Positions 1 through 64,000 of a stretch of 64,000 nucleotides of DNA are shown here, piece by piece. Made by a program: the position numbers and the translations under genes. This DNA is from Bispira polyomma (taxonomy: Eukaryota). The notes under the pieces were generated by a model that did no database searches, was not told the DNA's origin, and worked only from the letters and a program-made list of their open reading frames with translations. The stretch spans positions 46,686,001 through 46,750,000 of the forward strand of contig OZ287751.1 of the NCBI GenBank assembly GCA_965649765.1, given 5' to 3'. Numbering within the stretch: position 1 is the first letter of the stretch; every line of letters starts with the position of its first letter.

Positions 1-685
1 AGTATAAATTTTATGTGGCATGGAGTGGTTTGAGAAATCATTACCAGAATTAGACATAAATAAAATAAAATTCATATATTTCCAGTCATAATACCAGATT
101 GTAGATTAACAGTAGTTCAGTATAAAACTCGGCAAGGTGAAGTGAAGTCTTAAGTTAAGAAATGGACCAAATAAATTAATATAAAACCTAAGGTGGTGAA
201 AGGACATCATAATAATTTAGAGTCCAAGCTTTCCAGAGATACCAAAAACGGTCGCCTAGAACGCTGACAACCCCCTAAACACCCTTGCATATTAATAGTG
301 TGGATAATTATAAGTTGAAAGGATAGAGCTTAATACCAGTAGTACGTGTACAAGTAGTCAAAAACTTAAATAGATGTTGATTGCTGGTTGTAGTAATTTT
401 CTGATTAGTTAGCAGTCAATTAAATGCATATGTACCAAATTTGCAGTATGGTGTTCCAATGTAACTTTGGCGTATTAAACTACGTACTGCAGGTGACGTT
501 TTCACTCAGTATTACACAATATTATAGACAATTTAAAGACTTTATTGTTACAAGATTTATCGCTGAATAATCATTTGTGTATTGACCCAGTAATAATATG
601 AAATAGTGAACTTTTAATGTAGCTAACGATAATTTGCGCCGAAGTTATATATGCGCTAAAGTTACATAAAACAACACTACTATGA

Positions 686-717
686 ATCTGATCTTACTAA
701 TATTAGTAAGATCAGAT
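686..717. repeat. Perfect 32-bp palindrome (atctgatcttactaat|attagtaagatcagat)
   Basis: The second 16 nt are the exact reverse complement of the first 16 nt, with no loop. Confidence 0.95.
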
Positions 718-995
718 AAGTGACAATACACTTTTATAAAAATAAGTTTAGTGGTTACTAGGACTCATTAATGAATAGGATCTACACATTCACAAGAAAT
801 AAACATGTGAATTACATGTGTATATGAAAAAAATACTTTGCTTTTTGTCACGTCTTTTTTGCATCATCGTTCCTTCCATTTTCCCTAAAAAAATGTAATA
901 CTTTTAGCATATTCATGAAGTTTAACACTTAAGCAATATTTTATTTTAAAAAATGAATAGACACAATATTGGACAAACGTCTTGGTCCTGGGTCT

Positions 996-1208
996 GGGTC
1001 CCACTGCCCCCCTCAGTCCTCTTTATATAAAAATGGGTCCCACTACCCGTCCTCAGTCCTCTTTAAATACAGATGGCTTCCCACTACCCGTCCTCAGTCC
1101 TCTTTATAAAAAGGTGGGTCCAACTGCCCGTCCTCAGTCCTCTTAATATAGAGTGGGTCTCTCAACCCATCTCAATCCTCTTAAATATAATTTGGGTCCC
1201 ACTACCCA
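996..1208. repeat. Minisatellite, about 6 copies of a ~40-bp unit (gggtcccactacccgtcctcagtcctctttatataaaaat-like)
   Basis: Units start near 996, 1035, 1075, 1116, 1155 and 1194. Confidence 0.9.
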
Positions 1209-1526
1209 TAGTCAGTACATACAACATATAATTAGCAGCAGTATTATCGCTATAACAAGCATTATAACATAACAAGCATTATTATATCTTATAATTTTTG
1301 GAAAATGAAGAATATTGCCCAACCTACCTTCAACACAAGGGAATATACATTTACTCTCTGAAATAGATATAAAAATAAGGATGAATGATCATTAACCACA
1401 CAACTAGTGTAACTATCCAAACACGTGAGATTCACAAATAATTAATGATCGAATTTGTGAGTGGATTGGACTGGATTCGGATAACGCCCTGCAAAACTAC
1501 CCTGGGTGTTATACTAGTGATTCCTC

Positions 1527-1557
<31 letters not shown>

Positions 1558-1699
1558 AAAAAAATAAAATAAAATAAAAAAAAAAAAATAATAATAATTG
1601 TTTAACTGGATGTATCTATGTGAATATTTCGCCTAAAACATTTGTTTTGGTATTGTTAGAAAGTTCTTATGTACAATTTAATACAAATAAATGGTTTTG

Positions 1700-1960
1700 A
1701 GTAATTCCGGGCGATTTTGTTCTAGTTAAAGGTTGGAGACAAAAAAACACAATTAAATTTGACTTATATTGATAACTACAAAACACAAAAACATATGACT
1801 TGGGCTATTTTGTCCAAGTTATAGGCTGGAGACAAAAATACAATTAATTTTGATTTGTATAAAGAACTTCAGGTTTATCACCAAAACATATGACCAGGGT
1901 AAGGTTTTAAATATTTTCCTAAAACCGATAAGTTTGTCTGATGATCTGAGGTCGACTGGA
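1700..1960 (+). repeat. Dispersed repeat fragment (ggttggagacaaaaa...aattaaatttga units), same family as 45460-45680
   Basis: Shared motifs 'ttttgtccaagt..taggttggagacaaaaa' at both loci. Confidence 0.6.
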
Positions 1961-2722
1961 AGACTGGTAACCTTCATTCTGATGACTGCTATATTAAACA
2001 ATTTTGGCTTATACAGTGCAAATTTAAAAAACAATATCAAGACAATTATCCCAAACTACATAATAAGAGCTTTCTGTTGATACCAAAACGAATATTTTAG
2101 GTGAAGTATTTATATAGATACATCCATTAAATCAATTGGTCCAGTAAACTGTGTATTAAACAAATATCAAATTACCGCCCTACTGCAGGATTTAATTGTC
2201 TAAGATATAGTACCAACCATAGTAGCCCGTTATAAAAAAACCCGTACCTCACAACATGACCTGAGGTATCGCTTTAATGGTGCAGCAGTTACATTGTAGT
2301 TTGGCGGTTACTGGTTTGGTAGTTTAGCTAACTACATCTGTGAATACATCCACTTGATGTGTTAACTTTTACAGTAAAAATAGAACGTTAAATGCATGTA
2401 ACCGATCCGATCCCACTATTTACACACAGTGCTTATCCATTATTATTGGTTAGAATCGCTTTGATGTGCTTGTGCATTGGTTTATTTTGTGCAAATCAAG
2501 GTGCTACAATTGTAACAATATTAACATGTTTGACTGTTTAAGTTATACTTGCCTAAAACTGTGTAAACTGAAAATAGCTTTCATTTCTTTATTATGACCA
2601 TGCTATAATACTAAATAAAAGTCATTCAGTAAGTCTTTCGTTATGTGCAACATAATGAAAGAGAACAAACTTGTTCCAGAATTTTTTGTTTTTGCTGAGT
2701 TAAATGTTGTTTCTACTATGTT

Positions 2723-2925
2723 CACAGTTCACTTGGTAAAGGTCAATAAAATGTCAAGTGAGAAAGTATGAGATAAAGTGATGTAATTTCTAAAGATAAT
2801 AAAACTAATGTTTGAGGAATTTATTTCTCTGTACATGTTAGTTGATATATTTATTATATTTACAGGTAGGATTAAAAGTTGGTAAAAGGGTTTACCCAGA
2901 TTTTTAAAAGCACCCAACATACCAA
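2723..2925 (-). repeat. Ngaro split direct repeat B2 (element 3' terminus)
   Basis: Direct copy of 3978-4188. Confidence 0.9.
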
Positions 2926-3484
2926 TCAGCAAGTCAAACAACTATGCAAACAACAAGCAGTTTACTTGGAAAACCAACTAACTGAATAGACTAGAATTAA
3001 ACCAGTCAATAATTATAGAAAATAGTACCCTATGACCATTTCTAACATAGCCAAACATCATTACAACAGTACATTCTAAAACATTTAAAAAAAAAAATTA
3101 AGTTTCATATATCATTATATATACACAACAATCAGCAAGGCAGTCTTTGTTTTTACTTGAAACCAACTAACTGAATGGATCAGGATTAAGGCAGTTCACG
3201 TTATAGAAAATCAGTCTTCTACAACCCTCTCTAACACAAATAAGCATTAATATTACCTCCTAAACACGAAGCTATTTTTAGTCGTATTATGTCAGCCTTT
3301 CCCTTATTATCGTTCATTTGTAACGAATTGAGAATTTCTGAACACTTTTACTTCCTTTCTAAGTGTGTGTACACCCTATGCACTTCTGCTATAGTAAACT
3401 TTTGTCTGCATGAAATAAGCTAGTCCATGATAAACAATTGGATTCGCAATACCTTATGACAAGTTATAACCATCTCCAAAGAAA

Positions 3485-3642
3485 CCACCTCCGAGGTTGG
3501 AATCCAGGTCCTACGGCACCTAATCGCCTAGCAATAAAGGTTCCCAACTGCAGAGCTTTCATCCCTGGTAGCCCACACCAGGGGGTAGTTGCAAGCTGAG
3601 AACCAGTATCACACGGACCAGGGTTCAAATCCGAGGAGGTGG
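3485..3642 (+). ncRNA. Putative long rod-like structured RNA or DNA hairpin between A2 and B2
   Basis: Nested stems ccacctcc/ggaggtgg, ggtcc/ggacc, ggttc/gaacc and ccctggt/accaggg; tandem GA/AG mismatch; B-box-like gggttcaaatcc at 3621-3632. Confidence 0.45.
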
Positions 3643-3772
3643 CATGCGAGTTATCTAGGTTAATTAATGTAAGCAAGGTGGCTAAGCCTAATGTGGTATA
3701 ACAACATTTGGTAAAATGACCTGGTTAGGTCCTGAAAATTTCCTTAAGCTGTGGTAAGGGGAGGGGGTGGGA

Positions 3773-3906
3773 AATTGTCTGTGTTTCCAGTTGGGGTTCC
3801 TTTTTAAAAAGGCAGAGGTGATCCCACATAAAGTAGCATGCTTGCTATGTCACACATTTAATTGACTGAGGGTTTCTGGGGGATGGCCCGATATAGTGAT
3901 GTAATC
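3773..3906 (-). repeat. Ngaro split direct repeat A2
   Basis: Direct copy of 8755-8888. Confidence 0.9.
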
Positions 3907-3977
3907 TGCCCCCAGAGATTAAGGTAGATGCTTTACTAGTAAACTGAACCAGCAGACCCCTATTGCGTCGTGCTCTG

Positions 3978-4188
3978 CACAGTTCACTTGGTAAAGGTCA
4001 AAAAAAGGTCAAGTGAGAAAGTATGGAATAAAGTGATGTAATTTTTAAAGATAATAAAACTAATGTTTGAGGAATTTATTTCTCTGTACATGTTAGTTGA
4101 TATATTTTATTATATTTACAGGTAGAGTTTAAAGTAATTAAAAGGGTTTTAAAATATACGGAGATTTTTAAAAGCACCCATGCCAAAC
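3978..4188 (-). repeat. Ngaro split direct repeat B1 (overlaps the YR 3' end)
   Basis: Direct copy of 2723-2925 (cacagttcacttggtaaaggtcaa...aaaagcaccca). Confidence 0.9.
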
Positions 4189-5040
4189 TAAGACGTAGAG
4201 GGGATGGAGGATGCAAAAAGTGAGTGGGATTGCAGAGGTAGCTTGAGAATTTTTATGTAAGTAGGACCACACGGCTGATGATCGCCATAGCCCGTGGGCC
4301 ATTATATTCTGCAATAACACGTTATTATTAAAGGCAAATGTAGCCCCAGACCTTTTAAAGGTATGGAAGCTGTGTGAATGCAAGGGGATGCCTATATGTT
4401 GTAAAACTGAATTTAATGCAAATCTTACATGTGATTCAACAATTATGTTGTGTGGTTGGTGTCTACTAACAAAGAGAGGTTTATGTTCCTCAAGTAGTCT
4501 GGATGCCATTAAGTTCTGCAAGGCCTTAACTGGACATAAAATGGGATTCTCAAAGATGGGAACTTGTATGATATGGGTTTCAGATCTGTTTTGCAAAATC
4601 TGGGGCTATGTTAGAGATTCGCAAGAAACCAAAAAAAGACAGTAGAAATATGGCTCTAAAAAGCACGGGGTCCTCCCAAATTTCACAAGCTTTTGATATG
4701 AGGGACACGTGATGTATTTCAAAGATTCCTTTTTGGGTTTTGGTCTAAAAGAAGTGAAGTGAGCTAAGCTCCTTGTAAACATGGATACTATGTTATTCTC
4801 AAAAATACTAACATTCCAATATAACTTCTTGGTCATGTGTTTTATGGCTGCAGTATAATTGTTTATCATGCTTGGTGAAGAGCCATTCTAAACCAAATAT
4901 TCAAGAAAAGCTATGAATGCATGAGTGTTAACAGTTTGAATTCCCGCAGAGTACATAAATGATATAAAAGTTCTGAATTGGTTATTGTAGGTGGCTGTGG
5001 TCTTTGGTCTTAATGCAGAGTTGACTCTCCGCCAGGCTAA
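4168..5040 (-). pseudogene. Tyrosine recombinase of the Ngaro element (frameshifted)
   Basis: ORFs 4606-4869 and 4168-4596 with LCPVKAL, HSFHTFKRSGAT and HGLWRS..Y motifs. Confidence 0.9.
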
Positions 5041-5289
5041 ATCAGTGAAGTTCTGTGTGACGTGATTTGAACCTGAAATTAAATATCAAGGTCCAAATTA
5101 AAGTATTGTAGTGGTATATTGTGCCATTCACATGTGTTCCTAAGTATGCTAAGCTGACTCCCCTGTGGAGGTTGATCTGAAAACAATCTCGACAATAAGT
5201 CGGAAATAACATTTTCCTTACCCGTAATATGTTAAACTTCAAGGGTTATGTCATATGCAGCTGATCATAACCAAATATTTCTAAGGCAT

Positions 5290-6600
5290 AAAGCCAAAAA
5301 TTTATCCTTAGTTTTATTAGACTTTACTACCAGGACAACTGCCATGTTGACAACTGCCATGCATTTTAATTTTGTTGTGTCTCCACTGCTCACCCCAGAC
5401 TCGCAATGCTATCAGTATGTTTAACATTTCTATGTGTACTATGGATAACGGGTGTCCATATATATTAAATAATGGAGTGGCGTATACTTGGTTACCAAAT
5501 GCTGCACCTAAACCAGTAAGACATGCATCTATGTATACTTCGTTTCCGAAAGTGACAGTCAACGGATGAATATAAGTTACACCATTATAAGAGTGTAAGT
5601 ACTTTACAAACCAAGAAAGATCCGCCTTGATGTCTTGTGTGATATATATTTGTTTCGCCTGGCTGTTATCTCAGAAAGCTATAAGTAGTCTAATTATAAA
5701 TATACGTGCTGACAAGTAATTTTTGAGTTAGGTTTGCTAATTTTTTCCGGATTAAGAGGTAAACCAAGAGAAGTGACTAATTGATATAGTTCTGTAAATG
5801 CTTGATCTGCTTCCGTTTCTGTCGAGACCCCGACCTAATCGTCAATATAACAAAATATTGTGTGTTTGCATTTGACCATAGTGTAGGCCACCACGTCAGA
5901 ACAACGCTGAAAAGCCGCCGAACCATGGACCCATCCAAATGCGACCGCAGGATCAATATACTTCTTATCTTGAAAACAGATTCCTAATTTAACAGCATCA
6001 ACTGGATCAACTCTTAAGTTTCGAAATGCACGAGCAACGTCTGGCGTTAGGTGTATTACCAATTTTCTCTACTATGTCGTCAATAGTTGGAAATGTAAGG
6101 ACAAAATCGACTCTATCAAATTTATTTCTATCAACATTATTGTTAAGCGTGTCCCCTCTGGGGTGAGAAAGATTAAGTATAACGCGCCGTTTGGTGTTAT
6201 CTTTAGGTCTGGTGAGCAATGGAGAACTGTGAAATAAGTCATTAGCAATTTCTTGAATAGGGCCCAGCATTGTACCACATTGCTTTTCCTTTTCTATATA
6301 TTGACTTATGGCTGGCATGTGTTGGAGGGCAGAATGGTGATTAGTTACTACCTTAACTTTAAGTCATTGCCTCTTGACTGGAATGGGCTACCATAGCCTT
6401 GTTTTGAAATTTGTTTTCTATCTGGGCAACGAGGGTTATATATCTGTAACTTGTTTCTAAAACGACAATTTCGCCTATTGGCTTGTCTTGACATTTATAG
6501 TAACAACCCTTCTGGCCCATAAGGCCATTTCCCATCACATAAAAACCTGACAGTTCATTGCTCTGCATAAACAAAACAGGCAATGTTGTCTGACAATTTG
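5290..6600 (-). pseudogene. Reverse transcriptase-RNase H of the Ngaro element (fragmented)
   Basis: SPLLTRPK..RRVILNLSHP, DVARAFRNL, FGWVHGSAAFQR, YIDD and DACLTGLG motifs in successive frames. Confidence 0.9.
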
Positions 6601-7250
6601 GAATAAAGTATAACCAGTTAGTTACAGATATCATGACTCTCATCTGTGTACTAGTAGTACTGCCCCTAATGTGGGTGTCAGTGATATTTAACCTTCTGTT
6701 AAACTCGACCCTCCCCAAATCATTTGGAGTATAATCACTGACATAAACGTTGCCATCAATACATGTATTTTCGAAGTAATAGCTGCCTGTATATTATGTG
6801 TATTATGTGCAAGTGTATTATATGCATTCACAGTACAGCTAGTACTGACATTCAATTTGGTATTATTAGTCAATATACCAGTATTATATACTCGAGGTAC
6901 CTGTACTGGTTCTCTATATGTATCAGCTGGCATAATGCCCACGTTATCATTCTTGACCTTTCCGTTATGGGGATTATTAGAACCAAGGTGTCTATCAGCA
7001 CACCCAGTGTCACTTACATATTCACTGTTAAAATTAAAATTTATACTATTTAATTTTATACTTTCATGCAAAAATCTCTGAATGTTTTTATCATTTCCTT
7101 TACAACTATTGACTTGACATGCATTACTTAAAATATCTGATTTATTACTTTTTACTACTATTTTAGTTTTGAGTTCACTGACTGCCCCACTACCTGGTAG
7201 CTGGTCAACGTCCTATTGGTCCTATTGGTTTCAGAATCCGTCTGCTTAAC

Positions 7251-8631
7251 CTAGTTTGACCTATAGCATTTGAACTCGAGGTGATACACGTCTTTATGTA
7301 GGACTGTTGCACAATGCCAACACACGTGCTTAAACTTATCGTGGTCCGTTTTGTGCACACACTTGCCGGAGTTGTATAATTTGCAGATGATCTTTGTGCC
7401 GTTGTGACTTGACGAAGAAGTGAACGAAGGTCCTGCTCCCTTGGAATTTAGCATTGCTAGTTGTGATGCACTTATGAGTTTCAATGCCCACTGGGTCGTG
7501 TCGCCCCAGGAGAGATGCCTTCCTCGACCTCAGCCCAAGCTGTGCGAACCACATCCCATGGCAGGGAAGCTGTGTCCCTGAGAGCTAGTATAACTTGCTG
7601 AATGACTTTGCGTGAAGTTACAGGATCTGATATTTGCAACGCAATCGCCAGTTGGCCGGATGCTCACTGTGGTAGCGAGAGGTCATAAAAAAGTTGGCGT
7701 TTCTTCGCCAACCCGCCTGTCCAACCCTCGTTGGCCCATCTAATTTTTGGATTTTTGGTGGGAATGTCCATCTCGTTAAACCGACCGACTTTTGTCGAAG
7801 GGTCTTATCTTGATTAAAGGTCGCCTGAGCTTGAAGACTGTACTGCGCCAAGCGCTGGTTTACCATTGTCTGATCGTCAGGCATGGCTTTCAACGTCTCT
7901 GTCTGAGGTACGATGCCTTCTCTAGCATAGTCGTTGCCGAGGAGTGGGCCAAGAACTGGCTGTGTGACAGGTACTGGGTACTGAAGCAATCTGCTCTACT
8001 CGAGGCGCGTGTAGTACTGGTGATGCCGACTGTGTGGTTGTTGTGTCCCTGGACTCGTTAGTTTTTTGGGTTTTTTTTAATTCGGATATTTAACATCCAC
8101 TCTAGTACCTGTTTAGGTTATATTGGGACGGGCAGTTGGAAACGCTGGAGGAAACACTGCATACAGTTGATCAAGGTTCTGCACTGAAACCAGCGGCCCA
8201 CAATAAGGAACTACCACCTTTCCCACATAGGCATAGACGGGATTCGAACTCATGCCCCCCAGAGGTGAGCGACCAGTGATTGTGAAGCGCAATGCTTGCT
8301 AACCACTAGGCTACCATGGCCCCCCTAAACGCTGTTAGAGTGAAGCGTTGGATTGTTCCAATTTTCTTAAGATGGCTAGCATTTCCCCGTCATCTGCCCC
8401 GCTTGGCCTCGGAAGGTGGTGAAATGAACGATGACCGAAGTTAGTGAGACCCTGACTAACAGCAGGGAAAGAATAATCTGAACTGGCGCGGTCAAATGGG
8501 CCCGACAAGTCTGTAACAATATTATCATATGATACCTGACCACCTTTCTTTGTTAAAGACTGTTTCTTGGTCGACTGTCTGGCTTTTGTCAATTTCACCT
8601 CAGAAGCTGGTGTTTTCTTTGTTCTGCCCAT
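7251..8631 (-). pseudogene. gag-like ORF1 of the Ngaro element, interrupted by a SINE
   Basis: Basic N-terminus MGRTKK..., C-terminal CKLYNSGKC..H..HVCWHC..H..C zinc-finger cluster, upstream of RT. Confidence 0.7.
8062..8325 (-). mobile_element. tRNA-derived SINE
   Basis: Minus strand has A-box-like tagcctagtgg, B-box gagttcgaatcc and an A-rich tail; a clear homologue lies at 10672-10923. Confidence 0.9.
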
Positions 8632-8754
8632 TTTTTAAATTATACACATATGAAACACGTAAAATACATTATAATGTATAAACAAACAAAATATAAAAAA
8701 CTAAAAGACTAAAAGTAAGGAACCACCACGCTATCATGTACAGTAGCTTTAATC

Positions 8755-8888
8755 AATTGTCCGTGTTTCCAGTTGGAGTTCCTTTTCAAAATGGCAGAGG
8801 TGACCCCACATAAAGTAGCATGCTTGCTATATCACGCATTTGATTGGCTGAGGGTTTCTGGGGGATGGCCAGATATAGTGATGTAATC
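8755..8888 (-). repeat. Ngaro split direct repeat A1
   Basis: Near-identical to 3773-3906 (gtgtttccagttgg...gatatagtgatgtaatc). Confidence 0.9.
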
Positions 8889-9109
8889 GTCGTTGTTATA
8901 ACTATAGACATGTTAACAATCCAAGGGCATGATTCGAAGTGCTTGCCAAGATAACCCAATTATGGAAGGAGTAAGGCTTCGAAAGCTCAAGAAAGTTTAT
9001 ATTTGTATATGCTCTTGTGTTCAACTTTGTTTTTAACAAAACGTTTTATACTTGCGAAGATAACCCAATTAGACTTGCTTGATATATATACTGTAATTAC
9101 TATTATCCC

Positions 9110-10490
9110 CATAATCGTAGATATACTTGGAGAAAACGAAACCCTCTAAGTGAAGCCAGATTTATTTTTTTTATTGACTGATAGATATAGTTCTTAAATG
9201 TGACATTAAAGATGCTATAGGTCCGATCACTCAATTATCAATCTAGAGATCATATTAAATAACTTTGACCATTGGTAAAGGCATATGGAAATTTAATACC
9301 TACTTAAAAACATGAATTTATTTGATCAAGAAAGTTATAGAAGAAGAAACCACAAAATATGCAGTCCCTGTTTACAATCAGCTGTATATTAAGAACAATT
9401 TTCAACAAAATACAATATTCACAGTGGACGACGACAGTTTTGTTGAGATGCCTGTCCTCAGAATAAGAGGTGAAACCATCAAATTTGCTTCAATATTAGA
9501 AACTAACTAGGGTCAGATGTTTAATAAAATGTTGGCGACTTGTATCTTTATTGGGTGTAGTATATCAGTTGGCTTCAGGAGTATTAGAAAACAGATTTTT
9601 AAAGTCTTGACACAGTCATTTCTAAAACACAAACAGATTTTATTGCGGGTAGGCAAATAAGTGACAGCAAATCGATTTGAATATAATATTATGCATACTG
9701 CAGAAAATAAAAATAAATGTCTTTTAATGCTTATTTATTTTGGAACAGCTTTTGACTCGGTTTCTTAGAATTTTTTTGTGATACTCTTTTTTTTTTGGCG
9801 GGGGGTGGGGGTGGGGAGGGGGGTAGGTTTGTAAAAATTTAATCCCCTGGATACAAGTATTTAATAATAACATAAACGCTAATGTTTAACAATGTGAAAA
9901 TTTGATAATCTGACATTAGGTAGCAGTAGTGGTCTAAATGTTTATTGAGAAAAGTAACAAACCTCTTTTGGGTTAAAGTTTATTATTACGTTAAAAGTTA
10001 ACCGTAAACTCAAATTTGGAAATTATGCGATGCTGCCTTTAGTACAATATGCATATTTCAAAAGAACCATTATATTTTCCTGGTTTGAATAGAAAGGGAA
10101 CCTCACAAATCGGTGATAGTGTTGACAATAAAGGGCAAGTAACGAAAAATGAAACTCTGAAAGATAAATATAATCTAAATATTAAGATTTTAGATAATCA
10201 AAGCGGAAGTTAAGAATATATTAAAAAATCAAGCAATGGAATGGTTCTATTGCATTTTTCAAGCAAGTTACTGTTTTACTTGAGAATATTCTTCACATCC
10301 AAAGCAAGATGCATAGACTATATCTGATATACCAGAAAGAAAATATACTTCCATCTCTTTGTAAGACAAAATGGGCAGACTTAGCTGATGCAGCAATATA
10401 AAAGATGTTTGGATTAATATTTTCAAAGCATGGTTTAGATTAGTTCGAGGTAATAAGTATATTTTGCTTTCAATATCAGATCCTTTTTAA
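9110..10490 (+). pseudogene. Highly decayed L1/Tx1-like LINE ORF2 fragments
   Basis: Remnants of the endonuclease end (SDHS-like, GIWKFN), 'LRIRGETIKFAS' and RT-like 'TAFDSVS' in broken frames. Confidence 0.6.
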
Positions 10491-10603
10491 TATTTTAGAT
10501 ACCAAAAAATATTTCTGATGATAAAAACTATCACTTTTGTAACAGTCATACTCCTTTCCCACCCCCTAGAGATCAAGATCTGAATGAGGCAAACATTGGG
10601 CTT

Positions 10604-11095
10604 TAACTTTTTATTCTTAGCTTTTATATATACATTTTTTTTAAACATTAATACTGTAAAATACTTCTTTGAATTTGAATTGGGATATTTAACGTCCACT
10701 CTAGTACCTGTTTAGATTATATTGGGACGGGTTGTTGGAAACACTGGAGGAAACACGGCATACAGTTGATCAAGGTTCTGCACTGAAACCAGCGGCCCAC
10801 AGTAAGGAACTACCACCTGCCCAACATAGGCATCGACGGGAGTCTAACTCAAGCCGCCAAGAGGTGAGATACCCATGATTGTGAAGCGTAATGGTTGCTA
10901 ACCACTAGGCCACCGTGACCCCATAAAATACTTCTTTGTAATACTACTGTAAACATTAATACTGTAAAATACTTATTCAAGATATTATTATAAATTTTAA
11001 TGGAAAGCACGTCACAATGCGCTCCTGGGGCATTAGCCCAGTGAATAAAAGTAGTATGTATATAGCGCCTACTTATAATGCGCTTCGTTAATTTT
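10604..11095 (+). repeat. Dispersed AT-rich repeat (host of the SINE); SINE-free paralogue at 18362-18642
   Basis: Shared aactttttattct..., taatactgtaaaatactt subrepeats and cacaatgcgctcctgggg. Confidence 0.8.
10672..10923 (-). mobile_element. tRNA-derived SINE with 15-bp TSD
   Basis: TSD taaaatacttctttg at 10657-10671 and 10924-10938; same family as 8062-8325. Confidence 0.92.
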
Positions 11096-12348
11096 GAATT
11101 TATTATTAATTGAGAGCCTGTACTGGCTAACACAGTTTTTAATCATAGTAATCACCAAGATCACTCAGATTGTACCAAGAGTATATAATTATAAAAACAT
11201 ATTATGTCCAGTGTAACAGGAAACCACCCTTTTAAAATACATTCTAAGATTATATACAAAGAATTTGTGTATACTTTAAAAATAATATGACATGCAAAAA
11301 CAAGTAGTTATTATAAAGTGGCTGTTTCACTATCCCAATAATAGCTCCCAACCATTCGAATTGTAGAATCGGGAGCAAATCAGGAGGACAATTGGGACAC
11401 TCGGGGAGTTGGTCCCAACTTATTGGGGTCAATCGGGACACTCGCGGTCACTCATGCAAAATAACTAACATGTTAGAAAACCTCTACGATTTGATGATAT
11501 GCGGCTGATAGGTCGGGGTCGATCGGGGTCAATCGTAAGCTGCTAATGAATTATTTTAACCTTATAACATCCTATCTTTCCGATCGACATCGAAATCGGG
11601 AGAATAAATTAGCCATTTTAATCGTCCAATAACTCCCAATAAATTGCAAAAAACCCGGACTGTAAAAATAAATCATTATCAAGTTCCCGATTGTAAAGAT
11701 AACCCGGGAGAAGCGGCCGATAAGTCATTAGGAAACCCTGACAGTAAAGATAGGCATCAATCGTAAGCTGTTAAAGATTTATCTTGACCTTATAACGACC
11801 TATCTTTCCGATCGGCATCTAAATCGGGGGTAAAATTTACCATTTTGAAAAAGATTAATCGCCCAATCCTTACCGATAGGCCGAAAGCGCCCTTCACATT
11901 CGTCAGGAACATTACAAGTTATTGTTTTCTTCTCCTGAGTTATCCTGTCAAATGTTAAGGATAGGTCTTTAGAAATGCCCAGAGTGTAAAGATAACTCGG
12001 GAATGTCATAAAGATAAGTCGTTACCAACTTCCCGATTGTAAAGATAACTCGAGAGAAGCGGCTGATAAGTCGTTAGGAAGCCCCGACTGTAAAGATAAC
12101 TCGGGAGGATTAACTATAGGTCTGGCGGGACAAAGGATAACTTGGGAAAGAAAACGATGACTCGGGAAACAATGGGGGACGGAAGCGGACTGTATAAAAG
12201 GAACAAAGCACACTCGTTTTTAATCAGAATCATCCCAGCATTCAGAGAGTCAACATCTACTTGCAATTTTTATGTTAAATGATTACAACAGGCTTTTATT
12301 TTTTTATTATAAAGAATAAGTGAGACTAGTTACATGAATATTGCAATT

Positions 12349-12930
12349 ATGCCAGGAAAAAGGAGAGTTACAAAGAAAAGGAAGGTACAGCCAAGCCAGG
12401 AGGAGGAGAGGGAGTTTGAAGGCAAGGATACAGAGATTATTCCAGATACACAGCAGTCATCTGAGATCCCACAATTTTCACAACAGTTGAACCGGCCTAC
12501 TCTGAATTTAGTTGAAATGGAGTACACCCAGGAGACCCAGGATACTCAGGATACCCAGCATAGTAGGGATACCCGGACAGTGAGGTGCCGGCTTTCAATA
12601 GGAAACAGAAGAAGGGGAAGATGAAGACTGTGTTGTTAACCGATGAGCAGAAGGAGGCTGTAGTGGACTTTCTGAAGGAACATGAGTGGCTCTACAATAA
12701 GCGCGATCCACTGTATAAAGACACTCAGAGGAAGAACATGCTGTGGGAGTCATACTGCTCAAGCAAGGGATTGGACTACGTAGGAGTCATGAAGTGGTTT
12801 AAATCCCAGAGGACTATCTTTGGCAAGCTGAGTGGGCCCAAGTCTGGCCAAGCTGCCCCAGTATTGAACCGAGTGACAGCAGTGGGTGAAGACCAACTTT
12901 ACATTCCTCAAGCTACATATTAGACGCCAG
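12349..12930 (+). pseudogene. Harbinger Myb/SANT-like (MADF) DNA-binding protein, frameshifted and 3'-truncated
   Basis: VDFLKEHEWLYNKRDPLYKD..KNMLWE..KWFKSQRTIFGKL MADF signature; TATA-like tataaaa near 12193. Confidence 0.85.
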
Positions 12931-12960
12931 CTCAACAAGTCCTCTTTCTTTCTTTTCAGG

Positions 12961-13474
12961 TATAAAAGGCACACTCTTCGATTCAAAAGACGGGATCATA
13001 TTGACTGATTCATTGTGTAAAAATTTCTGCTATCTAACGCGAGCTGTTGCTGTATCTTTACCTGGTGCAACAATTTCCTCCTTGACAAACAAACTCAGAT
13101 CCTTTAACCTCTCCAACTACAAAGTTGCTCTAACATTTGTGGGCACTAACGACTTAACGCCAAAATCACTGCAGGAAAGGTCAAACTACTAATCTCGCCC
13201 AACCACAGCATTCTAAAACTCCTATTCATCTTATTCAAGAACAGTATCGATCACTACTAAAAGCAATCAGAGAGAAAAATCCGGATATGTTTTTACTTGT
13301 TTCAGCAATCATCCCCCGTCCCTTTGATTTTATTGAAAAAAAAGTAATTATTTGATGTTAACAAAGCCATTGATGTTATGGGTTATGGTAAACCAAAGGA
13401 CACTCACTTCGAGGAAGGCGGCCTCCACCTCTCACCACTAGGTTCCAGAACCCAACAAAAGATACTTCATGAGT
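12961..13474 (+). pseudogene. SGNH/GDSL hydrolase-like coding region inside the Harbinger
   Basis: Blocks IILTDS, SLPGATI, FVGTNDL, VSAIIPR and EGGLHLSPLG in the correct order across frameshifts; preceded by a polypyrimidine-AG. Confidence 0.75.
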
Positions 13475-13659
13475 AATCTTAATAACAAAATTTTAAAAAA
13501 GGCTAAATTCAGGCAAAATTTCCCAAAGCAAGAACTAGTGTGTCAACAATATATCAATTCAAAGATTAGGCTAATCAGCAACACTACTAGGTGAAATTTT
13601 GCTCAATATTATTATCCCTCAAGACAATATTAGATTGGTTATGATGTGAATGTTAGTTA

Positions 13660-14960
13660 TGAAGTGACACTAGACTTTGTAGCAATGGAGAGTATTACTT
13701 TTAAAATAATAATTTGTGCTTAACATAGATGTATTTCATACTTTTTCTCCCAAACTGCCTTCTACGCTATGTCTGGTACCTGGCCACCTTTGGCTGCACT
13801 CTGCGATTCTTTCACCATAGAATGTCTTCTCTGTTGGTGGGAATATTTGTTTACGGCATGGGTTGGTAATAGGTGGTGATAGTGGTGGATATCAAATAAG
13901 TCTCTACTTGGGTGTTTATTGAAGTGTCTTTTTAGCAAGTTTTACAAAAAAGTAATGTGAGATTTCAATAATTTGAACACTTTGTATAAGTGCATATTGA
14001 AACTTGAATAATGTAAACACCTTGTGTAATTGTGCTTCAGTGATGTATTGCACTTTAAAATCGATACAGCCAAGACAATATTTAAATATTAGGTTAGATT
14101 GCTTACAATGTGAACGTTAATAATATAAAGTGCCATTGGACTTTGTAGCAATGGAGAGTATTACTTGTAAAATAATAATATATGCTTAATGTAGATATAT
14201 TTTATATTTTTCTGCTAAACTCCCTTCTACACTAAGTCGGGTACCTGGCCACCTTCGGCTGCATTCCACTACTCTTTCACCATGGAATGTCCTCTCTGTT
14301 GGTGGGAATGGTTGTTGCTAATAGGTAGTGATAGTGATGGATATCAAGTAAGACCCCACTCGAGTGTTTAGTGAAATAGTACATATCAAGCTCTGCTTAT
14401 CCCATATTCTTTGGCAAACACCTTTTACGCTATGTCTGATTCCTGGACACTTTAGGCAGCACTTCACTATTCTTTTACCATGGAATGTCCTCTTTACTGG
14501 TGGGAATTGTTGTTTACGGTGGAGGTCGGGAATAGGTCGGTAATAGCAATGTATGGAAAGCAGAAGGAACTAGTATATTTAAATGTTGAACAATAGTGAA
14601 TGGAATGGAATTAGCATATTCGAATGTCTGATAAAATGTGGAATTAGCACACAAGTACACCTAGTGAATAAGAGTATATTAAAGTGATACATTTTTCTGC
14701 TTTATAAAAGTGCAATGTGAAATCTAAATAATGTATAGAAAACAAATAGTGTGAGAAAGGTGTTAGAAAACACTAATGGGTTTAGTGTATTTAAATGTTA
14801 CAGTAATATACACCTATTCCACCTTTGGCTGTACTCTGCTATTCCTTCACCATGGCCTGTCTTTTCCTTTGATGGAAATGGTGGTTTGCAGTGGAAGATG
14901 GTAAATGGGTACATTTTGAAGTGATGGATATCAAAAAACTCTCCGCTTTGTAAAAGTGCA
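13660..14960. repeat. Four diverged copies of a ~140-bp core inside the Harbinger (near 13762, 14227, 14425, 14815)
   Basis: Recurrent tacctggccacctttggctgcact...tttcaccatggaatgtcctctctgttggtgggaat. Confidence 0.85.
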
Positions 14961-15049
14961 ATGCGAAACTTGAAAAATGTGTGGATAACTAGTGTAATTA
15001 GTATATTTAAATCTATAAAAATCCTCCATAAATAAATCCTCCATATTCA

Positions 15050-15520
15050 AATGAGTCATATATTCCACGAGAAAATATTCTAATCTCAGAAATTGAGCTA
15101 ATGGAAAGTCAAAACCCTAACCCGGAAATAACAAAATTATTGATGCAAAGGGCCAAATTAGAAGAGTTACACAATATCGAAATGAAAGGAAAGATATTAA
15201 GATCGAGAGCCCAATGGCTCAAAGAAAGGCGAAAAGCCAACAAAATTCTTCTGTTCTTTAGAACGAAATAATTATTTGGAAAAAACAATAAAACATCTAA
15301 AAAAGCCTAATGACGAAACAGTTTATAATAAAAAAGACATCCTAACAGAAATTAAGCTCTTCTGCGAAAGATTGTTTAAAAAGAATAAATATAATTTAAG
15401 CCCAGAGAAAGTTAAAAAAATTTCTCCAAATTATCAAAAGAAGATTCGGAAAAGTTGGAAGGCGAGTTGAATATTTTTGAAATTAGCCATGCATTAAAAT
15501 CAATGAAACAAGGAAAATGC
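15050..15520 (+). pseudogene. L1/Tx1-like LINE ORF2 linker fragment inserted in the Harbinger
   Basis: KGKILRSRAQWLKE/GEKPTKFFCSLE..., EISHALKSMKQGK. Confidence 0.8.
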
Positions 15521-15691
15521 AATTTAGTATGTAAGGGGGTGTTCTTTGTCTCTGTAGGGTGGATTTTTTGTGTTGTGTATTTCATCATGAGGGGTTTGGG
15601 TTTGATTTTATTTTGTAACAAAAACTCAGAACATGTTCTTGGATGTTTTGGGTGGCCTTGAAAAGGGCTGATTGTTTTTTTTCTGCCTCAG

Positions 15692-17011
15692 GCTCAGGGG
15701 AGGCTCAAAACACAGTCATTCCGCCATGGCACTGCCCCCTCGTTCATAAAGTAGTCCATCAGGGCGTCTGTCTGTTCCTTGGCTACTCGGCTAGGAGTTC
15801 TGATGTTGGCTGGGTTGTGTTCCAATCAGTGCAACCTGTGGTTTGGGGGGGGGGGGGGGGGTCATCTGCTGGGTTTGGGCGGTCTCCTCCTTGGTTGATA
15901 ATTTTACTTCTGAGCATGTTGTGGAGGACTACACAGGCTAGGGTTAATGTGGCTACCAAAGGTGGTTCCTGCTGCATTGTCGAGAGTAAAAGTCTAAACC
16001 TGGCCACTAATATACCAAAGGCATTCTCCACTACCCTTCTGCCCCGGGATATCCTGTAGTTAAACATCCGTTGACTGGGGTCCAGGCCTCGTCTGGAGAA
16101 GGGTTTCATCATCCAGGTCTTTAAGGCAAATGCGTCATCTCCCATGATGAAGTAGGGGGTGGGGGGCCTACCAGAGCTTATGGGTTCAGGTGGGGGGAAC
16201 TTGATAGACTGGTCTTCAATCTTTTCTTTCAATTCAGATTGGTTGAAAATCTGTGAATCAGACCAGGAGCCACTGGAACCTCGGTCCACCCACATGAAGC
16301 GGTACTCAGCATCCACAATGGGCCAGCATAACGATAAAGTGGAATCCCTTGTAGTTGTAGAACTCACTCCCCCCCTTTCTTGGACATCTCATTGCTATGG
16401 TTTTGCCATCTATGGCCCACAGGGCATTGGGGACTTGCCTCTGTAAACAACGACCTTCTTCCAGTTCTCTGGGGTGGTGGGGCAGCAGAGAAATTCTTCC
16501 TGGAATTCGTCGATGATTGCCTGGCAAACCTCAGGAACAAACGTGGTAATGGTTGACCTCCCCACCTGGAATGCGTACTGAAGTGAGATTTTCGACTCCC
16601 CATTTGCCAAATGTCTTAAAGTTATTGCAATCTTCAGTCCAGGTGAGAGTTCCTTGCGGTACCAGGTCGTGTTTTTTGCAGTCTGTGGGCCACTCTCTGC
16701 TCCAGTTCTTGGAAAAACTCCGGGGTCATCCTCAAAAAGTTCCTATACGACCGTGTATCTCGTGCCTCTATCCGTGACAGAAGTGCCAAGTAGTGACCGT
16801 GCTCCTCCCTATCCCTGATTAATGGGTTTACCCAGAACCTCCTTGGTGCTATGGTTCTCCTGATCCCGATATTATTAGCCTGATTCTGATTCTGTGCCGG
16901 CATGAGATTTTGTCTTCTTCTTCTTTGACCTTGAAAATGTTTAAGTATCCACAAAAATGCTAACAAAGCTTGTAGAATCTGGGCAATATCTATAATCCTT
17001 TGGGATATCAT
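15692..17011 (-). pseudogene. Harbinger (HARBI1-like) DDE transposase, several frameshifts
   Basis: RNFLRMTPEFFQEL, AIDGKTI, FYNYKGFHFIVMLA, GDDAFAL, FNYRISRGRRVVENAFGILVARFR, YFMNEGAVPW. Confidence 0.93.
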
Positions 17012-18361
17012 GTTGCTCAGTTGACTTCTCAATAAAAACTGTCTGGATTTGTGTGCTGTCCCCCTAAATATAGCGTTTTGGAGGCGAATAACGAGGTTCT
17101 GTATGTCTCCCGATTGCAAAATTGTAAGATGTAGGTCTTCAAGGTAGCAAGTATTTGGGACCGAAGTACTGACCTATCTCTATGATCGTAACATTTTGTC
17201 CCGACTTATCTTTGTCAATCGGGATGATTTTTTGGCAAGATTCCCGATCTGTTCCGATCTATTGGGCCTTGCTCCGACCTATCTTTATAATCGGGAACCA
17301 TTACGATTATAGTCCAGCCCTTTTTTCCAAAATCGTGGCAAAATGCTGAAGATTGCTCCCAACTGCATTATCGGGGTCTTCTCCCGATCGGTCAGGATAG
17401 TGTGACAGCAGCTTAAACGAAGACATAAACTAAAAAGTTAAAATGTTAGAATGTTACAGAATACTACAGGACCTATCTACATGCAAGGCATGTGTGGCAG
17501 CAGGGATGACTTACATGTGTGGTGGTATTAACGGAAGTGGGTATGTATGTCTGACCAGACTACCCCTCCTACTATTTAGCTCAATGTGACCATTTGCCTT
17601 AAATTGCCGAACATTATGGTGCCTTAACCTTATACAAAAGTTAAAAGTTTTACTTCTATTATATACATAATATACATGTATTGTATATACGAATTTGAGT
17701 CTTATTAACAATAACCAACTAAGGCTTGATCCTGTCGCTTGAGCTGTGCTTGTTCTTGCCTTGACTCTTGCTTGACTCTGCCAAACCTATCGACCCGGCC
17801 CAATCACTACAATCTCAGGGCCATTGCATTGACCCGATTGAAAACAAATGCCAAGTCTGCTGATGGCACGGGATGAGAGGTGGCCGTGTGGACACAAGAG
17901 CGGAATAGCAGAAACCGAGGACCTAGATAACCATGTGACTACCATTAACTGATTGTGTTGGATCCAGGGCACTGCTGTTGTTCCCTCAGGCGTGTCCATC
18001 CCAACATTGCATGACTGTCTACAACTATATAACAGATTATTGGATACTTGTTTAAGATCATCTTTAATATATAGATTTTATGTGTTTTTGGCCAGATGCA
18101 ATGAGGACTTATCACTGGAGCCGATGATTATACTGGCTGGTGCTGGAACAAGGCAGTTAATTCTAAGGTAACAATACAAAACTTAGAGTGGGTACATGTT
18201 GGGTGGGTTTCGAAGCTCTGCAAATTGGGTACTTTGGCTTCAAAAACTTTAAAAAATATGGCTTTCAATAGAAACTAGTAAACAGAGCGGGAATGTCGGA
18301 ACCAATAAGGTAGCTTAGAATGGACTGACCCACTGTTGTAGGGCCAGGAATGAACTTGATT

Positions 18362-18642
18362 GAACTTTTTATTCTAAGCTACCTTTGTGTTTTATATACA
18401 CATATTTAAAAGACATTAATACTGTTAAATACTTCTTCATAATATTACTGTAATACTGTAAAATACTTAGTCATAATACTACTGTAAACATTAACACTAT
18501 AAAATACTTATTCAAGATATTATTAGAAATTTCGAGGACGAGCACGGTCACAATGCGCTCCTGGGGTAATAAGAGGGCATTGGCCAAATGAATGAAAATA
18601 GTATGTATATAATGCCTGCTGATAGTGCTCTTCGTTAATTTT
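18362..18642 (+). repeat. Dispersed repeat, SINE-free paralogue of 10604-11095
   Basis: Colinear similarity without the SINE insert. Confidence 0.8.
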
Positions 18643-19189
18643 AATGGCCACTGAATTGTATACTCATAGCAAACAGATAATAGTTGCGGTGGTTTAGTTA
18701 TGAAATGGAATAAGTGTAGCAGAATTGCCTATAGTTCTTGACAATTAATTTAAAAAAAAATCTTAATTGAAGTTGATTCCGTTTCTGAATAATTAAGTCT
18801 GTGATGTATATTAGCCTTCACGAGGCTAATGTGTGAATAGTCTTTTTTAAGACTCGGTCTTTGTAAGACCTCTTCATTTATTATATTTCCTTGTCCAAGG
18901 TAAATTAACTTTATTTGAATTTAATTAATTTTAGTATTTTAGTCCGTTTAGTTAGAGGTATGGCAATTTAAGACCATACTTTTACATACATTTATTGGTA
19001 ACAATAGTGTAAATATGGTTTAGAGTAGCATACTTAACTGATAATGTAGTCAAATAACTTAGGGTTAGGGTCGCCTTAAAAACGCATACATTAAGGTCCA
19101 CTCAGTTGGGGTGGCCTCAATTGAATTTATGTCTGAAATATTTTACTGGTTTTAGGGTTTTTAGTTGTTTTACCCTTTTTACTGTGACA

Positions 19190-20226
19190 ATGTCGCCAGT
19201 ATTTAATTGTTCAAAGTGTCAGGGAAAGCATGAGAAGCCGGTTGGGGCTGCTTGTACAAACGAAGCCGTGTCTGTCGAAGTCTCTGCCAATGCCGGCTTA
19301 ACTGAGGATTCATCCGCTCCCATCATGAATGCATGTTTGGAATCGAATGTTGTTTCTAATCAATTTTTTTTACAACTCCAATCCATGGTGCTGATGATGG
19401 AGTGGATAGATCAACCAGCAGACTGAAGCGGCATTGGCAGGGAACAAAAATCAGGCTAGTAGTACCTCAAATTCTAGTATGGCTAGAAACATTTCCACTC
19501 CCTGTAACGCTAGTAGTTCTGTGAACAATGCCAGTAGTGAGACTTTGCCCTCGGATAGTATAATCCCGGGTGTTGAATTCCTACGTAAAAATACTCAGAT
19601 ACAGAGCCAAGTAGAAGTAAGATTAGCAGAACTTAAACAGTTGAATGAAAATCCGAATCAAGGTGAACTGAAGTCTCAGGGGGGGGGGGGGGGGGGTTGA
19701 TGTGCTAGTGAAATACGTTGTCGAATGGCCTCAAAACCACGTTTTAACGGGTAGTTTTAACTCCAGACCGACCTAAGATGACCTCTCACTGAACCAATGA
19801 GTATGTGGGTTTACTCGGATTATTTATGAAGAAAAGTCTAATGAAACCCGTGAAATAATGCTTGATTATATGGCAAATTTGATGGAGGACGTGGAGGACT
19901 TCTCCTGGGAAGCCGCAAAAGCATGTCATGCTGTTGTCCTCACCCATAAGGAAATGGACAAGGTTAAGTGGTCAGATGTCGACAAGCCCGACAGATTTCG
20001 TGGAGCACATGCCCAGCGACATGTCGCTAGTAACAGTTCCGGTACTGTTAATCGAGGTTCAAGTAAAGGTAATGCCTCAGCAAGCAGTCGACTGCTAACT
20101 GTAAGTTCTACCAGGGTGACTCATGCAAATTTCCCAATAGCCATAAGACAGGGAACACCTACTTTAAACACGTTTGTGAGTCTTGTGGGGGGACACAGTT
20201 ATGCAGTGGCAAATCACGTTAATTAA
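19190..20226 (+). pseudogene. gag-like ORF1 of DIRS element 2
   Basis: N-terminal CxxCxxxH..C; MLDYMANLMEDVEDFSWEAAKACHAVVL segment typical of DIRS gag. Confidence 0.75.
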
Positions 20227-20825
20227 ATCTAAATTCATTTTGATCAAACTGTGCGAAATAAAATGCTTGCATATAACAAAGGCACACGGGCTTGTTGTTC
20301 ATATAGTGAAATGGTTAAAAGTGTACATAATGTCAAACGTGTTACTAAAAAAGTTGTAAATAAAAATGTATGTCCCAAGGTGAGTGAACGCATGGGTAAA
20401 GTTCCTTCTCGGGGTGGTGTCAACAACAAACACAAATAAGCTCTCCCACACTTTCACAAAGCCTTAGGTGTGAATAGTGTCAATACAGGTGAGGTGTCCT
20501 TTGTCCCTTCCACGTGACAGAAAAATCAAAACTGTGAGTTGGGACAGGGGAACACCTACACTAATTCAAATAATGTCAGGCTCGTCATGGTACAACAGGT
20601 TTCAACCCCTCAGCCAAACCATTGTTGAGACGGATGACAACAATGGGGAGGTTCAGGGCAATGAAAGTGGAAGTATGGGTACCCACAAGGATCCTCAACT
20701 TAAAATTGTAAATAATTGTGATGGTGCTAAAAAGCAGGGTGTAAACCCTTGTAAGGAAGCAAATAAACAATTAAAAACAAGGTGACTCAGTTGCCTCCTC
20801 TGCCTCCTCTGTCGATGTTTTCGAA

Positions 20826-22000
20826 ATGCATGCCAAACTGCGTAGGGATGAGAGACATAACTATAAGGGTTTGCAACTTGGGGTGGAATCCCAGTTAAAT
20901 GCTCAGAAATGGCAGGATTATCTCGTTGGTTATTGGGACTGGCAGTTGCCCCTATTAGTGAAATATGGGTTCCCCCTGAACATCTGTAGGGACAAAATTA
21001 GTAAATCTGAGAACCCAAATCATAACTCGGCCGAGACTTTTCCCGAACACATAGAAACCTACCTTAAGGAATAATGTCAATTTGGGGTGATTTTGGGGCC
21101 TTTTCAGGACACCCCAATTGAACACCTTCGTTGCTCACCCATGATGACACGGGAAAAAGCAAGCTCTGTTAACAGAAGAGTTATTGTTGATTTAAGCTGG
21201 CCACATGGCCAATAAGTTAATGCAGGTGCATCAGCGAATTCCTACCTCGAGACTGAATTTATATTATCATATCCTTCGATTGATGACCTCACCAAGGAGG
21301 TTAGTAGACTTGGTAAAGGGTGCCATATTTTTAAAGTAGACGTAAGTAGGGCCTTTATGCACGTCCCTATCGACCCTGGGGACATAAATTTGTTAGGTTT
21401 AAAGTAGAAACAATATTATGTTGATAAATGTCTGCCCTTCGGATTACCAGAATGGCAACACCATATTCCAGCAGTTGTCGGACACCCTCAGGTTTATAAT
21501 GAAAAATTAAGGACATAACGTCCACAATTATATAGATGATTTTTTGACGGTAGCGCTTCCAAGCACAATAAGTAAGACATATGCTAGGCTACAAGCTTTC
21601 CCCCAGGAACTACGATTAATAGTCAGTCAGAAAAAGCTGGTGCCCCCCAGCACTCGGGTACTATGCCTAGGTATACTGATAGACACCGAAAATTTCACCA
21701 CCTCCATTCCGGCTGAAAAAATGGATGAAATTACGAACAAATGTGCTATTTGGCAAGACAAACAATATTGTACCAAAAATGAACTCCAATCCCTACTGGG
21801 GTCCTTATTGTATGTGGCTAAATGTAAAAATATGAGTTTTTCGCTCACAAGGCCATCCATGCCCAAGTGGAACTAGATTCATGCTTAACTGGCATGGGAG
21901 GCCTTTGTGGTAATGAGGTCTACAAGTTGAAAATACCTGAATCTATGACAACCGACAATATCGCTTCTTTGGAGATGATTAATATATTAGTAGCTTATGT
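20826..22000 (+). pseudogene. RT-RNase H of DIRS element 2 (stops, deletions)
   Basis: KVDVSRAF, LPFG, YIDD, LQSLLGSLLYVAKC, DSCLTG..SLEMINIL. Confidence 0.85.
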
Positions 22001-22029
22001 TTCAGAAGTTCATCCGGTGGATACTTTAC

Positions 22030-22940
22030 TTAGAAGCAAAGCTTGTAAAAGACTGCACTCTGCCTTTGCTGAGTCTACAGCCAGAGCCTATGATAACATG
22101 TTTGAGCTGTTTTGTTTTTGGTCTTTGGGGCCTTTATGCAGTGGCCAGTTAAGCAGGTGAATGTATTTGGTCTTTTATCTTTTCTGGAGTTTTTAAGCTT
22201 TAATCACATGTCAGCTTCTCCAATTGCTAACCACCTTTCGGCTGTAAAAGCTAAGTGCATTCTTTTTCATATAAAGGTGGACTGCTTCTCAGATCCTCGT
22301 ATAAGTTATTACAGTAAGGCTCTAGCTGTTAATAGACCCCTACGAGCAAAATTAAAAGCCGTGTTTGATATTCCATTGCTAACTGCCTTGGTGTCTAAAT
22401 GTGACAGTACTTAATCTTGTGCCAAATCTTTAAGGCCGTGTACCTCACTAGTTTCTTTGGTTTTCTTCGGCTTTCAAATTTATGTCCATATTCTGTGGTG
22501 GCCTTTTCTCCCCTCAAGCACTTGGCCAGAGGGGATGTGCTCTTTAAACCTAACTATATTACCAGTTCTGCAAAATTTCAGCCTGTGTCCTGTAGCGGCC
22601 CTGAAGAACGTCTTGGCCCTTTCCCCCTCTGGCCCTAATACTCCTCTTTTTCAATACAAGCTAGGTGGCTCCTGAATCCCGTTAACAGACACGAGGGTAC
22701 GACGACACCTGAAGAATGTCCTGCAGCTCCTGGGCTGTGTTCATCTGAATCTCACGTTTCACACGTTCCGGTGTTCAGGTGCTACTTTCGTTTTTAATAA
22801 TAATGTCAAACTACAGGACATCTAGCGTCATGGCACCTGGACGTCGGACTGCCTTTGGAGATATATTTCAGATTCTGCACAGACTGGGTTCCAGGTTGCG
22901 GATTCCTTCCAATTGGCCCTTCAGCCTACCCTTAGGTAAC
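22030..22940 (+). pseudogene. Tyrosine recombinase of DIRS element 2
   Basis: R (FLRLSNL), H-x-x-R (HTFR) and H/Y (HGTWTSDCLWRYI) catalytic motifs. Confidence 0.88.
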
Positions 22941-23901
22941 TATGGTGTTTGGTAGTCTGGCATCTATGGGTCTCCTGTAAAATAAAGACATAAATGTTAA
23001 TGTATAATAAAGGCATATTGGACAGTTCACAATTTCCACTGTCCTTGGGCATAAGGTCAACTTATATCTCAGTACATCATGTACTCTTACATATCTGATT
23101 TTCAAATCACGTTGCGACCTTTATAGCATGCTGTAAAGTAACATTAAACTCAAGTTAGGGTCACCATTTGGTGCCCTCAACTTAGTAGTAAACTCAAACT
23201 AAAGGTATGCTTTAATAAAAACTAAAGTGAAATTTAGGGTCATTTAATGGTGCCCTTAATCTGCATACCTCACATACACAGGTTGCTATTCTGAAACCTA
23301 ATTAAGCCCTCAAAATCTCTAAATCTAAGGTGGCTTTAAGTCTACCTTACCTCTTCTAAATTTAAGGTGACCTTACGTTCACCTAAAACAGTACTGCTGA
23401 ATTTAAGTTGACCTTATGCCCTAACCTTAATCTCATAAACTGTACATAACACACCTGTAGATTTAACAGTGCTAGATACTAATAAAATATTTCCGCAATT
23501 CTTTTACTGTGTTGATTAAGGCAACAACAGGCTTTAAAGCTTGTTATAACTAACTTTCCCTTGTACCACGGGGAACTGTGACAGGCCTTACACATTTACT
23601 TATAAATTAGGAGTTTGCGTACATTTAGAGTGTATTCGAACCAACAGTAATACCTTATATGGAATTTTTTAGGCTTTTCATTTTTACTGTTTTTAAATGA
23701 AAAATGTTTCAGGGGTAGACTATGCACAGCAGTACTTACTTAAAAGTGTAAAAATAATTCTTTAGAAATACCAAACTTATGTATATTAGAAGGAGATAGT
23801 ATAGATTCAAGTTTTACTTAGTGCTGTCTTTTGAATTATTATAAGACTTGGAATATTTAGGTTCTTTTTTTATGTCATGGTGTCAAATGTAGTATATACA
23901 G

Positions 23902-24725
23902 TGTTACATATGGGGACATTGTGGTGTGTGGAAGAAAAACCGGTCTAGTTAGTACTAATGGTTTTACACTCTGCTGGAGTGAGCTATTTATAGATTTGGG
24001 GAAACCCCTAGGTTTCTAGAAACCGGTTCTATTTTATTTCTGAAGGTTATTAAAGTTGTATTCATATGTATATCTCATCTCTGGAATGTCCTAGCGATTG
24101 CTTACACATTCTAGCAACCTTCTCTAGCAGTGGTATATATAAGGGTTGACAGCCTGGCCACAGAAGAGATTTAATGGAGCAGAGGTGCTATATGAATGCT
24201 ATATGAATTGCTATACTGTGGATATAAACTGTTTGTTATATACATTTTGTGGTGACCTCATTGGAGTGAACTAGATAAAAGTTGTGGATCTACCAGAGAT
24301 TGGATTTACTGCATATTGGATATTGTTTGCATCCTGGACTGGATAGCTTAGTTGTGCAGACTCTCTGGATATATACATTTTGTGTGCGTGGACACTGAAC
24401 AGATAACAGGATACAGGCATTGTGTGGACAGTGAGCGGATCTCAAGACAGATTGCTGGATGCAGTGGACAAACTGGTTTAATTGTTATTTAAGTGGACAG
24501 GACTGTGGTCAGGTCAGATTGATTTCATCATTGTATTATTGTGTGAGCTATTCAGTTGACTGTAATTTTGTAATTCTGTAATTTTGTAATTGTATAATTT
24601 TGTAATTCTGTAATTGTTATTTTATTTGTTAAAATAAATTTGTTAAGTGAAACTTTTTGTCTTTTCCTGTTACAACCTCAAAGCAACCGGTAATTGCTAC
24701 CGCGCTTGCTCCCGTCACCGTAACA
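23902..24725 (+). mobile_element. Solo LTR (824 bp) with 5-bp TSD
   Basis: TGTTAC...GTAACA termini; TSD tacag at 23897-23901 and 24726-24730; tatatataa near 24135; aataaa near 24633. Confidence 0.9.
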
Positions 24726-24729
24726 TACA

Positions 24730-26200
24730 GATACATCAGGTACATCCCAAACTTGTCCATGAATTGTTTGCATCGAAGAGTGACATGAGCTTGTTTAAAG
24801 AATTTTCAAATTCAGAAAGAGAACAATTTCTAATGGCTATGGTAACAATTATTCAAGCATTTTTATAGCTGTACGGACTTACAAAGTTAAACCCTTAATT
24901 TTTGATGACCCCTAGCAGGGTATGGCGGGTTAGAATATACAGGTTGTCGATGTAGTTCGATATAATAGTAATTTTTGCTAACCCGATGTAAACTGTCTGT
25001 TATCCTTTCACATACAGTCATACCATGTTTATAATCCATAATTACAGCTAAATATATATAAGTGTGATCTCCCCAAAGAAGGTTTGTGTATATATAATCA
25101 CTTGTGTCGATTTGGAAGTTTCAAAATGCTCAGGACAAGTCCAGCTGATACAGGGCCATTTACATTGATCCGATTGACCAACATATCTACTGTGGGTAAA
25201 GTAAGTACAAACTCGTGACCATCATAAACTCCGTCCGTGACTACCCCTTTTCCTGAGGTGGAATCATGGGGCCATCAGAGGTTGACAATTAACCTTCTTG
25301 TGTTATCATCTTTAGGGCAGATGTTACTGGTGAACAGTGTAATTTTCTGTAAGGAATTTCTTTAAAGGGGCCGGCAATAGCCTGAAAAATACTTGTCCAG
25401 ACTATCCGGAAATTTCAAAGCATGGTTCTTTACACTACTGTTAAATACAAATTCCTCAGTTTTCATGTCCAAAGGAAAACCGAATTCAAGATACTCGGGT
25501 AAAAATCTATCCCCATCCCCCTTAAGTATTTCCCGCCATCCCTGTATATTAAATTCAGAGGGGAAAGGCATGCACACCACCAAGTAATTAGAACATTCCC
25601 ATGCACTCACTTCTTTATGGGCTTTGACAGCCCATTCTTCTAGGGAGTTGAATTTAATACTATTTCTAGTGGTAGGAATTCCTCTGACAGCCTGGTATAA
25701 ACACATGAACCCACTGTTACTGGACTTTCACCTAACCCTTTTATTTTGTCACAGCCTTTGTCAGGCCTTTTTTGTTTTGCTACTTCATGAACTGAAGACA
25801 CAAGTTGGGTCGTACCCAACATATGAGAGTTTTCAACGTCATTCTGATAAAACACCTTTTGGGTGAAAGAAAGGGGTTTGCCCTCAATTAAATGAAACTG
25901 ACATGGGGGGAGACCCCTCACACCTTGCTCCCTTTCGGGGGCAACTTTAAATTGTGTGACTTCATACCTTCAATAAACTTGCCAACCTTTGGCATAGTGT
26001 TAACAAGTCATTTTACAATACATCTTGCATCAGCTTGTTTGGTTCTATCACTTTTGTTAATATTGTTTTGTATCAGAACTGTTTAGGTTTTGTGTTACCA
26101 AACTTTCTTGGGTATTTTGCTATATACACAATATTTTTGTCTGCACTTTCTCAAGGGCGGGAGGACTATTTTACATGTATGTATATACAACTTTTTATAC
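24730..26200 (-). pseudogene. Third DIRS-like retrotransposon remnant (RT region)
   Basis: FLPEYLEFGFPLD..NHALKFP, RRLIVNL and LPTVD motifs homologous to the other two elements. Confidence 0.7.
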
Positions 26201-26829
26201 ACCATTTTGCCCCTTTTTAATGCCATAGTCACACGGAGTACGTTTCGCTAACGGTTTTTTTCGCAAACGTGAGGAAACGCAAGTAAACGTCAATGTTTTG
26301 AACATGGTTTTGTAGCTGCCGTTTTAATCACGCTTGTCCTGCCGGGCATGTTATTTATTATGTTTGCGAACGTTTAATACATTTTGGTCATGTATTACAC
26401 ACATTTCCCTTATGTTTTGATTCCGCTTACTACGTTGGGGATGCGTTTATTATGCTTCAGCAGCTTCACCTACTCTCCAAGTACGTTTGGATTATGCCTA
26501 TTACATCCCTCACGCTTCCATTTCGTTCATTGCGTTTCTCACGAAACAAATACGTATGGTAAGTTTCACTTATGCAGGGTTCGTTTTTTGCAGCCATTTT
26601 TGGTGGGTATATATAAGAGGTGATCATACATATTTTCCCTCATTATTCGAATTTTTTCTACTTTTTACTGGATTTTTCAACAAATTCAACATTGGCTTTT
26701 AACTTTGTATTGGAGTAATTCCAGGTCTTGCAACAAGCCATGATGGTTCAAGTCCAAGTGATGCTGAATATTTTAAATGTTACTCAATATTTGTAACAGG
26801 TAGGTATGAAAGAACAGGTAGGTATGGTC

Positions 26830-27665
26830 ATGGGTTTTAAAAATAAATGGAATAAAGAGCTAGAAATAAATATTAACAATTGTACCTGGCAACATGTTTT
26901 TTAAGATATGCTTTAAAACTATTGAGGACAACTATCTAAAATGGTTTCAGTACAGAATTTTACACGGTATACTTGGTACCCGGAAACTTCTTTTCAAAAC
27001 AGGGAAAACAGACTCTCCAAACTGTATGGTATGCAATGCATCAAACGAATCTTTAACACACTTATTTTTTCTCTGTCCGTATTCTCAAGAATTGTGGCAA
27101 AATCTACAAATCTGGATTTCCAGCAAAAAAGGTTACAATTTGAAACTGAATTCCCAGGAAATTGTTTTAGGACATCTCTTCACAGACAGTAATCTCCTTC
27201 CAATCAATACGATTCTAATTGCCACAAAAAATTTCATATATACGAACTCAAGGAACTCACTCGCCCTCAAAATGTCTGAACTACAGAAAAAATTTAAAAT
27301 TTTATATGAAGAACAAACTATTGGCAAACTATTGGCAAAATTGAATTTTAATGAACAAAAAGGAACTGGCATACATTTAAATGTTTATTTGATTAAATAT
27401 ATACAGGCTTTCATCTGGCATATAAGTAACCTTCAGGTGTATGAACAGTGTATAATATTACTGTATTTAGTGTATATAATTATGCTAAAAGTGCAACAGT
27501 CACTGTAATATATTATGTGTAAATGTATAATAATGAATATGTTATTGTATTTAATGTTTATGACCCCACTGGTTCACTTCTCTGCCAGGGTGTGTGTACC
27601 ACCAGTTTTTCTGTAATGGCAGGATTGTATCACAAATAAAAATATTTAAATATAAAAAAAAATCA
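26830..27665 (+). mobile_element. 3' end of an L1/Tx1-like LINE (zf-RVT, 3' UTR, A-rich tail)
   Basis: ORF 26894-27508 WFQYRILHGIL..CMVC..ESLTHLFFLC; aataaa plus A-run near 27635-27662. Confidence 0.85.
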
Positions 27666-27689
27666 AAACAAAAGGTATTTGAATGACCT

Positions 27690-29880
27690 AATTCAAACAA
27701 ATAAATCCCAATACACAAAACCGGCGAACTGATCGTATTACTATTTGAGTTAACATTAAGTGTTAAAATTAAAACAATAATGCTCCCCGGCAAAACAAAC
27801 AGCTCCCATGTTACTTTAACTGAGGCAACTGTTACAATCTTGCTCTACCTGAGCGAAAAACAAAAATTGTTTGATCTTATGCAAACAAATCAGTCACAAT
27901 ACACGTAACAGGCGAACTATTTGCGTTAACGTATGCTTTAACATTGTGTTTCAACATCAAAACAATAGTGCTCTCCGGGCGAAACAAACAATTGAAATGT
28001 TACCTTAACTAAGGCAATTTTTACAATCTTGCTCTACCTAATAAAAAAAAGAAATCGTTGATCCTATGCAAACAAATCCATCACAATACACAAAACAGGC
28101 AAACTGTTCGCATTAACATTAACAGTGAGTGTTAACATCAAAACAGTTGTGCTCCCTCGGGCCAAACAAAGAACTGACATGTTACCTCAACTAAGTCAAC
28201 TGTCACAATCTTGCTCTACCTAAGAGAAAAACAAAAATCATTGATCTTATGGAAACCAATCAATCACAATACAATAAACAGGCAAACTGTTCGCATTAAC
28301 GTTTACGTTAACATTGAGTGTTAACATCAAAACAATAGTACTTCCCGGGCAGATGTTACTTTAAGTGAGGCAATCTTGCTCTATCTAAGTGAAAAATTCG
28401 ACATGACATTCAAGAGCCAACATTTTTTTTTAAACGAGAATTAGCATTAAATTATGCATCTTTTAAAACGCAATAAATCTATTTCTAATTCACTAAGAAA
28501 AAGTTGACATGACCATAATTAGCCATAAATTAGTCATGTTATATTAAATATAAATAACTGTAGTTTGTCTCTGATAAATATATTATTACTGAATGTAAGC
28601 ATGCCACGTTGAATGTTAACATCAAAACAATATTGTTCTTCTGACAAAATGAGCGACTGACAAATTATTTTAACCAAGAAGATTTTGCTCTAAGAACGCA
28701 AAAGGAACATTTACATTTTCTAATTGAGTTCCAAAGTTGACACAACTTTCAAAACATTTTTGTTTCGTATTTATACCATAATTGGTCATAAATTCGGCAT
28801 GTAATATTAGATGAAAAACATATTTCTAATTCAGTAATAGAGGTTGACATAACTTTTATAAATGTTATATTAGATATAAATTATAGAGTTTGTCTCTGGT
28901 AAATATGATATCACTGAAAGCATGCTTGCCGCATCGAATGTTCGCATCAAGACAATAGTGCTCCCCTGGCAAAATGAACAGCTGACTGATCTTTTTAAAC
29001 AAGGCAATCTGGCACTATGAGCGCAAAAAGAATATTTACATTTTCTAATTGAGTGTCTAAGGTTGACATCACTTTCAAAATCACTTTTTTTGTTTTTATA
29101 CCATAATTGGTCATAAATTAGGCATGTAAAATTAGATCATGGACATATTTTTAATTCTGTAAGAACTGTTGACATAACTTCAAAAATGTTATATCATATA
29201 TTATTACAAGAGTTTATCTCTAATAGATATGATATCACTAAAGACAGGCATGCCACATTGAATGTTTACAACAATACAATAGTGCCCCATGGCAAAGTGA
29301 ACAGCTGATTAATTATTTTAACCAAAGCAATCTTGCTTTAAAAGAGATTAAAGAACATTTACGTAATCTAATTCAGTACCAAAAGTTGACATGACTTTTA
29401 AAAACTCGAACATTTTCAACTAATTTTGATACCATAATTAGGTATGTTACATTAGGTAATAAACATGTTTCTAATTCAGTAACACAAGTTGACATGACTC
29501 TAAAAAGTATTTTAAAGTATTTTTGATATGAATTTCTAAAAACTCAAACATTTTAAAGCATTCTTGATACAATATTTACCAGTTATAATAGATAATAAGC
29601 ATGTTTCTAATTCTATATTACAAGTTGACACTGTAAGTGCTTATTTACTGCAACAGTATTTTGGTTGAAATCTTTAAAACAGATCATTTAACTCGAAACA
29701 AAAGTCATAGAACATCTAACAACAGTGCTCCCCTGGCAAGATAAACAACTGACTAATTACTTTAACCAAAGGCGATCTTACTCTAAAAGAGATATAAAAA
29801 GAACCTTTATATTTTCTAATTCAGTTACAAAAATTGACATTACTTTAAGAAAACTGACACATTTTTTTAGCATAATTAGC
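27690..29880. repeat. Degenerate satellite: about four ~185-bp units grading into longer (~325-bp) related units
   Basis: Recurrent aacatcaaaacaatagtgctccc and caatcttgctcta; tttctaattca..gttgacat recurs in the longer units. Confidence 0.85.
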
Positions 29881-30125
29881 CATAATAGGTATATTTCACA
29901 CAAAGGTCCTCCTAATCAAAGTTAATAGCACCTTTAACTCTGAACAACAGAGATTCATCTTTATAGAATTTCTTAACTGTGTGAAAGCCTGAGTAGGGAT
30001 TTAGCTGAGCCCCAACTCAACCCGAACTACATTTTTGAGTATAAATAGTTCCTCCATAAAACTTGTTTAATATAACTGTTTTGAATTCAACATTAATTAC
30101 ACATCATTTGGTGTTGATTATAATA

Positions 30126-30839
30126 ATGGTAGAGTCATTTGAAGATCAATTTAAAGCAGAGCTTTACAAAAAGTATTATGCGTGTAACAAAAGTTTTATT
30201 CCTAAAGAACAGTACTGCAACTTGATAGCAGATCTGAAATTAGCTGCAGGCAACAGTCTGACAAAAAGTAGACAAAGTTACTACTTACTCTCAACTTTAG
30301 CTGTAAGTTACATCATAGAGTTAATGAGTTGAAATCTGTTATTGTATATCTGATGTAACCCTATTACATATATGTATAAAAATATTGTACATTATACTTA
30401 TCACTATAAGAAAATATAATAAATAAATAATTGGTTGTGATGCCAAGGTTGGATTGTCTACATCTTTCCTCCCAACTGAGATAGTTGAAAGGATACAAAG
30501 TGAGGATGATCTGTTAGCTGCTGTACATGGTCCAGACCATTCAGAGATAACCCAATGGCTGAAATGGCGAAACAACCAAATCCCATTACTGGACCAAGTG
30601 CAAGAGAACAACCCACAGTGAACCACCAATCATGAGTCCTGCAATGTCTGCAGCAAATAATGAAATTCTGGATGCCCGGATAACCAACATTATCACAGAA
30701 AGGAGAGAAATAGAGAGGCTATGTAAAATGCAAATGTGCTGGAAATAAAAAGTGTGAATCTAACAGGTGCAAGTGCTTAAAAAACAAAATTAAGTGCTCC
30801 AGCCGTTGCCATAGCAGCCTCTCATGTAAAAATAAATAA
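30126..30839 (+). pseudogene. Internally deleted KRBA2/SCAN-integrase-like (Ginger-type) transposase remnant
   Basis: N-terminal ..EQYCNLIADLK..RQSYYLL and C-terminal CKCAGNKKCESNRCKCLKNKIKCSSRCHSSLSCKNK*; integrase core absent. Confidence 0.65.
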
Positions 30840-31181
30840 AGCCTACATGCATAAACAAACACTAAATGGGAAAGTAATAGAATTAAACACGTTTATCTTT
30901 AGTCTTAATTAAACAAATTTATATAAATAATATGTAATGCTAACAGTAGATATGTAGTGCTTATTACTGAGAGTCAATAAATTAATGCAAGAGTGTTTAT
31001 CCATATTTTACCAAATTATATGTTTTATGTTACATGTTTTATGCTTTATTGTATGTCTATCTCAGTGTGTAATAAACAACAGCTTGTATTTATTCATTTT
31101 GTTTCATTTCTTATTACACATAATTCTTAGTACAAATATGTGATCATGATATATAATAATATTGTCTGCTCAATATACTTT

Positions 31182-31203
31182 CAGTCATTACGCGTAATGA
31201 CTG
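31182..31203. repeat. Perfect 22-bp palindrome (cagtcattacgcgtaatgactg) within a longer imperfect hairpin
   Basis: Direct inspection; outer arms ctcaa...ttgag. Confidence 0.9.
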
Positions 31204-31565
31204 GAAATTTGAGAAGAGGGTTCTTCGAAGAAAGGAGGAGGGGCCTAGTGAGGGATATCCCTCACTGTATCATGTCTAATGGGAGGATGCTTCTGACATA
31301 AATAATGGTCATACATTATTTCATCTGAAAAAACGCTTCTTATACATATGAACTCAGTGGGGGATGGCGACGTTCTTCCCTGAAGTTCTTCCCTATTTAC
31401 AGGTACCCAGTGAGGGATGCTATGTTAGTACTGTATGTACCCAGTGGAGGATGGCAAGGTTCAGCCCTGAAGGTCTTCCCTATATATAGGTACCCAGTGG
31501 GGGGTGCAGTGGGGCCAGTATGCTTCTTGTAGCAAGGTTGTTGTTTTTTTCATTTAACAAACAGC

Positions 31566-32795
31566 TCAAATAGTGTTTTTGAAACATTTGGGTGGCCCTG
31601 AAAAGTGCCAATTAGTAGTCACATGATTGACAGAGGAGAGCAGTGGCAAGTCGTCGGTTGTGGTTGATGATGTTGAAGCGGTGGTGGTTGTGTAGTCTGT
31701 GGGTAACTGGATGTCAGCAATATCCCTGAAGCCTGCAGGAGTGCTAATGTTCTGGTAGCTGGTGTCTGGTGTGTCCTCTGGCAAATGAGGAAGCTACCAA
31801 GGTATTCAGGATGTCACTGTCAACTGTCAGGGTTCACTGACATTCGGTTAAAGTTTCTTGCACTAGTCCCACTAGTCGCGTTGCCTCTAGATATCACTTG
31901 GTGGCTCTGAATACCACTGGTGCTGGACAACGATGGAAATGTTTGTGCTATTTGTGTTGTAATCACATGTGGGCCGGGCTGTTGCTGTGGAGGAGGCTGT
32001 GGTGATGCCTGTAGCGATTGTTGGGGTGGTTGTTGATAAATGTAGTGTCCCTGCTGTACTGGTTAATGAATATAAGCTGGAGGTCCCATCTGGTAGTGGG
32101 GGAAAGCCTGCTGCTGTGGCAGAAAAGCTGCTGTTGTAGCTATTCCAGCTGCTGCCCTTTCCAGGAGTGTTGTTACTAGGTTGAAGGGCTCCCTCTTGAA
32201 CTGCAGGAAGGCACGTTTTTGCATGTTCTCTATCTCAATGCTCAACCAGTTCATATAGGATCCTCGTGCTCCCTCATCCTTGGGTTTCTTGGCCTCCTTA
32301 AGGATTCCTGTTATAGTCATCCTCCCAATGGAATCAGCCAACTCAATCCTGAACTGTCTGTCCTGTCTCTCCTAGCTAGGGGTAGAGGATTCAAAGGTTG
32401 TTTAAGATTTTGGTGAGGCCACATTAAAAGAGTCCATCTCACCCTGGTCTGTGTCGGAGTGGGACAACACACCGGGAGATTCACGAGGGGCAGCCCCCTG
32501 AGACGCTGATGTCATAGGCTTGAAGCCGGCATCACTTACGTGTAATCCAATCCCCTTGTTGAGCAGTATGACTCCCACAGCATGTTCTTCCTCTGAGTGT
32601 CTTTATACAGTCCTTATCTTCCCCTTCTTCTGTTTGCGACTGTGGGCCGCCACCTCACTGTCCAGGGTATCCCTCATATGCTGCGTATTCTGGGTCTCCT
32701 GTGTCTCCAGGATATCCGCGATATTTAGATTAGGCCGGTTCAACTGTTTAAATAATTCTGGGGTATCATTCTCTATCACTGAAGGGGCTGTTCCA
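31566..32795 (-). pseudogene. Second Harbinger accessory (MADF-type) gene, internally deleted, retaining a Gln/Pro-rich C-terminal half
   Basis: 32600-32770 is strongly similar to 12460-12630 (cagttgaaccggccta...ggacagtgaggtg...aaacagaagaaggggaagat). Confidence 0.75.
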
Positions 32796-32984
32796 CTATA
32801 AAGATAGATCAGGAACAGCCTCGATTTTTACCCTCCTAGTGGTACCCTGCTGAATCCTCTGGACCACCTGCCGCGATATGACAATTATGGTCTAGGACAA
32901 AAAAAACTTTAAATTGTTAAAAATGACCATGATTATCCGGGGCTACACCATAGGTGATCTTTAGGGAGACAACAATTCCAGTAC

Positions 32985-35103
32985 TCGAGTATTGCCTCTT
33001 CTGGATCATTTAATTGATAACACACAATGCGGTTTTGTCCCAGGTCGGTATATCGGTGAATCAACACGTCTCATCTATGACATTATGCATTACACAGAAG
33101 TTCATCATATTCCGGGAATGTTAGTCATGATTGATTTCGAAAAGGCCTTTGATTCGATTACATGGCCTTTCATTTACGATGTTCTTAGATTTCTAAATTT
33201 TAATGAAACCTTTATAGACTGGATCAGACTATTTAACAGTGACATCAAAGCAAGCGTGATTCAATGTGGTTTTCTCTCCGAGTCCGAGTTCATAAACATC
33301 CAATGTGGGTGTGGACAGGGAGATCCTATCTCCCCTTATCTTTTCATTCTTGCGGCACAAATATTAGCTATATTAATTTCAAATAACCCAGACATAAAGG
33401 ACATTAAATGTAACAATATGACATTTAAGCTAACACAATTTGCTGACGACACCACTTTAATCTTGGATGGTTCGGCTGATTCATTAAGAGTGGAAGTTTT
33501 TGGCAATATATCTGGATTAATTGTAAACAAAGATAAAACACAAATTGTATGGATTGGCAAGAAGAAGCATTGCAAAGAAAAATTAATAAATATTAAATTT
33601 CAATGGGATACCAGCCAGTTTACCCTTTTGGGAGTTAATTTCTCGGTAGACTTACACAGGTGCATCGAGCTAAATTATATAGAAAAACTTAAAGAGGTAA
33701 AAGAACTAGTAAATAGATGGAGCAGAAGAACACTGACACCCATAGGAAAAATTACTGTTATTAAGAGTCTTTTACTCTCTAAATTGAACCACATTTATAT
33801 GTCTTCCAAATCCTGACAAATCAATATTGAGTGAAATAGGAAACCTATGTTTCAACTTTATATGGTCTAATAAACCTGATAAAATAAATAGAAAAACATT
33901 AATGCTTGATTATTACTTGGGTGGACTTAAGATGTGTAATTTAGATTATATTATGCAAGCTACGAAAGCTACATGGATACGACGCATAGTAAGAGATTGT
34001 AATAAACCGTGGCTGCAGCTGTTCCAGAATACCATAACTGAAGATTTGACGCAATTTCTTATTTTAGGACCTACTTACCTGAAATATGTGATAAGAAAAA
34101 CCTCAAATAAATTCTGGGTGGATGTTTTTAATGCCTGGGACATTATTTGTCAAAACCAAACCGAGAAATATTGGCTTGACCTACTAGCAAGTCCACTTTG
34201 GTTTAATGAAAGAATATCAAGAGAGACTATGTTTATGTCTACATGGTATAAAAATGGCATTGATATGGTGGCCGATGTAATAGATACATCTGGAAAAGTC
34301 CTTGATCTTAGCCGACTAAAGCAGAAGTTCGGTATAAATCATATTGATCCATTAAATTACTTAACTGTTAGACAAAATGTTACTATATTCCTCCACAAAG
34401 TACACTCAGAAGGAAATGCAATTATGCAAAGACCGACAATACCCTTCTTTATGAAAATACTATTTAAGGCAAACCAAGGGGCTAGGGTTTTCTATAGAAC
34501 ATTCAACAAAAATAATGTAAATGAACATTCAATGAAATTAAAATGGAACAGAGACACGAAATTAATTATTAATAATGAAACATGGTCCACTATATTCAAC
34601 ATCTGCCATAGAACAATTAAGAGTAACAATTTAATATGGTTCCAAATGAAAATACTTTACAGAATATTAGGAACAAAAGGCTATTTATATAAACTTCAGA
34701 TAAAAGATGACCCATTGTGTCGAAAATGTGGACGGGATGAAACCATTTTGCATATGTTTGTTGAATGCGAAAGTACAAAAAATGTATGGGCCCAGCTCTC
34801 AAGGGTTATTAAAGACAGGATCAACGTTAATGTAATTTTTAGTACTTGGGACATTATATTTGGATATCCTTTCACTGATCAAAATCAAAAACCATTAAAT
34901 GCAATAATCATTGTCACCAAGAAATTTATTTTTGATACATCCATTAGTGACAATATGCGTAATATAAGTACACTGTTGCAACGATTAGAATCTATTTATA
35001 TAGATGAAGAGTATTTAGCAAAACTCACAGATAAGCATTGAATTTTTCAAATATATGGGGGAAATGGAGTCCTCTTTTTTTCTGTCACAGGGATTATATA
35101 GAA

Positions 35104-35140
<37 letters not shown>

Positions 35141-35423
35141 AAGAGCGGTAAATGTAAGAAATATTGTATGTAAAATTAAATAACAGAATATTGTCAATTC
35201 TCAAAGTCAGTAACATCAATATCTAGATGTAAAGTTATACAATTATTGATACTAGCGTGTTATGGTGTTAAACGTTATATGATGTAAATTATTGAAGTCA
35301 GTAACATGAATATCTTGATGTAAATTTGTTCAATCATTTGATACTAGTGTGTTGTGGTGTTAAACGTTTCTATATATTAACATGTACTTGTGCACTGGAG
35401 AAAAAAAAAATAATAAAAAAAAA
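32985..35423 (+). mobile_element. 5'-truncated L1/Tx1-like LINE with poly(A) and 14-bp TSD
   Basis: TSD aacaattccagtac at 32971-32984 and 35424-35437; RT motifs DFEKAFD, QGDPISP, FADD; zf-RVT CRKC..HMFVEC. Confidence 0.95.
32992..35041 (+). pseudogene. LINE ORF2 C-terminal half (RT plus zinc finger), frameshift near 33800
   Basis: Long ORFs 32992-33816 and 33827-35041. Confidence 0.92.
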
Positions 35424-35725
35424 AACAATTCCAGTACAATTGCCAGGTTTAACCAGGGCTCCAGGGTCCGACCACCGGATTAATCATCCCCCTTCCCGAT
35501 TGTAAAGATCACATGTAGTGGCTAACCCGATTGTAACGATAACACCTATAGTGGCCACTCTAACTGTAAAGATTAGTTGGGGTGTCACCCAAACTAAGAT
35601 AATCCTCTGTCTACGGTTCTGGGTATAAAACAACAGTTTTTTGCATGATCCAGACACTTGAGAATTTTTTTCCCAAAGAGCACATTGATAATTGAGTAGA
35701 GAATTGAGTAGAGGATTGAGTAGAT

Positions 35726-36473
35726 ATGCCACCAGATAGAGTTATGATGATTGCTAGGACATTCATGACCTAGCTGGCATGATGATGGACATGTTCAGAG
35801 CTAGAAGGGAGGGAGCCAGAAATACCAGTATGAGTGGCTGACCTGTCCAACCACCCCAGATGACTGAAAAGAGGTAGAAGGTGTCTTCCGTACCAGATGG
35901 AATGTGCCCAATGCCTTAGGTTCTCTTGATGGCAAGCATGTGGCCATAAGATGTCCCAGGCGAGGTGGCAGTCAGTATTTTAACTACAAGGGCTTCTACT
36001 CCAGTGTAATGCTGGCCCTTGTAGATGCCAACTACCGCTTCCTCTGGGTGGATGTTGGCTGCACTGGGTCGTGGTTGGACTCCCAGATATTCAACCAATG
36101 TGAGCTGAGGGACATGTTTGAGGATGGCTCAATTGGATTTTCCCCACCACAACTCATCAGCCCGACAAGACCTGCAGTGCCATGCTTCATCCTGGCCGAT
36201 GATGCTTTTGCACTAAAACCATGGCTGATAAAGCCTTTCTTTCTGATGTGGCGACAACCGTGACCAGGATATGTTGTGTGCTGCACAATATACTCAGGAC
36301 ACAATATGGGACCCTGGCAGTGGAAGTATATGGGGCAACCTAATGAGCTACAGGGGAATGATCGGGCCCTGCCCAGGCCAAATCCAAACAGAGAGACCAA
36401 AGACCAGAGAGAGCTGCTGATGCATTACTTTAACAACGTGGGAGCAGTGCCTTGCCAACAGGGCAGAATCTGA
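35726..36473 (+). pseudogene. Second Harbinger transposase, internally deleted
   Basis: PNALGSLDGKHVAIRCP..YFNYKGFYSSVMLALVDANYRF..ADDAFALKPW; HYFNNVGAVP. Confidence 0.9.
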
Positions 36474-36939
36474 ACTTTAACTTCTTCACTTGTACTGGGT
36501 GCTAATAATCGCCTCTGAATTTCAGGTACACTCTAATTTTCCAAGAACAATTGATATGCTAGTTTTGCTAAGAAAAGATGAAATAAACCCCTCACTACCA
36601 TAGACCATATATACACATGCCCCACATTTAACTAATCTCTGTCAGACACATCACAACACATCACCCAAGGCCCATGAAGACAATTAAGGTCAAATTCCTG
36701 CGTGCTTATAGAGGATAAACATATGTATAATACATAGCATTTGTATGACGATCCCGCCTTTTGTAAGACCAATTACATGCCAAATTTGAAATCTGTCAAG
36801 CCTTTTTTGAGTTCCTGTCCTGAAATAAAAAAATCCTTAAAGTCATTATTACTCTGTTACTAGCGGAACTTTAAAATCACCTTAAAATAGGCCTTGTGAC
36901 AAGACTCGTTTGAGTGCAACTTGCGAAGACTGAGATGTG

Positions 36940-37560
36940 ACTTACTATACTTAGAGGAGTGGCATACATAGAGAACAGAATGAAACCAAGGACAAAACCT
37001 TAAGGAACACCAAAATGCAGCTTCCACAGATCAAACAGGATGGAGTGAATCTTAATAGCCTGGAAGCAGTCAGATAAGTAGGAAGTAAACCACTTTATTG
37101 CTGAACCACAAACATGATTCCATACAACCGAGAAGGGTAGAATGGTTAATTCTGACAAACAAGTCGAGCAATACCAAGGTAGTGGGCTCGCCTCTTGTTC
37201 CTGTATAACATGTAAATGTTTCAAGCAACATAAAACCCCAAAACTAATCTAATCAAATTTTATCAAGCTAAGGAAACATTAACATCCTTTTTTATTGCCA
37301 ACACAAAAGTTTAAGTTAAATGACCCTGTTTTTATGCAGGTTGTAGAGGGTTGCTAAGGTTATGAATATTAATATGATCAATCAAATGTGTAGCAACATC
37401 ACATTTAACCAACTGATGTTCAGGAAGAACAGACTCGGGGACTCTATGATGGGCCTGCTACAGCACTGCCACACCTTTTTAGAGTTGTGGCTGTTTTCTG
37501 TGATAAGATTCCTGTAGTAATCAGGGTTGTTTTTGTTCAACACCAATTGCAAGCAATCTG
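36940..37560 (-). pseudogene. CR1/L2-like LINE fragments
   Basis: WFTSYLSDCFQAIKI..FGVP*GFVLG and DYYRNLITENSHNSKKVWQ. Confidence 0.7.
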
Positions 37561-38259
37561 CTTGTCGAGGCTTGTTTTGTTTCTGTCGTCTTTGAAAACA
37601 AACAACATGTCCGTACCCCCTGCAGTTTTGGAGAAGGGTTTAACATGGATGCATACACCACAGACCAGCTGACATCAAAATTATCTTGACATTCACATTG
37701 TAAAGTAATGAATAATGCTAAATAAGATGTGAACTTTTGTACTTACTGGCAATGAGTGTTGACGTTGTTGCCGCTTGTTTTGAGCACTTTGTTCACATTC
37801 CCCAGTTATAAGATGCTACAATGAAAAATAACTGTAATGTAAGTTTTATTGGCAGACTCAAGACAATGTAACGGAATGATTTTCAGATTATATACTTACG
37901 AAAAATGCTAATAATTACAAGTTAATATTTATCGGCTGAAGAAATACACATTAATACAAGACCACTGCCATGATATAGATCTCCTGTCACCATTAAATAG
38001 TAAATGATATGACACTTGTAAATGAAGTCCGAATGAAATTAGAATAAAACAGTACAATTTGGAGATAGAACATCCTACAGTTTTAAGTAAGCAAATCAAC
38101 CACAAAAGGTTCTCACTCCAATCTTTAAGCTTAAATGTGTCTCCATTAAAATATTCACATGATTTCCTTGTAGTTGTTTATTCCAAACATCTTGAACTAA
38201 TAATAAAGGAGACAAAAAGCTTTTTAGCTATCAACAACTCTGCTTAATCTTGAGAGTGG

Positions 38260-38550
38260 GGTCCATGGTCAAATCTGCCCCATATAAAGATTCACATCCC
38301 ACGATTTAAATTTGTTGCTTTCACATTACACACATCTAGAGCCAATTATAATGGAAGACATAAGGTATTTTAAATATAAACATCCCTGTTAGACCCTGAA
38401 AGAGGGGTTCAAGGTCAAATTTGACCCTGTAACAGGAGATACAACCAACACTTTCTTGTTAGTTGTTTCACATTCAAAACATCTAGGAGCAATAAAAAGA
38501 GAGATATATCGCCTTTTAAGTTTCATCAACCTCATTTGACCTTGAAGGAG
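38260..38550. repeat. Repeat with tgaccttga...tcaaggtca palindromic cores; related blocks at 41420-41780, 50370-50940 and 55140-55430
   Basis: Recurrent tttgaccttgaaggagaggttcaaggtcaaa and aacctctaggaccaataa motifs. Confidence 0.75.
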
Positions 38551-38714
38551 ACTTTTCCTCGGGTGTTATCAGACATATAAATCTATTCATTTGTATTGTG
38601 CATACTACATATTTATTATAGAGGAACAATTTCCCAAAATTAACCAACAGTTTTCTTCATCAACAATTTGAATTGCTCTGGTGAGGGCTAGCACTGGCTG
38701 TGTGGGTTAACTAT

Positions 38715-40145
38715 TTACACTGTGATGAGTAACTTTGTCTTAAAGCTAGAGCCTACTTCATCTATTTGTTCCATGATAGGAGCTATCTTGGTTATTTCTT
38801 TGACGGCAAGTGGCACATAATAGATATTTTGGTCGATCTCTTGTGAGTGTCCCATATGATTCATGAAAGTGTCAATGGTCTCTTGAGACAGATTTCCCAT
38901 CCTGCAGAAGAGTGTGGCTACCAGAAGAGTGTGGCTACCCTATATCAAGGTGACTTTCCAGACTTTTAAGAATAAGAACCGGTACCAGTCTGTTCACTTT
39001 TCCCATTATGTAAGCAACACTGTACTTTTCAAGGCATTGCTTGTCATTCTCTGTCATCATTTTCCTAATACTGTTGTCATTAATCCAAGAGTTTCTTTCT
39101 CTGTAATCCTGAACTTTCATTCGGGAAACTTCACTACCCCTCCTAGCATTGTGGAGTGTTAACCTTGCTAATACATATTTGCGAAGCCTGACATAATCGT
39201 TTCGATTTTCTAGCTTTTTGGTCAGGAAACTTTGCAGTCCAGAGGATATAGTATTTAACAGTTTGTCTAATTGTTCTTCTTGAGGAAGAGCAAGTGGCTT
39301 TCTGGATTCTCTCTGCCTTCTTTCTTTTAACGTATATTCAGCTTTTGAGCAAATACGAGGATAGAAGCTTTTAAAGATTTCCCATAATTCAGATACATCA
39401 TCAGCTGCAGCCCTGTCACCTTGAACTATAAAATGGCTCTTTAGAAAACTTGCTGAACTTTTAATGAGGGTGCCTAGAGCCACATTTAACCCTGGTTTGA
39501 AGGTTTCTTCATCATTGCAAATTTTCACAATAGCACTTTTAAGGTAATTAAAATTCCCAACCTTGAAAAGATCAATACAAGATGTTGTGTTTTCGCACAC
39601 AGCAACAAGCCTTGCCATTCTTCTCATCGCATTTCGTGCCTTAATTTTGGCTTCCTAGTCTTTATTTGGCTTTATTGATAGGAAAATATTCTCACCGATT
39701 AATTTTATTACTTCATCTTGCTGTATAATTTCAAAACTATCGTCTTTCCTCATTTTTTTCAGTATTTTTTCAAAGTCTGGGGTTCTTGTTGTTTCTTTGA
39801 CAATGGAATATGTCTCACTGTGGGGGATATTGCACCTTCTTTTGTGTTTTTCGAAATACCTGACATTATACGCTCCCTTGCAACTGCAACATATAACTTT
39901 CTCACCCGCAGTGTTTCACACCAACTAGCTCCTCTTCTTTTGAAAGGTGTTTCACATTTTGTCTACACATTCCCTCTTTTGGCATCTTAGCAAATTCCAT
40001 TATGCGTTCTTTTCTACTAGTTTTTCCTTCCTTTTCTTGCTAATGCTAGACACTGATGATTCTGATTTGTGACGATTCATGATGTGCCTTCTCAGGTCAC
40101 TTTGTGGCAAAAAGCAAAATGGGCACTGCCTTTTCTTTCTCTTTC
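38715..40145 (-). pseudogene. C2H2-zinc-finger plus tyrosine-recombinase (phage-integrase fold) region, with stops and a deletion
   Basis: QCPFC..LRRHIMNRH; CSCKGAY..H..RC; RLTLHNARRGSEVSRM (catalytic Arg box); GKVNRLVPVLI; HMGHS..IYY (His/Tyr). The HxxR box is lost at an 18-bp duplication near 38905-38940. Confidence 0.8.
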
Positions 40146-42219
40146 CTATAAACATATGCATTGAACACAGCTGTGAATGAAGCGGTTTGCTTTTAGATGC
40201 TGATAAAATGGCTAAAATTGGAAAAAGGTGAGCTAATTTGAATTTCTAGTGACATGGAACTCAGTTTATGTCATTTAATATTAGATGGCAAAGTGATGAA
40301 AAAGAATTAAACAGTGGTACAAAACCAGAAATATACAAAAAACCAGATGGAATACTAGGACACCTCATTTTGCTACCCCTTGGCATCCGCAAATGGAAAA
40401 CACTCTACATACATAGATATCAAAATAAAAATAATAAAACTTAAAATGCCCATCACCAGTCTTATTTACAAAGCAACTTTTCCAGGATGTATGCTCCGCC
40501 GATGAGCTACAAGGATTCAAATAATCCCAGTAGGAGTTGAACATACCACCTCACAGCTGGAAAAGAATTAAAGGAATTATGAAACAGATGGTAAATTAGT
40601 AGAAAGCCTATTAACTGTAGTAAAATGCTTAATTATTTTATTACATTTTAACAGCATGATAGCATGGTCTGCGATTAGGCCTCAACTATCATCAAAATTC
40701 TAGGTAGGACACAAAAACAACAACCCCACCACCAAGAAAATGCACAAGTCTGTCAAGTATTTCAAATCCATGCACATTCAAGCATACAATTACTTTCAAC
40801 ACACTTACACTAAAATAAGTTACCTTATTAGTTATTACCACACAACATAAATATATCGATCTGAAAGAGGGTACAGAAAACATGCTTAATAAATTGTCAA
40901 TTTGAAAAAAAATTCAAATTATTCTTACATAACCAAAAGTTGTGTTTGTTAGCCATACTACGTTTGAAATTTAGAAACTACTTATATGTTACATAACAAA
41001 ATACATGCATACAAAGGGGAAAAAAAATTTCCCTTTTTATTAGTACTCTTTTTTTCCAACAAAACTGCAATCTTTGCATTCAGAATGTGAGTAAACAGTA
41101 TACATAATTCTTGTATTTAGTTAAATCTTGGATGGGTGAAATTGGAAACCACAGACATATTCTGGATTGACATAGTCAAAATCATTTGATAATACAGCAA
41201 CCTCAAAATCACTGTAATGATTAATATTGATATGATCTTTAGATTACAGTATTTTTTACACGTGACAATAGCAGAAAATTTAATGTGGTGACAGTTTGTT
41301 TATCAACCGTAATAAGCAATCTCTATCTACCTCCCAGCATAGCTGACCACAAAAAAATACCAACATGTATACATAATAAAGTTGCTATTCCTTTTCAGCC
41401 TTGCTAGGAATCTTTTAAAATGATTAGATTTGACCTTTTGTTCGTGTTTAAAGGTCAAATTAGTGTATCCAAACTTAAAAAAGCATATATCTTACTAATT
41501 GATTATTATTGGTTCTAGCGGTTTGGATGTGATACCAACTTTGGCCTGGGATTCTGTTAATGCTATCATGTTTGACCTTGGACTCCCTTCTTTAAGGTCA
41601 AACTAAATGTCAATACTTAAAAGTGCCTATATCTCACTTATTACTGGTCCTAGAGGTTAGGCATGTGAAACCATCCTAGAGAAAACCATTCACTAAGATT
41701 ATGTTAATGAAAAGAGATTTGACCTTGAGTCAACCGTTCAAGGTCAAATTGGTATGTCCATGCATTAAAATGCTTATAGCTCACTTACTAGTTGTCCCAA
41801 AGTGACAGATCGAAATTCTGGAAAGAAATACACAGAGCCAGGTGCCTGAGGTATACAATAAACCAATCAAAAGATTTCTTCTGCATTAAAATATCTGTGG
41901 TACAGTTGATGATGTAGGCAAAATACCATGACAATTTGTCAACTGGCTAAGTCTTGACATACAATTAACAGCATTTTAAAAATGCATCACAATTATTATA
42001 AAGGCTTTATATTAACAGTGGAGAATCACATCTAAAGTAAAAGAGACAGAACACATTCAGCCTTATGCTGAGAAACAAGAAATATTGCTTATTGTTAGAA
42101 AAAGACATTTTGAATGTGTGACAAATTAGAGTTTCTAACAATTAGCCTAGACACGATAGTCAGAGTCAAGCTCATTGAATGAAGGTCAGATTGAGATTAA
42201 ATGCACAAATACAGCTGCT

Positions 42220-42350
42220 GGCGTAAACATTAGCTGCCACAATGGCTATTTTATGAGAAAGGTATTGCTTAACCCTCCTTAGGTCCCTCAGTAGTATAAA
42301 ACTAGACTTACAGACAGCTTGAATGTTGCTAGTAAAGGAGAAGTCTGAAT
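42220..42350 (-). pseudogene. CR1/L2-like RT C-terminal fragment
   Basis: DSDFSFTSNIQAVCKSSFILLRDLRRVKQYL. Confidence 0.7.
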
Positions 42351-42789
42351 CTTTTTCACATGACTTGTTGTCTTCATGGACTGTTTCATTCTTTCTTTTG
42401 GCTTTATGGTCAGATTTTTGACACTGCTGTTTAAAAGAGGATATTTCTTTACAGAAGTGTAAACACAAATGTTGGCATTAGGTTTGTGAGTAGAACTAAT
42501 CACTATATACAAGGATATATTATGATTTACACAAAATTAACTGACAGTTTATTTCAAAACTGGATCTTAAAATTAATTTGTGTTAGTGTTGGGAGTCGCC
42601 CTGTGTTTACCTGTTGATAACTTGCCCAACTGCCTGAATGATGATTGATTCACAAGCAACTAGACCTAGTGCATCGGAGACCATATTGTGTCCACAGAAA
42701 AAAACAAAGCACCCTAGCCAGCTAGCAGCCAAGTATGCACTCTATGATTTCCTATAGGGTACTTAGCCTAAAGTTTTACAATGACAAGT

Positions 42790-43386
42790 GTCATGTGACC
42801 CTGAAACGCCCAAATATGTAAAATCTAAATTTTTGCAAAATTTACATGGTAGGCTTTGGACAGCCCTAGTGGGACGAAAATTTGCTCGAAATTGCTCTGA
42901 CTCGATTTTTAAAAATTGATATGCTGGTCATGTCACCCTGGGACAAACGAATATTAAAAATTTGAATTTTTACAAGGGTTACATTGTAGACTTGACAGCA
43001 CCCTGGGGGGACAAAAATTCGCTCGAAATCGTTCTATCTGACCATTTTCAGGTCATGTGACTGTGCGACACCCTAAATATGGAAAATTTAGAATTTGCAA
43101 AAGTTGCAGGGTAGACTTTGTACAGCCCTAACAGGCCAAAAATTCACTCAAAATCGCTGTATCTCGCTCTGTTTTAGAGATATTGACCATTTTTCAAAAA
43201 ATCAATTCAATTAAATTCAGTCCTAGATATCCTTACCCACCAATAAAGATATCCTGAGAATTGGTGAAGCTAGCTGCTTTATTTTTCTTCTGGAGTGTTA
43301 AAGCCGAAAATCTCTGTACGTGTGGTGGCGGCGGTGGAACGACACTAATCTATAGTATCCCGGATGCTATCTGGTGAATACAATTA
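42790..43386 (+). mobile_element. Helentron/HINE-like non-autonomous element (internal tandem units, 3' hairpin)
   Basis: Three gtcatgtgacc..aaaattcgctcgaaat units and a terminal imperfect hairpin gtatcccgga..tctggtgaatac. Confidence 0.55.
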
Positions 43387-44553
43387 TTGACTTAAAGTTT
43401 AGATAATCATTTTATTTAACCTGTATACATTCCTGGAATTAGACGTACAGGGATCTGGCAAACTATGTTTTGAATCTTTCAACATTTAGTGTATACCGCT
43501 TCCTCTCAATATAAGCAGTAGAAGTACACAAATGGAGAAAACGGAACAAACATCTTAATTTAACAAGTGGGAACTGTGTCAAATGCCCTAAAATGATACA
43601 TATATTACTACATCAGTAGAAAGGTAAGGATTTTGTTGACTAATGAATAATATAAATTTTAGAATGACCTCATCAGGCCAGTGATACTAACAAATAATTA
43701 AATAGATGTCTAATTGTCCACTCATTAAGTTATATGTATGTAAAAACATGTTGGCCTTCTTTTTATCTTCCTGGGGAAACTGTTACATTTATGTTGATTT
43801 GAACTGTTCCAGTTCCACGCACGAATCCTGCCACAGATCAGGGGCAATTCTTATGACTAATACCATTTCACTAATTATATGTATACCTATTATAGGAGGG
43901 TGTTCCTCACTTCAACGGCTCTGGATAACTGATGAATGTACAGATAGGAGTGCCTTGAACAATTTTTTATTGAACAACAAACAGCATGTCTCTGGGCCTT
44001 GCAGTTTTAGACAAGTTTTTTACTTGCACACATACGTGGACAGCTAAGCCACAAACCCATGCCATAATGCCAGCTGACTGATAAGTCATCTGACATAAGA
44101 AGGGCATTAAGTGTTCAGCCCCCTCTCTATATACACTATTTGACAGTAATCGATAATTTTGCAAAATAGTTGTTGTATCATTATGCGACATGTAAAAACA
44201 AAATTCAAATAGTCTACATTATTATGACATCAATGACAATAATCAATAGTGTAAAGACTTGGAGTTTTGAAAACTCAAGTTTCCCAATGATAATACATGT
44301 GGAAGTCAATTTAAACTACCATTTACTCCCATAAAAATAAATAACTAACAACGCTGAAAACTTCTCTGACCCAAATCTATATGGGGGTCATGAGAGAGGG
44401 GAAGTACACATTTGCCACACACTTCCTTGGCTCACAGAGAACCTGGATTCGTTCCAGGTACAGGCAGATACAAAGGCCACCCCAATATGTGTTCCCCCAT
44501 CATTACTAATGGTACTTAATACAAGCAGGAATTTATGCTAAAGGTCTACTTAC

Positions 44554-45079
44554 TTGACCAGATGCATCAGCCTCCTGTAGTGCTTTCGCACTTTTTAGTA
44601 CAACGGGAACAAGGGTAGAGGTAGCAAAATCTTTAATACATAAAATAAATATCTTTAAATACCTTGTACCTTTGCCTTTCCATCAAGCATAATTTAATAG
44701 TTTTCTCGTAGTTTGCTCTGTTATCAAACACTTAACATACAGGCTTTTATAATGATACATACAATATTTTGGAACAATTTCAGAACAAAAACATTTTGCT
44801 AACTGGTGCAAATTGCTAAAAGTGTGATGACACCATAGCCAGCCAAAGTAATCGTGGGCTGTTCAACAAGCATATGACAAAAATATGGTAACAGCTAATA
44901 TGGAATAAGTTTACATCTGATGAATTCATTCTGTACAATATCGAATGTATACCAACAAACAATACAAACTATATTAATTTTTTTACTATGCAAATTCAAT
45001 GGTAAACATGAAGTGTTTCCCAACTAACCTCTCTCAATGAACTTTTCATGTCTTTTTAAATTCGGAATCAAAGGAGAAT
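44554..45079 (-). other. Two candidate phase-compatible micro-exons (45079-45029, 44630-44554) of the SET-YR gene
   Basis: ctttacag|..|gttagt and taaag|..|gtaagt; the joined frame DSPLIPNLKRHEKFIER-DFATSTLVPVVLKSAKALQEADASGQ is open. Confidence 0.4.
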
Positions 45080-45239
45080 CTGTAAAGAATAATTATGTAT
45101 TTCTTCAAATGTTATACATGATTACTAATTAATATCACTTTAATATCATTAATTATAATTCTTTAAACTTTTCAGACATCCTTTATGTATTAGCCCAAAA
45201 AATATAATTTTTTAGCCAAACTTAGCAATTAATAATAAC

Positions 45240-46229
45240 TATAAAATAGCAGTTTTTGCACGCAAAAACAAAGCGTCCCCAGAAACATGACAAAATTTGC
45301 TGCTGAAAGTAAACAATTGCGATAGGTGAAGTGACTTTGGTTGCATGCACAAAAGAATTGCAAGAGTAGAAAAAATCACAAAAAATTGAACAAGCAACCA
45401 TTGACCAATAAATCGGTCGCATATTCGTTCGTTAACAGTCAACCTATCAACCTAATGAATAGGTTGGAGACACAAAAATGATTAAATTTGATCAGGATGA
45501 TTTTGTCCAAGTCATAGGTTGGAGACAAAAACAAAAGAAGTTGAAATACAAGTACCTAGGTTGAAGGCAAAAAAAAGTTATTTTGACCAGGGCAATTTTA
45601 TCCAATTTATAGGTTGAAGACAAATTTTGAGCAGGGCGATTTTGTCCAAGTTGTAGATTGGAGAAAAAAACCCAATGAAAAACGCAATGGGCTGAAAATT
45701 TGCTCGAAATCCCTGTATCTCGCTTTGTTTCCGAAATATTGGCCAAAAATTGCCGTCAGACTGCTGCAGAGCCCTGGTGGGCCGAAAATTCACTTGAAAT
45801 CGCTCCTTCTTGCTCTGTCTTCGAGATATCGGCTGTTTTAGGAAAATTACTTCAGTAAAATCACAAAAATACTTATTATTCAGCCAATTTTTATCGAATT
45901 GGTCCTAAAAGTGACTGGGCCCAAGATTTTGACCTCAGGCAGCCCCCTCCCAAATTTCGTAGCACGGCCTTCTGTACTGTCAAAGAAAAAGAGAGCGAAA
46001 CGTAAATTTGAATTTTGAGTCATGTGACCTTGAGAAAGGTCAAAAGTCAGGATAAGTCATCTGGAAAAATTTTCCCAGGCCTATAATATATGTATACCAA
46101 GTGAGAGATAAATTGGCCCAGCCAGTAAGAAGTTATTCAAGCGAGACGATAAGTCTACGGCCGGCAGAGCCACACGTCAGAAAGACCAACCCAAAAACAA
46201 ATAAGCACCCCTGGCGGGGACGCTTAATT
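45240..46229 (+). mobile_element. Helentron/HINE-like non-autonomous element; paralogue at 52134-53225
   Basis: Colinear blocks 45260-45395 with 52455-52580 and 45930-46200 with 52955-53225; 3' hairpin aagcacccc..ggggacgctt. Confidence 0.65.
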
Positions 46230-46574
46230 AGAGATGATCAGTAGTTCAGGTATTCCAGTATTAAGAACATTTTACCTGTACACCAAGGTGAAATGTAACA
46301 AAATTCTCAATTGTCACTACATGAAAGTGTAGCAAAACTTTAAATATTATAAATGGAGACAACTAAACCATGCGCATTAGGAGAATTGATGCATATTTGT
46401 ATCCACTGAAAAGACAATGGATACTTGTGCTGAAGGCCTAATAAACAAATTAAAGTGGAGTTTTTGGCACGACATACAAATTTACAAAAAGATGAGCCTC
46501 AAATTGAATTTAATCACCAGAATTGATTTTTGGTTTAAGTCACTTTCAAGAGCCAAATTCATCTTTGACAGGTA

Positions 46575-46710
46575 CTTCCATGGGTAGCGGGAACCAGTAC
46601 ATATAAGTTGGTCAAGATTCTGCACTGGAAACCACCAAATATGACCTGGGATCAAACTCATGCAGGCAGGGATGGGGGCGAGTGTCTTATCTGAGGCCCA
46701 GCTACTAGCT
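46575..46710 (-). mobile_element. Degenerate SINE fragment related to the 8062 and 10672 SINEs
   Basis: Shares the agttggtcaagattctgcactggaaacca core. Confidence 0.55.
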
Positions 46711-47047
46711 CATAAATTCCTATTAAGTGGTTTCAGATCCTCAATCTTTAAGACTAATAATAAGTGAGATACAGACACTTCTAGCTGCTGATTTCCCCTC
46801 AAGCAAGAAATGGGATAGGTATAAAAAAAACTACAATGTTTTAGTTTTAAATCATCTTATAATACTGTGCCTGACTTACCAATTTGGCCAGATGATTCCA
46901 CTGAATCTGGTATTGTTTCAAAAAATATAAATGAACAAAGTAAACCATATATGACAAGATCTGTCGCATTAGATACCTGCTACATATTTGTGGCTACTGG
47001 AGAAACCAACAGAGTTTAATGATGGGGTTTAAAGTCTAATGTGACCC

Positions 47048-48290
47048 CTTTTTTTTAATTTATTTTTAAACATTTTTATTCGGTCACATGTTTACAATAC
47101 AAAAACAAAAAGAAAAGGACAATAATGAAAACACTAATGACAAGTTTTACTAAACTCTACAACAAACACAATTACTGATAACAAATATTAGCAGGAGGTT
47201 ATCTCTATGGTATTTTTTATACCCAAAATAATATTTTTTCTTCTAACAATAACAAAAAATAATTAAAAATTTCTGTTAAAGAGTGTTAAAGGTTTAATAC
47301 TTCTAGGGAAGGAGGGGGTACCTCACTTCCAATGTCTCTGCAAAACAGACAAACAGGCAGATCTCAATGCCTCAAAAAGTTTTTCATTGTGGATGCCGAA
47401 AGTATCTTTTACAGACGGTCACCACTGAAGTTTCTGAGTGGCATATATTTGGAGAAAATAAAAAGAAGCTATAAACATTTACCCAACAAATCCAAAATGT
47501 TTCGACTTGAGCAGTCATCTGTACAAAAGTCGGTGAAAAAAGTTATTAATTGACATTGGACGAGTAACTTTGAACTGAAAATGATAAATAACACCAAAAG
47601 AAATTAAGACTTAATAATGACGCTTTTTAAAGTGATCCACATCTTGTTCTCACTAATTAGGTCTTACCAGATGGAAGGTCTTCTATGGAACTCTCTAGAT
47701 GTGATAAACCTGTAATTGTATCTAAAAAAGAAGAGTTCAGTGTGATCAGTTAACCGATCATATAGTGCAGAAGTCAGATGAGCATAGTTATATTGTCCCA
47801 ATAATTTTTTTGTGTTGTTCATTATCATTGTACCTGCCATATAATATACTACAAGGGGGTGTAAAAGATGAGGAATTGTAATTGACATTGGACGAGTAAC
47901 TTCGAACTAAAAATAATAAATAACACCAAGAAATTAAGATTAAAGATTTAATAATTAACGCTTTTCATAGTGATCCACATTTTGTTCTCAATTATTAAGT
48001 CTTACCATATACTTTCATTGTTTGGGTTTGAGAATTTTAACTCTGGTGAATTAATGTAGTACTAGAAGAGAGAGGGGGACTTCTGATTTCTGGACTTTCA
48101 TCTGCATCTGCAAGTTGTTTATTTTGGTTATCTTTTTTTGTAAAAACAAGACTAAAGAAAATGGACCTGCCCCGAGTATGGATACTGCACTACAGAATGG
48201 TGCAAGAATTATATTTCTAGCAAAAAAATTCAATGCGAAACAGCCACTTAAAAGCCACTTAAAAGTTTCCTAGCTCGAATCAGAGAAAGA
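47048..48290 (-). mobile_element. Probable decayed LINE 3' end with an internal ~125-bp duplication
   Basis: aataaa plus A-tail on the minus strand at 47048-47085; CLFC remnant; 47545-47668 duplicated at 47878-48008. Confidence 0.45.
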
Positions 48291-51200
48291 GTCTGATTTC
48301 CGTCTATGACGAACATCCGACTAAGAAGAACAGAAAAAAAAAAACAATTTACCAAAAACTTTAGTATACATTACATTGTATACTTCTTAAGATGGCTTCT
48401 TCAAATTGGCTTATAATTGCACTCATATTGCACCACGTGTATCAAAACATGATCAAATTGGAAATGTAACAAAAATTGAAAGTAACTTTCATGTGCCTGA
48501 TATATTTGAGTGCAATTAAAATTACTAATCCTATTTTAAATGCTAATTAAGTTCAAATTCTTACCACTCATGTAAGTTCTGTCAGAACTAGTGAATAAAT
48601 GGGAAATGTCCACACTTGTATCTAAAAAACATGTAACAGTATCAGGTATAAACAAAATAACTAATACATCAATAAGATATTTTATCCCATGGAAGAAAGA
48701 CAAAGACTGAAGAACACAGCTACAAATTACTGCACATAGACTAGCAATTTACGAGGAATACACTGACAGCCCCTAAAGCTTCCGGCATTTTTAAACATTT
48801 AAAGGTCTGTTAATGTTTTCTCTCATTTTGGTTAAACCCAGAAAGATAGTGTTCATGCTTACATGGTCAAAGATACAGAACTACTTTGTTTGGTTATGTT
48901 GACAGATTTACTGAAAGGTTACCTTGTCTGTGTGTAAAGACCAATGAAATCACAGCTTCATGGTTGTTGACAAGATATAAACAAACTGCAAAAGTAACAA
49001 AATTCCATCCTTCGAAAATTAGAAGGCAATGTATCACTTTTGCTTATATTTTGCAACATATAAATTTTGAACCTTAAAGTAACAAATTTTATGTGTCATG
49101 AAAATTAACAATAAACTGCAATTTTCAAATGTTAATCTGTACCTAAGAACCTAAATCTTTCATAATTTTGAGAATGAGATATTTCTAACACCAAAAAAGT
49201 CAATTAATAAGATAATACGAAAGCAAAAAGGTATAAAATGGAGGAACAGTTTGGAATGAAAATAAAGTTTAACAGTAAGAATTGTGTAACGTTTCACACA
49301 GATAAGTAACTATATATTTCACGTCAAGAGTGTTTTTCAGAAACATGTAGCCATTCTCTTACAAATTGAGATTTAACATCAGAGAGAATACAGATAAATA
49401 CACACAAACGTAAACTAAACCTCAAAACATATTTTACATAAAACTTACTATCAAAAGATAACTACATTCAAATTTTTTTATAATTTCCAAATAAAAGAAA
49501 ATTCCCTATACTATAACCACTGAAAAATCTGATTGGCTGAGTGTACAGGAAGTACCACATCCCTAGGTAAGGGTGTTTTTTTTAGTGAGGTAGAAATTAA
49601 TTTTTAATCCATCAAATATCTTTATATTTTAAAGTCATTGCAGTAAGTCTGCTGTTATTTATATTTAAAATGGTATCTACAGTGCTCTTTTTGTAAAAGA
49701 TTAATACTGAGAGCACTTTTAGATTTTGGGTGATATTCTGCGATACCATCTTCAAAAAGGTCTCTGGTATCGCACCCAAAAAACTGTTTGTAATGACCCC
49801 ACTAAATACAGGACATGTATATCACATTTACAGCCATATAATGATCCATCTTTCTAGACCCAAAAAAATGACCATTTAGTGGCCACCATTGACCTTGAAA
49901 TTGAAGATCAAGAATACAAAGTAACAGGCTTATGGCTTCATCCATATTGACCAACCTACCAAAATTAAAACTTCCAGCTAAAATCTTTTGATTGAACGCA
50001 TTCTAAAGGAAATTTCTGTGGAGGCAGCATGATGGACCCAAATACATAGATTTCCCCGACTTTCATCGAGGGATGACAAAAACAAAACTTCTTCAATAAA
50101 CTGTCTATACTACTTTTTTACATAAATAACTAACTTCTCAATATTACCTTCTACTTCCACTTGTTTTTTTCCTGAAATTAAGCATATTCAATAAACACAT
50201 TTTATTGGCAATCAGGCAACAATTAATCACTGGATATTGTGTTTCGACACAGAGCATCCAAGGACGGGACATGCTGTAACTTAACATACAAACAAATTCA
50301 GTCATTCTTCATATCAGTGGTATTTGCACCCGAGATGTTTCTGCTACCGAATGTATTCTTAAGCAGAGTTAAATCAGACCGCTTCCAAATATTTAGTTGC
50401 ACAACATTTCCTATAAGCTGTCTTCAAATCTCCAACCTCTAGGACCAACAATAAGAGAGATATTGGACATTGTATAGACCACATTTGACTTTGAAGGAGA
50501 GGTTCAAGGTCAACTCGGATAACATTTGGGCCACACGTTTTCCTACAAGTTGTCATTCCATCCCAAACCTCTAGGACCATTAATAAAGAAGATACAGGCA
50601 TTATAAGTATCAATCAGCACATTTGACATTGCAGGAAGGGCCCAAGATCCCATTGGATGTCACCAAAAGATTCAGGCCACATGGTTTCCTACAAGTTGTC
50701 TTCACAAATCAAATTTCTTTGACCAATAAGGAAGGAGATATGGGGTGACATATGTATAAGGGACCACATTTGACCTTGAAGGAGGGGTCCAAGGTCAAAT
50801 CTGACACCACTAAATGTTTGGGCCACATGATTTCACATAGTTTGTCTTTACATCCCAAACCCGTAGGTCCAATGATAAAGAAGAGGGCATTATAAGTAGC
50901 CTGTAAGCGACTGAAAATTGGCCTTGAATGAAGAGGTCTAACTTCTACATATTTATAGTGGAGATATACGTCTGGTATAAATGCCAGCCATATAGTTGTG
51001 AAAACACTAGTAAGGAAAGTGTATGGCCTCACAGCCTTATATAGGCATAAATATAATAAAATATGCCATTTTGAGTAGTTTTAGCAGGGCTAAAATGTAG
51101 TTAATCAAATAGTTAATCAAAAAATGCCCAAAATAACTGAAAACAGATAGAGGAACATTTCGAGATTCCGGCAATGCCCACTTAATATTTTTAAAAACTC

Positions 51201-51349
51201 CAAAAACTTGGTATTAAAACAATAACCTCCAGGCCAGACTTGATATACTGAATGGAAGAATTTGGAATATGGCTTTGACCCTCCATTTTTATCAATCACG
51301 TTTTAAACTTTCACTTTTGCAGATGTAATTGACTATTTTTAGGCAATAA

Positions 51350-51547
51350 CTGCTTTCTCCAAAATAAGTTTGCTTCATCACCGTAATTGTACTTGATTTC
51401 TTACCCTTTTTGATAGCTCTTTTGGCAAAAAGACAAACATGGGGAGTGTTGTTCACAACCACCAGTCGAACTTCCGCATTTTGTTCTAGTCCACATCCGT
51501 CATTTATGTTTTTACCGAGAGCTTCATGAGATTCAGTGCCATCAATA
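51350..51547 (-). pseudogene. SET-domain exon 2 (SET8/PR-Set7-like)
   Basis: tttcag acceptor; IDGTESHEALGKNINDG..PHVCLFAKRAIKKG, then after a 1-nt frameshift EIKYNYGDEANLFWRK. Confidence 0.85.
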
Positions 51548-52133
51548 CTGAAATAGAAAATTGTCATACAAATTACATTAACCAATGAGTTTCATTAGTC
51601 TTTATCATCACTTTATACATTAAGCATATCATTCTTATGATCAAGATGCATGCACACAAATAAAGTTCAGTTTCTTTTTAAATTTGAGCAAATCTCAATA
51701 TCTGCTCCTTAGATGTGGGCTTAAGCTTCCTCATAAATTATACCTGTGAATATGCCCTATATCCGCTCACTGAAAACAGGCTCCAAAAAACTGTAAGTAG
51801 GGAATACAAAGTGTAAAAAGAAGACACAAACTAGAATTGAGCAGATGTCGGCAAGTATTATCAAAAAATCTAATCAGCTTTAGTTCCTTTTAACAAAAAC
51901 ATATGCTCAAAATTTCGAGAAAATCCATCCACTGGTTTGGACTGTAGAGCATCCACAAAATGTATGCCCTCTGCTGCCCGGACAGCGCAGAGAACAACTA
52001 TAACCCCAGCCTTCATGGGCTGTGGCTAAAAACTATACAAAAGCTTAAGTAGGGATTTGGATGATTTCCACCTCAAAATGAGCAACACTTTCATGACTTA
52101 TTTCACAGACTGACTGTAACATATACAATTATA

Positions 52134-53225
52134 CTAGAAGTTGTGGCTGCGAGGTCACAGTTTACTGGAGTGACGTTATGACATATGAAGTGGCGTTTCT
52201 TAGTAGATGTAACAACTTTTAAAATATCGCAAAAATCGAAATCCTAAAGCCAAATATCTGTAAACATGTACCATTTTTCAGAAAATAACATCAGAATAAA
52301 TGTTTGTAGACCCCTAGCTTTCCACTGATACCAAAAATGGCCGACTCAAACCCCTAAAATACACTTGCGTATTAATATTACACACACAAAAATGATAAGA
52401 ACAACAGGGCTGATTTCAACTGTCATCAAAAACTAGAAAATGGGGAGTTTTTGTTTGAAAAACAAAGCGTCCTCGGAAGACATGAAGAAATTTTTTGCTG
52501 AAAGTAAGGACTGTGATAGCTGAAGTGCTGAATTTGCAAAAGAATTGCAAGAGTAAAGAAAAACCACAGAAAACTGCAACATTAGATTAGGTCTTATGAA
52601 TTGCATTTAAAAAAATATTTTCTATACATTGTTCAATTTGTTAAAAATTGATTTTTGGGTTATGTGGGCCCATAATTCTCTCGAAATCTCATTCCTTTTT
52701 GAGATATCGGCCATTTTTTTAAAAAAAAATCGATTTCGGATCATGTGACCCTGCGACGCTAAAATATGGAGAATATTACGTTTTGCAATGTTGCACAGCA
52801 TACTTTGCACAGCCCAATCGCTGTATTATGCTCCATTTTGGAGATATCTGATATTTTTGAAAAAATATATTTTTGGTGAAAACGGAAATGTGGAAATGCT
52901 CATTACTCTGACATTTTTTATTGCGTCAGTCCCAAAAGTGTATCCTTACAATATTGCCCCTCAGGCAGCCCCCAGCCAAATTTCAAAGCGAGATTGTTTG
53001 TACCTTCCATTGTCAAAAGATAAATTTGTTTTTTGAGTCATGTGACCCTGAGAAAGGTCAAATGTCAGCGAAGGTTATCGAGAAAAATTTTCCCAGGGCT
53101 ACTCTATATGTGTACCAAGTGTGAAGTAAATTATCCCAGTCAGTAAAAAGTTATTCAAGTGAGATCATAAGTGGAGTCTACAGAGCCGGCAAGAGCCAGT
53201 GATATGAAAAACCAACCCAAAAGCA
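52134..53225 (+). mobile_element. Helentron/HINE-like non-autonomous element inside the SET intron
   Basis: Paralogous to 45240-46229; 52315-52380 also matches 226-297. Confidence 0.65.
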
Positions 53226-53962
53226 AACAAGTGAAAATGCAGTCAGAGACTGCAAATTAATCCTCGCGCTAATTTGGTGGGTTGTGAAGCCATATTTGCT
53301 TACAAAATGCAGTTATGCTAAAACATATCATCAATGACGAAAATCGTCAAAGTAGGAGCTGGCTGTAAATAAGATCATTGGGGACGCATTTTCAAACAAA
53401 ATCTAGCCGTCTTTGGTGGGTTCCGAAACTATATTTGTTTACAAAATGCACTAAAATTTATTAGAAATGAAGGAAATTGACGAAGTAGAAGCAGAAAAGG
53501 CGTCCTTCTCTTACGTCTCACTGCACATCTGCTTGTTGATCTAAATGCCTGTTTTGGTATAGGGAAAATATAAAATGTCATCTTAAAGCCACAGTTCACA
53601 ACAGATTTTTATCAAATTCAGCACAAATGTAGAGGTCACCATTTCCAAATATATACGTAAATTTCAATCCATTTGATGCAGTAGTTTTTGAGTAATAAGG
53701 CGTGCTACACACACAGACACATGCACACACAGACCAAATACAGTATCCTTCGCCAATTCCTCACAGAAAGGATAATAATCATAAACCAAAAATACAGAAA
53801 GTGATCTTTGAATCTTGATTGCAGTAAAGATTTTGGTTGTAGATTATAGACATATTAAGCCAACATAAGGTAATATAATATAAATATTATCTGAAAAATA
53901 CTTTGTATTGCCAATAAGTTAATGTACTGCAATTATCAGACTTCTTTCAAAATTTCACATAC

Positions 53963-54129
53963 CACATTTGTTTCCCCTTATACTTAAAAAAAAAACATGT
54001 AGCATCCCTCGCCACTGTGTTTGTGTTTTTTTTCAACAATCAAGGCATCTTCATATGTGAGGAGTCGTCCTCTGTAATTCAGGAGGAAATCTCCTTTGTT
54101 GAAAGGCTGCGTTGAAAAAACTCTATATC
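53963..54129 (-). pseudogene. SET-domain exon 1 (SET8/PR-Set7-like)
   Basis: ttttag acceptor, GYRVFSTQPFNKGDFLLNYRGRLL..EGCYMFFF(K)YKGKQM, donor TG|gtatgt; one extra T in a T10 run. Confidence 0.85.
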
Positions 54130-54675
54130 CTAAAATAGAAATAGATAGAACCTCAATATTCTTTAGTAATTTATCATACACAATAAGCAAATCCAAGGAA
54201 TATAAAACAAGCTGCTTGCAGTGAGTTTAGTGTAGATTAGGATTTGCCTAGTTGTGTATGATAAAATTCACCACAGATGAATATTGTTCGATTTATTTAC
54301 ATTCTTTAAAGACGTTTTAGATACAAATTTAACAAAATAACGTAATTTTAAAGCCACTTCCATGAATATTTGATCTGTTTTAGCATTTAATGCATGTACT
54401 TCCCGCTACACAGCATAATTAAAACACACAGTGAATGGCAGCCAATATAAATCACAATTTTACTCCATGTTGAATCTCCTAGGGTGCAGTGTGGTATTAA
54501 AAATTTAACACACACCTTTTACCACAGGGTTGTCTAGTGGTGTGCAGGCACTTGCATGTAATAAATAATATATAGAGATATACATAGAAGGTAATATGTC
54601 AACAGTTTGTTGCCATTCGGTTGTTTTCTACAACATACGACAATAAGTCAACACAACTGTTGACTTATTATCCAC

Positions 54676-54910
54676 NNNNNNNNNNNNNNNNNNNNNNNNN
54701 NNNNNNNNNNNNNNNNNNNNNNNNNNNNNNNNNNNNNNNNNNNNNNNNNNNNNNNNNNNNNNNNNNNNNNNNNNNNNNNNNNNNNNNNNNNNNNNNNNNN
54801 NNNNNNNNNNNNNNNNNNNNNNNNNNNNNNNNNNNNNNNNNNNNNNNNNNNNNNNNNNNNNNNNNNNNNNNNNNNNNNNNNNNNNNNNNNNNNNNNNNNN
54901 NNNNNNNNNN
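54676..54910. other. Assembly gap (N run)
   Basis: Ns. Confidence 1.
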
Positions 54911-57900
54911 GAACTGAACATACATCTAATGCTTTAAGATAATAAGAATGGCTACACTACTTTTCTCAATTTCAGTTCATTTTCTATAATTTTATTACAA
55001 AAGCCATTTTTTTTTACTTTCATAGGGACTCCCGAGAGTCTGCTTACTATTGTTTAGGACTACCCTTTGTTTTTCTGGTAGATTCATCGCCCAAAATCCG
55101 GGATGTTGATTAATTAATAATTAATTATTGACTTTACATTGGACCCTGAAGGAAGAGCCTACGGTTAAATCAGACCACATTAAAAAATCCAGTGTACATA
55201 ATTTCTGGTAGGTTGTCCTCATGTCCCAAACCTCAAGAACCAATAATAATTGTATCTAAGGGAGATACAGGGCATGAAAAGTGTCAAGGACCATATTTGA
55301 CCTTGATGGAGGAGTTGAAGGTCAAATGTGACCCCATCAAAAGATACAGAGTACATGATTTTCTATAGGTTGACTTTACATCCCAAAATTCTTGGTCCAA
55401 TAAGAAGGACAGTGCATTAAAAGTATCAAATGATTTAGTGATTTACTATTATTATTGTGAAATTTAAAGTAGGTACTACTCAAAAAGCTATGGACCTACT
55501 GGTCTGAAACTTAGACATGGCCCAGTATGTGAAAAAGTAGGTAAACAACATAATTGACGTAACTGTTCTAAACTCAAAAGTTTTGGACATGTAAGAAATC
55601 TACTCAATGTTGAAAAGTCAAAATAGCTATTTACTCTGTTAACTTTGGAGCTACAGTTGTGAAAATTTGCCATGACAGAGTAAATGAAAAGTAGGTGAAC
55701 AATATTTCACAAAAGTCATTTAAATTCAATAGCATTGGAGTAAAAAGTGATTTACGCAATGGTGAGATATCAAACTAGCTATTGGTATTTATTATTATTT
55801 TAGCTATGGAGCTACAGCTTTAAAACTTCACTCTGATACAAAATAAAGATGTAGCTGGAAACCATATTGAGAAAAATATTGTACCTTTAACAGCTATGAA
55901 GATAAAAGCCATTTACTCATTTTGATCACTGCTAAAAACTGAAAATACCTATCACACACTTAGCTATCAAAATAGACCGTTAAAAAAGGTACCATCTTGT
56001 ATTTACAGAGAAAGTAGCTAAACAACATATTTTACTGAAATGTTCTAAATGCAGTCATTTTAGACTTCTAAGCAATGTACTCAAAGTAGCTAGCAGCGCT
56101 ATTACTCACTTTACTATGGACCTAGGTGTGCAAAGCAGCAAAATAATGGTGGGGGCCAATGTGAAATAAAAGTTTTAAATCAGAAAAAGAGGCTGTTTTT
56201 CTTTGACATCCCTATTGACATTATCAAAAGTAAGAGTTTTACTCAGGAATATGATAAATATCGCTTATTAAAGAAAAAGGCATTGTACACAATAAAGACA
56301 ACTATAATATACTTTCTCACTCTAATTTTGCACAAATTTGTGACTCCAACAAAGTTGATCAAGCCATTAACGCACAGTACTTTTGCAAAAAAATAGGCTT
56401 TTCCAAAAAGTTAAACAAGGTTTTTTTCACCCTTGTTGGCATTGAAAAAAAGTTTTGGTTTAAAATGAGTAAAAATGTTTCTTTTGGTTTAAAAGGGTAA
56501 AACCGTTGCCTTGGGAGCACTGCATCCGCTGCCGGCTCTTCGAGCAGCACAAGTATAACTAAAAGTTATGGTAGCTGTAAAATCATCCACTCACCTCGTA
56601 CAACAGTGACCATGAATTATTGACTCATGTTTTGTGAGTATGAACTTAAAATTTTATTGAAGGATTATTACAATTTGGCATTTTATTTGCTATATATTGA
56701 AAGACAATACACTTACCAACATCATCAGATATTTCAATGTAAAGCCTTCTGGGTACAAACCCACTTCTACCCACCACTTCGCCTGATTTGTAGGGGATTC
56801 TTTCTGAATGAAAGATTATGGCACGAGTTACAAGTAAGTGTGCATGCAAAAAAGAAGTATTCATTTATTGTCATTCAAGGGCTATTATTAAGTCTTAAAC
56901 ATAAGGCTAAAAGATATCATTAATGAAGTAGTAGTTACTGCCACTACTTACAAGTTTCTGCTGTGAATTTCTTTGCCAGGAGTAGAGGCATAACAGCAAA
57001 TATAAATGGCAAATACTATTGTATGAACTTTCCACCTTAAAAAAGCATGACAAGTAGCATATTAAGAAACATGTTAATTTTAAAGACAAAAGTATCCTGA
57101 TATAATCACCATTGGACGTTGATATCAAATTCAATCCTCTGAAAAGATTTACAGCCCAGGGTCTATTTATCCAATTTGTCATTATCAAACAATGGTGTAA
57201 TGTAAATCTTTTCCTGGGAAAAACACTCTCAGCACCAATAGAAAGTGCAGTAAAAGGTTAATATTGAAGTGTTTTATTTGTGGACACTAAGGCACTTACT
57301 TTTTTTTTTCTTTGAAGTACCTTCTATGCTTCGAAGAAGCTGCAAATGCAAGAAATTAATATAGAAAATTTTACCATTTTTTTAACAAATTGCATTATAA
57401 ACTCGACTGGATTCGTACCTTAAAATTGGAATGATCAAGTAGGCAAAACAATTATTATTACGAGTTACATATGCGTTCCTTACGATTGCAATCTGTACCA
57501 CATATTTTGACTCATATAAACAATATGTCAACAAAAAATGGGTTGACATATTATTCTATGTTTTAGAATAGAATGCCTAATGTCAACAACTTGTTGACAT
57601 ACAAATGTCTGTAAATAGGGAAAAACTGTTTCATGAAGTAAATATTTTAATATGCCAAAAAAAGATTGGACCATCACAACAGAGTGATCTATGTTCAAGA
57701 CTAAACAACATATGAAAATCAATCAGATGGACTGTCTCAGAAAGTATATTATACAAATTGTCCAAAAAGTCAACTGACAAAATTCTCTGGCCAGAAAATT
57801 TCACACCGGTCCAGTATTGTACTTGACTCAAAAACATCTATTTACAATAATATTTACTTATTTTGGATTAAATATGAAGAAAACATGAGCAAAAACACTT

Positions 57901-60491
57901 CTGGCCGTCATGCGTAAAATGTTATTTGTAACGTGACCCATAGCATATTTGATCAAAATGGTGTTGTCCAAACAGTGATTCGAACTCTGCAACACAAAAT
58001 AAGTAAAAATATTGGTTTCTGTCCCTATTTAAGTACATAAATTCACAAAAATATTCTTATTTCCTAAATATCTTAATACATCAAAATGACACTGGACAAC
58101 CATACATATATTATGTTAAATGTGAAGAAATCAAACGCATGTCAAATTGCCAACAAGACAGACAAGTCATTGTAGCCCACATGAGAATATACCTTTAAAA
58201 CATGACAAATGCAAGCAGTTATGTCAAATCATTAAGTTTTAAGGTGTTCTTTTGGAAGTACTGGAAGGATGTTTGAGTTTAATATTCCTGCAGACAGATA
58301 TTCAGGCCCGTCATTACCGTTTAATTTTGCTTGGTTCATTTTGTCGAGGTAAAAAAAAAAACATTGCAAGGAATAATCATAATGCGTATGGAATAAAACT
58401 AAAATTAGAGGTTGAACAAAAATATTGCAAAAAAAATATATATATATAGAATATAGGTCGAAACGTCTCAGAAAAATTGGGTCGAAACGTTGTGAAGGTT
58501 GAATCACCTGGATATCATATTCATATATAAAGCAGTACTGTATATGACTTCTTATTGTAGTTCTAAGGAGTATAGTAGATATGCCTATTTTCGATATGTG
58601 CCTATTTTAGATCGGCTGGTTCCCAATGCTCTAGTTATGTATTGGTTTATGTTTATTGACCTATTTACCGATAGATAACAACAAATACATGTTTTTCTGT
58701 GTAGATGTGCACTTTTATTTGATATTAATCAGTGCAATAACAGGTGATATACTCGTAAACATTGTACAGAAGCGGTCACAACAATGTCCGGGTCATAATA
58801 GTGTCTGTTGCATTTTTAAAGAACTTACTGACAGAAATTAATACGTATTTCGAGAAATATTTCCCAGAATCGAATAAAAATGTTGTATGTCGGAAAGTAA
58901 TTAATATCGGGAAATACCGGGAAGTATAATGGAAGATATCAGGTATCATTGGGTATTCTTGATTCAGGTGTCTTGTAAATTCGACATTTGCCGTTTTTCT
59001 TCAATAACTAAATGTGTTTTATATCTCTTACATTACAAAATATATAGCGATCTTTTTCAATGTTAAATAAGGCCATAAAGAAATAGTTAAAACTCGCGTA
59101 TCTACGAGACACAAGGCTAATATATGTTGGTGGTTGACGGTTAAATATCCTTAAATGTAAGTTGGGGCTTCTAGGTGATCTCCACGATGATAGATTGCCT
59201 CATTTGCATGAAATTCTTCCATTGTCGCTCATACATGTGCTTTACTTCTGAGGTACATCAACTACGAATTTTATAAAAAAACTAGGTCTGCAGATATAAC
59301 AATTAATTTATCTTTTAATGGCTAAAGCTTTATTAAAGATATAATAGATATAAATTATCTAAATTTATAATAAATCATAAATCGGCCACCGTACAATAAA
59401 TGTGTCATAACTTCAAACTGATTAAATTTATTGACCTAACAATACTGTACTTACTTGAATATTAGTATTGTTTTACTTTAATCCTATGGTCCATTTTAAA
59501 CCTAGATTGTTAATAATTACTATTTTAAATGTGACGGTCGATTTACAACTGGCGGCCGAATTATAACCAGAGGCAGTAAATTACAAAATACTAAATCTTA
59601 TTTTTGAGAAAGCTATGTTTTATACCTTGAAATGTGTGTCGACCAATGTCGTGACTGGACACTATTGTGACCGGCCATGTATCTCTTATGTGATCCAAAA
59701 CCGGCACAACGAGGATACTTGGGTACTGCAGTTACTGAGCAGTATTTCAGTTGTTTATAAATTTACGATCCGGTTTTTGGCCAATTTCTCCACGAATACT
59801 TACTCAATCACAATAAGAATTATATTTCTGGATTCTGTGGATCAGGACCTTTCCAATAATACCCATGTTGTTAGGTACATCAATTCTAAACATTCCGAAA
59901 ATCGTCTGATTGTGATACTTATGTTCTGTGTATGTTCTGTCATACAGTTATTTCCACGCAAATTTCACTCTAAATTAGCAATTAAGGTGAAACAAACATA
60001 TTTAATAATTGTAACAGCAAAGTAACACAGATTTGTAACCTATTATTACTCCTATGTTTACACTACATTAAGTACAAATACCATACAAACCATTTGCTTT
60101 CCATAGCTCAAACCACAAGCTGACATCTTGCCAAAAACAGGAAGTGGCATTGTAGGTGGCGCTGTTTTATTGATTATTAATTTTTGTTTAGATTAAAAAA
60201 GAAGTATTTTTACGGTGCAATTTAAGAGCATTTTGATGTAATCCTTTTAATCAATATGTACACAAGATTATATATGATTTTTGAAAAAAAGAAATTTTAC
60301 AGCGTCATAAAACTCTTAAAGGTGAAGGACAAAAAATAAAATTAAACAAGTGTGTAGTTCACAGTTCAATTAACATTGTTGAAGTAATTATAGACTTAGT
60401 TCTCAACTACTTCAACATTCCAACATTCATTTATAGCTTGTGAATAATATGTCAGCACCTATTGTGTTGCCTTATTGTCGTATGTTGTAGA

Positions 60492-60676
60492 NNNNNNNNN
60501 NNNNNNNNNNNNNNNNNNNNNNNNNNNNNNNNNNNNNNNNNNNNNNNNNNNNNNNNNNNNNNNNNNNNNNNNNNNNNNNNNNNNNNNNNNNNNNNNNNNN
60601 NNNNNNNNNNNNNNNNNNNNNNNNNNNNNNNNNNNNNNNNNNNNNNNNNNNNNNNNNNNNNNNNNNNNNNNNNNNN
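60492..60676. other. Assembly gap (N run)
   Basis: Ns. Confidence 1.
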
Positions 60677-60713
60677 AAATAAACAGACTTGATTTATACT
60701 GACGTTTATATGT

Positions 60714-61520
60714 TTGCATAAACACTATAGAATATTTGAACCAGATTGTGAGGATCATTACCAGTCTGTAACGATAAAGATATCTACTTTTTTTGTTGTA
60801 TTTATTGATATATTTACAAGATATCTATACACTTCTCCTTTAAAAACTCTTGGAGGGAAAGAAATGGTGGAAACAATGAAAGATATGTTTGAAGGTATTA
60901 ATATTAAACCACAAACCCTCAGGTCGGATCTTGGTGCTGAGTACATAAATAAAGATGTGAAAAGTTATCTTAAAAACCAAAAAGTTCATCAAATTTTCAC
61001 CTATTATGAAACCAAAGCTAACTTTGCCGAACGAGTTATTAAAACCATTAAATCTAAGTTAATCAAATATTTAACCAGTAAAGAAAGGTTTAGATGGATA
61101 GATGTTTTTGTTGATATAACTGAAGGTTACACAATTCAAATCACCTAAAGAGGCACAAAAAACTAAGAGTTATAAAGGTTGGAAAAATCAATACGAGATT
61201 TCTACAGAAATTAAAGGTAAAGATAGTAAACCAAATGGAAGTAAGATTTAAAAAAAGAAGAAAGAAGTATAAGTATAAAATTGGGGACAGGGTGAAGATA
61301 AGTTTCCTTAAAACCTTATTCGAACGCGAATATACAGAAAAATGGAGCGGTGAAATATTTACAGTAATAAATCGAAAAATGAATCAAGATATACCAATGT
61401 ATCAAATAAAAGATTATAACAAAGATGTAATAACCTCATATTTTTATCAACCAGAGCTCCAGTTGGCATATATCGATGGTGAAGTTAAGTATAAAATAGA
61501 AGAAATATTAAAAAAAAAGT
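60714..61520 (+). pseudogene. Polinton retroviral-type integrase with start of chromodomain
   Basis: IDIFTRYLY..LRSDLGAEY..KANFAERVIKTIK; KYKIGDRVKIS..WSGEIF..FYQPELQ..YKIEEILK. Confidence 0.9.
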
Positions 61521-61912
61521 ATGAGTATTACTTTTTTATCTCTTCAGATGATTCTGAGAAATGTTTTCCCAATAATACAGCTAGTGATTTTAAAGTAGAA
61601 TTACCAGAAAGGTTAGAGTTAATGGGAGACTGGAAAATCACTCTAGTAGATATCGCCAGTACAAATGATATCAATTCTGATCTATTTATATACTGTGACG
61701 TCTGCAGTTACAGTTACATTCAGAATTCTCTAAGACCATTACTGCGAATTGTAAATCCATCATTAAATTCAACTGATTTTAAACAGCTTTATTATATCCT
61801 ACTTAAACAAAAAAAGATTCCGAGAATAGGTACATATATAAGAGATAAAAATAATAAAATACTCAGTAGTTTAACAACATCTCTAAGGTTAACACTATAT
61901 ATAACAAGATAA
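61520..61912 (+). CDS. Polinton small minor-capsid-like ORF, apparently fused to the integrase by a deletion
   Basis: FFISSDDS..FPNNTASDFKVELPERLEL.GDWKITL..LFIYCDV..PLLRIV. Confidence 0.6.
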   Translation, partial: YEYYFFISSDDSEKCFPNNTASDFKVELPERLELMGDWKITLVDIASTNDINSDLFIYCDVCSYSYIQNSLRPLLRIVNPSLNSTDFKQLYYILLKQKKIPRIGTYIRDKNNKILSSLTTSLRLTLYITR

Positions 61913-61914
61913 AT

Positions 61915-62157
61915 ATGGAAAAATATTTGATATTTTGCAATAAGATGAGAAAGGGTGAAATACCTTATCAGAATGGATATTATATAGTGGAAAAAAATCA
62001 ACAAAAAGGTGATGGTGAGATAACTGTAGTGACTCCTACTCAAGCAGCAGTAGAACAAGCTAAGAGTGAAATCCAAAGCAAAAAGGGTATAAATACTTCG
62101 AAAAAAGGGAAATATTCTCAGATGGGAGATAAAGCTAGAAGGAGAAGTACATCATGA
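61915..62157 (+). CDS. Polinton small hypothetical protein
   Basis: 80-aa ORF with VTPTQAAVEQAKSEI, tightly packed between polinton genes. Confidence 0.55.
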   Translation: MEKYLIFCNKMRKGEIPYQNGYYIVEKNQQKGDGEITVVTPTQAAVEQAKSEIQSKKGINTSKKGKYSQMGDKARRRSTS

Positions 62158-62285
62158 AAAGGAATAAAGAAAAAAGGAATACAAAAAAGAAAAATTTGAA
62201 GATTCATAAATCAATTAAAAAAATAAGGACGAAGAAAACGAGCTCCAAAAAAAGCTGTGAAAAAGAAAATAAGAAAGGAGTAATA

Positions 62286-63701
62286 ATGGGTATTGTACAG
62301 ACTTCATTAACGCTATTACAACCTCCTCCAATAGAGAATTCTAATCACAAAGAATATTGGGTTGAATTTAGCCCAATTACTGAATATGGAGTTTTTTTAA
62401 TTCAGTATTCCTGGAACGTCTAAAGATTATATCAATTTAGCTAAAACAAAGTTGCATATAAAAATATATAATAACAATTTCTGAATATGGAGTTTTTTAG
62501 TTCAGTATTCCTGGAATGTCTAAAGATTATATCAAACAAAGTTGCATATAAAATATAAAATAACAAAGGAAAATGGACAACCTATTCAAGATATAAGAGA
62601 TCCTAACAACGGTCAACCAACCAATGGTCAACCAACAACCGATAGTGATCAAGTGGCTCCAGTAAACTTCAGCTTGCATTCAGACAAATCAACCTTTCTC
62701 TCAAGCAACAGATTATTTCACCTGATATTGGAGTTTGAATTTGAATTGGGATATTTAACGTCCACTCTAGTACCAGTTTAGGTTATATTGGGACGGCCTG
62801 ATATTAGAGTAAATTATCCTTCTAAAGCTTTGATAGATCTTTTATTAAACTCTTCAAGCGATATGATAAATTCCCAAGCTCAGGCTTCATTATTTGATAA
62901 GGATAAATCTGGCTCTATGGAGGATGCTAAATATACTGGAAACAATACTTCATACTTTGAGAAAGCATCATTCACCAAAGAGGATCAGATAGGATGTCTT
63001 GAAGGATGTATATATTTAGATTTTGCTATAAGACAAAATAGAGCCATTATTAATGGAGTTCCTATAAACCTTATGTTATTCCAGTCCAGCAACAGCTTTC
63101 GTTTGTTATCAGTAGGTGATGAGCAATATAAATTGATTATTACAGAGGCTATTCTTAAAGTTTGTCACGTAACAGTAAATCCTACAATGATTTTAGCTCA
63201 TAACGAGGCTTTAAGTCTCTTAAAAGCTATATATCCATTTTGGAAAAGTGATATAAAAACTTTTACTGTAGCTACTGGTTCATAAACTTTTATGAATGAT
63301 AATATATTTCAAGGAAGAGTTCCTTCAAAAATAATTGTTGGTATGGTTTCCAATGATGCATATTCAGGAAAAAAATATCACAAAAATCTTTTTAACTTCA
63401 AAAATATGGGGACCAATTACCTAGAGATTACAGTAGATGGACAGCCTGTACCAAATAGACCATTTCGTCCTAATTTTGATGTTGCTATTTATGTCTATTT
63501 GATATTGAATATAACAAGAAAAGTGGAATCCAAAGCTTTTTATCTGGAGATATTATGGCAAAAGAATTAAGTGGTCACGTGCGACTAAGCATAAAGTTTG
63601 CTAATGCTTTAACCAAAGCTATAAATGTCATTGTTTATGCTAAATTTCATGATATAGTGAACATAGATAAAAGTAGAAGGATTAGTCTCAAAGAAAAATG
63701 A
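62286..63701 (+). pseudogene. Polinton major capsid protein (double jelly-roll), disrupted
   Basis: YWVEFSPI, YPSKALIDLLLN, IINGVPINL, DNIFQGRVPSKIIVGMVSNDAYSG, VIVYAKFHDIVNIDKSR; SINE insert, duplication and stops. Confidence 0.85.
62735..62796 (-). mobile_element. 5'-truncated SINE tail inserted in the capsid gene, with TSD
   Basis: Matches the SINE 3' end at 10672-10730; TSD cctgatattggagt / cctgatattagagt. Confidence 0.9.
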
Positions 63702-64000
63702 ATACTATAGAAATTAGTAATTTGACGATTGCAGACGAAATAAGAAAGTATTTCAAAGGAGTCTACCCATTAGACAAAATTCCAGTAAAATTCTGAGCAC
63801 CATCTATTCTGAGAGTAAATTTGGACCCTTCTGATCTACCAGGAAGTCATTGGATGAATGTACAGACAAATGCTGTGACAGAATACTTTGATTCTATAGG
63901 AAGAAAACCAAAGAAAAAGATTGAGAACATTTTATTCAGTAAAAATATGCAATTAAAATATAACAATACAAGATTACAAGATTATAATATATATTGTTTA
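63698..64000 (+). pseudogene. Polinton adenain-like cysteine protease (N-terminal part)
   Basis: FKGVYPLD..VNLDPSDLPGSHW..EYFDSIG; ATG overlaps the capsid stop (ATGA); in-frame stop. Confidence 0.85.

Follow-up and report, generated by a model that had tools for sequence, protein, structure and literature searches.

Mobile DNA elements that move by a tyrosine recombinase (YR) without a reverse transcriptase (RT) are known from fungi and animals. The Starship elements of fungi, with a DUF3435 captain YR, are giant, low-copy DNA elements of variable length with short terminal repeats and target-defined direct repeats; in some families the targets are AT-rich (PMC11162782). Cryptons A, F, S and I have the YR as their only transposase, with a proposed circular intermediate and short direct repeats that reflect the target; they are described as lacking TIRs and as having direct repeats of 4-6 bp, CryptonA carrying DUF3504 and CryptonF GCR1_C (PMC3212892). 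CryptonV (Kapitonov and Jurka 2012, cited in PMC8869645) and Crypton-H are RT-less YR DNA transposons of animals, and the CryptonV families, described from cnidarians, insert specifically in microsatellites. The DIRS/Ngaro retrotransposons also integrate by a YR but carry gag, RT-RNase H and split or inverted LTRs. Transposons with their own SET histone methyltransferase are known among oomycetes, namely HarbingerS and MuDR (Repbase Reports 2014, cited in PMC12730594), which use DDE transposases. Finally, expanded sets of KMT5A-like genes with an N-terminal SET domain were reported in Hydractinia (65 genes) and S. purpuratus (61 genes), activated at genome activation; they were read as host chromatin regulators, and the text of that paper mentions neither a recombinase nor a transposon (PMC10368294), although three Hydractinia models in its supplement carry DNA_BRE_C. 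In the reviews that we could read, few giant DNA transposons are listed in animals (Teratorn, Polintons), and giant YR elements have been regarded as fungal.

SET and recombinase exons in the window

We analysed a stretch of 64,000 nucleotides (hereafter the window) of the 1.04-Gb genome of Bispira polyomma (GCA_965649765.1, contig OZ287751.1, positions 46,686,001 to 46,750,000). The original prediction, that two SET8-like exons and a zinc-finger/YR region lie on one strand, is confirmed, and a third, upstream SET exon was found in addition (Table 1). Three of the four exons are frameshifted. SET exon A ends TG|GT and SET exon B starts AG|T, giving a Cys codon across an intron of 2,415 bp; searched separately, each hits Pfam SET (E 0.034 and 5e-4), and exon A matches KMT5A/SETD8 structures. 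The terminal exon, opened by the AG at 40147-40146, holds the motifs NARRGSE and HMGHS..Y. Its deletion removes residues 387-444 of the intact relative, including the second catalytic Arg. The YR shows no similarity to the DIRS-type YR in the window (hhalign probability 0.1), and neither gag nor RT was found in register with it.

Table 1. Features of the window (positions within the 64,000 nucleotides).
Position	Strand	Feature	Basis and remarks
56717..56803	-	First SET exon (N-flank of SET), AG..GT, ends in phase 1	4-bp deletion relative to the intact sister family (famB2); tblastx 50% identity to the famB2 exon; same donor position
53963..54129	-	SET exon A (GxG position, GDFLLxY, GCYMFF)	GxG reads G-Y-R; 1-base frameshift, one extra T in a T10 run
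51350..51547	-	SET exon B (IDGT..LGKNIND..EIxYxYG..WR)	1-base frameshift; splice donor lost in this copy
46880..50171	-	Candidate symmetrical phase-1 linker micro-exons (50171-50148, 48621-48565, 47721-47668, 47518-47483, 46906-46880)	Read from the sequence, unverified; three recovered by a consensus scan with weak enrichment
38715..40145	-	Terminal exon: C2H2 finger, CxxC-H-C finger, core-binding domain, YR catalytic domain	Two frameshifts, one stop, one deletion; fold predicted from the intact relative L008
38922..38943	-	Deletion scar	About 150-170 bp lost, 17-bp duplication; T-x-x-R catalytic motif removed
36674..60491	-	Minimum extent of this element copy (family A)	Collinear, in pieces and mostly at 90-97%, with copies on contigs C4, C10, C11, C1, C14 and C5; bounded by an unrelated Harbinger-type repeat below and an N gap above
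54676-54910		N gap	
60492-60676		N gap	
60768-64000		Polinton-like fragment	Separate repeat with other genomic copies

The chain of exons linking SET to YR is less clear. A scored scan for splice sites missed exons visible by eye, while a consensus version gave 25 sense against 4 antisense candidates in the window but no enrichment over shuffles in famB2, the young sister family of the window's own family (family A). A tblastn search with homologues of 600+ aa found no linker exons, and a search for RNA returned no run for this organism. Tandem 310-bp units in famB2, which resemble the window at 40571-40478, were considered as repeated micro-exons but not accepted, since their donor is not conserved.

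Dispersed copies, termini and target

The SET exons are multicopy and travel with the YR, introns included: 25 dispersed loci of the 27 SET-exon loci in this genome have a YR homologue downstream on the same strand, and the introns are collinear between copies of family A. The true termini of family A were not found, searches for its downstream continuation hitting only unrelated repeats. In famB2, however, six copies could be delimited. They span 47-85 kb, three of them (on three contigs) are 99.8-99.98% identical over 60 kb, and all six start and stop at imperfect inverted termini of ~22 bp abutting (TA)n. A search with the terminal motif gave 22 hits against 0 in the control, 16 of them bracketing or preceding YR loci. 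The YR exon lies 17-20 kb from the right end and tens of kb from the left end; in a further family, famB3, the left end lies 76-92 kb from the YR. The flank of the copy on contig C8, the only local flank that could be read directly, is not matched at the other five copies. In Armadillidium, four copies share a sharp boundary at TATA or (TA)n and diverge at one base position into four different flanks. The element is larger than the original prediction had guessed, and has termini and a target.

FamB2 has an open YR exon. Pfam and PDB sequence searches of the intact YR exon gave nothing, and only 9 of 70 family members gave weak PF00589 hits, but the AlphaFold (AF2) model of the intact relative (pLDDT 91.8) has a predicted core-binding plus catalytic integrase fold, with XerH/XerA as best matches (Foldseek XerH E 8e-5; VIA Z 14.8, 306 aligned, rmsd 5.2). 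The R, E, R, H and Y columns are conserved, and R324, K369, R442, H469 and Y478 are invariant or >=90% conserved in 70 sequences; the first His of the usual HxxR is replaced by Thr439 (TxxR). Third-position excess (17/14/29 in SET exon A and 87/58/154 in the YR) shows purifying selection on both. The SET domain is of SETD8 type (best PDB match E 1e-16), SETD8 structures being the best PDB hits for the sequence P0193 and for famB2 exon B, and ranking second onward for the window's exon A. A single-sequence fold prediction of a natural SET domain failed (pLDDT 39).

Beyond this genome, SET lies upstream of YR in 14 of 25 long homologues, and single SET+YR proteins are annotated in Strongylocentrotus, Anneissia, Apostichopus, Armadillidium and two syngnathid fish, that is, in three phyla. 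Atlas clusters with 92-98% SET share the YR model. The family is large: 11,203 clusters at 50% identity hit the profile (2,606 at E<=1e-30), spanning cnidarians, echinoderms, arthropods, molluscs and fish, and filed as 'uncharacterized' or as KMT5A-like host genes.

Interpretation and alternatives

We read the locus as a decayed copy of a giant, intron-rich DNA transposon, mobilised by its own tyrosine recombinase, Starship-like in scale and CryptonV-like in its TA microsatellite target (probability about 0.8). The original prediction of a single multi-exon SET-ZnF-YR gene in an intron-rich YR element is supported, with the exon chain from SET to YR in this genome inferred. The gene would run from an N-terminal SETD8-like domain in three exons, through a fast-evolving low-complexity linker, to one large ZnF-YR exon; that SET and YR form one polypeptide here, as in the annotated relatives, is inferred and appears likely, although three of the six delimited copies gave no SET hit. 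It is also probable, though again inferred, that the recombinase binds the terminal cores (TGTATAG / CTATACA, which resemble TA repeats) and the subterminal CAATATGGCA repeats, excises the element as a circle, and recombines that junction with a TA run, so that the flanking TA acts as a direct repeat rather than as a DDE-type duplication. No empty site was seen, although the present data do not allow such a test, and no circle junction was seen among the contigs examined from three runs of unknown type, which covered the right terminus and showed the end sequence; these runs come from one study and may be the assembly sample. That the SET domain is an active lysine monomethyltransferase, most likely for H4K20, tethered by the YR/ZnF to keep element ends or targets open in germ line and early embryo, is only a tentative inference. 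The family may account for the unexplained surplus of SETD8-like genes activated in early embryos of Hydractinia and sea urchin. More speculative still, and in our view doubtful, is an undescribed, animal-wide superfamily of Starship-scale YR transposons whose fused SETD8-type enzyme writes H4K20 methylation at its own ends or targets, is expressed at zygotic genome activation, and accounts for much of the 'KMT5A expansions' of hydrozoans, echinoderms and fish.

System by system, the elements share with Starships a size of tens of kb and short direct and inverted terminal repeats, but they occur in animal hosts, none of 70 members hit PF11917 (DUF3435) at E 0.01, and the YR is the last exon of a long gene, 25-90 kb from the left end, instead of a 5' captain, with an N-terminal SET domain. 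DUF3435 clusters do appear at 0.88-0.89 in an ESM feature search, which is a lead only. Only nested Harbinger and LINE fragments were found in the 67 kb read of the about 85 kb of the intact element, where small-exon genes would be missed; among these fragments is one degraded antisense LINE RT piece inside famB2. Compared with Cryptons A, F, S and I, the elements are far larger, have imperfect inverted termini (the TA runs on both sides could serve as the direct repeat), and gave no hit to DUF3504 or GCR1_C in 70 members. HarbingerS and MuDR use DDE transposases in oomycetes, whereas here a YR occurs in animals, with a SETD8-type domain fused to it in annotated relatives. Host KMT5A has a C-terminal SET with an intact NHS.

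Of the alternatives, the one that survives best concerns function only: in the same mobile element, the SET domain may not be an active H4K20 writer but may bind histone H4 or SAM as a reader or targeting module, methylate a non-histone substrate such as the YR itself, or sit in a gene separate from the YR. This remains quite possible. The NHS motif reads ND-x or N-A/T-x in all fused proteins examined (KNIND locally), several fish copies also lack the YDYG tyrosines, and SET-less copies have intact ends and an intact YR. On the other hand, the Asn, both YxYG tyrosines and the LxEY tyrosine are kept in the intact local family and in most invertebrate relatives, exon A is under selection, and fused gene models exist.

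A second possibility, hardly less plausible and compatible with our mechanism, is that these are the full-length autonomous partners of a named Repbase group (CryptonV or Crypton-H), so that the YR lineage is known and only the size, the introns and the SET fusion are new. The microsatellite target of CryptonV, the presence of homologues in Hydra and Hydractinia, and the existence of Crypton-H families in zebrafish (PMC10942377) favor it. Against it, we found no paper that links any Crypton to a SET domain or to tens of kilobases, none of 70 family members hit DUF3504, and Kojima 2025 names only HarbingerS and MuDR as examples of SET-carrying transposons.

It is unlikely that a host SET-YR gene family (a domesticated recombinase) was spread by segmental duplication or assembly error. 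The 60-kb blocks of near identity full of nested repeats do look like duplications, the flanks of most local copies could not be read, and many copies are pseudogenes; yet the six copies start and stop at the same inverted motif next to (TA)n, the C8 flank is not matched at the other five, the Armadillidium copies diverge at one base position, and the catalytic residues are conserved. Least likely is an integrated large DNA virus or Polinton-like element with a YR integrase, for which the large size, the probable occurrence of such integrases in Polinton-like viruses and the nearby Polinton-like fragment might speak, since the gene is intron-rich, no relative was found in viral contigs, the Polinton-like piece is a separate repeat, and the YR exon is the only long ORF in the 67 kb of the intact family that were read.

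The SET and YR exons of the window

The features lie where the original prediction placed them, namely two minus-strand SET exons that join in phase, followed downstream by an exon with zinc fingers and tyrosine-recombinase (YR) motifs. The two SET exons restore a Cys codon across a 2,415-bp intron; searched separately, both hit Pfam SET, and exon A matches SETD8 structures. In addition, a third SET exon emerged from comparison with a sister family. The copy is dead: it has frameshifts in all SET exons, a Gly-to-Arg change at the GxG position, a lost donor after exon B, two frameshifts and a stop in the YR exon, and a deletion that removes residues 387-444 of the intact relative (N gaps were left unfilled).

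SET and YR travel together in this 1.035-Gb genome (G000, with contigs labelled C1 and so on; the window is G000:C4:46686001-46750000). The YR piece has 66 matches, and the SET exons 25 and 18, the SET hits defining 27 loci. At 25 of these a YR homologue lies downstream on the same strand, mostly 12-36 kb away (one at 90 kb and one under 0.1 kb; at C1 exon A is locally inverted), while with about 50 YR loci in 1 Gb chance would give, by our estimate, roughly 0.1-0.2% per locus. The loci fall into at least five families. In family A, to which the window belongs, the interval is collinear, introns included, mostly at 90-97% with copies on C11 and C1, and upstream to the N gap at 60491 with copies on C4 and C5. 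Three copies match down to 36674, where an unrelated Harbinger-type repeat begins in the window; the termini of family A were not found.

Features of the window and of related loci (window positions unless a contig or sequence record is named)
Location	Strand	Feature	Remarks
56803-56717		Third SET exon	
54129-53963	minus	SET exon A	Ends TG|GT
51547-51350	minus	SET exon B	Begins AG|T
from 40145		YR exon	C2H2 finger, CxxC-H-C finger, NARRGSE and HMGHS..Y
60768-64000		Fragment of a dispersed repeat	rve integrase hit followed by ORFs that look Polinton/Maverick-like
31200-36683		5.5-kb dispersed repeat with a Harbinger DDE fragment and 86-bp tandem units	Cuts off the SET-YR element; interrupted by a young LINE (32982-35430, about 97% to many copies)
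4100-8300 and 19100-25700; 12500-17400		Two degraded DIRS-order retroelement pieces and a Harbinger element	
G000:C10:53854486-53854533		Two terminal-type motifs head to head across a 10-bp TA run	Resembles a right-end/left-end junction (circle-junction-like or tandem insertion) of a related family
G000:C7:65395138, C8:1178948, C9:56963814, C11:29864109		Left ends with no YR match nearby	Probable non-autonomous derivatives
G000:C5:24373246-24373661		Diverged right end with no YR match nearby	Probable non-autonomous derivative
G000:C8:4.14-4.23M, C9:22.55-22.64M, C2:89.55-89.66M, C12:45.03-45.12M		Family B3	Mosaic elements
G000:C11:50265587-50266085		SET exon A homologue about 60 bp from a YR piece	Internally deleted copy
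G000:C8:21049485-21061266		Two family C YR exons 11 kb apart	Opposite orientation
L021:1293-5185 (sequence record), versus the last 3 kb of the element in records L039/L040		Diverged (82-88%) direct copy of subterminal right-end DNA inside family B2	62-bp repeats bearing the terminal motif; about 19 kb from the left end
L048:3060-3974 (Hydra vulgaris locus)		Intronless protein-kinase gene	6 kb upstream of a family YR gene

Element ends in a sister family and in Armadillidium vulgare

The whole element is seen in a young sister family, B2, which has an open 544-codon YR exon in five of six copies. Copies on C5, C11 and C12 are 99.8-99.98% identical over the 60 kb compared, and all six share one end 14-20 kb past the YR, followed by (TA)n. 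That end carries several CAATATGGCA-type repeats in both orientations, and a genome-wide pattern for (TA)5 followed by this motif gave 22 hits against 0 for the control: six are these right ends, 14 are a related left end in inverted orientation, and 2 form a head-to-head pair. Ten left ends lie upstream of B2 or B3 YR loci. The delimited elements measure 85.3, 83.8, 83.4, 68.6, 55.5 and 47.2 kb, of which the three shorter ones gave no SET hit. The left ends of family B3 lie 76-92 kb from their YR; this family shares the left end and 99% upstream DNA with B2 but has a YR only about 58% identical and a different right end.

The two termini align as imperfect inverted repeats of about 22 bp. The few bases between the TA run and the left core differ among copies, and the three near-identical copies share one variant; this is what strand exchange by a YR over a short overlap could leave, perhaps in the manner of the coupling sequences of Tn916. 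The flank on C8 is an unrelated repeat not matched at the other five copies, although only this one flank could be read, so that an insertion at that TA run is not formally excluded. In Armadillidium vulgare, four loci of an annotated 1,284-1,306 aa SET-YR gene agree up to one base position 7.5 kb past the gene, ending in TATA, and then run into four different flanks, two of them (TA)n. The same end logic in a distant host is the strongest independent evidence of mobility.

The predicted recombinase fold and the SET domain

Pfam and PDB sequence searches miss the recombinase; 9 of 70 relatives hit PF00589 weakly, and none hits DUF3435 or DUF3504. The AlphaFold model (pLDDT 91.8), however, matches XerH and XerA best (Foldseek E 8e-5; VIA Z 14.8). 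R324, E327, K369, R442, H469 and Y478 are conserved, and Thr replaces the first His. By profile it is unrelated to the DIRS-type YR in this window. The family is large, amounting to 11,203 representatives at 50% identity (2,606 at E<=1e-30), with named members in Hydra, Hydractinia, oyster, snail, sea urchins and sea cucumber; no relative was found in viral contigs.

Of 25 homologues with more than 250 residues before the YR, 14 carry a SET domain upstream, a count that includes isoforms and near-identical copies. They are annotated in Strongylocentrotus, Anneissia, Apostichopus, Armadillidium and two syngnathid fish, and two Atlas clusters with SET in 92% and 98% of members match the YR model. 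The Armadillidium model has the same layout: a split SET, low-complexity linker exons, and one terminal YR exon. The domain is closest to KMT5A/SETD8. Between families A and B2, differences concentrate at third codon positions (SET exon A 17/14/29; YR 87/58/154) and splice sites are kept in the same phase, so both domains were under selection. The NHS motif lacks its His in every fused protein examined, while the Asn and, in most invertebrate members, the YxYG tyrosines are kept; activity is therefore plausible but open. In this genome, for which there is no RNA run, the join itself is not shown; the linker is too divergent for tblastn and candidate phase-1 micro-exons in the window are only weakly enriched.

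Proposed mechanism and relation to known elements

The feature is real, and is best read as a pseudogenised copy of a giant TA-targeting SET-YR DNA transposon family that is recently active in this genome and widespread in animals. We infer that the gene is expressed in germ line or early embryo. From the anatomy and from the Crypton model (PMC3212892) we further infer that the YR, helped by the zinc fingers, most likely binds both ends, excises a circle and integrates it into a TA run that resembles the terminal core. More tentatively, the SET domain may modify or read chromatin where the protein is bound, most simply H4K20me1, favouring transcription or access. SET-less and YR-less copies with intact ends would be non-autonomous derivatives.

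Literature searches found no description of a SET-YR transposon, but three neighbours exist. CryptonV families are animal YR DNA transposons that insert in microsatellites (PMC8869645), a target preference also seen here, and it is possible, though in our view somewhat less likely than not, that this YR lineage is CryptonV or Crypton-H. Starships are giant fungal YR elements but are defined by a 5' DUF3435 captain (PMC11162782), which is lacking here. SET-carrying transposons are known as HarbingerS and oomycete MuDR (PMC12730594), both of them DDE elements. The present element most likely works like a Crypton or Starship, is not a Starship, CryptonA/F or DIRS by the tests run, and may be related to CryptonV/H.

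The proteins themselves have been seen before: the supplement of PMC10368294 lists DNA_BRE_C in three Hydractinia models. The sea-urchin accession examined by us was not found in that supplement, so the identity of the two sets is likely but not shown gene by gene. A Hydractinia SET gene also carries a kinase domain (PMC10368294 supplement), and the kinase gene near the Hydra vulgaris YR gene is possible cargo. Finally, two syngnathid fish gene models and an unnamed protein with repeated SET-YR units, and a sea-urchin locus with two SET genes in tandem (protein and locus records P0198, P0218, P0230; L047), are possible tandem arrays of the element.
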